Source: Eledone cirrhosa (taxonomy: Eukaryota). Taken from it: a stretch of DNA of 64,000 nt. How positions within the stretch are numbered: the stretch's first letter is position 1; every line of letters begins with the position of its first letter. Both the position numbers and the translations under genes were made by a program. The notes beneath the pieces were generated by a model. It was not told the origin of the DNA. It worked only from the letters and a program-made list of their open reading frames with translations, and ran no database searches. Below, in pieces: positions 1 through 64,000 of this stretch. Location: contig OZ024742.1 of NCBI GenBank assembly GCA_964016885.1, positions 363,196,001 to 363,260,000 on the forward strand, written 5' to 3'.

Positions 1-35
1 TTATATCTTGTATAGAGTAACATGTTAATATAATA

Positions 36-143
36 ATTGTTTCTACGTTAGGTACAAGGCCAGCAAATACACAGTGTATTACTGGTACTTTATTTTATCG
101 ACCCCGTAAGGATGAAAGGCAAAGTTAACCTCGGCGGGATTTG
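36..143 (-). mobile_element. tRNA-derived SINE fragment (family 1)
   Basis: Reverse complement of the GAGTTCAAATCCCGCCGAGGTTAACTTTGCCTTTCATCCTTACGGGGTCGATAAAATAAAGTACCAG core found about 10 times in the window. Confidence 0.8.
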
Positions 144-169
144 TTAATATGATAATGTACCTTAATGTG

Positions 170-595
170 ACCACCACCACTACCACCACCACCAACACAA
201 TCATCACAACAACACCACCATCCCCACCATCACCCCCATCATCCCCACTAACACCACCACTAATACAACCACCAACAACGCCAACATCCCCCACCATCCC
301 CACCATCACCCCCACTGTCCCCACCATCCCCACCATCACCCCCCACCATCCCCACCATCCCCCCACCATCCCCACCATCACCCCCACCATCCCCACCATC
401 ACCCCCACCATCCCCACCATCACCCCCACCATCCCCACCATCACCCCACCATCCCCACCATCACCCCCACCATCCCCGCCATCACCCCACCATCCCCACC
501 ATCACCCCCACCACCCCCACCATCACCCCACCATCACCCCCACCATCCCCACCATCCCCACCATCCCACCCACCATCCCTACCATCATCCCCGCC
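170..595. repeat. C-rich 9-bp minisatellite (CCCCACCAT/CACCATCAC)
   Basis: Direct reading; explains the spurious PTIPTIT and VGMVG ORFs. Confidence 0.9.
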
Positions 596-761
596 ATTAA
601 TGACATGTGTAACTGTCGATGTCTTTCTCAATCATCAAACACCAGAACTGATGAAAACAGGAAATGAAGGAGAAAGAAGAAAAGAAACAATAAAAGAACA
701 GAAAATAGAAAACCTGGCAATGAAATAATAGAGCTGTGGCTTTTTAATTTATTTCAGATTT

Positions 762-763
<2 letters not shown>

Positions 764-842
<79 letters not shown>

Positions 843-1160
843 CTCTCCCTCTCTCTGTCTCTTACTCTCTCTCTCCATCTCTCTCTATCTATCTATCTCT
901 CCCTCTCTCTGTCTCTTACTCTCTCTCTCCATCTCTCTCTATCTCTCTATCTGTCTGTTTGTCTCTCTCTCTGTCTCTCACTCTCTTTCTCTGTCTGTCT
1001 CTCTCTTTCTCTCTCTATCTCCGTCCTCCCCCTTACTTTCTGTCCCCCTCTCTCTAACACCACCACCCCACCTCTCTCACACCACCCCCTCTCACCCCAC
1101 CGACTCCCTCACCCCACCAACTCTCTCTCCCACCATCTCTCTCGCCCACCCTCTCTCTAT
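764..1160. repeat. (CT)n/(CTAT)n simple repeats
   Basis: Direct reading. Confidence 0.9.
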
Positions 1161-2076
1161 AGCTTTTTCCAATCTCATTTTTGTATGTTTTCTTTTAACT
1201 TTAAACGAGACAACGAACGAACTCAACTAACGCCATCTTGTGAAAGGTGAAGAAAACATGATGATAAGGGGAGACAATCATCACATAACATAATATAACA
1301 AACAGGAAATTAGTTCATTAGTTGCATTGAAGCAAGAGAGCGCAAGTGTTACAAAGTGCATAGCATCGTTTTATTGGGTATGGTTGATTATATTTGATGA
1401 GAGAGAGGCTAGAACTGTAGAGGAGTTGAGAGGGGAAAGAGGGATTTAAGTGACAACGCATGCGTGGTCCGGTAACTCCAGATGGAGTCGTAGGGGCGTT
1501 CTATCGAGATATGGCGTTACTAGGACATGTTTGAAACCTGGCGGAGTCCATCTCCCCTAAAGGTCTGGATACAACAGATTTCTTCCGTAGAGAGATAGGA
1601 AGTGAAAGAAAGGAAATGAGATGACATAGAGAGGAAGATTCAACCCCAATGCATGACTGATACTTTTTCGTCGCCCTCGAATGGGTGAGAGTCAAATTTT
1701 ACCTTAATGAAGTCAGAGAACAGAAAGCCAAATCGAATCCTGCAAATCATTCTCTCGGACGTCCTAACGATCTAACAATTCGCCATCTTTAGCTGTCAGA
1801 TCATTATTTAGAGTGCGATACACGTTCACTAATCTATTTATTTATATATCTATTGTAATGATTGCCCTATGTATATATATATATATATATATATCACTTC
1901 ATTTCTGTAACAGTGACACCCATACGCAGTGTTTGCGTAAGGTTTTGCATATGCACACATAAACAGGCGCAATCATATGTATATATACATACATACTTAC
2001 AAAAACACAGACACGCACGCGTGCATATATATATAATTATTATATTTAACGAGGATGCACTTAATTGCAACCATAC

Positions 2077-2366
<290 letters not shown>

Positions 2367-2391
2367 TATATATATATATATATACACACAC

Positions 2392-2453
<62 letters not shown>

Positions 2454-2458
<5 letters not shown>

Positions 2459-2646
2459 AGAAAGTATGACCCGACGGTAGAGCTCAAGCCGTTTCGACGG
2501 CTATTGAGTCCAGAAATAGCCGTCGAAACGGCTTGAGCTCTGCCGTCTGGGTCATACTTTCTCCTATTACCCACTCTACTACCCTAAGTATTGAGTACTC
2601 TGGTGCGTTATAGTCCATCTGGTTCCTTACCACAATTCCTTTGTTA
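2454..2646 (+). mobile_element. Family A miniature PLE derivative (inverted arm, 3' half of HHR, tail)
   Basis: Homologous to 9358-9495 and 15365-15427; internal inverted repeat; TA-flanked. Confidence 0.85.
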
Positions 2647-2650
2647 TATG

Positions 2651-2719
<69 letters not shown>

Positions 2720-3075
2720 CTCTCTCTCTATATATATATATATATTTATATATATATAATATTATAAAGCTAGGTGTCGTATGTATGTATTATGTATGTA
2801 TCCTACACACTTCTCTATAGTTTCTTAGCTTTACTCTCTCCGTCGCTCTTCCCTCTCTCTATAATAGATCATTCCCCCTCTCTATAATTCAACTGCTTTA
2901 CTCTCTCAGTGGCTCTTCACTCTCAAATATTATAAAGCTGAGCCTCGTCTCTCTCTCCCTCCCTCCCTCTTTGACTCTCTCTCTAATTTAACTGCTTTAC
3001 TCTGTATCTCTCTTCACTCTCTATATGACAACACACTTTTCCTTTCCGTATCTACCTACAAGATATCAATATATA

Positions 3076-3335
3076 CCCAGGTTCTGCTGCACGTCGGTCT
3101 GAAGGGGCCAAACTCCTCAAATACCGGTCGCTCTCCGACAGGTTTGCAGTCGTACCCCTGGCAGTGGAGACTTCTGGTGTCCTCGGCCCCAGGGCTACCT
3201 CCTTACTCACCACCATAGGCGCTGAGCTGGCCAGCCGCAGGTGTGAGCCCCGCGAGTTGGAGTGGCTTTTCCAGCGCGTCTCACTTGCGGTCCTCCGGGG
3301 AAACGCCTTCTCCATTCTGTCCGCCGGGGCTGTTG
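3076..3335 (+). mobile_element. 3' fragment of a CRE-like non-LTR retrotransposon (RLE endonuclease C-terminus)
   Basis: KYRSLSDRFAVVPLAVETSGVLGP...LFQRVSLAVLRGNAFSIL fits the PxAVETxG / FQRxSxAxxRGNA CRE-type C-terminus. Confidence 0.7.
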
Positions 3336-3558
3336 TATACAGATATTAACTCATCAATCCCATTATTTATATCATATATCAACATAGAGATGAGCGTCGT
3401 ATGTATGTTTATTTCAAAAGGATAACCTCCTTCAAATTCGGTCAACACACAAGCAGGTAATGCGTACATCAAAAGGCATATCTTAGAGAGACAGAGAGTG
3501 AAATAGACAGATTAGGAAAACTACACACACACACATCTAAATAGAGAGAGAGGAGAGA

Positions 3559-3623
<65 letters not shown>

Positions 3624-4079
3624 GAAAGGGAAACAGAGGGACGGGTAAGCAGGTAATACATACATCTAAAATCATTTGGATACAAATATCATAATATAAT
3701 GGTTGCAGAACGAAAATACAGACAAATATAATAATGTATGTATCCCACATACTTTTTCTGTCGTCGCTCGCATAAGTAACACACACACACACACACACAA
3801 ATACACATACTTTCACACATGTTTTCGCCAATTGCCGGATAACATCAAAACAAAACACACATACACAAACACACATGCACACACACAAACACACACACAC
3901 ACACACACATATCTATATTCTATATGTATGTATGTAAGATCATTCCCCCTCTCTATAATTTAACTGCTTTACTTTCTCTGTCGCTCTTAACTCTCTATAT
4001 GACAACACTGTTTTAGTTTCCGTATCCCCCTTCAATATATACAGAGAGAGAGAGAGAGAAGGAGAGAGAGAGAGAGAGC

Positions 4080-4150
<71 letters not shown>

Positions 4151-4271
4151 TGTGAGATTTAGAGAAAGATTAGGAAAACTACACACACACATCTACAGAG
4201 AGAGAGAGACAGAAAAACAGAGGGTGGAGATAGGCCGTTAGACAGAGAGAGATACAATTAAAGTGTTAGTT

Positions 4272-4333
<62 letters not shown>

Positions 4334-4515
4334 AAGGACTGTGACACGGGAGGGTGTGTGGTATCTTTGCAATGGAGTGGTGGGGGCAGGTATACCTAGC
4401 CGGCCGCCAGCCGGAGGGGCCATTAGTATACATATATATATATATATATATTCGGAAATATATCCCAACATTGTAGACCCATCAGACCTGTCCTTATCCC
4501 ATTACATTATTGAGA

Positions 4516-4701
4516 GTGGATTGGCAGTATCGGTAGAGGGTCGGACGCCAAGCTTTGCAGCAAAGAGTTACGGCCCTTTATGATCTGAGTTCAAATCCCG
4601 CCGAAGTTAACTTTGCCTTTCATCCTTACGGGGTCGATAAAATAAAGTACCAGTAATACACTGGGATAATTGCTGGCCTTGTGCTAAAATTAGAAACAAT
4701 T
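4516..4701 (+). mobile_element. tRNA-derived SINE (family 1), near full length
   Basis: GGATTGGCAGTATCGGTAGAG A-box-like, GAGTTCAAATCC B-box, shared core, AGAAACAATT tail. Confidence 0.85.
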
Positions 4702-4990
4702 ATTGATAGTATAAGACTCTTCCTTGAAAAGACAGCAATGCATCGTTGGGGTTAAGCCCCCGACTGCTCCTCGTACCTGTTTTCACCTGAGTATATAGGG
4801 CAAAAAGAAATGAATTGTTTTGTACAAGAAGCATAGACATGTTATCATCAGTTGTCCGTCCAATTGCCATGCTAACATTGGTTTGATGGGTTATCCCGTT
4901 CTGTGACATGTCGGAGTAATACTTGAGTTTGGCATTGCTATGGTCCCATCACTGGATACATATTGTAATACCATGAATATAATTACACAA

Positions 4991-5056
<66 letters not shown>

Positions 5057-5063
5057 GAAGAGT

Positions 5064-5113
5064 GAACTGTACTGATGAAGGGTGATACCCAGAAACATGA
5101 GTGTCTGGAGTTC
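5064..5113 (+). ncRNA. Type I hammerhead ribozyme in a short TA-flanked element (5057-5250)
   Basis: GAACUGUA-CUGAUGA-A-GGGU(GAU)ACCC-A-GAAA-CA(UGAG)UG-UC^UGGAGUUC. Confidence 0.7.
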
Positions 5114-5256
5114 TGTTCACTTGCCAACACAAGAGCAAGAATTAAGGGTTCATTCTAAAAACATGGCTATAAAATTGAGGCTTGTTTGCATAATTGCAAA
5201 CGAATCGAATGCTATTATTAATGTTCGAAAAACTCAAATTACATTTATTATATATA

Positions 5257-6267
5257 TCTATATATATAAAACTGAAGTTGTTTGTCTGTGTGTCCTCATT
5301 TTTGCAAAGTCTATACAAATCCACATTTCTACTCCGATTGACTTCAAACTTGCATTTATATATTCCTTGCGGTCTGAAGATACTAACTGCAGCTTTTATT
5401 TTTTTCAATTTTCTGTTGTTAAAGTGGTGTTAGGCGCCGGTTATCAATCTCCGCCGGGCCCTTATAATATATGTATGTATGTCTGGCTGTCTGCATAACG
5501 ACATTCTAACGAACTCGTCATTGCTGACGTATTATCTTTGCTAAATTCACACACACACATATATTTATATACATATATACTTATATATGCATATATATAT
5601 ATATACACATATATACATATACACACACATATATACACATATACATATACAAACACATATACACATAAAGATATATGTATATATATATACACACACATTC
5701 ACACATATATATGAACTCAGAATGACAAGGGCCGTGACACTATGCGCCAATCCACGCCCCTTTTCGCAATAATACCGAACAACGTACTGCTGGTCACTCC
5801 TTCCTCCAAAAGCCGTACAAAGCGGACATGTGGATCGGATAGATGGATCGGGTGCAAATCTACACCAGGCCTACGCGAGAAATTCGCAAGGGACTGCACC
5901 GAGAGGGATAGAGGGAAACATTAACTTAGTGGAAAGAGTGCGAATGAACTTTTGTGGTAAGTAGCCTACGCCTTACGGCTATGACACTGGAACCTTCTGC
6001 CAACTTAACCTGTGACTTTCTCTTTCACATTTACTCCAATAGGCCAAAACAGAGGAGTATGAAAAGAAGAGGCTCAACAATATTTCTATGAACAATGCAC
6101 GTAGACAGCTAAACTGTTCTTTCAACTTCTTAATTTTCTCCAAATAAAACAAGTTTCCTGTCGGTATATTTTCGTGAGTTTTTAACAGGCACTCACAAAT
6201 AAACATTTCTCATTAGAGGTGCTATTACCAATATTCTTACCCGTGCAACGCCGGGATACACTGCTAG
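5257..6267 (+). mobile_element. Non-autonomous Helitron-like element
   Basis: 5' A|TCTATATATATAAAACTGAAGTTGTTTGTCTGT; 3' CCCG...CGGG hairpin (6240-6255) then CTAG|T. Confidence 0.6.
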
Positions 6268-6292
6268 TATATATATACGTGTGTATGTGTGT

Positions 6293-6413
6293 GTGTCTCG
6301 GGTTCAATCGGGGGTAACCACAGTAAGTAAGGTACTCAATACATAGTAGAGTATATAACGTTTAATACCGAAATGACTTCTACGGGATGATTTCCTTCGA
6401 ATGAAATAAAAGC

Positions 6414-6418
<5 letters not shown>
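6293..6418 (-). mobile_element. Family B PLE tail fragment
   Basis: Matches the family B tail at 26961, 43961, 48386 and 58795-58858. Confidence 0.75.
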
Positions 6419-6486
<68 letters not shown>

Positions 6487-6635
6487 ACATACATACATAT
6501 ATATATATATATAAATATATATATAAATATATATATATATATGTATGTATGTCAAAGGTAAACAGAAATAAAAACACAATCGGTAAAATATATGGAAGGG
6601 ATATATTAGGTTAACGCTTGATATAGCAGAAAGAC

Positions 6636-6675
6636 AGTGTTACATTTCGAACGCTAGTCCTTCATCAGAAAAAAA
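6636..6675 (-). ncRNA. Degenerate minimal hammerhead motif
   Basis: Minus strand CUGAUGA-AGGAC(UAGC)GUUC-GAAAUGUA; stem I poor. Confidence 0.4.
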
Positions 6676-7053
6676 GAATAATAAATAAGATAGATTGAGG
6701 GGACGGGCGGGTTGTAATAGGAAAAAATGTCTTTAGCTAAAAATAACAGGTCCATGATGACAACTCTTGCAAAACTGTTGGTGCTGAACATACTTTTGCT
6801 CATAGCTTCTTACTTACATTCGCACACACTCTTTTACTCACATATACACACACATTTCTTCTTAGCTTCGTACGGACGTATAATAACACACACACATGCT
6901 GTTGCTGAATTTGTATATGGATATATATATATATATATACATATATTTATGTATGTGTATGTTTGTATACATGTGTACATGTATATCTATATCTATCTAT
7001 ATCTAACTATCTATCTATCTGTCTCTCTTTGTGTATATATATATATATATACA

Positions 7054-7098
<45 letters not shown>

Positions 7099-8515
7099 AG
7101 TGGAGTGATTCTAATTCTACTGAGCTGTTCGTTATCAGCGCTATTGAAAAACATTTTTAAATGACTTCAGGCAAAATGAAATTATGATATAAAGTGAAAA
7201 AAATACACACATTTCTACTTCACTAATAACGGTAGAAATACAGAATACATAGCAGTATGTATGTAAATCTGTGTGTGTCTGTTGGATCTCCATGTGTGTG
7301 TGAGTGCGTGTGTAGGATCTCCATCGGATTTCTACGACAATTTTTCCATGTGTTTTTAAAATGGAAACCTTCCAATGAAAGCAACCACAAAGTGAAATGA
7401 GCATTCTGCAGATACGTATTCTTCTTCTTCTTGTCAAATGGTGGTTGTCGAGTCCAAGTTAGCTGATGAATGGTGTGCCTTTGGCACCGTACGCAGCACA
7501 ACCGACCAAATATTGACACGACGGCAGGTCTTTCATATACGTATCCTATTAGAGTAGTTTTGACATTGATCCAGCGTGACATAGCCTGTCAGAAACCTGA
7601 TCCTCTGAATCATTGATATAACACAATAGTCTTCCACTGAAGTCGACGTAAATGACGTGAAATAACGTGTCTTGATGAAGGAAATAACGTCTTATTGGGG
7701 ATTGAACTCAGAACCTTACCATCGTGAGTCTAACATACTAACCAGTAAGCCATATCACTTAGGTATGATATATTTATTTCTACTGAGTGGGTGGATTCTG
7801 GTGTCCAACTAGTCATTTGAGCGAACATGAATAACACACGGACATTATATGTATGATATAGAGTGAAACATACTCCAGACTCTAGCGTGTAATGGTTAAC
7901 CTGATGAGTTGCAGTATAACAATTTAGATTTAATATGATATGGCGACTCTGCCATAGAATTATGAATTGTGTGAAGTACAGTGTGCCAGTGTTGATCCAG
8001 TACTCTCCCTCCTGAGCTAGTTGGAATGGTGGAAAGAAAAGAGTTTGAGGAGGGGCAGGCAAGGAGTTCGGCGTGCTTGGGTAGGGGCCGAACTGGAGTA
8101 TGTGTATCTATCATTAGGGTTGTTTTATGTGTACTGATGGATTGCCTTTCTTAGGTGTGTATGTCATTGATGGAAGTGTATGTTTGCGCGTATATATGTG
8201 TGTGTATGTGAATCTTTTGTGTATTTTTATGTGTGCGTTCATGTCTCTGCCTGTGTGTATGAGTTTATGCATGATTGTGTGAGTATCGATGTGGTTATGC
8301 GTGATATCAATGTGTTTGTATTTGGGTGAGTTTATGTGGTTATTAGTGTGTTTGCCTGAGAGGGTTTAGGTGAGTGTCTGTACAACCTTGTATGACTGTC
8401 TATTCCAGGGGTTTGTGTAAGACACGAGGAAAGACATATATAGAGAGAGTCTGTGTACCAAATGAGGACATATATATACATATATATATAGAGCTTGTGT
8501 ACCAAATGAGGACGT

Positions 8516-8549
<34 letters not shown>

Positions 8550-8622
8550 CAAGTGCACTAAATGAGGACATATATATATATATATATATAAATGAATATA
8601 TATATTTGCGAAAAGATATAAA

Positions 8623-8661
<39 letters not shown>

Positions 8662-8736
8662 CAAGTGCACTAAATGAGGACATATATATATATATATATA
8701 TAAATGAGAATATATATATTTGCGAAAAGATATAAA

Positions 8737-8904
<168 letters not shown>

Positions 8905-9316
8905 TGTACCAAATGGGTACTATATAGAGAGCTTGTGTAGCAAATGAGAATATATATATATAGAGAGAGAGCTTGTGTACCAAATGAGGACATAGATACA
9001 CATATAGAGAGCAAGTGCACCAAATGAGGACATAGATATATACCCAAAGCTTGTTTACAAAGTATTCGATTGAAATAAATAAACTACAACGCTCAGTCTT
9101 CTGTAAGAAAAAGTTTGATACCAACAAGAAATAGTTTACAATGTAGTTTACAATGATTTATACATGGAACATTGTGACGGAGTGATACTTCTAAGAGATA
9201 ATTCCTATTTTATCTTCAATGATACTGCTCATAAATTCATTAATTCAATTATGTATTCTTCAAATTCATCAATGAATTTTCATGCATACAATTAAAGGGG
9301 TCAGAACGGTATGTAT

Positions 9317-9350
<34 letters not shown>

Positions 9351-9449
9351 ATATATAACGAAGGAAATGTGGTAAGGAACCAGGTGGACCATAACGCACC
9401 AAAGTACTCAATACTTGAGGTAGTAGAGTGGGTAATAGGAACCAGTAAG

Positions 9450-9543
9450 ACCCCGACAGCTGAGCTCAAGCCGTTTCGACGGCTAATTCTGGACTAAATG
9501 AACATTTATCCTGGTATTTAAATAGCCGATCTTCTCAAGGGGT
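9450..9543 (-). ncRNA. Type I hammerhead ribozyme, U3-A8 variant (mirror copy)
   Basis: Reverse complement of 15319-15412. Confidence 0.8.
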
Positions 9544-10641
9544 AATTCCATATATGGTCAAAGTGATTGTCAAAAATCAGTAGTAATTCTGTGGTTGCAA
9601 ATTAGTAGGGGAGATGGTGGCTAAACCTGCCAGTAGGAGAAAGAGGGGAGGGGGTGGAGTAGACCCAATCAAGCGTTGGTAGTGCCAGCTACAGCTGGGC
9701 ATGAGGTCAAAGAAGATACAGGGGAGGGGGAGGGGGAGGAAGTCGGAACGGTAGGTAGAACAATGGGGGGTAAAAATAGGAAAGAAAAAATACTGAGAGT
9801 GAAGAAAAGCAAATAAGTGTAAAGAAAAAATTAAATTCTACAACCTAGGTGTCAGGCTATTGTTAGGCGAGAATAAAATAAAGAAAGAAAGAAAGAAGTA
9901 AATAAATAAATAAATAAATAAATAAGGAAATAAGTAAAAGAACTAGGTGGGACGAATTAGGCAAAGACCCTTTTAAGAGGTATAAGTACGTAAATGATAC
10001 GGTGACTGGTCGACAAAAGGGGCCAAAATACTAAAGAGACTACCACGAAATAAACAATAAAGGTTTCCATCCCGGGCCAGCAACGACCCAGTGCAGCAAA
10101 GTGAACTTGTACGACATAATAATTCTGAGTCCCGGGAAAAATATATACTAATGCTAACTCTAAAAGATCTAAAACAAGCTACATGAAAGTTCGTACGAAA
10201 TAAAGGTAGAATACGGAGAAGTAAGTTCAGAATCCACCCCGCCCAGAAGAAAAGCGAAGCAAGAAATACTGAAACGAAAAAATAAGGCATAAGTGCCGCT
10301 AAGAAATATAGAGGGCACAGAGAATAGTGGGAGCGGTCGGAAAAGGGGGGCAAGTATCCGGGGTCTAAGCCAACTGCTATAAAGGGCGGAGTCCGCCAAA
10401 TCTATCAAAGACTAGGGGAGGGGGGAGTGGGGGTACTAAGGCTACATGGGGCCAAAGGGCAGCCTCGGGTGGGCGAGAAAAGACGCCGACAAAGGAGAAG
10501 AGCTGGGGTAGAAGGACAAAGGAGAGAGGGGGGAAGGAAATAAAGGATGCGATAAAAGAATACAAAGAAGATCTTACGTCTTCCTTGGCAAGCAGGGGTT
10601 ACCCATTGCAAAATCGGCAACTGGGGTGTTATAGCCCTAGT

Positions 10642-12158
10642 CTACCCCCCCGGGTCATTATGGGGTTTGAGGGCGAGGTAAGTCCTACGCAATCTATGTT
10701 TACATGCAGTAACCAGTTCATCTTTCTTGTTTAGGAGTTGGTCCGTCGAAAACAGCATTTGTAAAGTTTCCTCCGAGCATAAATTGCACGGACGGCGTCC
10801 TCCCGTGTAAGAATTGGCTCTGGACAGTAATCTCCAAGTGAGATCATAGGTGATGTTGTTGTCCTTGAGGTCCCATATGTGGCCCGAAAGTGTAGTGGCG
10901 TGACGCCGGGCCGGGTTTCGGAAGGTATGTCTATGTTGGTATAGCCGGGTCTTGAAGTCACATGCGGTAAGTCCTATATAGGCTTTGTTGGAGGTATCCG
11001 TCCTCACGTTGCACTGGTAGATCACATTACGGTCTCTGCATCTATTGTCGAGTGGGCAAATAGATCTATCCGGGCAGTTACACCTCCTGGTCGGTTCTCC
11101 ACGGCTATTTAGGTTATTTCTGCCATCGGGGTTGAGTTTTTTGTTGTTAGAGGAGACGATGTTTTGTGCGAAGTTTGGTGTAGTGCTGTAAGAGAGTTTG
11201 ATGGTATTTTTGTTAATTATGTTGTGGTAGCGGTGTTGTAATGGGAAGTGTTTTTCAATGAGCCTAAAGAATAGTTTCCCGATGGGAGTAGTCACCTCTG
11301 CGTTGTGGGGAGGATTGAACCATGTTACATTGCGTGAGCGGCGGTGTCTCCTGCTGGTTCCGCTAATGGGATCTGGACAGTAGGATATTTCCTCCCGGAA
11401 ACCACTCCGCTTGAGGGCCTGGTTGTAATAAGGCGCATGTTCATCGAATATCCGCTCATTAGCTGACAAACGGGATATGCGGAGGGAGATGTTTTTGACC
11501 AGGTTGTTAGTGATGTTCCTAGGATGGTTTGATCGGCGGTGGATGTAGTGCAGATTGTCATTAGGTTTCCTGTATGGGTAGTACAGGTCGTTTTCGAGGT
11601 CGAGGGTTACGTCCAGGAAGTTTACTCGGGTCAGGGACGTTTGTAGGGTTATTTTAAATCCCCAGTCGCGGAAGAATCTGATTAATTGTTTCCGGACCCG
11701 ATCTGTACTACTGGGGTTGTACCCTTTAAGGGTAAGGAGCCCATCATCACGGTACAATCCACCACCGAATGCAGGAAACATATCAGTGAGTTTGGCTATT
11801 AGGAATAATCCTATAAGATCAGTGACCTCCGCCGAATCCGTGGCGCCCATGCTGACGTCGAAGGGTGAGTCGGGAGCTCTTTTTATCCATTTAGAGTCGT
11901 CAAAGAGTAAGACTGTCTTCCTGGCGTGGAGGATGATTTTTCTTTCCTGGTCGGTGATGGGCACGAGTGTTTCGGCGAAGTCCAAGGCGGCAGTAAGTAG
12001 CGGTAAGGTGATTGAAGCATAGTAGCTCTCTATGTCGAACTGTATGAATTTAGTTTCTCGTTTATCCTCCATATTGCTGAACCAGGAGATTACTTCCTGG
12101 GTGTTGATCCATAGGCTAAGTCGGGTGTGTTGCTTGACTTTTGGTATCACGCGGTCTA
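10642..12158 (-). pseudogene. Inverted partial copy of the same PLE ORF (RT core + GIY-YIG)
   Basis: Same translation as the + ORF except T/P in AKL(T/P)DMF and the last codons. Confidence 0.9.
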
Positions 12159-14225
12159 TTTGCGAAAAGACTTAGATGGAGAACTTTTTTCTATGACAGA
12201 TATTGCGACAACCAAGACTTCGGCACCAAGGAGAGATTCGGATTTATTACCTACAAATCTCCGCCCCTGAACCCCTTGCTCGCACCCTTCGAGAATGACC
12301 TCTTCCAACTGGTCAAGAACATTAAATTTAAACCCAGACACAACCGATTCCTACAAAAACTCCGTAGCAACTTAACAGAGTATGATAACACAAATGACAT
12401 CATGGTGCATTCGGATAAAACTGGGAACCTATACTTTGTCAACCCTGACAGATACCACACACTGATCAGGAGCAGCCTAAACTCCACCTATAAAAAGGCT
12501 AACCACTCTTGCATCGAGGACATAAATCGAGATGGACAACAAATCACCTCCAGCCTCGGGGTCGCCGACCGCACGGAACCTCTAGACCCACGGACACCAT
12601 ACTTCACACTGAAGGACCATAAATCCGATTTTGACCGTAAACCCTCCATCAGGCTTATTAACCCAACGAAGTCCGACATAGGGAGAATCAGCAAAAAAAT
12701 CCTAGACCGCGTGATACCAAAAGTCAAGCAACACACCCGACTTAGCCTATGGATCAACACCCAGGAAGTAATCTCCTGGTTCAGCAATATGGAGGATAAA
12801 CGAGAAACTAAATTCATACAGTTCGACATAGAGAGCTACTATGCTTCAATCACCTTACCGCTACTTACTGCCGCCTTGGACTTCGCCGAAACACTCGTGC
12901 CCATCACCGACCAGGAAAGAAAAATCATCCTCCACGCCAGGAAGACAGTCTTACTCTTTGACGACTCTAAATGGATAAAAAGAGCTCCCGACTCACCCTT
13001 CGACGTCAGCATGGGCGCCACGGATTCGGCGGAGGTCACTGATCTTATAGGATTATTCCTAATAGCCAAACTCCCTGATATGTTTCCTGCATTCGGTGGT
13101 GGATTGTACCGTGATGATGGGCTCCTTACCCTTAAAGGGTACAACCCCAGTAGTACAGATCGGGTCCGGAAACAATTAATCAGATTCTTCCGCGACTGGG
13201 GATTTAAAATAACCCTACAAACGTCCCTGACCCGAGTAAACTTCCTGGACGTAACCCTCGACCTCGAAAACGACCTGTACTACCCATACAGGAAACCTAA
13301 TGACAATCTGCACTACATCCACCGCCGATCAAACCATCCTAGGAACATCACTAACAACCTGGTCAAAAACATCTCCCTCCGCATATCCCGTTTGTCAGCT
13401 AATGAGCGGATATTCGATGAACATGCGCCTTATTACAACCAGGCCCTCAAGCGGAGTGGTTTCCGGGAGGAAATATCCTACTGTCCAGATCCCATTAGCG
13501 GAACCAGCAGGAGACACCGCCGCTCACGCAATGTAACATGGTTCAATCCTCCCCACAACGCAGAGGTGACTACTCCCATCGGGAAACTATTCTTTAGGCT
13601 CATTGAAAAACACTTCCCATTACAACACCGCTACCACAACATAATTAACAAAAATACCATCAAACTCTCTTACAGCACTACACCAAACTTCGCACAAAAC
13701 ATCGTCTCCTCTAACAACAAAAAACTCAACCCCGATGGCAGAAATAACCTAAATAGCCGTGGAGAACCGACCAGGAGGTGTAACTGCCCGGATAGATCTA
13801 TTTGCCCACTCGACAATAGATGCAGAGACCGTAATGTGATCTACCAGTGCAACGTGAGGACGGATACCTCCAACAAAGCCTATATAGGACTTACCGCATG
13901 TGACTTCAAGACCCGGCTATACCAACATAGACATACCTTCCGAAACCCGGCCCGGCGTCACGCCACTACACTTTCGGGCCACATATGGGACCTCAAGGAC
14001 AACAACATCACCTATGATCTCACTTGGAGATTACTGTCCAGAGCCAATTCTTACACGGGAGGACGCCGTCCGTGCAATTTATGCTCGGAGGAAACTTTAC
14101 AAATGCTGTTTTCGACGGACCAACTCCTAAACAAGAAAGATGAACTGGTTACTGCATGTAAACATAGATTGCGTAGGACTTACCTCGCCCTCAAACCCCA
14201 TAATGACCCGGGGGGGGTAGACTAG
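12159..14225 (+). CDS. 5'-truncated PLE polyprotein: reverse transcriptase + GIY-YIG endonuclease
   Basis: FAKRLRW N-terminal motif, FDIESYY, SMGATDSAE, LYRDD, NFLDV, CNC..C..C, VIY...YIG, CNLC, CKH; open frame; the TTG at 12141 lies in the inverted arm and is not a real start. Confidence 0.9.
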   Translation, partial: FAKRLRWRTFFYDRYCDNQDFGTKERFGFITYKSPPLNPLLAPFENDLFQLVKNIKFKPRHNRFLQKLRSNLTEYDNTNDIMVHSDKTGNLYFVNPDRYHTLIRSSLNSTYKKANHSCIEDINRDGQQITSSLGVADRTEPLDPRTPYFTLKDHKSDFDRKPSIRLINPTKSDIGRISKKILDRVIPKVKQHTRLSLWINTQEVISWFSNMEDKRETKFIQFDIESYYASITLPLLTAALDFAETLVPITDQERKIILHARKTVLLFDDSKWIKRAPDSPFDVSMGATDSAEVTDLIGLFLIAKLPDMFPAFGGGLYRDDGLLTLKGYNPSSTDRVRKQLIRFFRDWGFKITLQTSLTRVNFLDVTLDLENDLYYPYRKPNDNLHYIHRRSNHPRNITNNLVKNISLRISRLSANERIFDEHAPYYNQALKRSGFREEISYCPDPISGTSRRHRRSRNVTWFNPPHNAEVTTPIGKLFFRLIEKHFPLQHRYHNIINKNTIKLSYSTTPNFAQNIVSSNNKKLNPDGRNNLNSRGEPTRRCNCPDRSICPLDNRCRDRNVIYQCNVRTDTSNKAYIGLTACDFKTRLYQHRHTFRNPARRHATTLSGHIWDLKDNNITYDLTWRLLSRANSYTGGRRPCNLCSEETLQMLFSTDQLLNKKDELVTACKHRLRRTYLALKPHNDPGGVD

Positions 14226-15318
14226 GGCTATAACACCCCAGTTGCCGATTTTGCAATGGGTAACCCCTGCTTGCCAAGGAAGACGTAAGATCTTCTTTGT
14301 ATTCTTTTATCGCATCCTTTATTTCCTTCCCCCCTCTCTCCTTTGTCCTTCTACCCCAGCTCTTCTCCTTTGTCGGCGTCTTTTCTCGCCCACCCGAGGC
14401 TGCCCTTTGGCCCCATGTAGCCTTAGTACCCCCACTCCCCCCTCCCCTAGTCTTTGATAGATTTGGCGGACTCCGCCCTTTATAGCAGTTGGCTTAGACC
14501 CCGGATACTTGCCCCCCTTTTCCGACCGCTCCCACTATTCTCTGTGCCCTCTATATTTCTTAGCGGCACTTATGCCTTATTTTTTCGTTTCAGTATTTCT
14601 TGCTTCGCTTTTCTTCTGGGCGGGGTGGATTCTGAACTTACTTCTCCGTATTCTACCTTTATTTCGTACGAACTTTCATGTAGCTTGTTTTAGATCTTTT
14701 AGAGTTAGCATTAGTATATATTTTTCCCGGGACTCAGAATTATTATGTCGTACAAGTTCACTTTGCTGCACTGGGTCGTTGCTGGCCCGGGATGGAAACC
14801 TTTATTGTTTATTTCGTGGTAGTCTCTTTAGTATTTTGGCCCCTTTTGTCGACCAGTCACCGTATCATTTACGTACTTATACCTCTTAAAAGGGTCTTTG
14901 CCTAATTCGTCCCACCTAGTTCTTTTACTTATTTCCTTATTTATTTATTTATTTATTTATTTACTTCTTTCTTTCTTTCTTTATTTTATTCTCGCCTAAC
15001 AATAGCCTGACACCTAGGTTGTAGAATTTAATTTTTTCTTTACACTTATTTGCTTTTCTTCACTCTCAGTATTTTTTCTTTCCTATTTTTACCCCCCATT
15101 GTTCTACCTACCGTTCCGACTTCCTCCCCCTCCCCCTCCCCTGTATCTTCTTTGACCTCATGCCCAGCTGTAGCTGGCACTACCAACGCTTGATTGGGTC
15201 TACTCCACCCCCTCCCCTCTTTCTCCTACTGGCAGGTTTAGCCACCATCTCCCCTACTAATTTGCAACCACAGAATTACTACTGATTTTTGACAATCACT
15301 TTGACCATATATGGAATT

Positions 15319-15412
15319 ACCCCTTGAGAAGATCGGCTATTTAAATACCAGGATAAATGTTCATTTAGTCCAGAATTAGCCGTCGAAACGGCTTGAGCTC
15401 AGCTGTCGGGGT
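15319..15412 (+). ncRNA. Type I hammerhead ribozyme, U3-A8 variant with extended stem II
   Basis: ACCCC-UUGAGAA-GA(U)CGGCUA...UAGCCGUC-GAAA-CGGC(UUGAGCUCA)GCUG-UC^GGGGU; predicted cleavage after 15407. Confidence 0.8.
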
Positions 15413-15422
15413 CTTACTGGTT

Positions 15423-15520
<98 letters not shown>

Positions 15521-15532
15521 TATACATATATA

Positions 15533-15613
<81 letters not shown>

Positions 15614-15662
15614 TGTGTGTGTGTATCGATCTATCTATCTATCTCTCTCTCTCTATATATAT

Positions 15663-15809
15663 ATAAGAAGAAATTAAAAGATGGTTAAAAAAGTTCCATG
15701 TATTTTATTTGATGAGATCGCAAATATCGTCCCAGGATGATATTTGTTTTTGAAATGCGCATAATAAAATACGTGGAACTTTTTTAACCATCTTTTAATT
15801 TCTTCTTAT
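15663..15809 (+). mobile_element. Family C miniature: single HHR (15703-15769) flanked by inverted tail copies
   Basis: Homologous to 28893-28990; about 46-bp terminal inverted repeat continuous with HHR stem I. Confidence 0.8.
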
Positions 15810-16043
15810 ATATACTCCAGTCCAATAAACAGTTGAGTGGTACCTATCCGATATTTGCATTGCTTTATCGTGCTACAATAAAACTCACCTCCTACATATA
15901 TGTATATGTATATATATACATACACGCACCACAACGCATGGATGCATAATTTCAACAAACACATGTGTGTATATATATATGTCCCAAGGCTCTGATACAA
16001 TCAACATCATAAACAGAGAGCTGGCATATCTAAGAACTGACTA

Positions 16044-16099
16044 ACTGCCTGATAAGGTCATAACCGCTCAATGGCTATCATCGAAATATATATAGCAGT
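16044..16099 (+). ncRNA. Degenerate type I hammerhead
   Basis: ACUGC-CUGAUAA-imperfect stem II-GAAA-UAUAUA-UA^GCAGU. Confidence 0.6.
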
Positions 16100-16160
16100 A
16101 AATAAAGGATTATGAGTTCATGTAATTGACTTATGTTTCGTCACTATATATATATATATA

Positions 16161-16535
16161 GGGAATGTAATGTCCAGTTACTGTAGTTCCACCAAAGTGA
16201 GCATTAAATACGTAGTTTCCAGTCGGTAAAGAGGTGTAGAACTAAGCAGAGTGTAATTATAATAATAATAAAAAGTACGATTAGTTATCTCTTCATTACC
16301 TTTATTGAGTAGTGAGGCGCGTTTCGCTATTGATCAGCTTAAGGTTCGATCTGTATCGATCTAACTCGACTCTGGAATCAAAATCTCGTCGGAACTCTGC
16401 TCTATCATTACGACAGCAGAGTTCTGACGAGCTTTTGATACCAGAATCGGGCTAAATTGAACCTTGAGCTGATCAATAGCGAAACGCGCTTCACTACTCA
16501 ATAAACGCAATGAAGACATAACAAATCGACATTAT
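16161..16535. mobile_element. Older palindromic twin-HHR element with tail on the left
   Basis: Imperfect inverted repeat about 16278-16530; CUGACGA-GCU (16424) ... AGC-GAAACGCG (16481) mirrored on the minus strand. Confidence 0.65.
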
Positions 16536-16544
16536 TGTCCCTTT

Positions 16545-16661
16545 ACGGACTGAGTTCAAATCCCGCTGAGGTTAACTTTGCCTTTCATCCTTACGGGGCC
16601 GATAAAATGAAGTACCAGTAATGCGCTGGTTATTTGCTGGCTTTGTGCCAAAAGTAGAGAC

Positions 16662-16664
<3 letters not shown>
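16545..16664 (+). mobile_element. tRNA-derived SINE (family 1), 5'-truncated
   Basis: B-box and shared core. Confidence 0.8.
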
Positions 16665-16695
<31 letters not shown>

Positions 16696-16961
16696 GGAAC
16701 AAATGAAACGAAATTTCAATTCTCACTCTTAGTACGGCTGTTACATGAATATAAGTATGTATACGTACATACATATATGTACACAGACGTACAGTAGTAT
16801 ATATATATATATATACATACATGCACACATATATAAATGTACGTATGGATTCACCGAACATTTATTATAATGCGTGGTGTGTTTGTAAACAAACATCCCG
16901 AATTAAGCCGTACAGTGTCTAGCAACCATCGTTGCTCATTTCTTCAACACTGACAAAGGAA

Positions 16962-17002
16962 CGCTGTACTAGTTTCAAGCTTATTAGCTATCGTCAGCAA
17001 CG
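16962..17002 (-). ncRNA. Minimal type I hammerhead (family E)
   Basis: CGUUG-CUGACGA-U-AGCU(AAUA)AGCU-U-GAAA-CUAG-UA^CAGCG. Confidence 0.8.
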
Positions 17003-17647
17003 TATACATTCCTGCCAGATGGTTGAACGTCTGAAAGTATATATTTTCCTTATGCATATTAACGGCTGAGCAGCCTAATTTGCATATCGAGTGAGTTAAT
17101 CGGCCGGGGTACCGAAAACGATAAACGGAAAAAATGAAACGAAATTTCCTTTCTCACTCTTAGTACGGATGTTACTTAAATATAAGTATGTATGCGTACA
17201 CACATATATGTATACAGACGTAGAGTAGTATGTATATATATATACATACATGCACACATATGTATATGTACGTATGCATTCACCGAACATTTATGTATGT
17301 AGACACTGTACGGCTCAATACGGGATGTTTGTTTACAAACACACCGAGCATTATAATAAATGTTCGGTGAATCCATACGTACATATATATATGTGTGCAT
17401 GTATGTATATATATATACATACTACTGTACGTCTGTATACTTATATGTATGTACGTATACATACTTATATATAAGTAACAGCCGTACTAAGAGTGAGAAA
17501 TGAAATTTCGTTTCATTTTTTCCGTTTATCGTTTTCGGTACCCCAGCCGATTAACTCACTCGATATGCAAATTAGGCTGCTCAGCCGTTAATATGCATAA
17601 GGAAAGTGTATACTTTCAAACGTTCAACCATCTGGCAGGAAGGTATA

Positions 17648-17688
17648 TTTTGCTGACGATAGCTAATAAGCTTGAAACTAGTACATCG
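17648..17688 (+). ncRNA. Minimal type I hammerhead (family E)
   Basis: CUGACGA...GAAACUAGUA^CAUCG; stem I partly eroded. Confidence 0.7.
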
Positions 17689-18080
17689 TTCCTTTGTCAG
17701 TGTTGAACAAATGAGCAACGATGGTTGCTAGACACTGTACGGCTTAATTCGGGATGTTTGTTTACAAACACACCGAGCATTATAATAAATGTTCGGTGAA
17801 TCCATACGTACATATATATGTGTGTGCATGTATGTATATATATATATATACATACTACTGTACGCCTGTATACTTATATGTATGTACGTATACATACTTA
17901 TATATAAGTAACAGCCGTACTAAGAGGGAGAAATGAAATTTCGTTTCATTTTTTCCGTTTATCGTTTTCGGTACCCCGGCCGATTAACTCACTCGATATG
18001 CAAATTAGGCTGCTCAGCCGTTAATATGCATAAGGAAAGTGTATACTTTCAGACGTTCAACCATCTGGCAGGAAGGTATA

Positions 18081-18121
18081 TTTTGCTGACGATAGCTAAT
18101 AAGCTTGAAACTAGTACATCA
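18081..18121 (+). ncRNA. Minimal type I hammerhead (family E)
   Basis: Next tandem copy, 433 bp downstream. Confidence 0.7.
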
Positions 18122-18312
18122 TTCCTTTGTCAGTGTTGAACAAATGAGCAACGATGGTTGCTAGACACTGTACGGCTTAATTCGGGATGTTTGTTTACAA
18201 ACACACCGAGCATTATAATAAATGTTCGGTGAATCCATACGTACATATATATATATGTGTGCCTGTATGTATATATATATACATACTACTGTACGACTGT
18301 ATACATATATGT

Positions 18313-18603
18313 ATCATCTTGGTTAAGAGAGTGGGACTGGCTTTGTGCAGTGCCTTTGCTCACTATAAAAGCTTCACGGCACAGGCATTGCTTTGTATCT
18401 GGAGATCTCTCTGCACTTGTCGTCACATGGTGCCATGGGCCAGCACTATGTGTCAATAATTTTCACAGGTGCAGTGTTTGTACCAGAGTTTTCAAGTCGC
18501 TGGCTGGACTAAAATGTCACACTTGTTTAGCGCATCGGTAGGGGTTCTCTTACATGCATATAAAGTAGTGGCCGTACTCGAAAACGAGTTGGCAGCCACC
18601 ACC
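18313..18603 (+). mobile_element. RTE-derived non-autonomous element, 3' part
   Basis: Matches 57995-58283; encodes remnant C2H2 finger CSVCTRVFKSLAGLKCHTCLAHR typical of RTE ORF ends. Confidence 0.7.
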
Positions 18604-18618
18604 CTATACGTATACATA

Positions 18619-18692
<74 letters not shown>

Positions 18693-18711
18693 GATATATA
18701 GATATATATCA

Positions 18712-18726
18712 ACTAGAAATTGATTG

Positions 18727-18761
<35 letters not shown>

Positions 18762-19542
18762 AGATAAACACATGAAACAATCACAGGGGATAATTTGTAA
18801 AGTGTGTAATCACATATAGCTAGGTAGGTAACTAATTAAAGTTTAACTACAGCTTCAAATATTACCTTTACAAAAAAAAGATTAATCTTTCTTGTATATA
18901 TTTCATTATGTAATTAATTTAATTAAATTCTATGGTGGATATGGCTCATGTGCCGGACATGACTCCCTGAATTTAATTTAATTAATTTTGGATATATACA
19001 CGGCTCCTTAATTGTAGAGCTAACTCAGTTGAAAGGACTCGGCTGCTATTTATAGCTGTCAATCACCCTATTCACGCCACTGGGATGACGCTAGCATGTT
19101 GTTAGTAGTTTTAGAATTGCAACACGTGCGATGGGTCACTCGCAGATTTGCATTTGATGTGTAAACACAGAAAGTTAAATCTTCTCCCTTACTGAAGATC
19201 CGTCATTTGACTACTGTTACTTTACGGATTAATGGTGAAATATATTTCTTTAATGAAATATATACAAGGAAGATTAATCTTTTTTTTAAAAGGTAATATT
19301 TGAAGCTCTAGTTAAACTTTAATTAGTTACCTACCTAACTATGTGTGATTACACACTTTACAAATTATCCCCTGTGATTGTTTCATGTGTTTATTTTAAA
19401 TATATATATGTCAATCAATTTCTAGTTGATATAAAATATTCGGATCTATTCATTGGTATCTTTGAGCTTATTCTACGGTGGATATGGTGCATGTCTCGCA
19501 CATGACTCCCTTAATTTAATTTAATTTAATTTAATTAATTTT

Positions 19543-19546
<4 letters not shown>
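18712..19546. mobile_element. Family F: inverted arm plus partial-tandem 543-bp HHR monomer
   Basis: 18712-18908 inverts about 19251-19432; 18928-18997 repeats directly at 19471-19546. Confidence 0.75.
19186..19270 (+). ncRNA. Type I hammerhead with branched stem II (family F)
   Basis: CCUUA-CUGAAGA-...-GAAA-UAUA-UA^CAAGG. Confidence 0.55.
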
Positions 19547-19597
<51 letters not shown>

Positions 19598-19610
19598 TAT
19601 GTATGTATGT

Positions 19611-19727
19611 AGGGATACGGGAATCAGTAGACAGGACCTGGGGGCGGCGATGGGGTACAGGGAATTCTGGGGCATGAGAGTGAGATCCATCATCTCGACA
19701 GTAGTCGACGAATGATGATGATGATAT
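19611..19727 (+). mobile_element. Extreme 3' end of an RTE-like LINE with (GAT)n tail
   Basis: DTGISRQDLGAAMGYREFW...VVDE* followed by TGATGATGAT. Confidence 0.55.
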
Positions 19728-19732
19728 GTATA

Positions 19733-20110
19733 TGTTAATATGCATAAGGAAAGTATATACTTTCAGACGTTCAACCATCTGGCAGGAAGGTATACGATGC
19801 TGACGATAGCTAAGCTAATAAACTTGAAATTAGTACATCGTTCCTGTGTCAGTTTTGATCAAAACGGTGACGTGGTTGCCTAAACATTGTACGGCGTAAT
19901 TCGGGCTGTTTGTTTGTTTACAAACGAACAAACCGAGCATTATAATAAATATTCGGTAAACCGATACGTGCATATATATATGTGTGCATGTATGTATATA
20001 TATACATACTACTGTTCGTCTGTATACATATATGTATGTACGTATACATACATACTTACACTTAAGTAAGTGCCGTACTAAGAGTGAGAAATGAAATTTC
20101 GTTTCATTCT
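19733..20110 (+). mobile_element. Diverged partial family E monomer with HHR at 19795-19840
   Basis: Homologous to 17587-17950; stem I CGAUG/CAUCG perfect. Confidence 0.8.
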
Positions 20111-21135
20111 ATTCCATTTTTAAATATATATATAATTTTAAATATATATATACATATATATATATATATAAAATATTAAACAAATAATGAACAAACAATT
20201 CCTTATATTAAACAAAAAAAGTTCACTATTTAACGATCGTTTCTAGGGCATATATGTGTTATAATTGGTATGCATATTTAACAGATCTATGTACAAAATT
20301 ATACAAAATTATACAAATTATCAAGATTAAATATACATACCTAACTCATATATACGCCGTCTTCAGAAATAATGAAGTATATTTATTGATAATAACAACA
20401 ATTCAAAATATCAGTTCAAAATTGACCAATGAAAACACAAAGGGTTAAAAGCAGTTTGGTGTGTGTATATATATGTAAAAACCTTACACATATTTTACAA
20501 TAATGTGTGTATAATTTGTATGTGTATACTAAAAAGATGGATGTAAACACAAAATTTCAAGGTTAATATCTCTGTAAGCTTAATGCGCTGATAAGATACG
20601 CAAAGATACTTATGGAGTCAAGCATATAAATATATTTTTTTCATACTCACACACATCAGTATAATCACATATAACTGTGCGTATATGCATAAATATACAC
20701 ATAACCACGAACATACAAACACACACACTCCCCCACTCACATTTATATATGTGGATATAAAATCATAAGCAAATAGAAATTAAGTCACTCACATAAAAAC
20801 ACTGGTACATACATTTCAAGATCAAGATACAGAAATTAGGTGGGAGGGGGGGGGGAGGGGTCAGTATTAGATTGTCAGACCAGACAGCCTAAAATAAATG
20901 TATCTATAAATTAAGAAAAATAAAAAAATAAAAACAATAAAATATAATAAATGTACATACACATACAGATATACATACACATACATACATGTACGCGCAC
21001 ATAGAGATATCTACACATACATACATACACACATACCTATATTGTCATACACACACATACATTTACACGAACATACACATACACATATAAAAAGATATAA
21101 ATACACACACACTCACGCGCAACACATACACACAT

Positions 21136-21186
<51 letters not shown>

Positions 21187-21295
21187 TACACACACACATA
21201 GACTCATATATATATATATATACATATACACATATATATACAAACATATATATCCCCACACTCATACCACCATAAATATATATACAAACACCCAC

Positions 21296-21333
<38 letters not shown>

Positions 21334-21761
21334 CCACATACACACACGTACACATATATATATATATATATATACACATATATACACATATAATATATAG
21401 TTATCTGATTCAGAAATATTATATGGAGTAGCGAAACAATTGTAAACGGACATTATTATTATTAATATTATTATTATTATTATTATTCTCTACATTCCTT
21501 ACATCAAACTAAAATATGTTGACAATCTTTTCATAATGTCTTTCTTGTGAAATTTGTGGTCTTGTTTTGCTTAACTAATGAATATTTGTAGCTCTGCGCA
21601 TCTAACTTCTGCATGAACCCAGCCACCTAGCTTCTTTCTACTGCATATTGCACATTGAGCACATGCCTTTACGCTTTGGCTTCTAACTAATTCACCAATC
21701 TCTCCTCTAATATCTCCTCTCCTATCTCCATCTCTCTCTTTAAGATTGGTTACTCTTGAAC

Positions 21762-21834
<73 letters not shown>

Positions 21835-22104
21835 ATAATAATAAATTTGAAGACTAAAATCCAAAGAGGGCTCGATAAGGATAAATATATATCAAATATA
21901 TAAGAACCGTAGAGCAAATATTTATTAAAATAACAGATTAAAGTTTAAGCAAAGAATCGCTGCTTTCACCCTTAACGGGATCTTCTGAAACTAACAAAGT
22001 CAATCTGTAAACGCAGAAGTGGGTGGATATTTCAAAAAACGTTGCAACCGGAGGAAGACAGGAAGACGATACTTTGGTTCGTGGAAACGTATATATATAA
22101 TAAC

Positions 22105-22152
<48 letters not shown>

Positions 22153-22447
22153 TTATCCGTAGTGCTGTAATATGAATATTATACACAGTAGATGGACAGC
22201 TCACGTAGGGTTTGCTCGACGGTTCCAGTTGTAGTTTCAAAAGTAATCCGGAGAAAATAGAAGGATTTAAATAGATACAGTTCAGTAAAAGGAATTTATT
22301 GACACGTGTTTCAATAACAGTTATTAACCTGAAAACAGCTGCTATCTACAGAGTATTAATTATGCAGACACTCAATATTTCAATGTTATTTTCAACTACC
22401 ATTTCATCAGAATAATATCATTGAGAACTTGTTTGGTTTTTATAGAG

Positions 22448-22519
<72 letters not shown>

Positions 22520-23038
22520 TGCCTCCTCGTTATCGAGTATGGCCATTGCACGATATACCATTATTATGAATTATTAATTAATTCCATCGTGCAATGCCTG
22601 TGCGTAAAGTTATTTTTAAAGTGAAGAAATAGTGTGCTGAGCCAATCTCACTCACTGAGTGACAGTAGCTATAAGACGCCAAGAAGAAAAGATCAACATC
22701 ATCGGTAAATATTGAGCCGCAGGTTGGAGTTGTCACCGGTTCCTGAATTGCCTTCTTCTAGAAGAATGCCCTGACAAAGGCTAGGGGTCCTTCACTCCCA
22801 GTGCTATAACCACGTGAACGGGTATCCAGCCCGACTACATCTATGTCACTGCGCATACACATACACATACATATGTACATGTGTATATACATATTTACAC
22901 ATTTTTGGATGGCCATTGACTCTTATGAGTTCTTCTCTATATATATGTATATATATATGTATCTATGTATACATATATATTTATTTATACACACACACAC
23001 ACACATATATTTATATATATATATAAATAAATAAATAA

Positions 23039-23096
<58 letters not shown>

Positions 23097-23322
23097 ATAT
23101 ATATATATGGATAAATATATATTCTTATAGAAGGCTATTGATGTTTGGCGATTCCTTAAAATCTTTCTCTGTGTGTTGAATAAAGATCGATAAAATCTCT
23201 ACACAATGGTAATTTTTTTAACAGGTCTATATATATGATGGTGTTGAACATATTGATCTTTATAGGTATATATATACGGGAGACGTCGGATTTAATAAGA
23301 GCAACATTGAGGTTTCTATAGG

Positions 23323-23522
23323 NNNNNNNNNNNNNNNNNNNNNNNNNNNNNNNNNNNNNNNNNNNNNNNNNNNNNNNNNNNNNNNNNNNNNNNNNNNNNN
23401 NNNNNNNNNNNNNNNNNNNNNNNNNNNNNNNNNNNNNNNNNNNNNNNNNNNNNNNNNNNNNNNNNNNNNNNNNNNNNNNNNNNNNNNNNNNNNNNNNNNN
23501 NNNNNNNNNNNNNNNNNNNNNN
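23323..23522. other. Assembly gap (200 N)
   Basis: Direct reading. Confidence 1.
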
Positions 23523-23570
<48 letters not shown>

Positions 23571-23575
23571 TGTGT

Positions 23576-23622
<47 letters not shown>

Positions 23623-24050
23623 TGTCTGTCTGTCTGTGTCTGTCTTTGTCTGTGTCTGTGTGTGTGTGTGTGTGTGTTTGAGTGTATTTGTGTGTGTGTA
23701 AGTTTGTGTTGTGTTGACAACCAGAAAATATAACGATGGGCAAATATCAATAATTACTCTCAATATTTCAGCCATGTCTCAGTGATCAGGTTTCGATTCC
23801 CATTAACACAGATTTCACGTCATTCCAAATACAATTTCCCTATAGAAACCTCAATGTTGCTCTTATTAAATCCGACGTCTCCCGTATATATATACCTATA
23901 AAGATCAATATGTTCAACACCATCATATATATAGACCTGTTAAAAAAATTACCATTGTGTAGAGATTTTATCGATCTTTATTCAACACACAGAGAAAGAT
24001 TTTAAGGAATCGCCAAACATCAATAGCCTTCTATAAGAATATATATTTAT

Positions 24051-24108
<58 letters not shown>

Positions 24109-24294
24109 TATTTATTTATTTATATATATATATAAATATATGTGTGTGTGTGTGTGTATAAATAAATATATATGTATACATAGATACATATATATATACA
24201 TATATATAGAGAAGAACTCATAAGAGTCAATGGCCATCCAAAAATGTGTAAATATGTATATACACATGTACATATGTATGTGTATGTGTATGCG

Positions 24295-24626
24295 CAGTGA
24301 CATAGATGTAGTCGGGCTGGATACCCGTTCACGTGGTTATAGCACTGGGAGTGAAGGACCCCTAGCCTTTGTCAGGGCATTCTTCTAGAAGAAGGCAATT
24401 CAGGAACCGGTGACAACTCCAACCTGCGGCTCAATATTTACCGATGATGTTGATCTTTTCTTCTTGGCGTCTTATAGCTACTGTCACTCAGTGAGTGAGA
24501 TTGGCTCAGCACACTATTTCTTCACTTTAAAAATAACTTTACGCACAGGCATTGCACGATGGAATTAATTAATAATTCATAATAATGGTATATCGTGCAA
24601 TGGCCATACTCGATAACGAGGAGGCA

Positions 24627-24633
<7 letters not shown>
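24295..24633 (+). mobile_element. RTE-derived non-autonomous element (mirror at 22513-22850; relative at 60935-61124)
   Basis: 3' end GGCCATACTCGATAACGAGGAGGCAGCCATC(AT)n related to 58253-58283. Confidence 0.6.
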
Positions 24634-24716
<83 letters not shown>

Positions 24717-24748
24717 CTCTATAAAAACCAAACAAGTTCTCAATGATA

Positions 24749-24868
24749 TTATTCTGATGAAATGGTAGTTGAAAATAACATTGAAATATTGAGTGTCTGC
24801 ATAATTAATACTCTGTAGATAGCAGCTGTTTTCAGGTTAATAACTGTTATTGAAACACGTGTCAATAA
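24749..24868 (+). ncRNA. Type I hammerhead with about 70-nt stem II insertion (mirror 22296-22415, minus)
   Basis: UUAUU-CUGAUGA-AAUGGUAGUU...AACUGUUAUU-GAAA-CACGUG-UC^AAUAA. Confidence 0.85.
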
Positions 24869-25011
24869 ATTCCTTTTACTGAACTGTATCTATTTAAATC
24901 CTTCTATTTTCTCCGGATTACTTTTGAAACTACAACTGGAACCGTCGAGCAAACCCTACGTGAGCTGTCCATCTACTGTGTATAATATTCATATTACAGC
25001 ACTACGGATAA

Positions 25012-25075
<64 letters not shown>

Positions 25076-25187
25076 GTTATTATATATATACGTTTCCACG
25101 AACCAAAGTATCGTCTTCCTGTCTTCCTCCGGTTGCAACGTTTTTTGAAATATCCACCCACTTCTGCGTTTACAGATTGACTTTGTT

Positions 25188-25238
25188 AGTTTCAGAAGAT
25201 CCCGTTAAGGGTGAAAGCAGCGATTCTTTGCTTAAACT
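25188..25238 (+). ncRNA. Type I hammerhead with one core change (mirror 21942-21992, minus)
   Basis: AGUUU-CAGAAGA-U-CCC(GUUAA)GGG-U-GAAA-GCA...UGC-UU^AAACU. Confidence 0.65.
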
Positions 25239-25345
25239 TTAATCTGTTATTTTAATAAATATTTGCTCTACGGTTCTTATATATTTGATATATATTTATC
25301 CTTATCGAGCCCTCTTTGGATTTTAGTCTTCAAATTTATTATTAT

Positions 25346-25379
<34 letters not shown>

Positions 25380-25383
<4 letters not shown>

Positions 25384-26720
25384 TTCAAGAGTAACCAATC
25401 TTAAAGAGAGAGATGGAGATAGGAGAGGAGATATGAGAGGAGAGATTGGTGAATTAGTTAGAAGCCAAAGCGTAAAGGCATGTGCTCAATGTGCAATATG
25501 CAGTAGAAAGAAGCTAGGTGGCTGGGTTCATGCAGAAGTTAGATGCGCAGAGCTACAAATATTCATTAGTTAAGCAAAACAAGACCACAAATTTCACAAG
25601 AAAGACATTATGAAAAGATTGTCAACATATTTTAGTTTGATGTAAGGAATGTAGAGAATAATAATAATAATAATAATATTAATAATAATAATGTCCGTTT
25701 ACAATTGTTTCGCTACTCCATATAATATTTCTGAATCAGATAACTATATATTATAATTGATCTGGTGCAGTTGAAAATAATTAACATATTTAAAAAACAG
25801 AGCGGCTTATCGGAACTTCAAAGGAATATAAATTAAAATAATGCTGAATGTTACATAATATAATATACTATATATTGGTTTTTCACTATGGTGTCTTTGT
25901 TGCATCAAGTGTCAGCCATAATCAAGCAGTATTCATCTGTCGAGGCTGCATTGTGCGAGATCTGCCTATGGGTAACAAGATGGCTGCCAAAGGACATATT
26001 TACCTTACTAATTTCAAGGGAAGTAACTCCTCGAGAGTTTAGAAATTGTGGGTAGTTTATAGTTAAGTGCTAATTTTTAAATGTTTTAATTGAGAGACAA
26101 TGTAGGGGAGGTAACTTATAATTATCTAAGTTAGTCATAGCTATTTAACTTATTAGCTACAAGTAAAAATGGGGCTAGATGACTAAGTTGGGTCAAATAT
26201 TCTATTGGCGAAGGAATTAGCCCTTCGATGTCGACAGCTAATAGTTACCTCAGTTCTATCGTTAATCGGCAGAGGTCGTGATACAGTTATGTAATATGCT
26301 TCTGTATTTCAGAGATCACAAGATTTTCTTCATCCATTGAACGGTTGGGCCCTAGCCACGATATCCCAATTTAGAGAGTGTTGAACGTTGCTTAATTTAT
26401 GGTTTTTAATGAGCCTAGCTAGCGATGTCGAACATCTGTTGCTAGGGTCTCGGAAGGAAAAAGAGTGTGCGTTATAACGTACCTTAAAAGGGTTAATTAT
26501 TTTCAACTGCACCAGATCATAATATATAGTTATCTGATTCAGAAATATTATATGGAGTAGCGAAACAATTGTAAACGGACATTATTATTATTAATATTAT
26601 TATTATTATTATTATTATTATTCTCTACATTCCTTACATCAAACTAAAATATGTGGACAAACTTTTAATAATGTCTTCCTTGTGAAATGTGTGGTCTTAT
26701 TTTGCTTAACTAATGAATAT
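25380..26720 (-). mobile_element. Degenerate PLE with GIY-YIG remnant, inverted arm and tail
   Basis: FKVRYNAHSFSF...LNWDIVARAQPF...SCDL on minus 26230-26490; 26492-26720 inverts about 25557-25786; eroded long-stem-II HHR at about 25697-25817. Confidence 0.75.
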
Positions 26721-26960
26721 ATATATATAATATACATACACAAAAATGTATATAGACCTATATTTGAAATATGTATGTGTTGGTGTGTGTGTGGAGATAA
26801 TATTTCTAAGATACTTTTCTTTTAAATGTCTGATATCATTTTCCTGTATCTTAGGGCTGTACAGTTGGTTAGTGAAGCTGCTCTAAAGAACGGATATAGA
26901 GTTATGAAACATGTCAACAGGGGCGAAATTTTCGACAGAAATACGTAGTAGCATATATAT

Positions 26961-27158
26961 ACGTTATTCCGGGTTGAGTCGGAAGTAACCACAGTAAGTA
27001 AGGTACTCAATACATTGCAGAGTATAAAAGTTTTAACATAGATGAGATTCTACAGGACTAGAAGTGTTTCATTCTTTAGAAATCATCAGCAATCTCATTG
27101 AGATTCGTGATGATTTCTAAAGAATGAAACAGTTCTAGTCCTGTAGAATCTCATCTAT
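26961..27158. mobile_element. Family B miniature twin-HHR palindrome with tail
   Basis: HHRs at 27044-27096 (minus) and 27100-27152 (plus), stem I GAGAUUC/GAAUCUC. Confidence 0.85.
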
Positions 27159-27227
27159 ATATATATATAGATGAGATTCTACAGGACTAGAACTGTTTCA
27201 TTCTTTAGAATGAAACAGTTCTAGTCC

Positions 27228-28991
27228 AACATTGAATTTCATAATAACAGTAATAGTACTCCCGACGTCATTGTAAACCCTAGGCTAACTTCTATAAACC
27301 CAAATACAACGTCAAACACAACTTCGCTAAATGTTCATAATCCAACTCTAAATCAAGAAACTATTATTCCTATTATTCCTATCGCAAACAACTTCTCCAA
27401 TCCAATTCCTTCTATAGATAACACTAGGTCACTCATTAATAATCTCTCTAATTGCAACTGCCGCATTAAAAATAAATGTCATCTCAACAACCATTGTCTC
27501 GATAAAAACTTAATTTATGAATGTAAAATTATAACTAGTACCAATTCCTTCACCTATTTTGGCTCCACTTCCACCTCTTTTAAAGCTCGTCTCTATAATC
27601 ATCATTCATCTTTTAAATACAAACTTAAAAGAACCAACACTGCTCTCTCAGAACTCATATGGTCCTTAAAAGACAAAAACATTAAATATACCATCTTTTG
27701 GAAGAAGGTTTCTTCTGCATCCCCATACTTGAACAGCTCTCTATCTAAAATCTGTAATCTCTGCCTAAATGAAACATTTACCATTATCTCTAACCTAGAT
27801 TCTATAATAAATAGACGTACAGATTTGTTTTCTATCTGCCTGCATAAATTCCATAGAACTTTTCACAAAGTATACAGTTAATATTCAATTCTTTATCAAT
27901 TTAGAATCTTTTCTCAAAGGCACATATACATACACCTCTTTAAAATATACCCATCTTCCTACCATACTTTAAAGGGCTTTATACACTCTATAATACTTGT
28001 TTACTCATTACCCTCATTCTATCTTCACCTTGTAAAATCATTAATAACATATACATCTGTTTTTTGACGTTAGAATATTCATCCGCAATCATTATTTTTT
28101 TCTCTCTATCATAAATCTTTTTAATTTCAATTTCATCCTTAATTTATTATTTTTTTCTCCCCATCAACGAACTCATTCTTAATACATATTAACTCTATTC
28201 GCATATATTATCAATTCCTCCAATATACAAACTTTAACTTCACATTATTTTTCTCAAATCCTTCTACACACAAACCTTAATAATTTTTCTCTTCGTTAAT
28301 TTTGAAATTGCCACAACATACCCTTTTTTGACGTTAGAATATTCATCCACAATTATTATTTCTTCTCTCTATCTTCATACATAAATTCCCTTCGTTAATT
28401 TTTAAATTCCTTTAATTTATACATTATCTTCCAACGGTTTCTCAACCTCTTTATGTAAAACAATATATCTTTCTCTCAGTTATAAAAACTATCTCTTTCT
28501 CTCTATCACCCATCTCTCCCTCTCCACCTTCACTCTCATCTCCTCCCCCTTTTTTTCCATCCTTTCCACCCCCCTCCCTAAATAAAATACTTTTTCCTCG
28601 CACATATCCTCCTTTCGTTAATTTTCAAATTTTTTTTAATTTATACATTATCTTCCAACGGTTTTCAACCTCTCTATGTAAAACAATATATCTCCTCTCA
28701 GTTATAAAAAACTATCTCTTTCTCTCTATCACCCATCTCTCCCTCTCATCTCCTCCCCTTTTTCATCCCCCCCCCTCTCTAAATAAAATATTTTTCCCAA
28801 TATCACACATCAATCTAAAACCACTTTTCATATGTTGATTTAAAACTGCACTATCCACAAGTGTTTTATAGCCTTCATATCATGTTCTCCTGTTTTATCT
28901 GATGAAAACACAAATATTATTGCATGATGATGTTTGTTTTTGAAATGCGCATAATAAAATACATGGAACTCCTTTAACCATCTTTTGATCT

Positions 28992-28995
<4 letters not shown>
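27228..28995 (+). mobile_element. 5'-truncated PLE (family C): GIY-YIG domain, 3' UTR with internal duplications, HHR
   Basis: NCNCRIKNKCHLNNHCLDKNLIYEC...YFGSTSTSFKARLYNH...ICNLCLNE...CLHK, stop near 27880. Confidence 0.85.
28893..28959 (+). ncRNA. Type I hammerhead, palindromic stem III (family C)
   Basis: UUUUAU-CUGAUGA-AAACA...UGUUUUU-GAAA-UGCGCA-UA^AUAAAA. Confidence 0.8.
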
Positions 28996-29076
<81 letters not shown>

Positions 29077-29359
29077 TATATATATAGATATATAGATATA
29101 TTAGAGCGTCTGTGACCTATTCCACCCTGAACGAACAAATCATATTTAAGAAAGGAAGCTAGATTTGTAAAACATGTAAAATAGGTAAAAATGTGAAAGA
29201 AATATATGGTAGCTTAAGAATATACTCTAACATATGTGAACTATTCCATACTGAATGAAGAAAGATACATTTAACTAACATATATCTTTTCTCACAGCTT
29301 ATGTACATTTACGTCATGTTTTATTTTTTAAATTCAAATTTACTTTCTCTCCGAAATAT

Positions 29360-29460
29360 GGAGGCGCGTGGCCTAGTAGTAAGAGTGCTGGACTTACGAT
29401 CATGGTTTCGATTCCTAGGCAGGGTTGTGTTTTGTGTTCTTGAGTAAAACATTTCATTTC
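29360..29460 (+). mobile_element. tRNA-derived SINE (family 2) 5' part
   Basis: GGAGGCGCGTGGCCTAGT A-box, GGTTTCGATTCC B-box; relatives at 32243 and 39348. Confidence 0.7.
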
Positions 29461-29586
29461 TCTTTCATAGAAGAATTAATGGAATCACATGTATTTGTAT
29501 GTAAATTGTTCTCATGTCCACTGTCCGTGTACTCGAGTACAATTCTAGGCAGTGACTTGAACAAACGTTAATAATAACATCACTAG

Positions 29587-29632
29587 GACACCTGATGAAG
29601 GCTGGAGAGTACATCAGCCGAAACGTTGTGTT
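29587..29632 (+). ncRNA. Minimal type I hammerhead in a short element (29466-29670)
   Basis: GACAC-CUGAUGA-A-GGCUG...CAGCC-GAAAC-GUU^GUGUU. Confidence 0.8.
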
Positions 29633-29666
29633 AACAACAAAACAAGATGAGGACACCTATCTGTCC

Positions 29667-29703
<37 letters not shown>

Positions 29704-29846
29704 CATACACATACATGCATATATATACACATACATACATATATACATACACACATATATATACATACATACATATATGCATACATATATACATATATAT
29801 ATGTATTTTTTTTATATATATACATATACATATATAATATTTATAT

Positions 29847-30025
29847 ATAGGAAAATGTTAGACCCCGACGGCTGAGCTCAGGCCGTTTCGTCCAGAAATA
29901 GCCGTCGAAACGGCTTGAGCTCTGCTGTCGGGGTCTAACATTTTCCTATTACCCACTTTACTACCCTAAGTATTGAGTACCCTGGTGCGTTATGGTCCAT
30001 CTATTTCCTTACCATACCTCCTTAG

Positions 30026-30027
<2 letters not shown>
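29847..30027 (+). mobile_element. Family A miniature PLE derivative
   Basis: Same layout as 2454-2646. Confidence 0.85.
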
Positions 30028-30091
<64 letters not shown>

Positions 30092-30195
30092 ATGTATATA
30101 TAATGTATTTTGCAATACACTTTATGCTTAATTAAAAGCATTTTGAAGACCGTGAGCTATTGTTTTTTAGAGTAGTGACAAATTCACTTACTTTG

Positions 30196-30244
<49 letters not shown>

Positions 30245-30324
30245 ATTCCTTATTAAATTTGACGTTTACACATTGTGAACGTATTGAGTACCTTACTTAC
30301 TGTGGTTGCTCGTTATTGAACATG

Positions 30325-30358
<34 letters not shown>

Positions 30359-30359
30359 G

Positions 30360-30391
<32 letters not shown>

Positions 30392-30415
30392 GTGCGCGCG
30401 CGAGTGTGTGTGTGT

Positions 30416-30448
<33 letters not shown>

Positions 30449-30817
30449 AGTGTATAGTGACATAAGGATTGTCGGTACCAATACATTGAATATGTAGCGA
30501 GATTCCAAAGAATTCAAAATCGATAAACTCTGATTACAATTGCAGGATGAAAGAATTCTATAGTTTTAATATGAAAATGTTAAGAACATCAATTGTATAT
30601 AGAGTGATTGTAGCATCCCAAATGGTTAGTACAAGAAGGATAAACGCTATGTCGGTATACAAGACATTAATATCAGTGACAAGTTCAGAATATAGGAATA
30701 TAGGAATGAATTTAAACTTTTAAATATGATGGCATGCTTAAAGAGAATAAAATATGTGTGTTTGAACCATTTCAATAACGATTCGCCCACACCTTGCTGT
30801 TCAAAAGTTGTACTTAA

Positions 30818-30910
30818 TAATTGCTTCTACTGTTGGCACAAGGCCAGCAATTCACCAGTACATTACTGGTACTTTATCTTATCGACCCCGTAAGGATGAA
30901 AGTGAAGGTT
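30818..30910 (-). mobile_element. SINE family 1, 3' fragment
   Basis: Shared core and tail. Confidence 0.7.
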
Positions 30911-30967
30911 AGTCAGTGAGAAGTGGTTCATATTTAACTATTAAAAGAATAAAAATAATATGACTAA

Positions 30968-31092
30968 TCTTCTTCTTCTTCTTCTTCTTCTTCTTCTTCT
31001 TCTTCTTCTTCTTCTTCTTCTTCTTCTTCTTCTTCTTCTTCTTCTTCTTCTTCTTCTTCTTCTTCTTCTTCTTCTTCTTCTTCTTCTTCTTC
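30968..31092. repeat. (TTC)n microsatellite, possibly the tail of a minus-strand LINE fragment (31093-31460)
   Basis: Direct reading. Confidence 0.85.
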
Positions 31093-32242
31093 CTGAGAGG
31101 ATTGTGGCGGTTGAGTCCCCAAAGATTCCTTGCAGCAGGTCCTGTCCGAAGCAACCATTTCACACTGATCCAGCTGGATCCCCAAGCGTGACATGTTATG
31201 CAATCAACTGGCTCAGGGTCTACCCAATGGTTCTCCTGCGATTTGTTTTTGCCCGTAAAATCTGTCCATCGATTCTTTCCTTGACATTCTAAGCACATAG
31301 CCATAGTATCAGAGCTGTGATCACTCAGTGCGGAGAAGTAGCGGCTCTACCTGGAGTGACTCGCTCATCTCCGAGTTACGCACTCTATCAAGTAACGTTA
31401 CCCCAAAGACCCTTCAGAGGAACCCTATTTCGGCCACCTGTATTAGCGATTGTATTCTTTCGATCATGAGCCAACGAAATAATTTACTAAACAAATACCA
31501 AAAATGAGTTCAATTGTAAATGGTTTTATGTGGATACATTCTTTTGAGTTAAATATTCTGTGAAATGAACCCAAGCCGGCGTTCACGAGGTTCCTGTTGT
31601 TTGTCAATCGAAAAATATGTTTTTTATTTAGGATTCCATAAACAGCAGTTTTGTTATAGTAATTCTCAAGGAATTTCAGCAGGACAGTGTCTAACATGGT
31701 TGCCGCTTGGTAATATGGATAGATAAGTAATTTTAGTTCACCTATTCTGCAAAATCTTGCCAGAATACATCAAACCATTCTATTTTATTTCGTCATTAAA
31801 AATGTATCCAGTCTGTTTTGATCAATAACAAACCAAACGAAGTATTCACGATATTCTCTCTTATTTTAATCAATAGTTCTCAAAATCCATCAATGCGGAT
31901 GACATTCAACATTTTTGGTTAGTTAAGAAAACAATAACATTGTATATGGTTCCGTGAAAACACTTCAAACCAAGTTAATAAAAACATTGCTTTAATCTCA
32001 AGAGCAAATATCGTGATTCTCATATTGCGTGTGTTTTTCAGGTTGTCCATGATAAAAGAATATCATTTAGCAATGGAATGAATCGCATTTGACAACATAG
32101 AAATTCCAGCTAGCTGACTCTGTTGTAGGTCAGTCTAAAGGAAGATATGTCTGACTGTGTGTGTCTGTGTGTGTGTGTGCGGAGTGTGTGTGTGTATATG
32201 TGTGTGTGTGTGCGTGTGATTGTGTGTGCGTGAAGTCTAAGT

Positions 32243-32520
32243 GGAGGCACGTGGATTAGTGGCAAGTGTGTCGAACGTATTATCATAATGTCGTGGGTTC
32301 GATTCCTGGGCTGGGTTGTGTTTTGTGTTCTTCAGTAAAACACTGCATTTCACGTTGTTCAAGTAAACTCAGCTGGAAATTAGTACTAGTAATAGTTAGG
32401 GGTTTAACCCTGCGATAAGTGGGCGTCCTGCTCCAGGGTAAGTCTTGTACTCTCACTCGCTTCAAGCCAGGAAACTGGGAGAAGCATCGGCCTGATGAAC
32501 CTTCTGCCTTGTGACAGACA
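32243..32520 (+). mobile_element. tRNA-derived SINE (family 2), near full length
   Basis: A/B boxes; matches 29360-29460. Confidence 0.7.
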
Positions 32521-32798
32521 TTAGAGTTACAATAGAGTGTATCAGTATAACGAAAGAAACGTGTGTTTGTGCGTATTTGAGCGTGTTTGTGTGCGTGTAT
32601 GTGTGTGTGAGCCTGTTTTTGAGTGTGCAGTCCCTGTTAATCTAGTCTATAGTGTACCAACGCAACGACAGAAGTGTATATTTTTCAGTGTTTGTATGTG
32701 TATTTGTATGTGAAGTCCTAGCTCGTTGTATGTGAATGTGTGTATGTGTGTATATGTATGTGTGTTCGAGTACTTCACCATCTGTGTCTATATCATTT

Positions 32799-32975
32799 CG
32801 GCAGTATCAGTAGAGGGTCGGACGCCATGCTTTCCAGCATAGTTACGTCCCTTTACGATCTGAGTTCAAATCCCGCCGAGGTTGACTTTGCCTTTCATCC
32901 TTACGGGATCGATAAAATAAAGTACCAGTAATGTACTGGGTAGTTGCTGGCCCTATGCCTAAAGTAGAAACAATT
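32799..32975 (+). mobile_element. SINE family 1
   Basis: Matches 4516-4701. Confidence 0.85.
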
Positions 32976-33068
32976 ATCTTTGTCGTAAAAATGCTCCGTC
33001 TTTAAATTATAATTCTTCTTCTTTTCCTATGTTGAGCCACAACCGTGAAAACATGATAAAAGATGTTA

Positions 33069-33871
33069 TAGCTGTGACCTTCATAGCTGCCCACATGGAG
33101 ACTATTTCAACCCACACTATCTAATATATCCCTCCTTTGTTTAGCTGTGACCTTCATAGCTGCCCACGTGGAGACTATTTCAACCCAAACTATCTAATAT
33201 ATCCCTCCTTTGTTTAGCTGTGACCTTCATAGCTGCCCACGTGGAGACTATTTCAACCCAAACTATCTAATATATCCCTCCTTTGTTTAGCTGTGACCTT
33301 CATAGCTGCCCACATGGAGACTATTTCAACCCAAACTATCTAATATATCCCTCTTTTGTTTAGCTGTGACCTTCATAGCTGCCCACGTGGAGACTATTTC
33401 AACCTAAACTATCTAATATATCCCTCCTTTGTTTAGCTGTGACCTTCAGAGCTGCCCACATGGAGACTATTTCAACCCAAACTATCTAATATATCCCTCC
33501 TTTGTTTAGCTGTGATCTTCAGAGCTGCCCACGTGGAGGTTATTTCAACCCAAACTATCTAATATATCCCTCCTTTGTTTAGCTGTGACCTTCAGAGCTG
33601 CCCACGTGGAGGTTATTTCAACCTAAACTATCTAATATATCCCTCCTTTGTTTAGCTGTGACCTTCAGAGCTGCCCACGTGGAGGTTATTTCAACCTAAA
33701 CTATCTAATATATCCCTCCTTTGTTTAGCTGTGACCTTCATAGCTGCCCACGTGGAGGTTATTTCAACCTAAACTATCTAATATATCCCTCCTTTGTTTA
33801 GCTGTGATCTTCAGAGTTGCCCACGTGGAGGTTATTTCAACCTAAACTATCTAATATATCCCTCCTTTGTT
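33069..33871. repeat. 73-bp minisatellite, 11 copies
   Basis: TAGCTGTGACCTTC recurs at 33069, 33142, 33215 and onward with no unique spacers. Confidence 0.95.
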
Positions 33872-34665
33872 TTTGTTGTTTTTAACGCGTGTATGTGCGA
33901 TCGGAAAGATAATTTCTTTCTCTGGAAGAAATTGGTTCTGTCCAAACCTGGAAAGGGATCGGTTTCGTCATGTTTAAAAACACCCAAGATATATTTAGTG
34001 TTGGAACGGACTCCCTAAGATTGCAGCAAGAGATAAGCGCCATTGACTTTTTTCTTTTTAAAATGCATTCTAAATCTTTTACATTCGTTACATAACTATC
34101 TTATATTAGTTGTAGAAAATAGCTCAATTCTATAGAATTTTAAACAGTTATACTCTGTGTTCTTTATCTCCATGTTAGCTTCCATTTCTTCGCTTTTAAA
34201 GTTAAATTTTTGTTTCATTTTTTCTCACTTCGAGAGATAATTTTAATCCAATTTGCTTTCCCACTTTGAATTATATGTAAATGTTACTCACAAACTGAAA
34301 AAAATAAAATATTTGTATTTTTCTTTTATTGTGTTTCTCAAAATAAAAAGAGAGATATTTAGTAACCCACGAGGGAGAATCTAGACTGATTATCTGTCAT
34401 TTCACACTATACTCTCGTCGCTGTAGTGAACAGCACGAGGTTTCTTTTTACGTATTGATTGAAGTGCCAAGGGAGATGAATCGAAACAAGTTTATAAAAC
34501 TCAACAGGATGGATATAGGAGTTTATTAGCACACGGCATAGTTTCACTAACTTGAAAACATACTGCATTCTGAAAGATTCTAAACTCATAACATATTCCA
34601 TGTAACATATTACATACTGAAACATTAACCATAATACGCCATGTCTGTTCGTATATATATATATA

Positions 34666-34864
34666 TAACAAAGGAATTGTGGTAAGGAACCAGATGGACC
34701 ATAACGCACCAGAGTACTCAATACTTAGGGTAGTAGAGTGGGAAATAGGAAAAAGTATGACCCTGACGGCAGAGCTCAAGCCGTTTCGACGGCTATTTCT
34801 GGACTCAGTCCAGAAATAGCCGTCAAACGGCTTGAGCTCTGCCGTCGTGGTCATACTTTTCCCT
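34666..34864 (-). mobile_element. Family A miniature PLE derivative
   Basis: Tail on the left, palindrome centred near 34806. Confidence 0.85.
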
Positions 34865-34873
34865 ATATATATA

Positions 34874-36007
34874 TAGCTTCAAATGGAGTGAGAATAAGAA
34901 GAAGGCAAGAACGGGGGGAGTTTTCCTCATCAGTTGTCTACTGGGGGTCTCGGGTATTTCCACGCTTTAAAGACAAGATATCTACCGCCCAGAGCGTCCA
35001 ATAATTGGGTAAGTTATTGGGAAAACGGAGGAAGGAGGGAAGGAAAATAGAAGGGAAAAGGGAAGAAAAGAGAAAACAGCGAAATAAAAAGCAACAAACG
35101 GAGGAATGTGCGAGCAACTTAAGGTAAGAAAATCGAAGACCACAACGATAAGAGAATTTAAGTTCAAGAGTGTGTGGGCGTGCGGAAAGACACGTCTGAA
35201 CCCTGCGAGTTGTAAGTGAGAAAAGGACTGCTAGAGGGTCATGCGAGGGAAACAATGGGGTGACAGGCAGAGAGAGGTGAGTGAAAGTGAGAGGGAGAAG
35301 CGAGAGAAAGAAAGAGTGGGAAGAGTAGATAGTAACGAAATAGGTAGGAGAGAGAAGACTAGTAGAGAGGATGACTGAAAGTGAGAGGGAGAACGGTAGA
35401 GGAAGAAAGAGGGGGAAGAGGTGATAGTAACGAAATAGGTAGGTAGGAGGAGAGAGAAGACTGGTCACAGCGAAACATGATAAAATATATGGAGAAAAGG
35501 GCGGCTGTGTAGTTTCTAGTTAAGGTAGCTTAAAATGGAGGGAGAATAAGAAGATAGCAAGAACGGCCAATCCTATTCTCCATATATTTTATCATGTTTC
35601 GCTGTGACTAGTCTTCTCTCTCTCTCTGCTACCTATTTCGTTACTATCTACTCTTACCCCTCATTCTTCCACCCCCTTTCTCCCTCTCACTTTCACTCAC
35701 CCTCTCTCTGCCTGCCACCCCATTGTTTCCCTCGCCTGACCCTCTAGCAGTCCTTTTCTCACTTACAACTCGCAGGGTTCAGACGTGTCTTTCCGCACAC
35801 CCACACGCTCTTGAACTTAAGTTCTCTTATCGCTGTGGTCTTCGATTTTCTTACCTTAAGTTACTTGCACATTCCTCCGTTTTTTTTCTTTCGCTATTTT
35901 CTCTTTTCTTCCCTTTTCCCTTCTATTTTCCTTCCCTCCCTCCTCCGTTTTCCCAATAACTTACCCAATTATTGAACTCTCTGGGCGGTAGATATCTTGT
36001 CTCTAAG
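34874..36007. mobile_element. Family G: partial-tandem (about 652-bp) non-coding element with inverted arm; remainder displaced to 37678-37811
   Basis: 34875 motif recurs at 35527; 35566-36007 inverts about 34967-35500. Confidence 0.8.
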
Positions 36008-36107
36008 TTAACCTCGGCGGGATTTGAACTCAGATCATAAAGGGAGGTAACTCTATGCTTCAAAGCATGGCGTCCGACCCTCTACCGATACTGCCAATCC
36101 ACCGCCC
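36005..36107 (-). mobile_element. 5' half of a family 1 SINE
   Basis: Ends at GGTTAACTT; complementary 3' half at 37806-37897 on plus. Confidence 0.8.
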
Positions 36108-36910
36108 TTGGTGTAATTAATGTGGACCCTTATAAATCGACTTCAGGTCGTTCACGATTCTCATTCTTTCCTACAAACATTCATTACCATATCAATTAAA
36201 ATATGTGGGTTTTGGGACAAATCCTTCCAAATCCTTAACCAATACCGAAATTCTAACTCTAGAAGGATCCTGTTAGAAATTAATAATACAAATTATATAT
36301 AAAAACATTTCTATATATTAAAAGAATTGTAAAACTTCTACAGTAAATGCAGGAAGGAATATTTTTACGTTTTATCTTACTACATACACATCATTTTCAG
36401 AACAGTTGAAGTCATTTAACTCTAACTAAATTATTGTGTAACATAAAATAAATGATCACCCCTAAAGTAAAGAGAAATAAATACTATTTATTTATCTAAT
36501 CAAGTTAAATGCCTGTATAGAGCTACTAAGCCATGACAGAAGTAGCTAGTAATTCTTAAATTTGAAAAGCAAAAAACAAGGTCTACAGAGAGAGAAGTGA
36601 ATATAAAAATAAAATAAAATTTAAACAAATAAGGCCAACTGGAGGCAAAATAAGCATAAACAAGATAAATAAAAACGAGAATCAATGGAAGCTGTAAAGC
36701 AGGAAGGAGGTTCTGTTGTTGAATCCTTTCATAACCTCGTTTGCAAAGTAATACTCTAATAAAATCGGCAAAAAGGAATGTGCGTGAGCATGCTTAAAAC
36801 ATGATTCATGGATACTTTTTAATTATATATTTTTGTATGGAACTATATCTTCGACGTGATTTTATTCATAACAACGATCGTGGGGATGACAGACGTTTGT
36901 GTAGATAAGA

Positions 36911-37067
36911 GGCGGTGGAATGGCAGAGTTGTTAGAAAGTCGGATAAAATACTTTGTGCGATTAATTCCGTCTTTCTACTCTCTGAGTTCATCCCCGCCG
37001 AGGTCAACTTTGTCTTTCATCCATTCTAAGTCGATACAAATAGTACCAGTCTAATTCTGGGGTCGAT
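36911..37067 (+). mobile_element. tRNA-derived SINE, older relative of family 1
   Basis: GGCGGTGGAATGGCAGAG head and CCGCCGAGGTCAACTTTG core. Confidence 0.7.
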
Positions 37068-37648
37068 TGTTCCTTTATATCTCTTTCTCACTTCGTTTAT
37101 CTCACGTTCTATCCTTCTTTGGAAGAAATCTGCTGTATTCTGACCAGGAGAGAGATGTGCTCCGCTTGGTTTGTCCTAGAAACGCCGGATATCAATATGG
37201 CACCCCAAGATTTACATCAGATATAACAGGGCTATGCATAGATAACTAGAGGTCCTGTACTAGTTATAACTACTCAACTTTTCGAGTCCGAGATGGGTAT
37301 AATATATATACTAGTATTACCAGATATATGATAAATTATGGATTGCATCAGAGAAACCCCATAATTATATTGACTACTGACACGGAAGTGATTAAAGACA
37401 ACTGTGATATCTTACTCATTTAGTTTTAGGATATCTGTGCATGTTTTGATGTATTTGGGTAATAACGACAGAGATAATTAAATATATGAGTAACTTTGGA
37501 GAAATAAATATTTACAGGGAAAACTCTGGGTTCCAACCAAGTATCTTAGGACTGGAAAGCGAATTTCTTAATAGGAACATGTTTGACATACAGAATGCTT
37601 TCCGCTTGTCTGTGTGTGGGTGGGTGTGCTTGTGCAAATTTTAATTAG

Positions 37649-37680
<32 letters not shown>

Positions 37681-37805
37681 AGAATAGGATTGGCTGTGTA
37701 GTTGCTAGTTAAGGTAGCTAAAAAGGGAGTGAGAATAAGAAGAAAGCAAGAACGGGCGGAGTGGGATTTCCTCATCAGTTGTCTACTGGGGCCTAGGATA
37801 TTTCC

Positions 37806-37897
37806 ACTTTACCTTTCATCCTTACGGGTCGATAAAATAAAATACCAGTAATGCACTGGGATAATCTCTGGCCTTGTGCCAAATGTAGAAACAATTA
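37806..37897 (+). mobile_element. 3' half of a family 1 SINE
   Basis: ACTTTACCTTTCATCCTTACGGGTCGATAAAA...AGAAACAATT. Confidence 0.8.
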
Positions 37898-38465
37898 TTT
37901 ACATTTCATCCAAAGATATGTCCTCTGAAGGAACATTTAAATAAAAGTGAGCAAGGACATTATATACATATAGTAATTAGTGAAGACCTCTGACCTAAAC
38001 ATTAGAGTGTTCGGCTAACGATCTTGGAAACATAAATTGGTTTCAGGCCATGTGTTGTATCCTTAAGTGAAATAATTTATTTCATGTTACTCCATTCCAT
38101 TCAGCTGGAGGGAAATGGGATGTAGGTTAATTTAAGAATCTATTGGAACGTATAATAAAACCTGGGTTGGTAAAAAATAGTCAAGAAATGAAATGATAAT
38201 CAGAACAATAATATAAATGAAATATCTATTGACTTTGTAAGATGTTCATGACTTATAATCTCATATTTATAATAAGGAAGCGGTAGAGGGGTACAGTCGT
38301 AGGGCCGTACGCTGAAAGAGATACCTCGGTATATATTCTGGCTCACAACTCACAGAGTTCATATATCGCCGACGTCAATTTTGCTTGTCCTCCTCTCCAA
38401 GTCAATAAGTAAATTACCAATCCTATTGTGGGGGAGGGGTCAATTCTTTCTATCTATCATGTTCT

Positions 38466-38543
<78 letters not shown>

Positions 38544-38566
38544 CTTTGTCTGTTTCTCTGTCACTC

Positions 38567-38601
<35 letters not shown>

Positions 38602-38612
38602 ATCTATATCTT

Positions 38613-38644
<32 letters not shown>

Positions 38645-39759
38645 ACTCACATACATACTCTTTCAGTCTCTGAGGAAAATCGTGTGTGTTCCTGCCAGTA
38701 GAGAGTTGTACTTCACCAAGTTTAAGATACCCCAAACAGACCATGTGCCACTACCGCACCCCTACGACCTCACCAAGAGGAATCAGGCCCATACATACTC
38801 TCGGGTTTCGAATAATCGCAGCCCTCATGCTTATTAATTTTTCAGATTTTTTTAAACCCCTTCTTTTCTCTTTCCGTCCACCCCCACTTATTAAATTCTA
38901 TATTACGTGAAAACATTATACATGACAAAAATAAAAGACCATTACAAGAAATTTCATACATTTTACAAAATAAGTAGGATGGGTTTAGATCTCAATGTGT
39001 AAACTGAACGACTAATTCTGGTTTTAAATGAATCAAGTGAGACAACTTAGAAAAATCATAGTTTGTCCGAACCCCCGCTTATTTCAGCCACCCCCTATTA
39101 TTTTGGACCCAAGAGAAGTACATAAATAAGTGATTGCTGATATATAGAAGAAAGAGGTGCAGATGAAGATTACAGGAAAGAAATGTCATCATTAATGGTA
39201 GTATAGTTCTGTTAATAATAATCCTGATTGACTGAATCACGAGTGAAAATGTTGAGATGTCATCAATGACTTTAATAGTGACTTACACTAGTCGGATTCT
39301 AATACATTGTACACGAAAAATTATTGTTTTATACAGGATTGGTTTGTGGGGTAGCGTGACCTAGTGGTAAGGGTGTTGTACCTACGATCGCAATGTCATG
39401 GCTTCGATTCTAGGATTCACATTCCTCGAGTATAATCAGCTGAAAATAAATACCAGCAAAAGCTGGGAGTTTAACACTTCGATCCATTCTTGAAGATTCA
39501 TCACACAGATTGTTGAGAGTCTAATACATTCCTCTGGAATGGGACAGGATTTCATCGCAGAGTTTTCCAAAATTCTGCTGCTACACGTTTTTGTGTTGTA
39601 GAACAACATGAAGTGAAGTAATTTTCTTAAGGAAAACACAGCTCTGTCAGATAAATAAACCACTGTGCCACCCTGCGCATATAAGGAACACCAAATAAGG
39701 AACACCAGACACTGCAACCCAGTACATCTATATCTATATATATAAATATATATATATAT

Positions 39760-39945
39760 AATTGTTTCTACTTTAGGTACAAGACCAGCAATTACCCAGA
39801 GCATTACTGGTACTTTATTTTATCGACCCCATAAGGATGAAAGGCAAAGTCAACCTCGGCGGGATTTGAACTCAGATCGTAAAGGGACGTAACTATGTTG
39901 GAAAGCATGGCATCCGACCCTCTACCGATACTGCAAATTCACCAA
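39760..39945 (-). mobile_element. SINE family 1
   Basis: Reverse complement of 32799-32975. Confidence 0.85.
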
Positions 39946-40156
39946 TATATATATAATGCAATAAATTATGACATAATTAAATAGCTCTGTAGCTTATATA
40001 TAATTCAAACGAAGACATCGGAAACAAAAGTGAATCTAACGAGAAGATAATGAGAATATGAACGGTAATAGAAACGGAGAAAAACAGGTTTAGGGGGGAA
40101 GAAAGTTGCGGGGAGTCAGAAAAACGAGAAGATATAGACAAGGATACAAAAAACTT

Positions 40157-40202
<46 letters not shown>

Positions 40203-40714
40203 TGTGTTTGTATATATGTGTGTGTGCATATGTGTGTGTGAATATGTGTGCATGTGTGTGTAAATGTGTCTGTTTGTATGTGTATAAGTGTGTGTGTGTG
40301 AATATGTGGGCATGTCTGTGAATATGTGTGTACATGTTTATGTATATGTGTATGTATGTATGTCTGCCTGCGCTCACTCGAATAAGTACGTAAATATATT
40401 CAATTTCTAGTTAGGATGGATTTATTTACATACACCATTGTTATATAAGTAGAAGGGAAACTATAGATTAATGGCTAGCAGGTGGAGGTAGAGAGGATGG
40501 TGTAGAGAAAGGGGGAGACCTATGTTAATGTGAGCACCAGGTGAAGCTTGAAGAGATCACATGCTTAATGTAACCAATATATCATTTCATCTTTCTAGTA
40601 CTACCTTATTTGTACACGCTATGTATACAAATATGCATCCCTCCCACCATATATTCTTATATATATATATATATATATGTATACACACACACACATATAT
40701 ATATATACGTACAT

Positions 40715-40745
<31 letters not shown>

Positions 40746-40787
40746 CATACATACACATATATATATATATACATACATACACACATA

Positions 40788-40839
<52 letters not shown>

Positions 40840-40889
40840 TGTGTGTATGTATGTATATATATATATGTGTATATAGATATATGTGTATG

Positions 40890-40960
<71 letters not shown>

Positions 40961-41051
40961 GTATATATATATATATATATACACGTGTGTGTTTGTGTGT
41001 ATACATATATATATATATTTATAAGTATGTATAGTGGGAGGGATGCATATT

Positions 41052-41096
<45 letters not shown>

Positions 41097-41103
<7 letters not shown>

Positions 41104-42284
41104 GGGAAATGGTCGTGCTCGGTGTGTAGGAAAGGCGTAGGTAGAAACTCCATTTTATGTCCTAAATGCAAAGTATGGGTGCATAAAAGATGTAGTGGGA
41201 TCACAGGTAAGCTAACTAAGAACATAGATTTTACATGTGGCCGGTGTTCTGGTGCAATAAGTAGCAGCAAGTGCCCACAAAATACTAGCTCTTTCAATTG
41301 CGCAGAGGGTTCTATAGAAATAGTGGACAGCTTCCGTTACCTGGGCGATAAAATCAGCAGTGGGGGAGGGTACTCTGAAAGTACAGTAGCTAGAGTCAGA
41401 ACTGGTTGGAAAAAGTTCAGAGAGCTTATACCACTATTAGCTGCTAAAGTGTTCTCCCTAAAAATGAAAGGCAGGTTGTACGATGCCTGCATACGAACAG
41501 CAATGCTGCATGGCAGTGAGACCTGGGCATTGTGTGCAGAGGATATACGCAGACTAGAGAGGAACGAAGCTTGCATGCTCCGCTGGATGTGTAACAGTAA
41601 TATACGTGAACGGCAAAGCATAAACGAACTAAGGAAAAAATTAGAGATAAGAGGGATCAGATGTTGTTTACTCGAGAGAAGGCTACGTTGGTATGGACAC
41701 GTGATGCGCATGAAAGTCGATAGCTGTATAACAAAGTGCAGGGCAATAAAGATAGACGGTAGTCACGGAATAGGCAGACCTAGAAAAACCTGGGACGAGC
41801 TGATAAACTCCGACATCACACACTTACACCTCTCCAAGACAATGTCACTGGACCGAGACCTTTGGCGGTACTCAGTAACAGAGAAGACCCGCCTTACCTA
41901 AATATATAGTAAAACCTACTCCAACCAGTAGGCATCTCTAACAAAATACACCCCCCCCACCCCACCCCCACCCCATCCACACCACCCCGTTCTATGTAAA
42001 GTTATGTTGGTGCCGCGCCATAGGCCGAAACAAATGAGATCGTGTAGGTGTCACGACAAAAAAACACACAGTCCACGCTGTAATGTGGCCGTGTAGGCAA
42101 CACGGTAAAATCTTCCAGACCCACACTTTAAATGTGGTTGGTGTTAGGAAGGGCATCCATGTAGAAAACCTGCCAGACAGTCCTATGCGAGCAAGACAAT
42201 CACTCTTGCCTCAAGTGGGACTACCCCCGTCCAAACCCATGCAAGCGTGGAACACGGACGTTAAACGTTGATGATGATGATGAT
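41097..42284 (+). mobile_element. 5'-truncated RTE-clade LINE: PHD-like finger, RT C-terminus, 3' UTR, (GAT)n tail
   Basis: [51 protein letters not shown]; stop at 41901. Confidence 0.9.
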
Positions 42285-42480
42285 ATAGAGAGAGAGAGAG
42301 AGAGAGAGATAAAGATATATACATTCGATTCCGACCTGCGACTCATATATGCAACTTCGGAAATTTTGATAACTTTGATAGGTTTCGGCCAGTATTAGCC
42401 GAGGCCATGTCTAACTTAATAGCACCACCTATTATTTATATATATATATATAATTTATATATACATATATAATTTCAAAG

Positions 42481-42530
<50 letters not shown>

Positions 42531-42734
42531 ACACGAATAAATGATGGAATTACATGTCAGAGCATGGCAATCTCACAAAAAATGATGACCTCTAAGAATT
42601 CATATTGTGAGTGATTATGTTATACAACTCTGGTGGTTCTACGATATCAAAACGGCAAGAAGTCATCTCTAGTTCTATACAAGTTATGAACTGTGTCTTC
42701 TAACATAAATAGTAGCCTAGTTCTATACAAGTTA

Positions 42735-43642
42735 TAAACCAAGCCTTGGGTGTACATTAAAGGTGATGCCAACATCATTTGGGCAAAGCTGATGGAACAT
42801 TTTCCACATCATGAAGATAATGTAGCGCTCAAGGCGACGTTGGAGAGAATAAAAGTTGAGCTTTTCTAATCGACTACAATAGTCAAGGCCTGTCATGCCA
42901 TCTATCTTTTTGTAATCGATCTTTGGGGTGCTTCAACTTTCATTATAATTTGTTTCGTGTGGGGTGACCACAGTGGACAACAGTATTCAAGGTGGGGTCG
43001 GGAAAAAGTGGAGACGAGAAGGATAACAGTGTGGATATCTCTCGACTGGAAAGGTCTGAGAATCCAGGAACACATTCTGCGGGCCATATCAACTTTGCCG
43101 TTTATATGAGTGGCCCAGCTTATGTCGTTGTCCACAATTACTCTCAGGTCTCTGATGTTATTGGCTGCCACGAGAGTTTCACCTGAAGGAATAAAGTATG
43201 GTAGTTTCAGGGCATCCTTTTTTCCAAGGTGGATTAATTCAAATTTATCCTCATTCAACAGCATATTATTCATTTCTGCCCATTGGATAACAGCCAGTAG
43301 GTCTGACTGAAAGCAAGTCCGGTCACCCACCTCATTGATGACCCTTTGGAGGTTGGAATCATCTGCGAAAATTCTGATGTTGCTGTGCTTGATGTTGTCA
43401 GTAATAATGTCATTAATGTAGATAATGAAAAGAAGTGGGCCCAACACAGTGCCTTGTGGGACGCCACTGCAGACTTTGGCAGGGCTTGATTTTACTCCTT
43501 CGACTAACATGCTGGGTTCTGTCTGTCAGGAAACATTTGATCCACTGTAGTAACTTTCCAGAGACACCAACATTGGATAGTTTTTTCAGTAGAATCTTAT
43601 GATCAACCCTGTCAAAGGCCTTGCTGAAGTCAAGGTAGATCG
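42735..43642 (-). mobile_element. CR1-like LINE reverse transcriptase fragment (frameshifted)
   Basis: YLDFSKAFDRV, SGVPQGTVLGPLLFIIYIND, IFADD, RPHLEYCCPLWSP. Confidence 0.85.
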
Positions 43643-43703
43643 CTATATATTGTTGTTTCAGAACAAGCTGTCACACCCACACAACACACACTATCTCTCT
43701 CCT

Positions 43704-43806
<103 letters not shown>

Positions 43807-43960
43807 TCATATATGTGTATATATCTATATATTAAATCATATATATATATTCAAAGTTCTTGTTTAATTTTTAATATGTTACTCCCGTAACTATGTGCGT
43901 TTACACTCTTTACAAATTATCCCCTGTATTTGTTAGATGTGTTTATTTTATATATATGTA

Positions 43961-45373
<1,413 letters not shown>

Positions 45374-45404
45374 TATATATATGTATATATATATATATAT
45401 ATAT

Positions 45405-45658
45405 AAATTATTAGAAATGTAATCTATCGCCGTATTTTGAATAAAGAAATTATTTAGCCTGATAGTGGGGTTAAGAACCCTCGGAGAAATGGAAAAAGAT
45501 GAGTATTGACGTACAATACTCATCTTTTTCCATTTCTCCGAGGGTTCTTAACCCAACTATCAGGCTAAATAATTTCTTTAATTTCTTTAGTCAAAATAAG
45601 GCGATAGATTACATTTCTAATAATTTCAAACCTACTCGCTGTTTCGAAAATATTCTTA

Positions 45659-45661
<3 letters not shown>
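45405..45661. mobile_element. Short palindromic TA-flanked element with right tail
   Basis: About 105-bp arms centred near 45511; unique 45627-45661. Confidence 0.7.
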
Positions 45662-45727
<66 letters not shown>

Positions 45728-45878
45728 TCCTACTTTTGATTTAATATAATTGTTCGGATTTACTACTTGGAAATTTTGAGCATATTCCACAGATGGTATG
45801 GCGTATGATTCTGATATTCTCAGACATGACATCCTTAATATAATATTGGTCTCTATATATATATATATATGTGTGTGT

Positions 45879-45949
<71 letters not shown>

Positions 45950-46091
45950 TGTGTGTGTGTGTGCGTGTGCGTATGTTTATCTAACTATAGAGGGTGTCGC
46001 AAAAATATATACACACTTTGATTACTTTGCTGTTGAATTGTATGTACATTTTTTGGGACACTTTGCATATACATATATAATTACATGTGTA

Positions 46092-46126
<35 letters not shown>

Positions 46127-46507
46127 ATGGGTGTGTGTGAGAGAGTGTGTGTGTTTTTGTGTGTGTTCGCATACACACATATATATATACATGCAGAGAG
46201 AAGTAAGAAATAATGAAGAGAATGGAGAGAAACCTGGAGATTCCTATTGCAAATCTCAACCCAGTCTTTAATGGCAAGATTTCCCATGAGGATATTCCGT
46301 TAAACGGCGTCTAATGAAGAGTTCATCCTCCTCACACTATACCATACTATATCCAGTTCTATTTAATTGATCACTAAGAAATCAAACAGTTTGCTGTGCT
46401 GTTTATTGCCCCCGTCGTTATTACTCGTTCCTTTTATATCTATATACATCCCAATGACAAGAGAATCATTCAACTCATTTCCTCTGCAACCTTGTAATCA
46501 ACCTTAC

Positions 46508-46576
46508 AGTGGAAATAGTCACAAGAAATAATAGCACTATAATAGCACTTGCATCTTTTCTTGTCTTCGTTAGCAT
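46508..46576 (-). CDS. Possible first coding exon (signal-peptide-like)
   Basis: ATG-MLTKTRKDASAIIVLLFLVTIST followed by GTAAGG donor in unique sequence; no partner exons identified. Confidence 0.2.
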
Positions 46577-46790
46577 TTGTAATACATCATATCAAATTTG
46601 TAGCTTACATCCATATAATCGCTGTCGGTCACACACGCTTGCAGAGGTTGGGGTGACAGATATATCTAAATATCTGTATATACATATACCTATATCCATA
46701 TATATATAAATATACATATATATATGTGTGTGTGTGTGTGTGTTTGTGGGTGTGTATGTATGTATACATGCATATATATATATGTATGTG

Positions 46791-46826
<36 letters not shown>

Positions 46827-46906
46827 CGTACATGTTCAAGCTCACATCTATAAAATGTACTTAGATTCCTTGTATGTACGCACATATTCACACACACATA
46901 CATACA

Positions 46907-47024
<118 letters not shown>

Positions 47025-47869
47025 GTATATATACACACACACACATATATGATATAGAAATAGAAAGGTCTGTATACATCCTAACAGAACTACATTTATG
47101 TTATGAGGTCTCCTTTATCTATTACAAACCCCGAAAGCAGTAAATTATAATATGTAGTTTATAACCTGATCAAACGAACTATCCTCTTCTGTTCAATAGC
47201 TAACATTTAGTTCAACAGTTACTGCCATCATCAGTGGACACTGTGGAAAGGTTTATTATAGATGTAGGAACTATTATTCACTTGATACCGTGGAGATGAG
47301 CTTTAAATGAAGGAGGACGTTGGAATGTGTTATGTATATAAAGGAAAGGAATGTTTCTCTTTGTTGAATATAAGTCACCAATTTGGTTGAGGTATATAAG
47401 TACCAATTTAGCAGAGAAGTATATTTCGAGAGTTGTAATGTCGCCACGAGGAACCAGGTTTGGTAGAAAGATGTGATAGGAATATCGACAACGACTTTAG
47501 CTTGTTTTTACATTATTTATTAACAAAGGTTAAGAAGTGAATTAAGCTGGCATGCCAAGAATAATGAAATAATTCAATTAAGATTACGAGAGAAAATACG
47601 GGCGACTGGCTGAAGGCGTTTGGCCAGGCTCGTAGGTAATGTTTTGTCGTTACATATTGTTTGTGCTTACGGAGCAAAAGAACAAGCGTGTTTTACCTTA
47701 GCATGGTCCAGCTGCGAGTCATAGCGTCCTCAAATGTTTGCGGGCTATTTCTCCCTCAGAACGCGTAGGGATACATCCTCTTCTACTGGCGCTGATTGGC
47801 TGAGCTGAGCCAAATCACGCACAGAGAATGTATGTGAGCCCGCGGAATGTAGGTCACTACATATATATT

Positions 47870-47987
47870 AATTGTTTCTACTTTTAGCACAAGGCCAGCA
47901 ATTACCCAGTACATTACTGGTACTTTATTTTATCGACCCCGTAAGGATGAAAGGCAAAGTTAACCTCGGCGGGATTTGAACTCAGAA
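47870..47987 (-). mobile_element. SINE family 1, truncated
   Basis: Shared core. Confidence 0.8.
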
Positions 47988-48130
47988 TGGCAAAATATAC
48001 ACTACATATATATTAATGTCATGTCGTATGTTTATCTTCATGGCTATACTGTATATTCGTGAGTGATTCGGAAGAAATATCTCTGGTTATTTGATTATAG
48101 CATTTGAAACATCTGAATTATATCTATATA

Positions 48131-48198
<68 letters not shown>

Positions 48199-48249
48199 GG
48201 TGTGAAGTATTTCCGTCGGAAAGGCACAGGATATATATATATATGTGTG

Positions 48250-48347
<98 letters not shown>

Positions 48348-48385
48348 AATATATGTAAATATATATATATATATATATATATATA

Positions 48386-48594
48386 CGTAGGTCTCGGGTT
48401 GAGTCGGGGATAACCACAGTAAGTAAGGTACTCAATACATGGCAGAGTAAACTTTTTTTATTTTATAGAAGGAGCTTCTACAGGACTAGTACTGTTTCAT
48501 TCAGATGAAATCTTCAGGAAGCAGTGCTTCCTGAAGATTTCATCTGAATGAAACAGTACTAGTCCTGTAGAAGCTCCTTCTATAAAATAAAAAT

Positions 48595-48598
<4 letters not shown>
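48386..48598. mobile_element. Family B miniature twin-HHR palindrome with tail (best preserved)
   Basis: Perfect inverted repeat centred at 48524. Confidence 0.9.
48526..48574 (+). ncRNA. Type I hammerhead (family B); mirror 48474-48522 on minus
   Basis: GCUUC-CUGAAGA-U-UUCA(UC)UGAA-U-GAAA-CAG(UACUAGUC)CUG-UA^GAAGC. Confidence 0.85.
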
Positions 48599-48639
<41 letters not shown>

Positions 48640-48902
48640 GGGTGGCTTGAACTCCCACTGACCATATCGAGTTGTCGGCCGAGGAGGTGAAAGATTGGTA
48701 GATAGAGAGAACAAACAAGGTTGGTAGTATTCTGGATGTAGGTGAATGTGTCAGTCACCCACACACCCCTGTGATATGCGCAGAACTGTCTGGATGGCCT
48801 GAAACCAGAAGGGGGCGGACAACCAAAGCAAAAACACATTTTTTTAGTCCGCTCCATTCCAAATATAATTGCCTCAGAAATGTTACCTTTTAATCAATAT
48901 TT

Positions 48903-48952
48903 GCTGTCTGAAGAGATAACGATTTTATCGTCATTGAAATATATATAACGGC
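48903..48952 (+). ncRNA. Type I hammerhead in TA-flanked element 48636-49003
   Basis: GCUGU-CUGAAGA-GAUAACGAU(UUU)AUCGUCAUU-GAAA-UAUAUA-UA^ACGGC. Confidence 0.8.
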
Positions 48953-49727
48953 TCAAATAATAAAGGAGTCTAGCACCTTCAACTTCGAATTTTCATCTTC
49001 ATTATATATATATATATATGCGATTCTCGCTAAATTTATATTTGTATTAATCTCCCAAGTCAAGCGATTAACCAGTTAATTTCTTTGGCTTTATAGTTAA
49101 TTCTATTGACTGAGTAATCGCTTAAGTTTATTTTAAAAACATCTCGGTCCAGAGCTTTATTCGTTTTGTGCTGTTTTTGCAAACTTTTACAATAACTACA
49201 CACGCTCAATTCACTGACCAAAATAAGGGTTTTCTCCCCTTAGAACCTCACATGCACTATACACGCTGAATTCACTGACCAAAATAGGGGTTTTCTCCCC
49301 TTAGAACCTCACATGTACCTTCATAACCTGTGAGATTCTGGACCACAAAGAACAAAATGTCTGTTGAGAAAGCGAGGCCTTGTTCGATCATTATACCAAA
49401 AGCTTATTTTTTATAAGCAGACAGTATTATTTAGGTGTTGATTTAGGTGTTGCAGAAACCCAAATTCGGAGTATTCCATCTTCCCCGAGGGTCCGGGTGA
49501 CTATTTCAATCATATCTTATTTTGTTTGACCCGTTTAGCTTGTTCGCTTATTTTGCTCTGGTGGTTAATAGCTTCTTCAACATCGTCTCAGTTTGTTTGA
49601 CCTTTTAAACTTATGTTTATAGCTCTGGTATCTTCTTCATATCCATGGAGCGCTTGTCTACACAATACGGATGTTGCGTTTCGGTAATTTCTACCCGCCG
49701 AAATGCGATTCTCGCTAAATTTATATT

Positions 49728-49814
<87 letters not shown>

Positions 49815-50393
49815 TGTATAGAAGGAGCTTCTGCAGGACTAGTACTGTTTCATTCAGAGAAATCTTCAGGATGCTGGGTGTCATATTAAGTTCTGGTATT
49901 TATACATTTAGGTAGTGGTAAGGGAGGGGTGGTGGCTGGGGGGGGGGGATTTTGGGGGTAGGATGGTATTTAGATACACAGGACCACAACATGGCACAGA
50001 CCGTTTTTTCTTTGGGGAGTGGTCAATTAGCCGGAGTGCTTTTGTAAAATAAAAAGAAGAGGAAAAGAAAAAGTAAATAAATAAGTAAATAAATAAATAA
50101 ATAAATAAATAAATGAATGAATAAATAGATAAATAAATAAATAAAAATAAATAAAAAAACCCAAGAATAGTAATTCAACAGATATATAGTAGGGAAATTG
50201 TTTTAGTGTGGATTGGTATTAGAAGATAAACAAGACCGAATCATGGCGCAGACCACTGTTCTAAGGTGAGTGGTCAAGTTAACATACAAACTACAGGTGG
50301 CCAGAGTGTTTTTGTAGAATGAAAAGAATAAAGTATATTTACATTCTCACAACCACATACATAAACACTTACACACACATATATATGTATATC

Positions 50394-50429
<36 letters not shown>

Positions 50430-51238
50430 AAAAAGCACATACACACACATATACACACACACGCATACACATACACACACATATATGCATACACACACAT
50501 ACATATCTACATATATATATATACATATATATATATACATATACATGTATGTATGTCTCTCGGTATAAACTATACTATACATACATATACATACATATAC
50601 ACACACATACATACACATACATACACACACACAAACACATACATACACACATCTATATATATATATATACATATATATACATATATATATATATATACAT
50701 ACACATATATATGCACACACACATACATACACATACACACATACAAATACATACACATATACACATATAAACATACACGCACTCGTTCACACACATATAT
50801 ATGTATCTATATATATATATATATATTGGGAAAAAGTAGTGGGACAAATTATAAACTGAACCTGATAGAAGATTAACATATTTATTATCACTACTAAATT
50901 ATTAATATTATAATCAAGTAAATAATTATTATTTATTATTTACCATAAACTATTCATTACCTATCTTTTATCTTTTATCTATTCATTATTTAATCATTCA
51001 CTTATTAAATAATAAATAAATGAATTAACTAACAAACAAACAAACAAACAGATAAACAAATAAACTAATAACTAAATAAATAAATAAACAAATAAATAAA
51101 TATATAAATAAATAGATAAATAAATAAATCTCGAACGTGTGCGTGCAGCAGTTCAGAACTGCACGTATGCAAGCATGAGCAGATATATACGTGAATTTGT
51201 CTGTGCGGCCACGGAACCTTACTCAGAGGCATACAACA

Positions 51239-52230
51239 TTCGAACTTAACTAAAGCTAACTTCCTAGACGTTACCCTCGACTTAGAAACTTCCCTTTACT
51301 ACCCGTACCACAAACCTAATGAATCCCTTAGATATATAGACGTTAATTCTAACCACCCCAAAAATATATTAGACAACCTAGTGACTAGTGTCTCCATTAG
51401 GATATCTAGCCTCGCGGCCAATGAAGATATCTTTAGAGCAGCAGCCCCCTATTACAACGAGGCCCTGGCCCGCAGCGGCTTTAGAGATAAGATCACCTAC
51501 CTTAGTATAGCCCCACGCCCACCCAGGAAGAATAGGCGAAAGGCACATTAGCTGGTACAACCCTCCCTTCAACCGCGAAGTTTCAACACCTGTAGCTAAA
51601 ATTTTCTTCACTCTCTTACAAAAACACTTCCCCACCCAACATAGGTACTATACAATCCTTAATAAGAATACCATCAGACTCTCCTACTCTACCACACCTA
51701 ATCTAGCTAGGAACTTAGCCAACAATAACGTCAATAAGCTAAATAAGTCTACTTTTTCCGAAGCCCATCCAGCAACCGATGGCAATTGCAATTGCCCTGA
51801 TAAGACTACATGCCCCCTCAACAACAACTGTCTAAAAAAAGAACTCGTCTATATATGCGATGTACTCTCAGGTCCCGATGAAAAAAGAAACTCGTACATC
51901 GGGATGACTTCCAACAGTTTTAAGACTCGCTGGTACGCCCACACACATTCGTTCCGGCGCCCAGACAAATCTAACCAAGCAACACTCGCCGCCCACATCT
52001 GGCACCTTAAAAGGAACTCCATCCCCTTCAAGACCCAATGGAGACTACTCCAGAGAGCGCGATCTTACACGGGAGGCCATAATTGCTGTGACCTCTGTAT
52101 CTCCGAGAGCTATGAGATTCTATTCGCCAAAGGCCCTCTCCTCAACAAGATCTCGGAACACTCCCCTAATTGCATGCACAAGAACTATGCAAATTACAAA
52201 AACTACAGACCCACCCGGCCCCCCGATTGC
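51239..52230 (+). pseudogene. PLE RT C-terminus + GIY-YIG, 5'-truncated, frameshift near 51540
   Basis: ANFLDVTLDL..YYPYHKPN..SNHP, WYNPPF, CNCPDKTTCPL, LVY..YIG, CDLC; clearly related to the 12159 ORF. Confidence 0.9.
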
Positions 52231-52927
52231 CCCCCCCCCATATCACCCCCCCGTCCCCCATCCCACTTCCATCCCTCCATCTCTCATTATTACCTTCTTT
52301 CCTCCCATCCATCTCTCATTATTACCTTCTTTCCCCCCCTCCAGGTCTTATATTGTGTTGTATGCCTCTGAGTAAGGTTCCGTGGCCGCACACACAAATT
52401 CACGTATATATCTGCTCATGCTTGCATACGTGCAATTATGAACTGCTGCACGCACACGTTCGAGATTTATTTATTTATCTATTTATTTATTTGTTTATTT
52501 ATTTATTTAGTTATTTCATTTATTTATTTATTTATTTATTAATCTATCTATTTATTTATTTATTTATTTATTTATTTATTTGTTTATCTGTTTGTTTGTT
52601 AGTTAATTCATTTATTTATTATTTAATAAGTGAATGATTAAATAATGAATAGATAAAAGATAAAAGATAGGTAATGAATAGTGAATGGTAAATAATAAAT
52701 AATTATTATTTACTTGATGATAATATTAATAATTTAGTAGTGATAATAAATATTTTAATCTTCTATGAGGCTCAGTTTATAATTTGTCCCACTACTTTTT
52801 CCCTATATATATATATATATAGATACATATATATGTGTGTGAACGAGGGAGTGTATGTGTATATGTGTATATGTGTATGTATTTGTATGTGTGTATGTGT
52901 ATGTATGTGTGTGTGCATATATATGTG

Positions 52928-52968
<41 letters not shown>

Positions 52969-53037
52969 AAAAAGATATCAAATCGAAAATGCAACTGGAG
53001 TCTTATTTTAAAAAAATATATATATATTTATTTGGTT

Positions 53038-53075
53038 CCTTTACCGGTTTCGCAGTTCTTCTGCTTTTCAAAAGG
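53038..53075 (-). ncRNA. Minimal type I hammerhead, U3-A8 variant
   Basis: CCUU-UUGAAAA-GCAG(AAGAA)CUGC-GAAA-CCGG-UA^AAGG. Confidence 0.8.
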
Positions 53076-53309
53076 TGAGTTGAGATGGAGGATCTGTGGT
53101 TTTTCTCACATCTGGTTGGTCTCTGAATGTTACTTATTTTATATGGAAAAAGTGGCTCGAAATGCCAGGTTTTTCGAGAAGTAATTTGATTGGTTTGTCA
53201 ATAATTATAATAAATTTCGTGCCAGTTCGCGTTACAATAGTACTTCAAATAAGGGGGGGGGGGTTGTCACAGGTTGTTTTTTCATATATGAGTGTTTGAA
53301 TTTCTTTTT

Positions 53310-53914
53310 ACTTGAAAAAAGGAGGCTCACGAAGGCTTTTTTTTGGTTGGTTATAAATGGAATTATGGCTGTCACGTGAACAAATTTTCATTAAATTTTT
53401 GTGCCCTTATTTGGAAATCCATTCTCTAGCCTTTTTAGAGAATTTTTTGATAAAAAGATAATGGTCAAGAGAAAGGGATGGGAGAATTGTTCTGGTTCAG
53501 TGAATATGGTTAGTTCGCTGGGGTGTCAGAATTCAGATTTTCTATTGAATAAAGAAAGTAAAGATATGTGTTTTTATTTGTGTGCTTGTGTGTGTGTGTG
53601 CGTGTGTGTGTGTGTGTGTGTTTGAATGTCTTTACTTTAGAAAAAGGTGGCTCACGAAGGCTTTTTTTAATAAACGTGATTTGATTGGTTATAAATGAAA
53701 TTTCGCTGTCACGTGAACAAGTTTTTATTACATTTTTGCCCCCTTATTTGGAAAACTATTCTTTATAGCGAATGTTATGACAATGGACAGATAGTGGTCA
53801 AGAGAAAAGGGATTGTTCTGGTTCAGTGAATATGGTTAGTTCGCTGGGGTGTCAGAGTTCAGATTTTCTATTGAAGTGAAGATATGTATGTTTATTTGTG
53901 TGCTTGTGTGTGTG

Positions 53915-53955
<41 letters not shown>
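53310..53955. repeat. About 325-bp imperfect tandem duplication in the Neptune 3' UTR
   Basis: GGCTCACGAAGGCTTTTTT...GTTAGTTCGCTGGGGTGTCAG...(GT)n occurs twice. Confidence 0.8.
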
Positions 53956-53958
<3 letters not shown>

Positions 53959-54431
53959 TATTGGAAGATGATTCTATTAGTAGAAATGGGGGAGGGAGTT
54001 GTGTGTGTGTGTACATGGGTGTTATGTGTGTGTGTGCGAGTAAGTTAAGATGGAGAGAATATATATTTTGTGTGTGTGTATATATATGTGTGTAGGAAAG
54101 TGGTTCTATTAGTAAAAATGGGGAGGGAGTTGTGGGTGTGGGGGTTGTTATGTGTGTGTATGGGTGTTATGTGTGTGGGAGTATGGTTAGCATGTTAAGA
54201 TGAAGAGAATATATATATATATATATATATATTGTGTGTGTGTGTATGTGTGTGTGTAGGAAAGTGATTCCTTTAGTAGGAATATATTTGAATGAACATA
54301 TTTTCCTTACTTATTCGTATTGTCAGTGCAAACGTATGTTAAGGTTTATTTAGTTCGGGTTTTTATTTTCTAAAGTAGAAGGTGTTATGTGTGTGTGTCT
54401 ATGTCATATTATGGTGTTGACATAATGTATA

Positions 54432-56732
54432 TTAAACCTTATTTAATGTTGGTCTATATTTTTGAATAAACATATTTTCCTTATTTATTCGCATTTGTTC
54501 TGTTGTATTGTTAGCGCAAAGGTAAAATGGGAAGACTTGGAATTTGGGTGTCTTATTACTTGCGCAAATGTCTAGATGTGCACTTAGTGGTATCTGTCTC
54601 GTGGTTGGATCTCGTAATTGTTGGCGATGAACTGTCATTCTGTTTCTGAGTGTGAGTTTAGTTTGTCCTACATAATCTTCATTGCATCCTTTACATTTAA
54701 TGGCATAAATTAGATTTTTTGATGAGCAAGTGAAGTGATTTTTTACAGTAAAATGTTGTCCTGATTTAAATGTATACGTGTTGCCTTCAATGAGGTGAGT
54801 GCAGGTTCCACAATTAGAGCGACCACATTTTTTGATACTTGGTTGTGGGTTTGTGGTAGGTAATTTGGCATTGGTGAGTAATGTTTTCAGTGATTTTGGT
54901 TGTCTTTTGGTTTTGATTATTTTGTGTGTTTCAAGGGCTTTTTTCATTCTTGGGTTTTGTTTTAGTAGTGGGATGTTATTGTGAATAGTGTTGTAAGCTT
55001 CCGCATTTCTTGGGTCGTGTGTTGAGATATATGATAGAATATTGGACGTACCTTGAATTTGTTTCTGTTTCCGTAATTCATCAATGCCTATTGCTTTAGC
55101 CCTTTCTATTCCATTATTTATTAGTAATAGTGGGTACTCTCTCTCGAGTAGAATTTCCTTTAATTCTTGAAGTCTTTTATTTCGCGTTTCATAATTGGAG
55201 ACAATTGTGCAAATTCTTCTTGCTAGGTTAAAAGGAATGTTCGTCTTCGTGTGCTTTGGATGGTTGGAGGTGAATAGCAGATATTGTTTGGAATCTGTTG
55301 GTTTGTAATGTATGTCAGTTTCGATATTTGTGTCTTTTTTTAAGATTAAGATGTCCAGAAATGGGAGTTGATCTTGGCTGTATTCCATTGTGAATTGGAT
55401 GTGGTTATTGATGCCGTTTATTAAGTTTTTGAAATCCTTCAGTTGGTCGAGTGTGTGGGACCAAAGAATGAGGCAATCATCCAAGTAGCGTTTCCAATTC
55501 TCTGATAAATATTTGTGGAAGTTCAATCCGTATTTTGATTTGGACTGTTCATATATCTGGACTTCTAAGTATGCCATGACTAAGTTGGCATAAGTTGGAG
55601 CGGCTTTTGTACCCATCGCAGTCCCCGATATTTGCTTGTAAGTATTGCCATCGAAATCAAAAAAGTTGTTCTGTAGGATGAATTTTAATCCCTCGGTGAT
55701 GAAGCTTTTTTCTATTCTGTCAGGTATCTCATTGGGATATTTCTCTAGCCAGAATCCTATTGCTTCTAGTCCGTATTGGTGTGGGATCGTGGTGTAGAGA
55801 TTTACTACATCGAAAGACACAATAATAGTGTCGTTGTTGACATGTTTGGGGAGGTGGTTTAAGAGGTCCAGATCGTCTCTTACAAGGCTTGGTATGTGTT
55901 TCAGTATTGGTTTAAGTAGTATGTCTATAAAGTTGCTCAATCTGTGTGTTTCACATTGTGGGCCCGCTACAATTGGTCTTAATTTAAGGTCTGTGGGGTA
56001 TTGTGTGTTCACGCAGGCTGAGGTGGATTGTTTACAGGCATCGTTGATTATTTTACACTTGTGGATCTTTGGAAGTCCGTAAAGGTTGCTGGTTTTGTAT
56101 TAAAAATTTGTTAAATAATCGCGTTCCTTTTTAGTTAGGTCTTCCTGGTATCGATAAATCAGTGTGTTTAATTTGGTCATTATTTTTGATTGCTGGTAGT
56201 TTTTTACTCTTTCATAGTAATTGGTATTTTGTAAGAGAGAGAACATAGAATTTTTATATTTTTCAGCCTCCATAATGACAACAGTACTTCCCTTGTCCAC
56301 TTCCTTAATTATAATGTCCGTATTGTTTTTTAGTTCATGGATAATCTCCCATTCCTTTCGACTCGTGTTGGGTTTGGGTTTAGGTTGCGGTAGTTCATGG
56401 TATGGGAAGGTAGCTATGTGGTCACAAAATTTGTCCAGAACTCTGTTTCTACCTTTTGTTGGGTTGTAGCTGCTTTTATTCCGTACAATTGATTCGTCGT
56501 TATTCTCCTTGTCAAAGAATTCCTCTGTGAGACGTAATTTCCTACAGAAGTGTGAGATATCGTCATTTATCTCGTTGGGGTTAGGGTATTGTGGTGTTGG
56601 TGTGAATTTCAGACCTTTGGAGAGAATTTTTACTTGTTGGGCTGAGAGGTTTGTATTTGAAATGTTAATTATTTTCGGTTTTTCAAAATCGGTTTGTGCT
56701 ACCGGGTGTCGTGAGTCCTGTAGCCTTGGTCT
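54432..56732 (-). pseudogene. Neptune-type PLE pol frame (RT, Cys linker, GIY-YIG) with one in-frame stop at 56100-56102
   Basis: ILSKGLKFTP, FCRKLRL, DKG, YGLPKIHK, RPIVAG, FDVVNLYT, GTAMG, RYLDD, FLD, CxxxxCxxC, LIY..C..C..YVG, all in one frame. Confidence 0.9.
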
Positions 56733-57190
56733 AAAAAATGATTTTTCGGGAATGTTTTTTCATTGGTATTATTATATCTAATGGTATTTCCCCTGTTGTT
56801 GTGTGGTCTTGTATAGGAGTTTCGGACGTATCGAGGTTCGGTTTGTTGATAGTCCGGGTTGTAGATTTGGTTCCTTTGTGTGGGTTGGGATCTACGGTTT
56901 TGGAACAGGCTTTGTGTGGGCAGGGGTCTACGGTTTTGGAATAGGTTTTGTGTGGGTTGTGATCTGCGGATCAGGTCCTGCCTTGTGTTCGGGGATCTTT
57001 GGTTTTTGTTAGTAGGGTTATAGTTTTGTCTATGGTTTCTGGGATTATCGTTATAGTTTTGCTGGGGGTATGTTGGACGTTTTGTTACTTTTTTTGTTGT
57101 GCATGTGGTGTGTGAGTTTTAGTTTGTTTTAAAAATGGGTTACCTGTATGTTGTTCATTTTTGAAATCCATTTCGTAGTTGTTGATTTTC
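56699..57190 (-). pseudogene. Upstream N/Q/R/P-rich ORF of the Neptune element (5'-truncated, probable frameshift near 57090)
   Basis: Open 57118-56699, with 11-aa repeats LFQNRRxxPTQ, ending NHFLDQGYRTHDTR*. Confidence 0.6.
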
Positions 57191-57257
57191 TTTTTCTTTA
57201 TACTTTCACTCGTGTAGGACACCTCGGTTATTTTTCATTTTGTAAAAAAACCCTCAC

Positions 57258-57352
<95 letters not shown>

Positions 57353-57408
57353 TAGATAAGTATATATATGTATATATATATATATATATATATAGATAGA
57401 TAAGTATA

Positions 57409-57486
<78 letters not shown>

Positions 57487-57673
57487 TAGATAGATGTGTG
57501 TATGTATGTGTGTGTGTGTGTGTATGTATGTGTATGTATGTATGTGTGTGTATATGTATGTATATATATATATGTAGATATGTATGTGTGTGTATGCATA
57601 TATGTGTGTGCATGTGTATGCGTGTGTGTGTATATGTGTGTGTATGTGCTTTTTTGTGTGTATATATATATAT

Positions 57674-58283
57674 GTGTCAGGTCACCAGTTGGTGCTACTG
57701 GTAACATGTATCCCAGTACAACCTGTCTCATGGTCGGGTCGTTGGCGACTAAACTGACAACCCCACCAAGGTTTCTTGGTGAGGAGGGTGACTTTGGACA
57801 TCCTGCAGGACTAAAAACAAAACCTGTCAAAGGGCAAAGGAGCTCTTAAGAGTCAATGGCCATCCAAAATCACCGGGAGAGATGACCCATTAGCCTTTGT
57901 CAAGGCAGAATTCTAGGAGAAGGAAAACTCTGATATAACACCTGCAACCCTGATGGTATCCAATGATGTTGACTTGTTCTTCTTTTTGGTAAATATCATC
58001 TTGGTTAAGAGAGTGGGACTGGCTTTGTGCAGTGCCTTTGCTCACTATAAAAGCTTCACGGCACAGGCATTGCTTTATATCTGGAGATCGTTCTGCACTT
58101 GTCGTTACATGGAACCATGGGCCCAGCACTATGTGTCAATAATTGTCACAAGTGTAGTGATTGTACTAGAGTTTTCAAGTCGCTGGCTGGACTAAAAAGT
58201 CATATTCGTTCAGCGCATCGGTAGGCGTTCTCCTAGATGGATATAAAGTATTGGCCGTACTCGAAAACGAGTTGGCAGCCACC
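57674..58283 (+). mobile_element. Bipartite RTE-derived non-autonomous element nested in (TA)n
   Basis: Absent from the mirrored arm near 50400-50423; RTE-type 3' end shared with 18313-18603. Confidence 0.75.
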
Positions 58284-58317
<34 letters not shown>

Positions 58318-58856
58318 GTATAGATATACATATATATGTGTGTGTAAGTGTTTATGTATGTGGTTGTGAGTATGTAAATATACTTTATTCTTTTCATTCT
58401 ACAAAAACACTCTGGCCACCTGTAGCTTGTATGTTAACTTGACCACTCACCTTAGAACAATGGTCTGTGCCATGATTCGGTCTTGTTTATCTTCTAATAC
58501 CAACCCACCTTAAACAAATTTCCTTACTATATATCTGTTGAATTACTATTCTTGGGTTTTACAAAAGCACTCCGGCTAATTGACCACTCCCCAAAGAAAA
58601 AACGGTCTGTGCCATGTTGTGGTCCTGTGTATCTAAATACCATCCTACCCCAAAAATCCCCCCCACCCCTCCCTTACCACTACCTAAATGCATATATACC
58701 AGAACTTAATATGACACCCAGCTTCCTGAACATTTCATCTGAATGAAACAGTACTAGTCCTGTAGAAGCTCCTTCTATACAATAAATATATTTTACTCTG
58801 CCATGTATTGAGTACCTTACTTACTGTGGTTATCTCCGACTCAACCCGGGACCTAC

Positions 58857-59029
<173 letters not shown>

Positions 59030-60140
59030 ATAAGGAAAAGCGAAGTAGTTTCAGATGTTCAAGTCTTTTAATAATAATGCTGTGATATATATTTGAATGA
59101 GGTAGGGGCCACACTGTTCTGTGCGCCAGTTTCGCGACATCGTCAGACAGCTTGTTACATAATAAGGTTATGTTTTCGAGGCAATCCAAATTGAATCGAC
59201 ATGGGAACGGACGAAGTATGTGCTTTTGAGTTCTTCATCCGTTCCCCTGTGAGTACCAATTCACCCCCACTGGTCTGCGCAAGCGCAGATCCAGGGGGAA
59301 GTTGGCCATTAGCTACCGCAGATTTCAACGAAATTCGCTTAGTCAGTTTCCCCTCTCAGCCAAACAATGATCCAGTCAAGCCTGCACCATAGTTTACTGC
59401 TACCCATTCTTCTGTGGCAGTCAGCTGAATGCCAGTGGGATGGGAGAGTATTAGTATTTACAGGTCTCTTTACTACCTCTCACCAAGCATGGACAGTATA
59501 ACTGACCATCAACCCCTAAGAGAATATATTAATTCTATGTATCATGGTTTCATATTGGAAGTTATAAGTGAAATTAGAACAAAAAATTACAATTTAAAAT
59601 AGGAAATCCGAAATCAAGTTTCAGAAATTAGAAATTAAAAAATTAACAATTAGAAATTAAACAATTAAAAAATTTTTCAAGTGAGAATCCGGACTGAGGT
59701 GAGTAAAAAAAATATAGATTGAAGTGAGTAAATAATATGCAGAGATATGTTTAAGTAAGAAGTTTTGAAAGGGGTCCTAATGTTACAGTTACACTATCTA
59801 CATACTGAACGATGGTACCGTACATTAGAACGGAGGGTAAACGACAGTATGAAAGGTAGTGGTTAATCGGGTACACAGTCATAATTTCAGGGTACACAGT
59901 CATAATTTCTATCACATGGAACAAAACCAATAAAAACATATATAAAGTACACAAAAGAAAAGAACCAATGAATAAATGAATGAATGAATGAATGAATGAA
60001 TGCAAAAACACATAGAGTACATAAATGCACATACATGTGATGAACATACATGGAATGAACTTTAATTTCCCTAAAGAAAAATACAATTGTATTTAGTCTC
60101 TAAAATATACTTCTCATCTACTATGAATGTTTCATGGGAA

Positions 60141-60364
60141 ACATATAATGTGTATGGTAATTTTATATTTCAACATTTTAATATGGTTTACATAATGATA
60201 TCAATAATTTCCACGTGTATCCATTAAGTAAAACACCTTCAAAATTGTAGACATATAATGTGTATGGTAATTTTATATTTAAACATTTTAATATGGTTTA
60301 CATAATGATATCAATAATTTCCACGTGTATCCATTAAGTAAAACACCTTCAAAATTGTAGACAT
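60141..60364. repeat. 110-bp tandem duplication
   Basis: ACATATAATGTGTATGG at 60141 and 60251; ACAT microhomology at the ends. Confidence 0.95.
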
Positions 60365-61221
60365 TTAAAATAATTGTCATTACGGCAATGTCTTTAATCT
60401 CCGTCCGGCGGTGTGTGTTCCACTTGATACAATCAACGTAACAGGCCGTTCATAAAATTAACATGTATTTCAACATTCCACAAATCCAGATTAACCCAGT
60501 TTAGGGGAGGGGTGTGTGCATCAGAGTGTGACAGGGATGAGCCTTTCAATTACAAATATTGCCTGGAATTGGAGCAACATTAGATGAAATGTTTTTCTCA
60601 AGGTCGCAGTCTGTCACTGGAAATTAAACTCATAACCTTACTATTGTGAGCCTAATACACTATCTAGCATGTCATACGCCTTCACATTATTCTGTGTCAA
60701 ATAAATGAACTAGTCATCTTGATATTAAGGGTTTGTTGTGATTGTTTTATTCGTTTACTGGCTTCAATCATTGTATTATGATCTTGCCGAAAGACCTTCT
60801 GAAGGTATTCCATCGTATCAATCCTAGCATAATTCATTGACGTGTTGTACTTATTATATCATTCCCTTTGCTGTTGATCCGCTAAATAACACCACATAGA
60901 CACAAAGACAAACTAAGCATAGGCAAACACACACATGTTGATCTTTTCTTCATTTCGGGTTATAGCTTGTGTCGCTCAGAGAGTGGGATTGGCTCAGTGC
61001 ACAGTCTTTCCTCACTTTAAAATATATCTTCACGCACAGGCATTGCCCGATGGAATTAATTAATAATTATTAACAATGGTATATCGTGCAATGACCATAC
61101 TCGTTAACGAGGGGGCAGCCATCATGTGTGTATGTATGTAAGTATGTAAGTATATGTGCATGTGAGTGTGTTCTGTTATTATTTCTGGCAATATTATAAC
61201 AATATTACCCTCCCCAAGTAT

Positions 61222-61299
<78 letters not shown>

Positions 61300-61962
61300 T
61301 AATAGTTTAAATATAACCGAAGAGTTACGGTATTTATACATTTACAATTGTTTCTAGCTGTACTGCGTCACGCAAAAAGAGTTATTTTAGTAATTCACAA
61401 CTCTGCGTGACCATCATTGCATTGAGCTAAATAACTCCATGTGAATGTATAAAATTAATCCCATTAATATTTTAATTATAACTATATTATAATATTAGTA
61501 CTACTACTACACATCATTCATCCACATTTTATAGTAGCAAACACTTGTAGCTCAGCAGGATTGATGTTTCAATCACGTGATTGTGAAGCTACTGTGCAAT
61601 CACCTGCCCATTCTCGTATTATTTAAATATGATTATTACTAATGAGGTATGTATTGTGTAAAAATACAGAAATAGAAGCTATGCTTTGGGAATTCGGGTT
61701 TGTTGAAATACGTTCTACTCTTTCCATCACAACCGACAATAGTAAATAACTGCATCTTATTGACAACAGAGTCTTGTTAACACCAAGAACGATAACAAAC
61801 CAACATACATAATCCAAAGAATCAGCATGAATCTAATAGGTTGCGCTTATCCACGTGTGGTTAAGTTATAGATGAAGTATCTATAATGTACATGGAACAT
61901 AAGAGGACGCTGGATACTTAAGCTTAAATCTGTAGAATGAGGTTTCTAAATATTTTGATATA

Positions 61963-62155
61963 TAATTGTTTCTACATTTGGCACAAGGCCAGAAATTATC
62001 CCAGTGCATTACTGGTACTTTATTTTATCGACCCCTTAAGGATGAAAGACAAAGTTAACCTCGGCAGGATTTGAACTCAGAACGTAAATGGTCGTAACTC
62101 TGTGCTGAAAAGCATGGCGTCCGACCCTCCACCAATGCTGCCAATCCACTACCCT
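61963..62155 (-). mobile_element. SINE family 1, full length
   Basis: Reverse complement of the family consensus. Confidence 0.85.
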
Positions 62156-62859
62156 TCTGATTTATAATGCTGCATTGTATGCATGTCTGGACCCATACTA
62201 TCCAATGAAGTTGTAGGACAGCCGGTATGATATACGGCGTGTATTGAATGCTTTAAAGCCGGAGGATTAGCTCCCTTCTCCAGGTCTGAATACAACTGAT
62301 TTTCTCATGAGAAGGAGAGAGTGGAATTGAAAATGTGGAAGTGAGAAAGATACACAGACAGGGAAACGAATCTAGTACCAAAGGGATACTTATTTTATTG
62401 AACGCGAAATGATCAAAGTCAAAGTTGACCTCGGTTGAATTTCAAATCAGACAGTGCAAAATACCAAAACGAATACCGTAAATCATTCTATCCGACGTTC
62501 TAACGATTCTGTTATTTGGCCACATATAATCGAGTGAATTGCAAATACACGAGGTTTTGAGAGCAATGGATAAGACGTGGTGATTCGTGTGGTGTCTGAG
62601 AGGTTAGGCTTAATAAATGTTTTGAGAGGAAGAAATACATGTGAGTCTATATTGCTTTGCGTGGCACTGATTCCTCTAAGTAAATTATAAAATGAAACTG
62701 GATATATATATAAGATTAATGAAACAAAGGGTAGTAATATTTTCTTTATGAATTATTTGGAATTCTGTTGGCAAAACATGATCAACAAGTAAAAGGATTT
62801 CTTCGGGGTATAAAATAGTTTTGTGATGATACAAAAATAAAATTCAAGCTCGATAAATG

Positions 62860-64000
62860 CACCAAGGCTACATGTGTCAAAGGGATATCATTATACATCA
62901 AAAATATATTTGATAAGTATATCATAATAAAATATTGAGAACCAGAAGGCAGTTATAACTATCTACTTGTCTAAGAGATAGACGAAGTTAAGCATTCACT
63001 GATGTAAGAATAAAAAGAAAAGACTGTATCGAAGAATTAAATGCCAAAAAACAAATTGGAAGCAACTAACACACTAGCTATATTCTAGCTCTATACAGCT
63101 TCAATATTATTAACTCGTCACGAACGGAAATTAGCAAAAACTGATGTCAAAATCTGTAAACTATTAACGTTGCACCTTCTGTATCACACACGGCCGGATG
63201 AAGAAAGATTGTATCTCGCTAGAAAAGAAGTCGGCCGTGGGTTATTATAACTACAACTGACAATTAAAATAGTTACTATAGAACTTTTATGTACTTGGAA
63301 CAAACAAACTATTGGATGTTAGGTATTAAAACAGGAATGATCCAAGAAGCTACATTTTATAATAAAGGATTCGAAAAATGCAATTAGTGGGGCCAGAATC
63401 TAATGCCATAAATGTTTTCCCCAATGAAACGGTTATACAAATGAAAAACAAAGCAACATAAACCGGCCTGTGACATACTAGAGTAAATATGCACAAAATC
63501 CACTGCATGGCAAACATCCAAAATGAGATAACAATCCCGATGTATAACAACTACTTACATATTATTGCTGCCTAACATCAATGTATACTTACTCGAAATT
63601 AAACGAGTCACGTTGTAAAAAATAACAGCGATCCATTGTGTCGGGTATGTCTGGGAAGGCCGAAGACAATAGATTAAATTATCCCTAGACATGACAGAGC
63701 GGATCGACTAAATACTTGCACGGCATCTTAGAACAGCTGAATGTGTACACTGTGTGATATACCACACATTCAATCTCCTTCATAAAGAGAATTGTTGGGA
63801 GTATAAACCACCTCAAAATACTGATGTAATTCTAATATCCAAACACACAGAAAATCCAAGCTAATCTGCCAGATGTCGTTGATAATTTCATTAAAAACAC
63901 TTGTTTTCTTATAAATATCGTAGACTCCTCTGACAAAATACATCTCTAAAACATTTGAGAAAGTCATTAAATAGAAGGACATTGACATATAAATTAACAG
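62860..64000 (+). mobile_element. Heavily degraded R4/Dong-clade non-LTR retrotransposon
   Basis: Fragments LNAK..LEATNTLAI, YSFNIIN, DEERLYLARKEVGRGLL, CRV, RHD, KIQANLPDV across frameshifts. Confidence 0.65.

Follow-up and report, generated by a model that had tools for sequence, protein, structure and literature searches.

The window, that is, the whole 64-kb stretch of Eledone cirrhosa DNA analysed here, contains a Penelope-like element (PLE) whose direct arm (12155-15427, forward strand) is truncated at the 5′ end and ends in (TA)n, and whose inverted, further truncated arm occupies 9352-12158 of the reverse strand. Positions 9435-12158 of the inverted arm align to 12703-15427 of the direct one, with 2 differences over 2,725 bases, and the remaining ~83 bases (9352-9434, reverse strand) form a one-sided “tail”, equal to the sequence found 3′ of the hammerhead in full tandem units. 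The (TA)n target is present on the right (15425-15542) and on the left (9310-9357) of the insertion (unstranded). The reading frame (12138-14225, forward strand), which is without approximately its first 30 codons, encodes a reverse transcriptase with a GIY-YIG nuclease at the C terminus, and shows the motifs DKT, YRDD and CxCX5C. Elsewhere in the genome, five hammerheads follow one another at intervals of 3,531 bases, the four units between them differing by 0-1 bases, and the first tandem unit read has an intact frame of 717 residues whose ATG lies at base 280 of the unit counted from the hammerhead, 191 bases past C17. As the direct arm of the window begins at base 369 of this unit, it has neither the start codon nor the upstream repeat, and this 5′-truncated copy is probably silent, not being transcribed by itself.

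The element protein gave no match in Pfam, and its identity therefore rests on its motifs (DKT at 117, CNCPDRSIC, the CxCX5C linker, at 572, and the nuclease motif at 591) and on its relatives, of which 2,049 were found among the 7,996 candidates scored. The GIY-YIG core contains a single cysteine, without the internal cysteine pair, which agrees with the definition of the Hydra clade, and so do the insertion into (TA)n, the hammerhead in the terminal repeat, and the tandem and inverted structure with a tail. By motifs and anatomy, the element is thus likely to be a young and very abundant PLE of Hydra-clade type. In the available text of Craig et al. (2021; bioRxiv 10.1101/2021.04.23.441226), the members of this clade have in common with the present family (hereafter family A) the single frame, the C-terminal GIY-YIG, the DKT, the CxCX5C linker and the lack of a cysteine pair in the nuclease core, as well as the (TA)n targets, the hammerhead and the inverted and tandem arrangements with a tail, whereas the unit is longer here (3.5 kb, against generally <3 kb in the clade) and the tail also (~83 bases, against 30-40). 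A non-LTR retrozyme, with its short non-coding tandem unit, was discarded in view of the 3,531-base unit and its 717-residue frame.

The remainder of the window holds several other repeats. Short back-to-back copies of an older subfamily, with only the 3′ half of the hammerhead, lie at 2445-2649, 29847-30042 and 34652-34875 (unstranded). At 29587-29632 of the forward strand there is a minimal Penelope-type hammerhead, with a canonical core plus an extra base (CUGAUGA-A-G), no helix III, and a TA run ~30 bases past it; it may terminate a decayed element to which the nuclease remnant at 27225-27881 would belong. This remnant and that at 51511-52371, both on the forward strand, correspond to other Hydra-like nuclease regions, and a relaxed scan found no hammerhead directly past 52371. 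A PLE frame split in two (54432-56759, reverse strand) has the cysteine pair in its GIY-YIG core and belongs to a clade different from that of family A. An 11-copy tandem array of 73 bases (33064-33872), a 433-base tandem repeat (17300-18314) and a 2-kb inverted repeat with 96% identity (21389-25755) are unrelated to the hammerhead, and many copies of one short interspersed repeat were found, at 2-143, 4494-4713, 16537-16690, 32800-32977, 39729-39964, 47845-47987 and 61935-62156.

The motif that concerns us here is a whole type-I hammerhead (15319-15412, forward strand), recognized by its sequence, its predicted fold and a descriptor scan, of which an identical mirror copy lies in the inverted arm of the same element (9450-9543, reverse strand). 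The numbering of the hammerhead, the requirement for A at position 9 and the role of the 3-8 pair are established knowledge. On the forward strand, stem I is formed by ACCCC (15319-15323) and GGGGU (15408-15412); the 5′ strand of the core reads U3 U4 G5 A6 G7 A8 A9 (15324-15330); G10.1 (15331) pairs with C11.1 (15384); G12 A13 A14 occupy 15385-15387; and A15.1 (15388) pairs with U16.1 (15406) at the base of a 5-bp helix III (15388-15392 with 15402-15406) that carries a 9-base loop, the block from GAA to C17 spanning 15385-15407. The cut is predicted 3′ of C17 (15407), the first base past it being 15408. Three helices surround the junction, which is open at helix I, as in the type-I layout, and positions 3 and 8 form a Watson-Crick pair, U-A. 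The preliminary description, which had placed a hammerhead with a UUGAGAA core and stems I, II and III at this position, is confirmed from the sequence as to position and pairing, with the correction that U15333 bulges out of helix II and that one pair of helix III is G.U.

Folding at minimum energy is predicted to give the motif this three-way junction, and its stability is ordinary (z 0.50 against shuffles, that is, not above them). With the relaxed descriptor, a score of 15 was reached in the whole 64-kb window only by this motif and its mirror copy, and 60 locally shuffled windows (2-mers, 500-base blocks) gave 2 equally good matches. The hammerhead families of Rfam, at both thresholds, gave no match at the motif, in line with the expectation that standard searches would miss it; however, a natural C3-G8 copy of the family (L071) is also without a hammerhead match, and U3-A8 is therefore not the sole cause of this blindness. 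No conserved distal stem I, pseudoknot or loop-loop contact was found across the subfamilies compared.

Helix II is long (15331-15384, forward strand) and comprises G10.1-C11.1, a bulge or small internal loop, a proximal stem of 6-9 bp (15334-15342 with 15374-15382, forward strand), an asymmetric loop and a variable distal hairpin (15351-15371, forward strand). Between family A and an older sister family, S, two-sided changes are found at 15335/15381 and at 15340-15341/15375-15376, while the distal pairs vary between subfamilies. The extra hairpin previously described within loop II does have its GGA/UCC pairing (probability 0.95), but G15359-C15362, its innermost pair, would leave a loop of only 2 bases and is given a pairing probability of 0.00, and G15368 is bulged; as many as 18% of shuffles of this 31-base segment fold as well. 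As a conserved module it was rejected, given that 3-57% of shuffles fold as well across 10 majority rows, with the lowest share (3-5%) in three rows that have one common 7-bp version, and that the sister family S has a different hairpin in its place; it is, rather, the variable distal part of helix II.

Loop III carries the palindrome reported earlier, UGAGCUCA, at 15394-15401, although its conservation is limited to GAGCUC (15395-15400), the only part kept in all 10 subfamily majority rows, with the three flanking bases of the loop varying between subfamilies. The layout of the loop (15393-15401) is constant: two bases, the 6-base palindrome and one base. This is the layout of the kissing-loop dimer signals of retroviruses. 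A double-hammerhead dimer is predicted at -62.3 kcal/mol, against -45.8 kcal/mol for two monomers, a difference of the kind to be expected with any palindromic loop.

The constraint on the motif was examined in 10 subfamilies, each represented by the majority row of its 5-23 copies. Twelve core positions, U4, G5, A6, A9, G10.1, C11.1, G12, A13, A14, A15.1, U16.1 and C17, are invariant in 10/10 rows, and GAGCUC likewise, while position 7 takes all four bases (G/A/C/U); among the other non-stem columns 26/66 are invariant. As the rows are related to one another, the comparison gives an indication rather than a probability. The 10 rows also preserve stems I and III, and helix II covaries between A and S. 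The stretch 15385-15407 is invariant in 10/10 rows except for the loop flanks and 15404, although a protein that binds close to the priming sites could also keep the 3′ half unchanged. An alternative register, with G15331 as G8, was discarded, since it would put at position 9, where A is required, a base that varies between subfamilies (A/C/U). All this supports a hammerhead motif under constraint, in which U3-A8 is the state of the subfamily and not the result of damage.

At the level of the genome, the pattern with the seven core bases left free gave 5,639 matches, which count arms and not insertions, and in which U3-A8 is the norm of the family (4,824/5,639), followed by C3.A8 (418/5,639) and U3.G8 (19/5,639). 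A second branch has 1,796 matches, 1,340 of them with C3.A8, which brings this mismatch to at least 1,758 matches. The youngest-type pattern was found 2,296 times, and the 40 hits scored among 413 candidates are all identical over 125 bases. A canonical C3-G8 subfamily within family A was sought and not found: the C3-G8 pattern has 14 matches genome-wide, and 8/10 of those fetched are family copies scattered on the tree; among the 100 listed of the 150 matches of a further C3-G8 pattern, most are chance joins or scattered copies. The genome-wide motif search proposed in the preliminary description thus yields a dominant U3-A8, and not a family consensus with C3-G8. The subfamilies with C3 nearly all have G7. 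The older sister family S has 410 matches, mostly U3-U7-A8, in addition to an older G8 group in which 9 C3-G8 and 10-11 U3.G8 copies have the structure of the family, the other loci fetched being unrelated or belonging to family A (30 loci from 60 matches, plus copies collected earlier). At the level of sequence, these counts show that the U.G and C.A states were tolerated by whole subfamilies.

The order of these states was sought in trees in which positions 3, 7 and 8 were masked. The main tree (137 rows, 177 columns) has its newest lineage thinned by half and includes bridging copies, which are U3.G8 and resemble S in their 5′ half and A in their 3′ half. It takes the form of a ladder, with end branches that broadly shrink, along which one finds S, first with C-G or U.G and then with U-A, the bridge with U.G, lineage I of family A with U-A, the C.A copies and, finally, lineage II with U-A, which ends in the subfamily of the window. 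From oldest to youngest, then, the 3-8 pair appears to have been C-G/U.G, U-A, U.G, U-A, C.A and U-A, with less certainty as to the order within S and as to how the bridge connects with S. In a reduced tree of 128 rows, from which 9 sporadic or mosaic rows were removed, the C.A copies and lineage II group in a single clade (99/92) that lies within older U-A copies, with a bootstrap that is not fully settled; with the same 128 rows, the monophyly of lineage I is rejected (p-AU 0.002), and so is a single clade of all the U3 copies of family A (p-AU 5e-7). In a 143-row tree without the bridging copies, the root of family A fell among the C3.A8 copies, and the corresponding scheme, in which C3.A8 was ancestral and U3 arose twice, was replaced once the root, on addition of the U3.G8 bridges, came to lie in the U3-A8 lineage that is the older one. 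The family of the 54%-identical relative has no hammerhead of the family A type at its ends within the flanks fetched, and it was therefore unusable as a root.

Within-group divergence agrees broadly with this order, its median being 0.19 in the S G8 group, 0.12 in S with U-A, 0.03-0.07 in lineage I, 0.025-0.048 in the C.A copies, 0.02-0.027 in lineage II and 0.005 in the youngest copies, with the caveat that the rows of the latter were picked by identity and that the groups are mixed. In the C.A subfamilies the hammerhead is predicted to hold a share of only 0.05-0.17 of the folds, against 0.87-0.93 in lineage I; in lineage II this share goes from 0.20-0.31 in the early copies to 0.71 in the youngest. 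These figures are fragile, as the share of S with U-A drops from 0.95 to 0.04 when flanks are added. On the tree, U-A comes after every mismatch phase, and a transversion at 3 or 8 is found in no subfamily majority.

Some further observations concern these relatives. A small U3 group (L048, L049 and L196) lies inside the C3.A8 clade, with 100/99 for L048 and L049, which are the arms of one insertion, and is possibly a separate, minor return to U3-A8. If an inverted-repeat transcript underwent A-to-I editing on one or the other strand, the expected traces would be the very changes that break U-A (A8 to G and U3 to C). A second abundant family of the genome (L248-L277) has a 713-residue frame 53-54% identical to that of family A, and in several of its copies the frame is interrupted by TGA or TAG close to where the match begins. 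In three metagenome relatives (L180-L182), with proteins 36-37% identical, a compact canonical hammerhead (CUGAGGA) with a 2-bp helix III lies ~160 bases past the matched frame.

The ends of the copies provide a second type of evidence. The 3′ half of the hammerhead has 60,509 genome matches, and among the first 30 of them 14 end at 15425-15427 and 11 at the end of the tail, while in the remaining 5/30 the sequence continues past C17 to an end that was not fixed; none of the 30 ends at C17. Likewise, among 130 copies picked by their 5′ half (14 unclassified), none has a TA run starting near the cut site. Insertions therefore run through C17, and their templates spanned the cut site. As for the 5′ starts, in the first 100 of the 2,772 arms truncated within 15392-15409, 17 start at 15408 and 12 at 15409, the other 71 being spread over the other 16 positions. 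When the arm is joined straight to (TA)n, 7/19 start at 15408 (6/18 without a tandem duplicate; p 3e-4 if starts were uniform). In a control covering 15405-15421 (the first 100 of 1,999 arms, with 30 arms of other subfamilies and 12 with indels set aside), 3/6 TA-joined arms start at 15408, two of them common to the first sample, and among 52 inverted or other junctions there are 5 at 15408 against 9 at 15414 and 9 at 15419. By branch, the starts at 15408 are 5/26 in the branch that is mostly C.A, and 8/32 and 3/25 in the U-A branches, so that the C.A branch shows no reduction of the excess. Scaled up, the modest excess at 15408 would represent about a thousand arms, less than 2% of all. It is suggestive of either a footprint of cleavage in vivo or a stall of the reverse transcriptase, a stall at the foot of helix III being predicted at nearly the same position. 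Family-wide, most copies break off inside helix II (60,509 matches of the 3′ half against ~7,400 of the 5′ core): 24/30 sampled copies start at 15361-15382, often as tiny back-to-back pairs, and stops in helix II are seen in the window at 2503, 29886, 34805 and 34807. These starts look like a strong stop of reverse transcription at the long helix.

A U3-A8 hammerhead is in itself a published kind of motif in a known kind of element. The covariation of C3-G8 to U3-A8 in natural hammerheads, stated to be active in vitro, is found in the available text of Perreault et al. (2011, PMC3088659), and ~1,300 U3-A8 hits correspond to the Cercyon PLEs of Schistosoma mansoni in that of Cervera and De la Pena (2014, PMC4209133), whose supplement has a PLE-marked UUGAAAA row; the variant is, as the preliminary description held, tolerated and compensatory, but it is no surprise. 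Family A has in common with the Cercyon hammerheads the type I, the terminal repeat of a PLE, U3-A8, the long helix II (which spans 54 bases here), G10.1-C11.1, the palindromic loop III and the dimer model. It departs from them in its helix III, of 5 bp with a 9-base loop against one that is absent or of 1-2 bp, and in the lack of an extra base between 9 and 10.1; it is thus not one of the “minimal” metazoan PLE hammerheads (helix III short or absent, extra base between 9 and 10.1), which it resembles in place and palindrome. The same source, as available, attributes to metazoan PLE motifs a low activity, and proposes the dimer model for them; it describes no subfamily-wide C3.A8 or U3.G8 states for Cercyon. 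The U3-A8 cases in PMC3088659 are, in the part available, isolated examples, without a trajectory within a family such as that of family A, and a natural CUGANAA hammerhead is given as inactive in vitro in the accessible part of PMC8490949. For the Hydra clade, the function of the hammerheads is called unclear, and core variants, traced here in family A, are not discussed in the portion of Craig et al. (2021) at hand. A functional parallel comes from the Poseidon element PAc of the green anole, whose hammerhead mutants, according to the part of PMC11167929 available, insert normally in vitro and whose cutting needs protein; two starts of reverse transcription downstream of the hammerhead define its tail, as here, and uncut RNA is its main template, as we propose here, although PAc is of another clade, has the canonical C3-G8, and starts its frame inside the hammerhead and not 191 bases past C17. 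The available texts of a review (PMC6765202), of the work on cave-cricket satellites (PMC2837043), of PMC2920678 and of a 2026 preprint hold nothing contrary, and in those of the literature compared there is no in vivo evidence of cutting by a PLE hammerhead. In the literature compared, neither a C3.A8 state common to whole subfamilies nor a trajectory of the 3-8 pair was found to be reported; Lunse et al. (2017) and the work of Przybilski and Hammann (2007), which may bear on core mismatches and dimers, lie outside this comparison.

Taking all this together, we consider it probable, with a fair degree of confidence, that the motif is the terminal-repeat hammerhead of a young (TA)n-targeting PLE with Hydra-clade features, which would be likely to cut 3′ of C17 (15407) at a slow rate, either in dimeric form or with the help of the element protein, as seems probable, in an accessory step that reverse transcription would not need. 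The cutting of tandem transcripts would have released unit RNAs of 3,531 bases, in a process in which the GAGCUC loop could have led neighboring units to swap their helix III strands, and the cDNA would have been mostly primed 18-20 or ~103 bases downstream of the cut site, on RNA that was uncut or had been re-joined. Cutting was probably dispensable over a long stretch, as the C3.A8 stage left at least 1,758 matches; a weak selection for it would have taken the 3-8 pair back to Watson-Crick after each mismatch phase, and would explain that return.

The spread of the C3.A8 subfamilies and the inactivity of the natural CUGANAA would also fit a ribozyme that is irrelevant to the element. In another reading, the motif would be a catalytically dead relic, kept as a folded binding or priming signal for the element protein, in which 3 and 8 drift by transitions in a neutral-like manner. 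The four combinations of pyrimidine 3 and purine 8 do indeed occur as subfamily states or old groups, the priming sites lie just downstream of the motif, and the excess at 15408, present in C.A copies too, is explicable as a stall at the foot of helix III, in addition to which the peaks at 15414 and 15419 among the inverted junctions are as high (9 and 9, against 5 of 52). However, the far 5′ core bases, U4, G5, A6, A9 and G10.1, are invariant with N7 free, which is a catalytic pattern, no subfamily majority has transversions at 3 or 8, and on the tree U-A succeeds each mismatch phase, so that we regard the relic as unlikely.

At the opposite extreme, and closest to the view of the preliminary description, the motif would be an efficient stand-alone monomer whose cut is a required step of transposition, as could be expected from the 5-bp helix III, which is stable in the monomer, the predicted fold share of the youngest copies (0.71) and of the older U-A lineage (0.87-0.93), the 6/18 independent TA-flanked junctions that start at 15408, and the fungal PLE hammerheads with long helix III, which cut as monomers according to the available text of PMC4209133. 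Against this stand the C3.A8 matches (at least 1,758), in subfamilies with predicted fold shares of 0.05-0.17, the insertions that read through the cut site, and the failure to find a conserved distal stem I or loop-loop contact across subfamilies, and we would give an obligatory monomer ribozyme little credit; the reading of the motif as “functional” appears weakened by the large C3.A8 subfamilies and by insertion ends downstream of the cut site. Finally, an origin of A8 through a one-base deletion in CUGANGA-N-G, the usual core of Penelope-type motifs, with G7 as the displaced G8, would agree with the near-constant G7 of the C3 subfamilies and with the longer core of the window motif at 29587-29632 (CUGAUGA-A-G), but is very improbable and largely refuted, as the core of the oldest related copies, CUGAGGA-G or UUGAGGA-G, has the ordinary length, this length is also that of the three metagenome relatives (L180-L182), the longer core was found in no family copy, and the C3.A8 stage is derived and not basal.

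Returning to the accessory hammerhead that we favor, a bolder extension of it can be put forward, although we hold it only tentatively and think it rather doubtful as a whole: the lineage would be a layered fossil record of the catalytic 3-8 pair through both wobble-type intermediates (C-G, U.G, U-A, U.G, U-A, C.A, U-A), with Watson-Crick regained each time and a better predicted fold after C.A, and, at the same time, the approximately one thousand copies that start one base past C17 would be reverse transcripts of self-cleaved RNA. If this were true, the starts at 15408 would be the trace left in DNA by a PLE hammerhead that cuts in vivo.

What may matter in this family is the apparent record of the 3-8 pair, together with a natural series of near-identical versions with U-A, C.A, U.G and C-G cores, each belonging to a burst whose relative age and copy number are known. 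This series of variants could show whether the element spreads with a weak or dead ribozyme, and whether the restoration of the pair is selected. It would be a rare case in which compensatory evolution inside the core of a catalytic RNA can be traced step by step.

Follow-up and report, generated by a model that had tools for sequence, protein, structure and literature searches.

A 433-nt non-coding hammerhead repeat of Eledone cirrhosa, probably a retrozyme, in a head-to-head insertion laid out like those of PLEs

Described retrozymes and PLEs and their likeness to the 433-nt unit

Non-LTR retrozymes are known from cnidarians, a mussel, and amphibians, and a PLE origin has already been proposed for them (PMC7229834; bioRxiv 10.64898/2026.07.22.740005). 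The retrozymes of coral, mussel (350–390 bp), and axolotl (330/350 bp) make circles, and the axolotl ribozymes whose helix III consists of one pair and a palindromic tetraloop cleave better as dimers (PMC7229834). Meanwhile, eight of nine predicted Xenopus retrozyme dimers gave no cleavage in vitro (bioRxiv 10.64898/2026.07.22.740005). The link between animal retrozymes and PLEs was proposed from shared ribozymes, co-occurrence, and the Xenopus phylogeny (PMC7229834; bioRxiv 10.64898/2026.07.22.740005), and the preprint states its own vertebrate focus as a limit. As for cephalopods, a tally of 235 hammerhead 1 matches is given with the genome of the giant squid (PMC6962438). A literature search judged by titles and abstracts yielded no paper on a cephalopod retrozyme.

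PLE insertions often contain an inverted 5'-truncated copy and a tail of 30–40 bp at one end, and several PLE clades target microsatellites (PMC8557442). In the anole, the PLE protein cuts both strands of AT-rich DNA and initiates cDNA at a pair of stem-loops inside the RNA; the tail corresponds to the sequence separating these two starts, and hammerhead cleavage was not required (PMC11167929).

The window studied here, a stretch of 64,000 nt, contains a 433-nt unit, an abundant non-coding repeat with a hammerhead motif, that is probably a retrozyme predicted to yield circles and probably copied into (TA)n by PLE proteins. A retrozyme-type repeat mobilised by a PLE had been proposed in a sequence-only reading of this DNA, and the proposal gained support from the abundance of the family, its head-to-tail joints, its fixed and tailed 3' ends, and the conservation of its RNA structure. 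The class of non-LTR retrozymes is already known, and the unit is likely a non-autonomous PLE passenger belonging to it. As in the metazoan non-LTR retrozymes described in PMC7229834, the tandem unit is non-coding, a few hundred bases long, below 50% in GC, and strongly self-paired as a monomer, with one type I hammerhead per unit. The helix III composed of one pair and a palindromic tetraloop resembles that of HHR_Amex1, and the U.U mismatch at the base of helix II resembles that of HHR_Amex2 (PMC7229834). The period of 433 falls within the 150–450 bp range of the head-to-tail repeats of non-LTR retrozymes. The unit is nevertheless slightly longer than the metazoan retrozymes, and most of its copies, judging by the depth profile, are apparently 5'-truncated rather than arranged in long arrays. 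In addition, according to folding predictions, an alternative pairing partly blocks its hammerhead; in the circles of most metazoan retrozymes, by contrast, the ribozyme is expected to remain free (PMC7229834).

The insertion shares with the EN+ PLEs (Penelope/Poseidon, Neptune, and Hydra) an inverted 5'-truncated partner, a one-sided 3' tail, AT-rich or (TA)n targets, 5' truncation, and a hammerhead upstream of the 3' ends (PMC8557442, PMC11167929). It differs from them in having no ORF and a tail of 56 nt instead of the usual 30–40 (PMC8557442). Like the vertebrate retrozymes regarded as pLTR derivatives, the unit has a proposed relation to PLEs, a predominance of monomers and short tandems, and a local origin of its tandem; the preprint draws its link from co-occurrence and the Xenopus phylogeny, whereas ours comes from the anatomy of the insertion (bioRxiv 10.64898/2026.07.22.740005).

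The hammerhead had been read as a minimal one, and this assignment failed. The minimal pLTR hammerheads of PMC4209133 do resemble it in the palindromic 15.2–16.2 stretch, the predicted dimeric action, and opposite-strand copies a few hundred bases apart. However, its helix II has 4 bp and not 7–8, loop 1 and a distal stem beyond it are present, and the G10.1-C11.1 pair is absent. As modelled, the hammerhead of the unit belongs to the canonical(-like) metazoan type I class of PMC4209133 and not to the minimal class.

Layout and history of the insertion and its family in public runs

A (TA)n target run at 16665..16689 forms the outer end of the left arm, which lies on the minus strand at 16690..17294 and comprises unit positions 57–433 followed by 1–234 (611 unit-nt, 1.4 units). 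Its 5' end is central and its 3' end abuts the (TA)n. The stretch extending beyond the 3' end of the right arm is a 56-nt tail (16690..16745, minus strand), whose end falls at the base of a long predicted hairpin. The 5' ends of the arms meet at a head-to-head junction (17295..17299) of 5 nt that, as read from the sequence, match neither arm, and the 3' ends point outward. The right arm (17300..18314, plus strand) holds 2.35 units; Tandem Repeats Finder describes the array 17300-18314 as 2.4 copies of period 433 with 96% matches, and the left arm is 92–96% complementary to it. The period proposed earlier was recovered, but not its exactness: successive copies are spaced by 429 and 433, and the alignment of units 1 and 2 shows differences at 8 of 429 positions (1.9%). 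Nor is the right arm continuous up to 18625: an inserted repeat of ~290 bp, unrelated to the unit and 90% alike to 57994-58337, breaks it at 18315..18602. The arm then resumes (18603..18625, plus strand) and ends at ~18625, at about unit position 175–178. The following (TA)n runs to about 18690, and the outer ends of both arms are thus (TA)n. The arms had been seen to end at different TA-like positions of the unit, and the two (TA)n ends are 56 nt apart on the unit.

The GC content of the unit is 0.355. Its longest ATG frame encodes 68 aa, has no Pfam match, and lacks its start codon in the left arm, in agreement with the claim that the unit has no real ORF; neither arm holds an RT + GIY-YIG ORF between the repeats. 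A separate 5'-truncated copy of a second subfamily, ~10% diverged (84% alike by BLAST), lies at 19734..20119 on the plus strand, with its 3' end near the tail site and AT-rich repeats beyond. An assembly artefact was considered for the 433-nt element and ruled out because the left and right arms differ by ~5%.

Other repeats were seen in the window. Both copies of the unclassified ~290-bp repeat (18315-18602 and 57994-58337) lie at TA-rich sites, with a short piece near 60978. A 73-bp tandem array at 33064-33872 has 11.1 copies and 97% matches, and a large palindrome at 21389-25755, with arms 98–100% identical and an N gap near 23.3–23.5 kb, could represent either a further inverted insertion or an artefact of the assembly.

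The 1.9% divergence between units 1 and 2 compares with 4.6–8.6% in the other pairings of arm segments; eight differences would arise at background rates with P = 0.002 (4.6%) or 0.0003 (5.3%). The two units also share five private changes, the damage to stem I included, and the partial third unit retains the family letter at one of these five sites. The comparison of the copies thus indicates that the 2.4-unit tandem is partly a later local duplication, and therefore it provides no evidence of rolling-circle copying. Without this duplication, both arms cover 611 unit-nt (57 to 667 and 1 to 611), which upholds the claim that each exceeds one monomer. Each of them runs over the cut site a single time; the template would therefore have been either a circle or an uncleaved multimer. 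The longer-than-unit arms had been taken to fit rolling-circle copying; a circle does fit them, but an uncleaved multimer fits them equally well. It is possible, though less likely in our estimate, that the unit is a non-autonomous PLE passenger copied from linear uncleaved multimers transcribed from tandem loci, with circles absent or a by-product and the hammerhead slow or assisted by protein. For such copying, 1.4 units of template suffice per arm, and in vitro the anole PLE used uncleaved RNA as the dominant template, while its hammerhead needed protein (PMC11167929). Against this, all three of the animal retrozyme families tested gave circles (PMC7229834).

The equality of the arms (611/611, with the 56-nt offset at both ends) was noticed post hoc and would occur by chance in ~1–2% of cases. 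It is the basis for a more specific and doubtful reading, in which a PLE protein dimer primed both target strands at two internal sites of one 433-nt circle and rolled equally on both. If this were true, the coupled arms on a small non-coding template would make the formation of inverted and tailed PLE insertions directly testable, and the same system would test whether retrozyme circles are the template of the RT. After the insertion, the right arm lost stem I, duplicated locally, and gained the 290-bp insert. Because of these changes, we regard the locus as a fossil, a decayed copy with one intact ribozyme motif.

The family was also found in public sequencing data. Of 23 runs listed, 20 contained part of the stretch, and four were compared with 17575-18007: X1, X4, and X8 as contigs and X21, a RAD library, as reads; X1 may be the source of the window, whereas X4 and X8 are labelled as other organisms. 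None of the 23 was an RNA run with the sequence, which has no bearing on expression. The unit was present in 11,144 of 16,285,364 contigs of X1, 75,948 of 12,467,656 reads of X21 (0.6%), 78 of 8,254,286 contigs of X4, and 12 of 23,643,904 contigs of X8. Head-to-tail joints from 18007 to 17575 were found in three of the four runs, namely in 22 contigs of X1, 15 reads (8 starts) of X21, and two contigs of X4 (one at 432 and one at 433); X8 showed none among the 15 of 40 joint rows seen. Among the 24 of 576 loose-end rows seen, ends running into (TA)n occurred at 17906 (X1, X4, and X8), a site that a letter private to the reference blurs to ~17903-17906, and at 17962 (X1 and X4). These preferred 3' ends of the family, 56 nt apart, coincide on the unit with the ends of the right arm and of the left arm, respectively. 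In X21, some 13,700 reads depart from the unit at 17941-17942, in the loop of the long hairpin, and turn into mixed AT-rich sequence; this may be a third 3' end, lying 35 nt beyond the first. Most prominent in the same run is a second subfamily that resembles the 19.7 kb copy and has both strands of two helices altered. Seven opposite-strand joints in this run could be library chimeras and were set aside.

From the part proximal to the 3' ends to the most distant one, the summed contig depth, which as word depth is not copy number, falls from 1.65 through 1.44 and 0.92 to 0.33 million in X1 and from 730 through 573 and 418 to 224 in X4, leaving the most distant part at a relative depth of 0.20 and 0.31, respectively. 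This polarity is the pattern of a 5'-truncating retroelement and not that of a satellite. A satellite or minisatellite amplified at the DNA level, with the hammerhead-like motif as a dead relic, is a very improbable explanation in spite of the local duplication of the unit documented at the locus and the TA-rich tracts that favour slippage: besides the polar drop in depth, the fixed 3' ends at (TA)n and the inverted junction speak against it, as do the family variants, which spare the helices where private changes do not.

Another reading that we consider unlikely takes the unit for the pseudo-LTR of a coding PLE with an ORF beyond the window, the tandem being a local accident. Retrozyme-like tandems do resemble pLTRs and can arise by local pLTR duplication (bioRxiv 10.64898/2026.07.22.740005), and the tandem at this locus is a local duplication. 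The 24 of 576 loose-end rows leave further room for this explanation, and one X8 contig departs from the unit at 17907 for 255 nt. However, both arms, the right one as reconstructed, wrap round the unit with no ORF, and the head-to-tail joint is present in three runs. Well-supported loose ends are unit variants or mixed AT-rich flanks, with no shared coding flank and no RT/GIY-YIG flank among the 24 of 576 rows, and the share of X1 contigs continuing into unlike sequence rounds to 0. The same 24 rows show no pile-up of 5' ends at 17683-17684, which is in line with copying from uncleaved multimers and fits a circle equally.

Hammerhead motif and conservation of the RNA fold

The motif CUGACGA-U-AGCU/AGCU-U-GAAA-CUAG-UA occurs at 17653 (+), 18086 (+), and 16997 (-), with N17 at 17683, 18116, and 16967, respectively. 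Both loop 1 and loop 2 are present, helix II has 4 bp, helix III consists of one pair and the palindromic tetraloop, and a distal helix extends stem I past a bulge of 5–6 nt. The earlier claim of one hammerhead with a palindromic ACUAGU per unit holds for these three copies. It fails for the 19.8 kb copy: in its hammerhead at 19800, stem II carries a duplication of 5 nt and one disrupted pair, and stem III is not palindromic.

Within the locus, only the left arm has an intact type I hammerhead (16956..17014, minus strand), which combines the distal stem, the core CUGACGA, a stem II with the U.U base and an AAUA loop, GAAA, and the palindromic ACUAGU with a complete stem I (CGUUG/CAGCG); the cut is predicted after 16967. 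In the unit 1 hammerhead (17636..17694, plus strand), the core is intact, but a private CG-to-TT change at 17648-17649 disrupts stem I, and the unit 2 hammerhead (18069..18127, plus strand) has the same damage and a G-to-A change at 18121. Stem I thus reads UUUUG/CAUCG in unit 1 and UUUUG/CAUCA in unit 2, with two of five consecutive pairs left. The family letter at the damaged site is CG in ~99% of the depth of X1, in >90% of X21, and in all of X4 and X8. Stem I had been reported to covary between copies; CGUUG/CAGCG in the left arm and the complete CGAUG/CAUCG at 19795 do so, but the UUUUG of both tandem units breaks the pairing. Judging from these sequences, the left-arm copy is the right substrate for a cleavage assay, and the positions 17683 and 18116, which had been named for this, belong to the copies with damaged stem I. 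With stem I broken in both tandem units, the locus lacks the two consecutive complete hammerheads by which an 'active' retrozyme locus is operationally recognised in the preprint (bioRxiv 10.64898/2026.07.22.740005).

A hammerhead descriptor was made for this analysis. In 20,000 dinucleotide shuffles of a monomer, it was matched 6 times in its loose form and never in its tight form, which puts the motif beyond chance. Scans against Rfam by e-value, covering 14000-24000 and 16900-17100, found no hammerhead family; what they returned were microsatellite-driven miRNA models and weak matches to sRNA, snoRNA, and viral models, none of which reached the gathering score. The exact hammerhead pattern had 0 matches in metagenome contigs and 0 in viral contigs, and the exact pattern of the tail hairpin had 0 in metagenome contigs.

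By ViennaRNA, the active fold is less stable than the minimum by 3.4 kcal/mol in the intact copy and by 6.1 kcal/mol in unit 1. Inactive pairing of the core was favoured even in the intact copy, where the stem I pair probability was 0.02–0.03, and this predicted preference would suit copying from uncleaved multimers; it should be noted that these models leave out core and tertiary contacts. For the dimer, an additive estimate of −35.2 kcal/mol fell short of the −42.8 kcal/mol of the freely folded dimer, the kissing geometry being outside the model.

The window is unusually rich in other hammerhead-like motifs (5072, 15710, 16290-16520, 18734-19424, 28899, 48517/48531, and 48908; those at 15710 and 16290-16520 were read by eye), several of them in short inverted pairs. 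They are probably remnants of further PLE or non-autonomous families.

The folding of the monomer has a z-score of −8.8 (−6.7 without the TA tract) with 68% of positions paired, and 5 of 59 control tiles of the microsatellite-rich window fold equally well. For the analysis of variation, 40 of 77 rows were used, from which seven places where the window copy is odd and two second letters were removed, leaving 31 family variants. Of these, 23 fall at unpaired positions, 5 keep a pair, and 3 break one, compared with 11.9 breaks expected under random placement (P about 1e-4). Pairs were broken by 2 of 22 X1 variants (at least 5%) and by 14 of 26 private changes, counted in single window copies outside the TA tract (Fisher P = 0.0017). 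As the family variants spare the helices that private changes break, the family appears, under the modelled fold, to propagate under an RNA-fold constraint while single copies decay freely. The conservation of pairing spans the whole unit, which speaks against a merely linear template. The catalytic core has no variants in the 40 of 77 rows, but as only ~1 would be expected by chance, this absence was given no weight. In the consensus fold of the three window copies, which are too few and too decayed for this purpose, 2 of 115 pairs showed a double-sided change with positive covariation.

Coding PLEs of the window and a possible route of mobilisation

Two coding PLEs were recognised in the window, neither with sequence similarity to the unit. 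The young Hydra-type PLE (9356-15427) has head-to-head arms 99.9% identical over 2725 bp, the motifs RWR, DKT, and CxCx5C, and a 695-aa open frame at 12138-14225. Its hammerhead occurs in a U3-A8 core variant at 15324 (+) and 9538 (-). With an 80-nt one-sided tail and both ends in (TA)n, its layout is like that of the 433-nt insertion, and it is a possible active helper, though without a sequence link to the unit. A homologue search with the ORF of this neighbouring PLE gave 220 matches; among the 120 listed, the one organism named is a coral. The Neptune-like PLE (52960-57100, minus strand) has DKG, GLKF, CX4CxxC, and GIY-YIG motifs and one in-frame stop near 56100. Within it, a hammerhead-like motif at 53071 with a U3-A8 core and a palindromic CCGG helix III loop has the geometry of the 433-nt unit. 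A comparison of the unit with ten PLE or HHR-bearing regions of the window detected no similarity beyond chance (lowest P = 0.045 among 30 tests), and no partner PLE or parent pLTR emerged from these regions.

The likeness of the insertion to tailed, inverted PLE copies, together with a coding PLE nearby, argues strongly, by sequence and analogy, that the unit was mobilised by a PLE protein. For the favoured reading of a retrozyme copied by PLE proteins, the following route may be proposed. Longer-than-unit copies would be transcribed, and two hammerheads would pair via the palindromic ACUAGU and cleave to release 433-nt monomers, which a host RtcB-type ligase would circularise. The cleavage, the ligation of the circle, and its use as a template are taken from other retrozymes alone, by analogy. 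A PLE RT/GIY-YIG protein would then nick both strands of the (TA)n target, and the cDNA would begin at internal stem-loops of the RNA that follow the cut site at distances of 223 and 279 nt on its downstream side. In the predicted fold, the two 3' ends at these distances past the cut lie one in a hairpin loop and the other at the foot of the next hairpin. Finally, both cDNAs would be extended backwards across the hammerhead, each over more than a unit length, and would then be joined head to head.

The family thus presents, on a hammerhead unit without coding capacity, the signature of PLE insertion: fixed 3' start sites inside the unit, a tail at one end only, the inverted junction, and (TA)n targets. 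As such, it offers a compact substrate for studying PLE trans-mobilisation and for tests of a circular versus a linear template.
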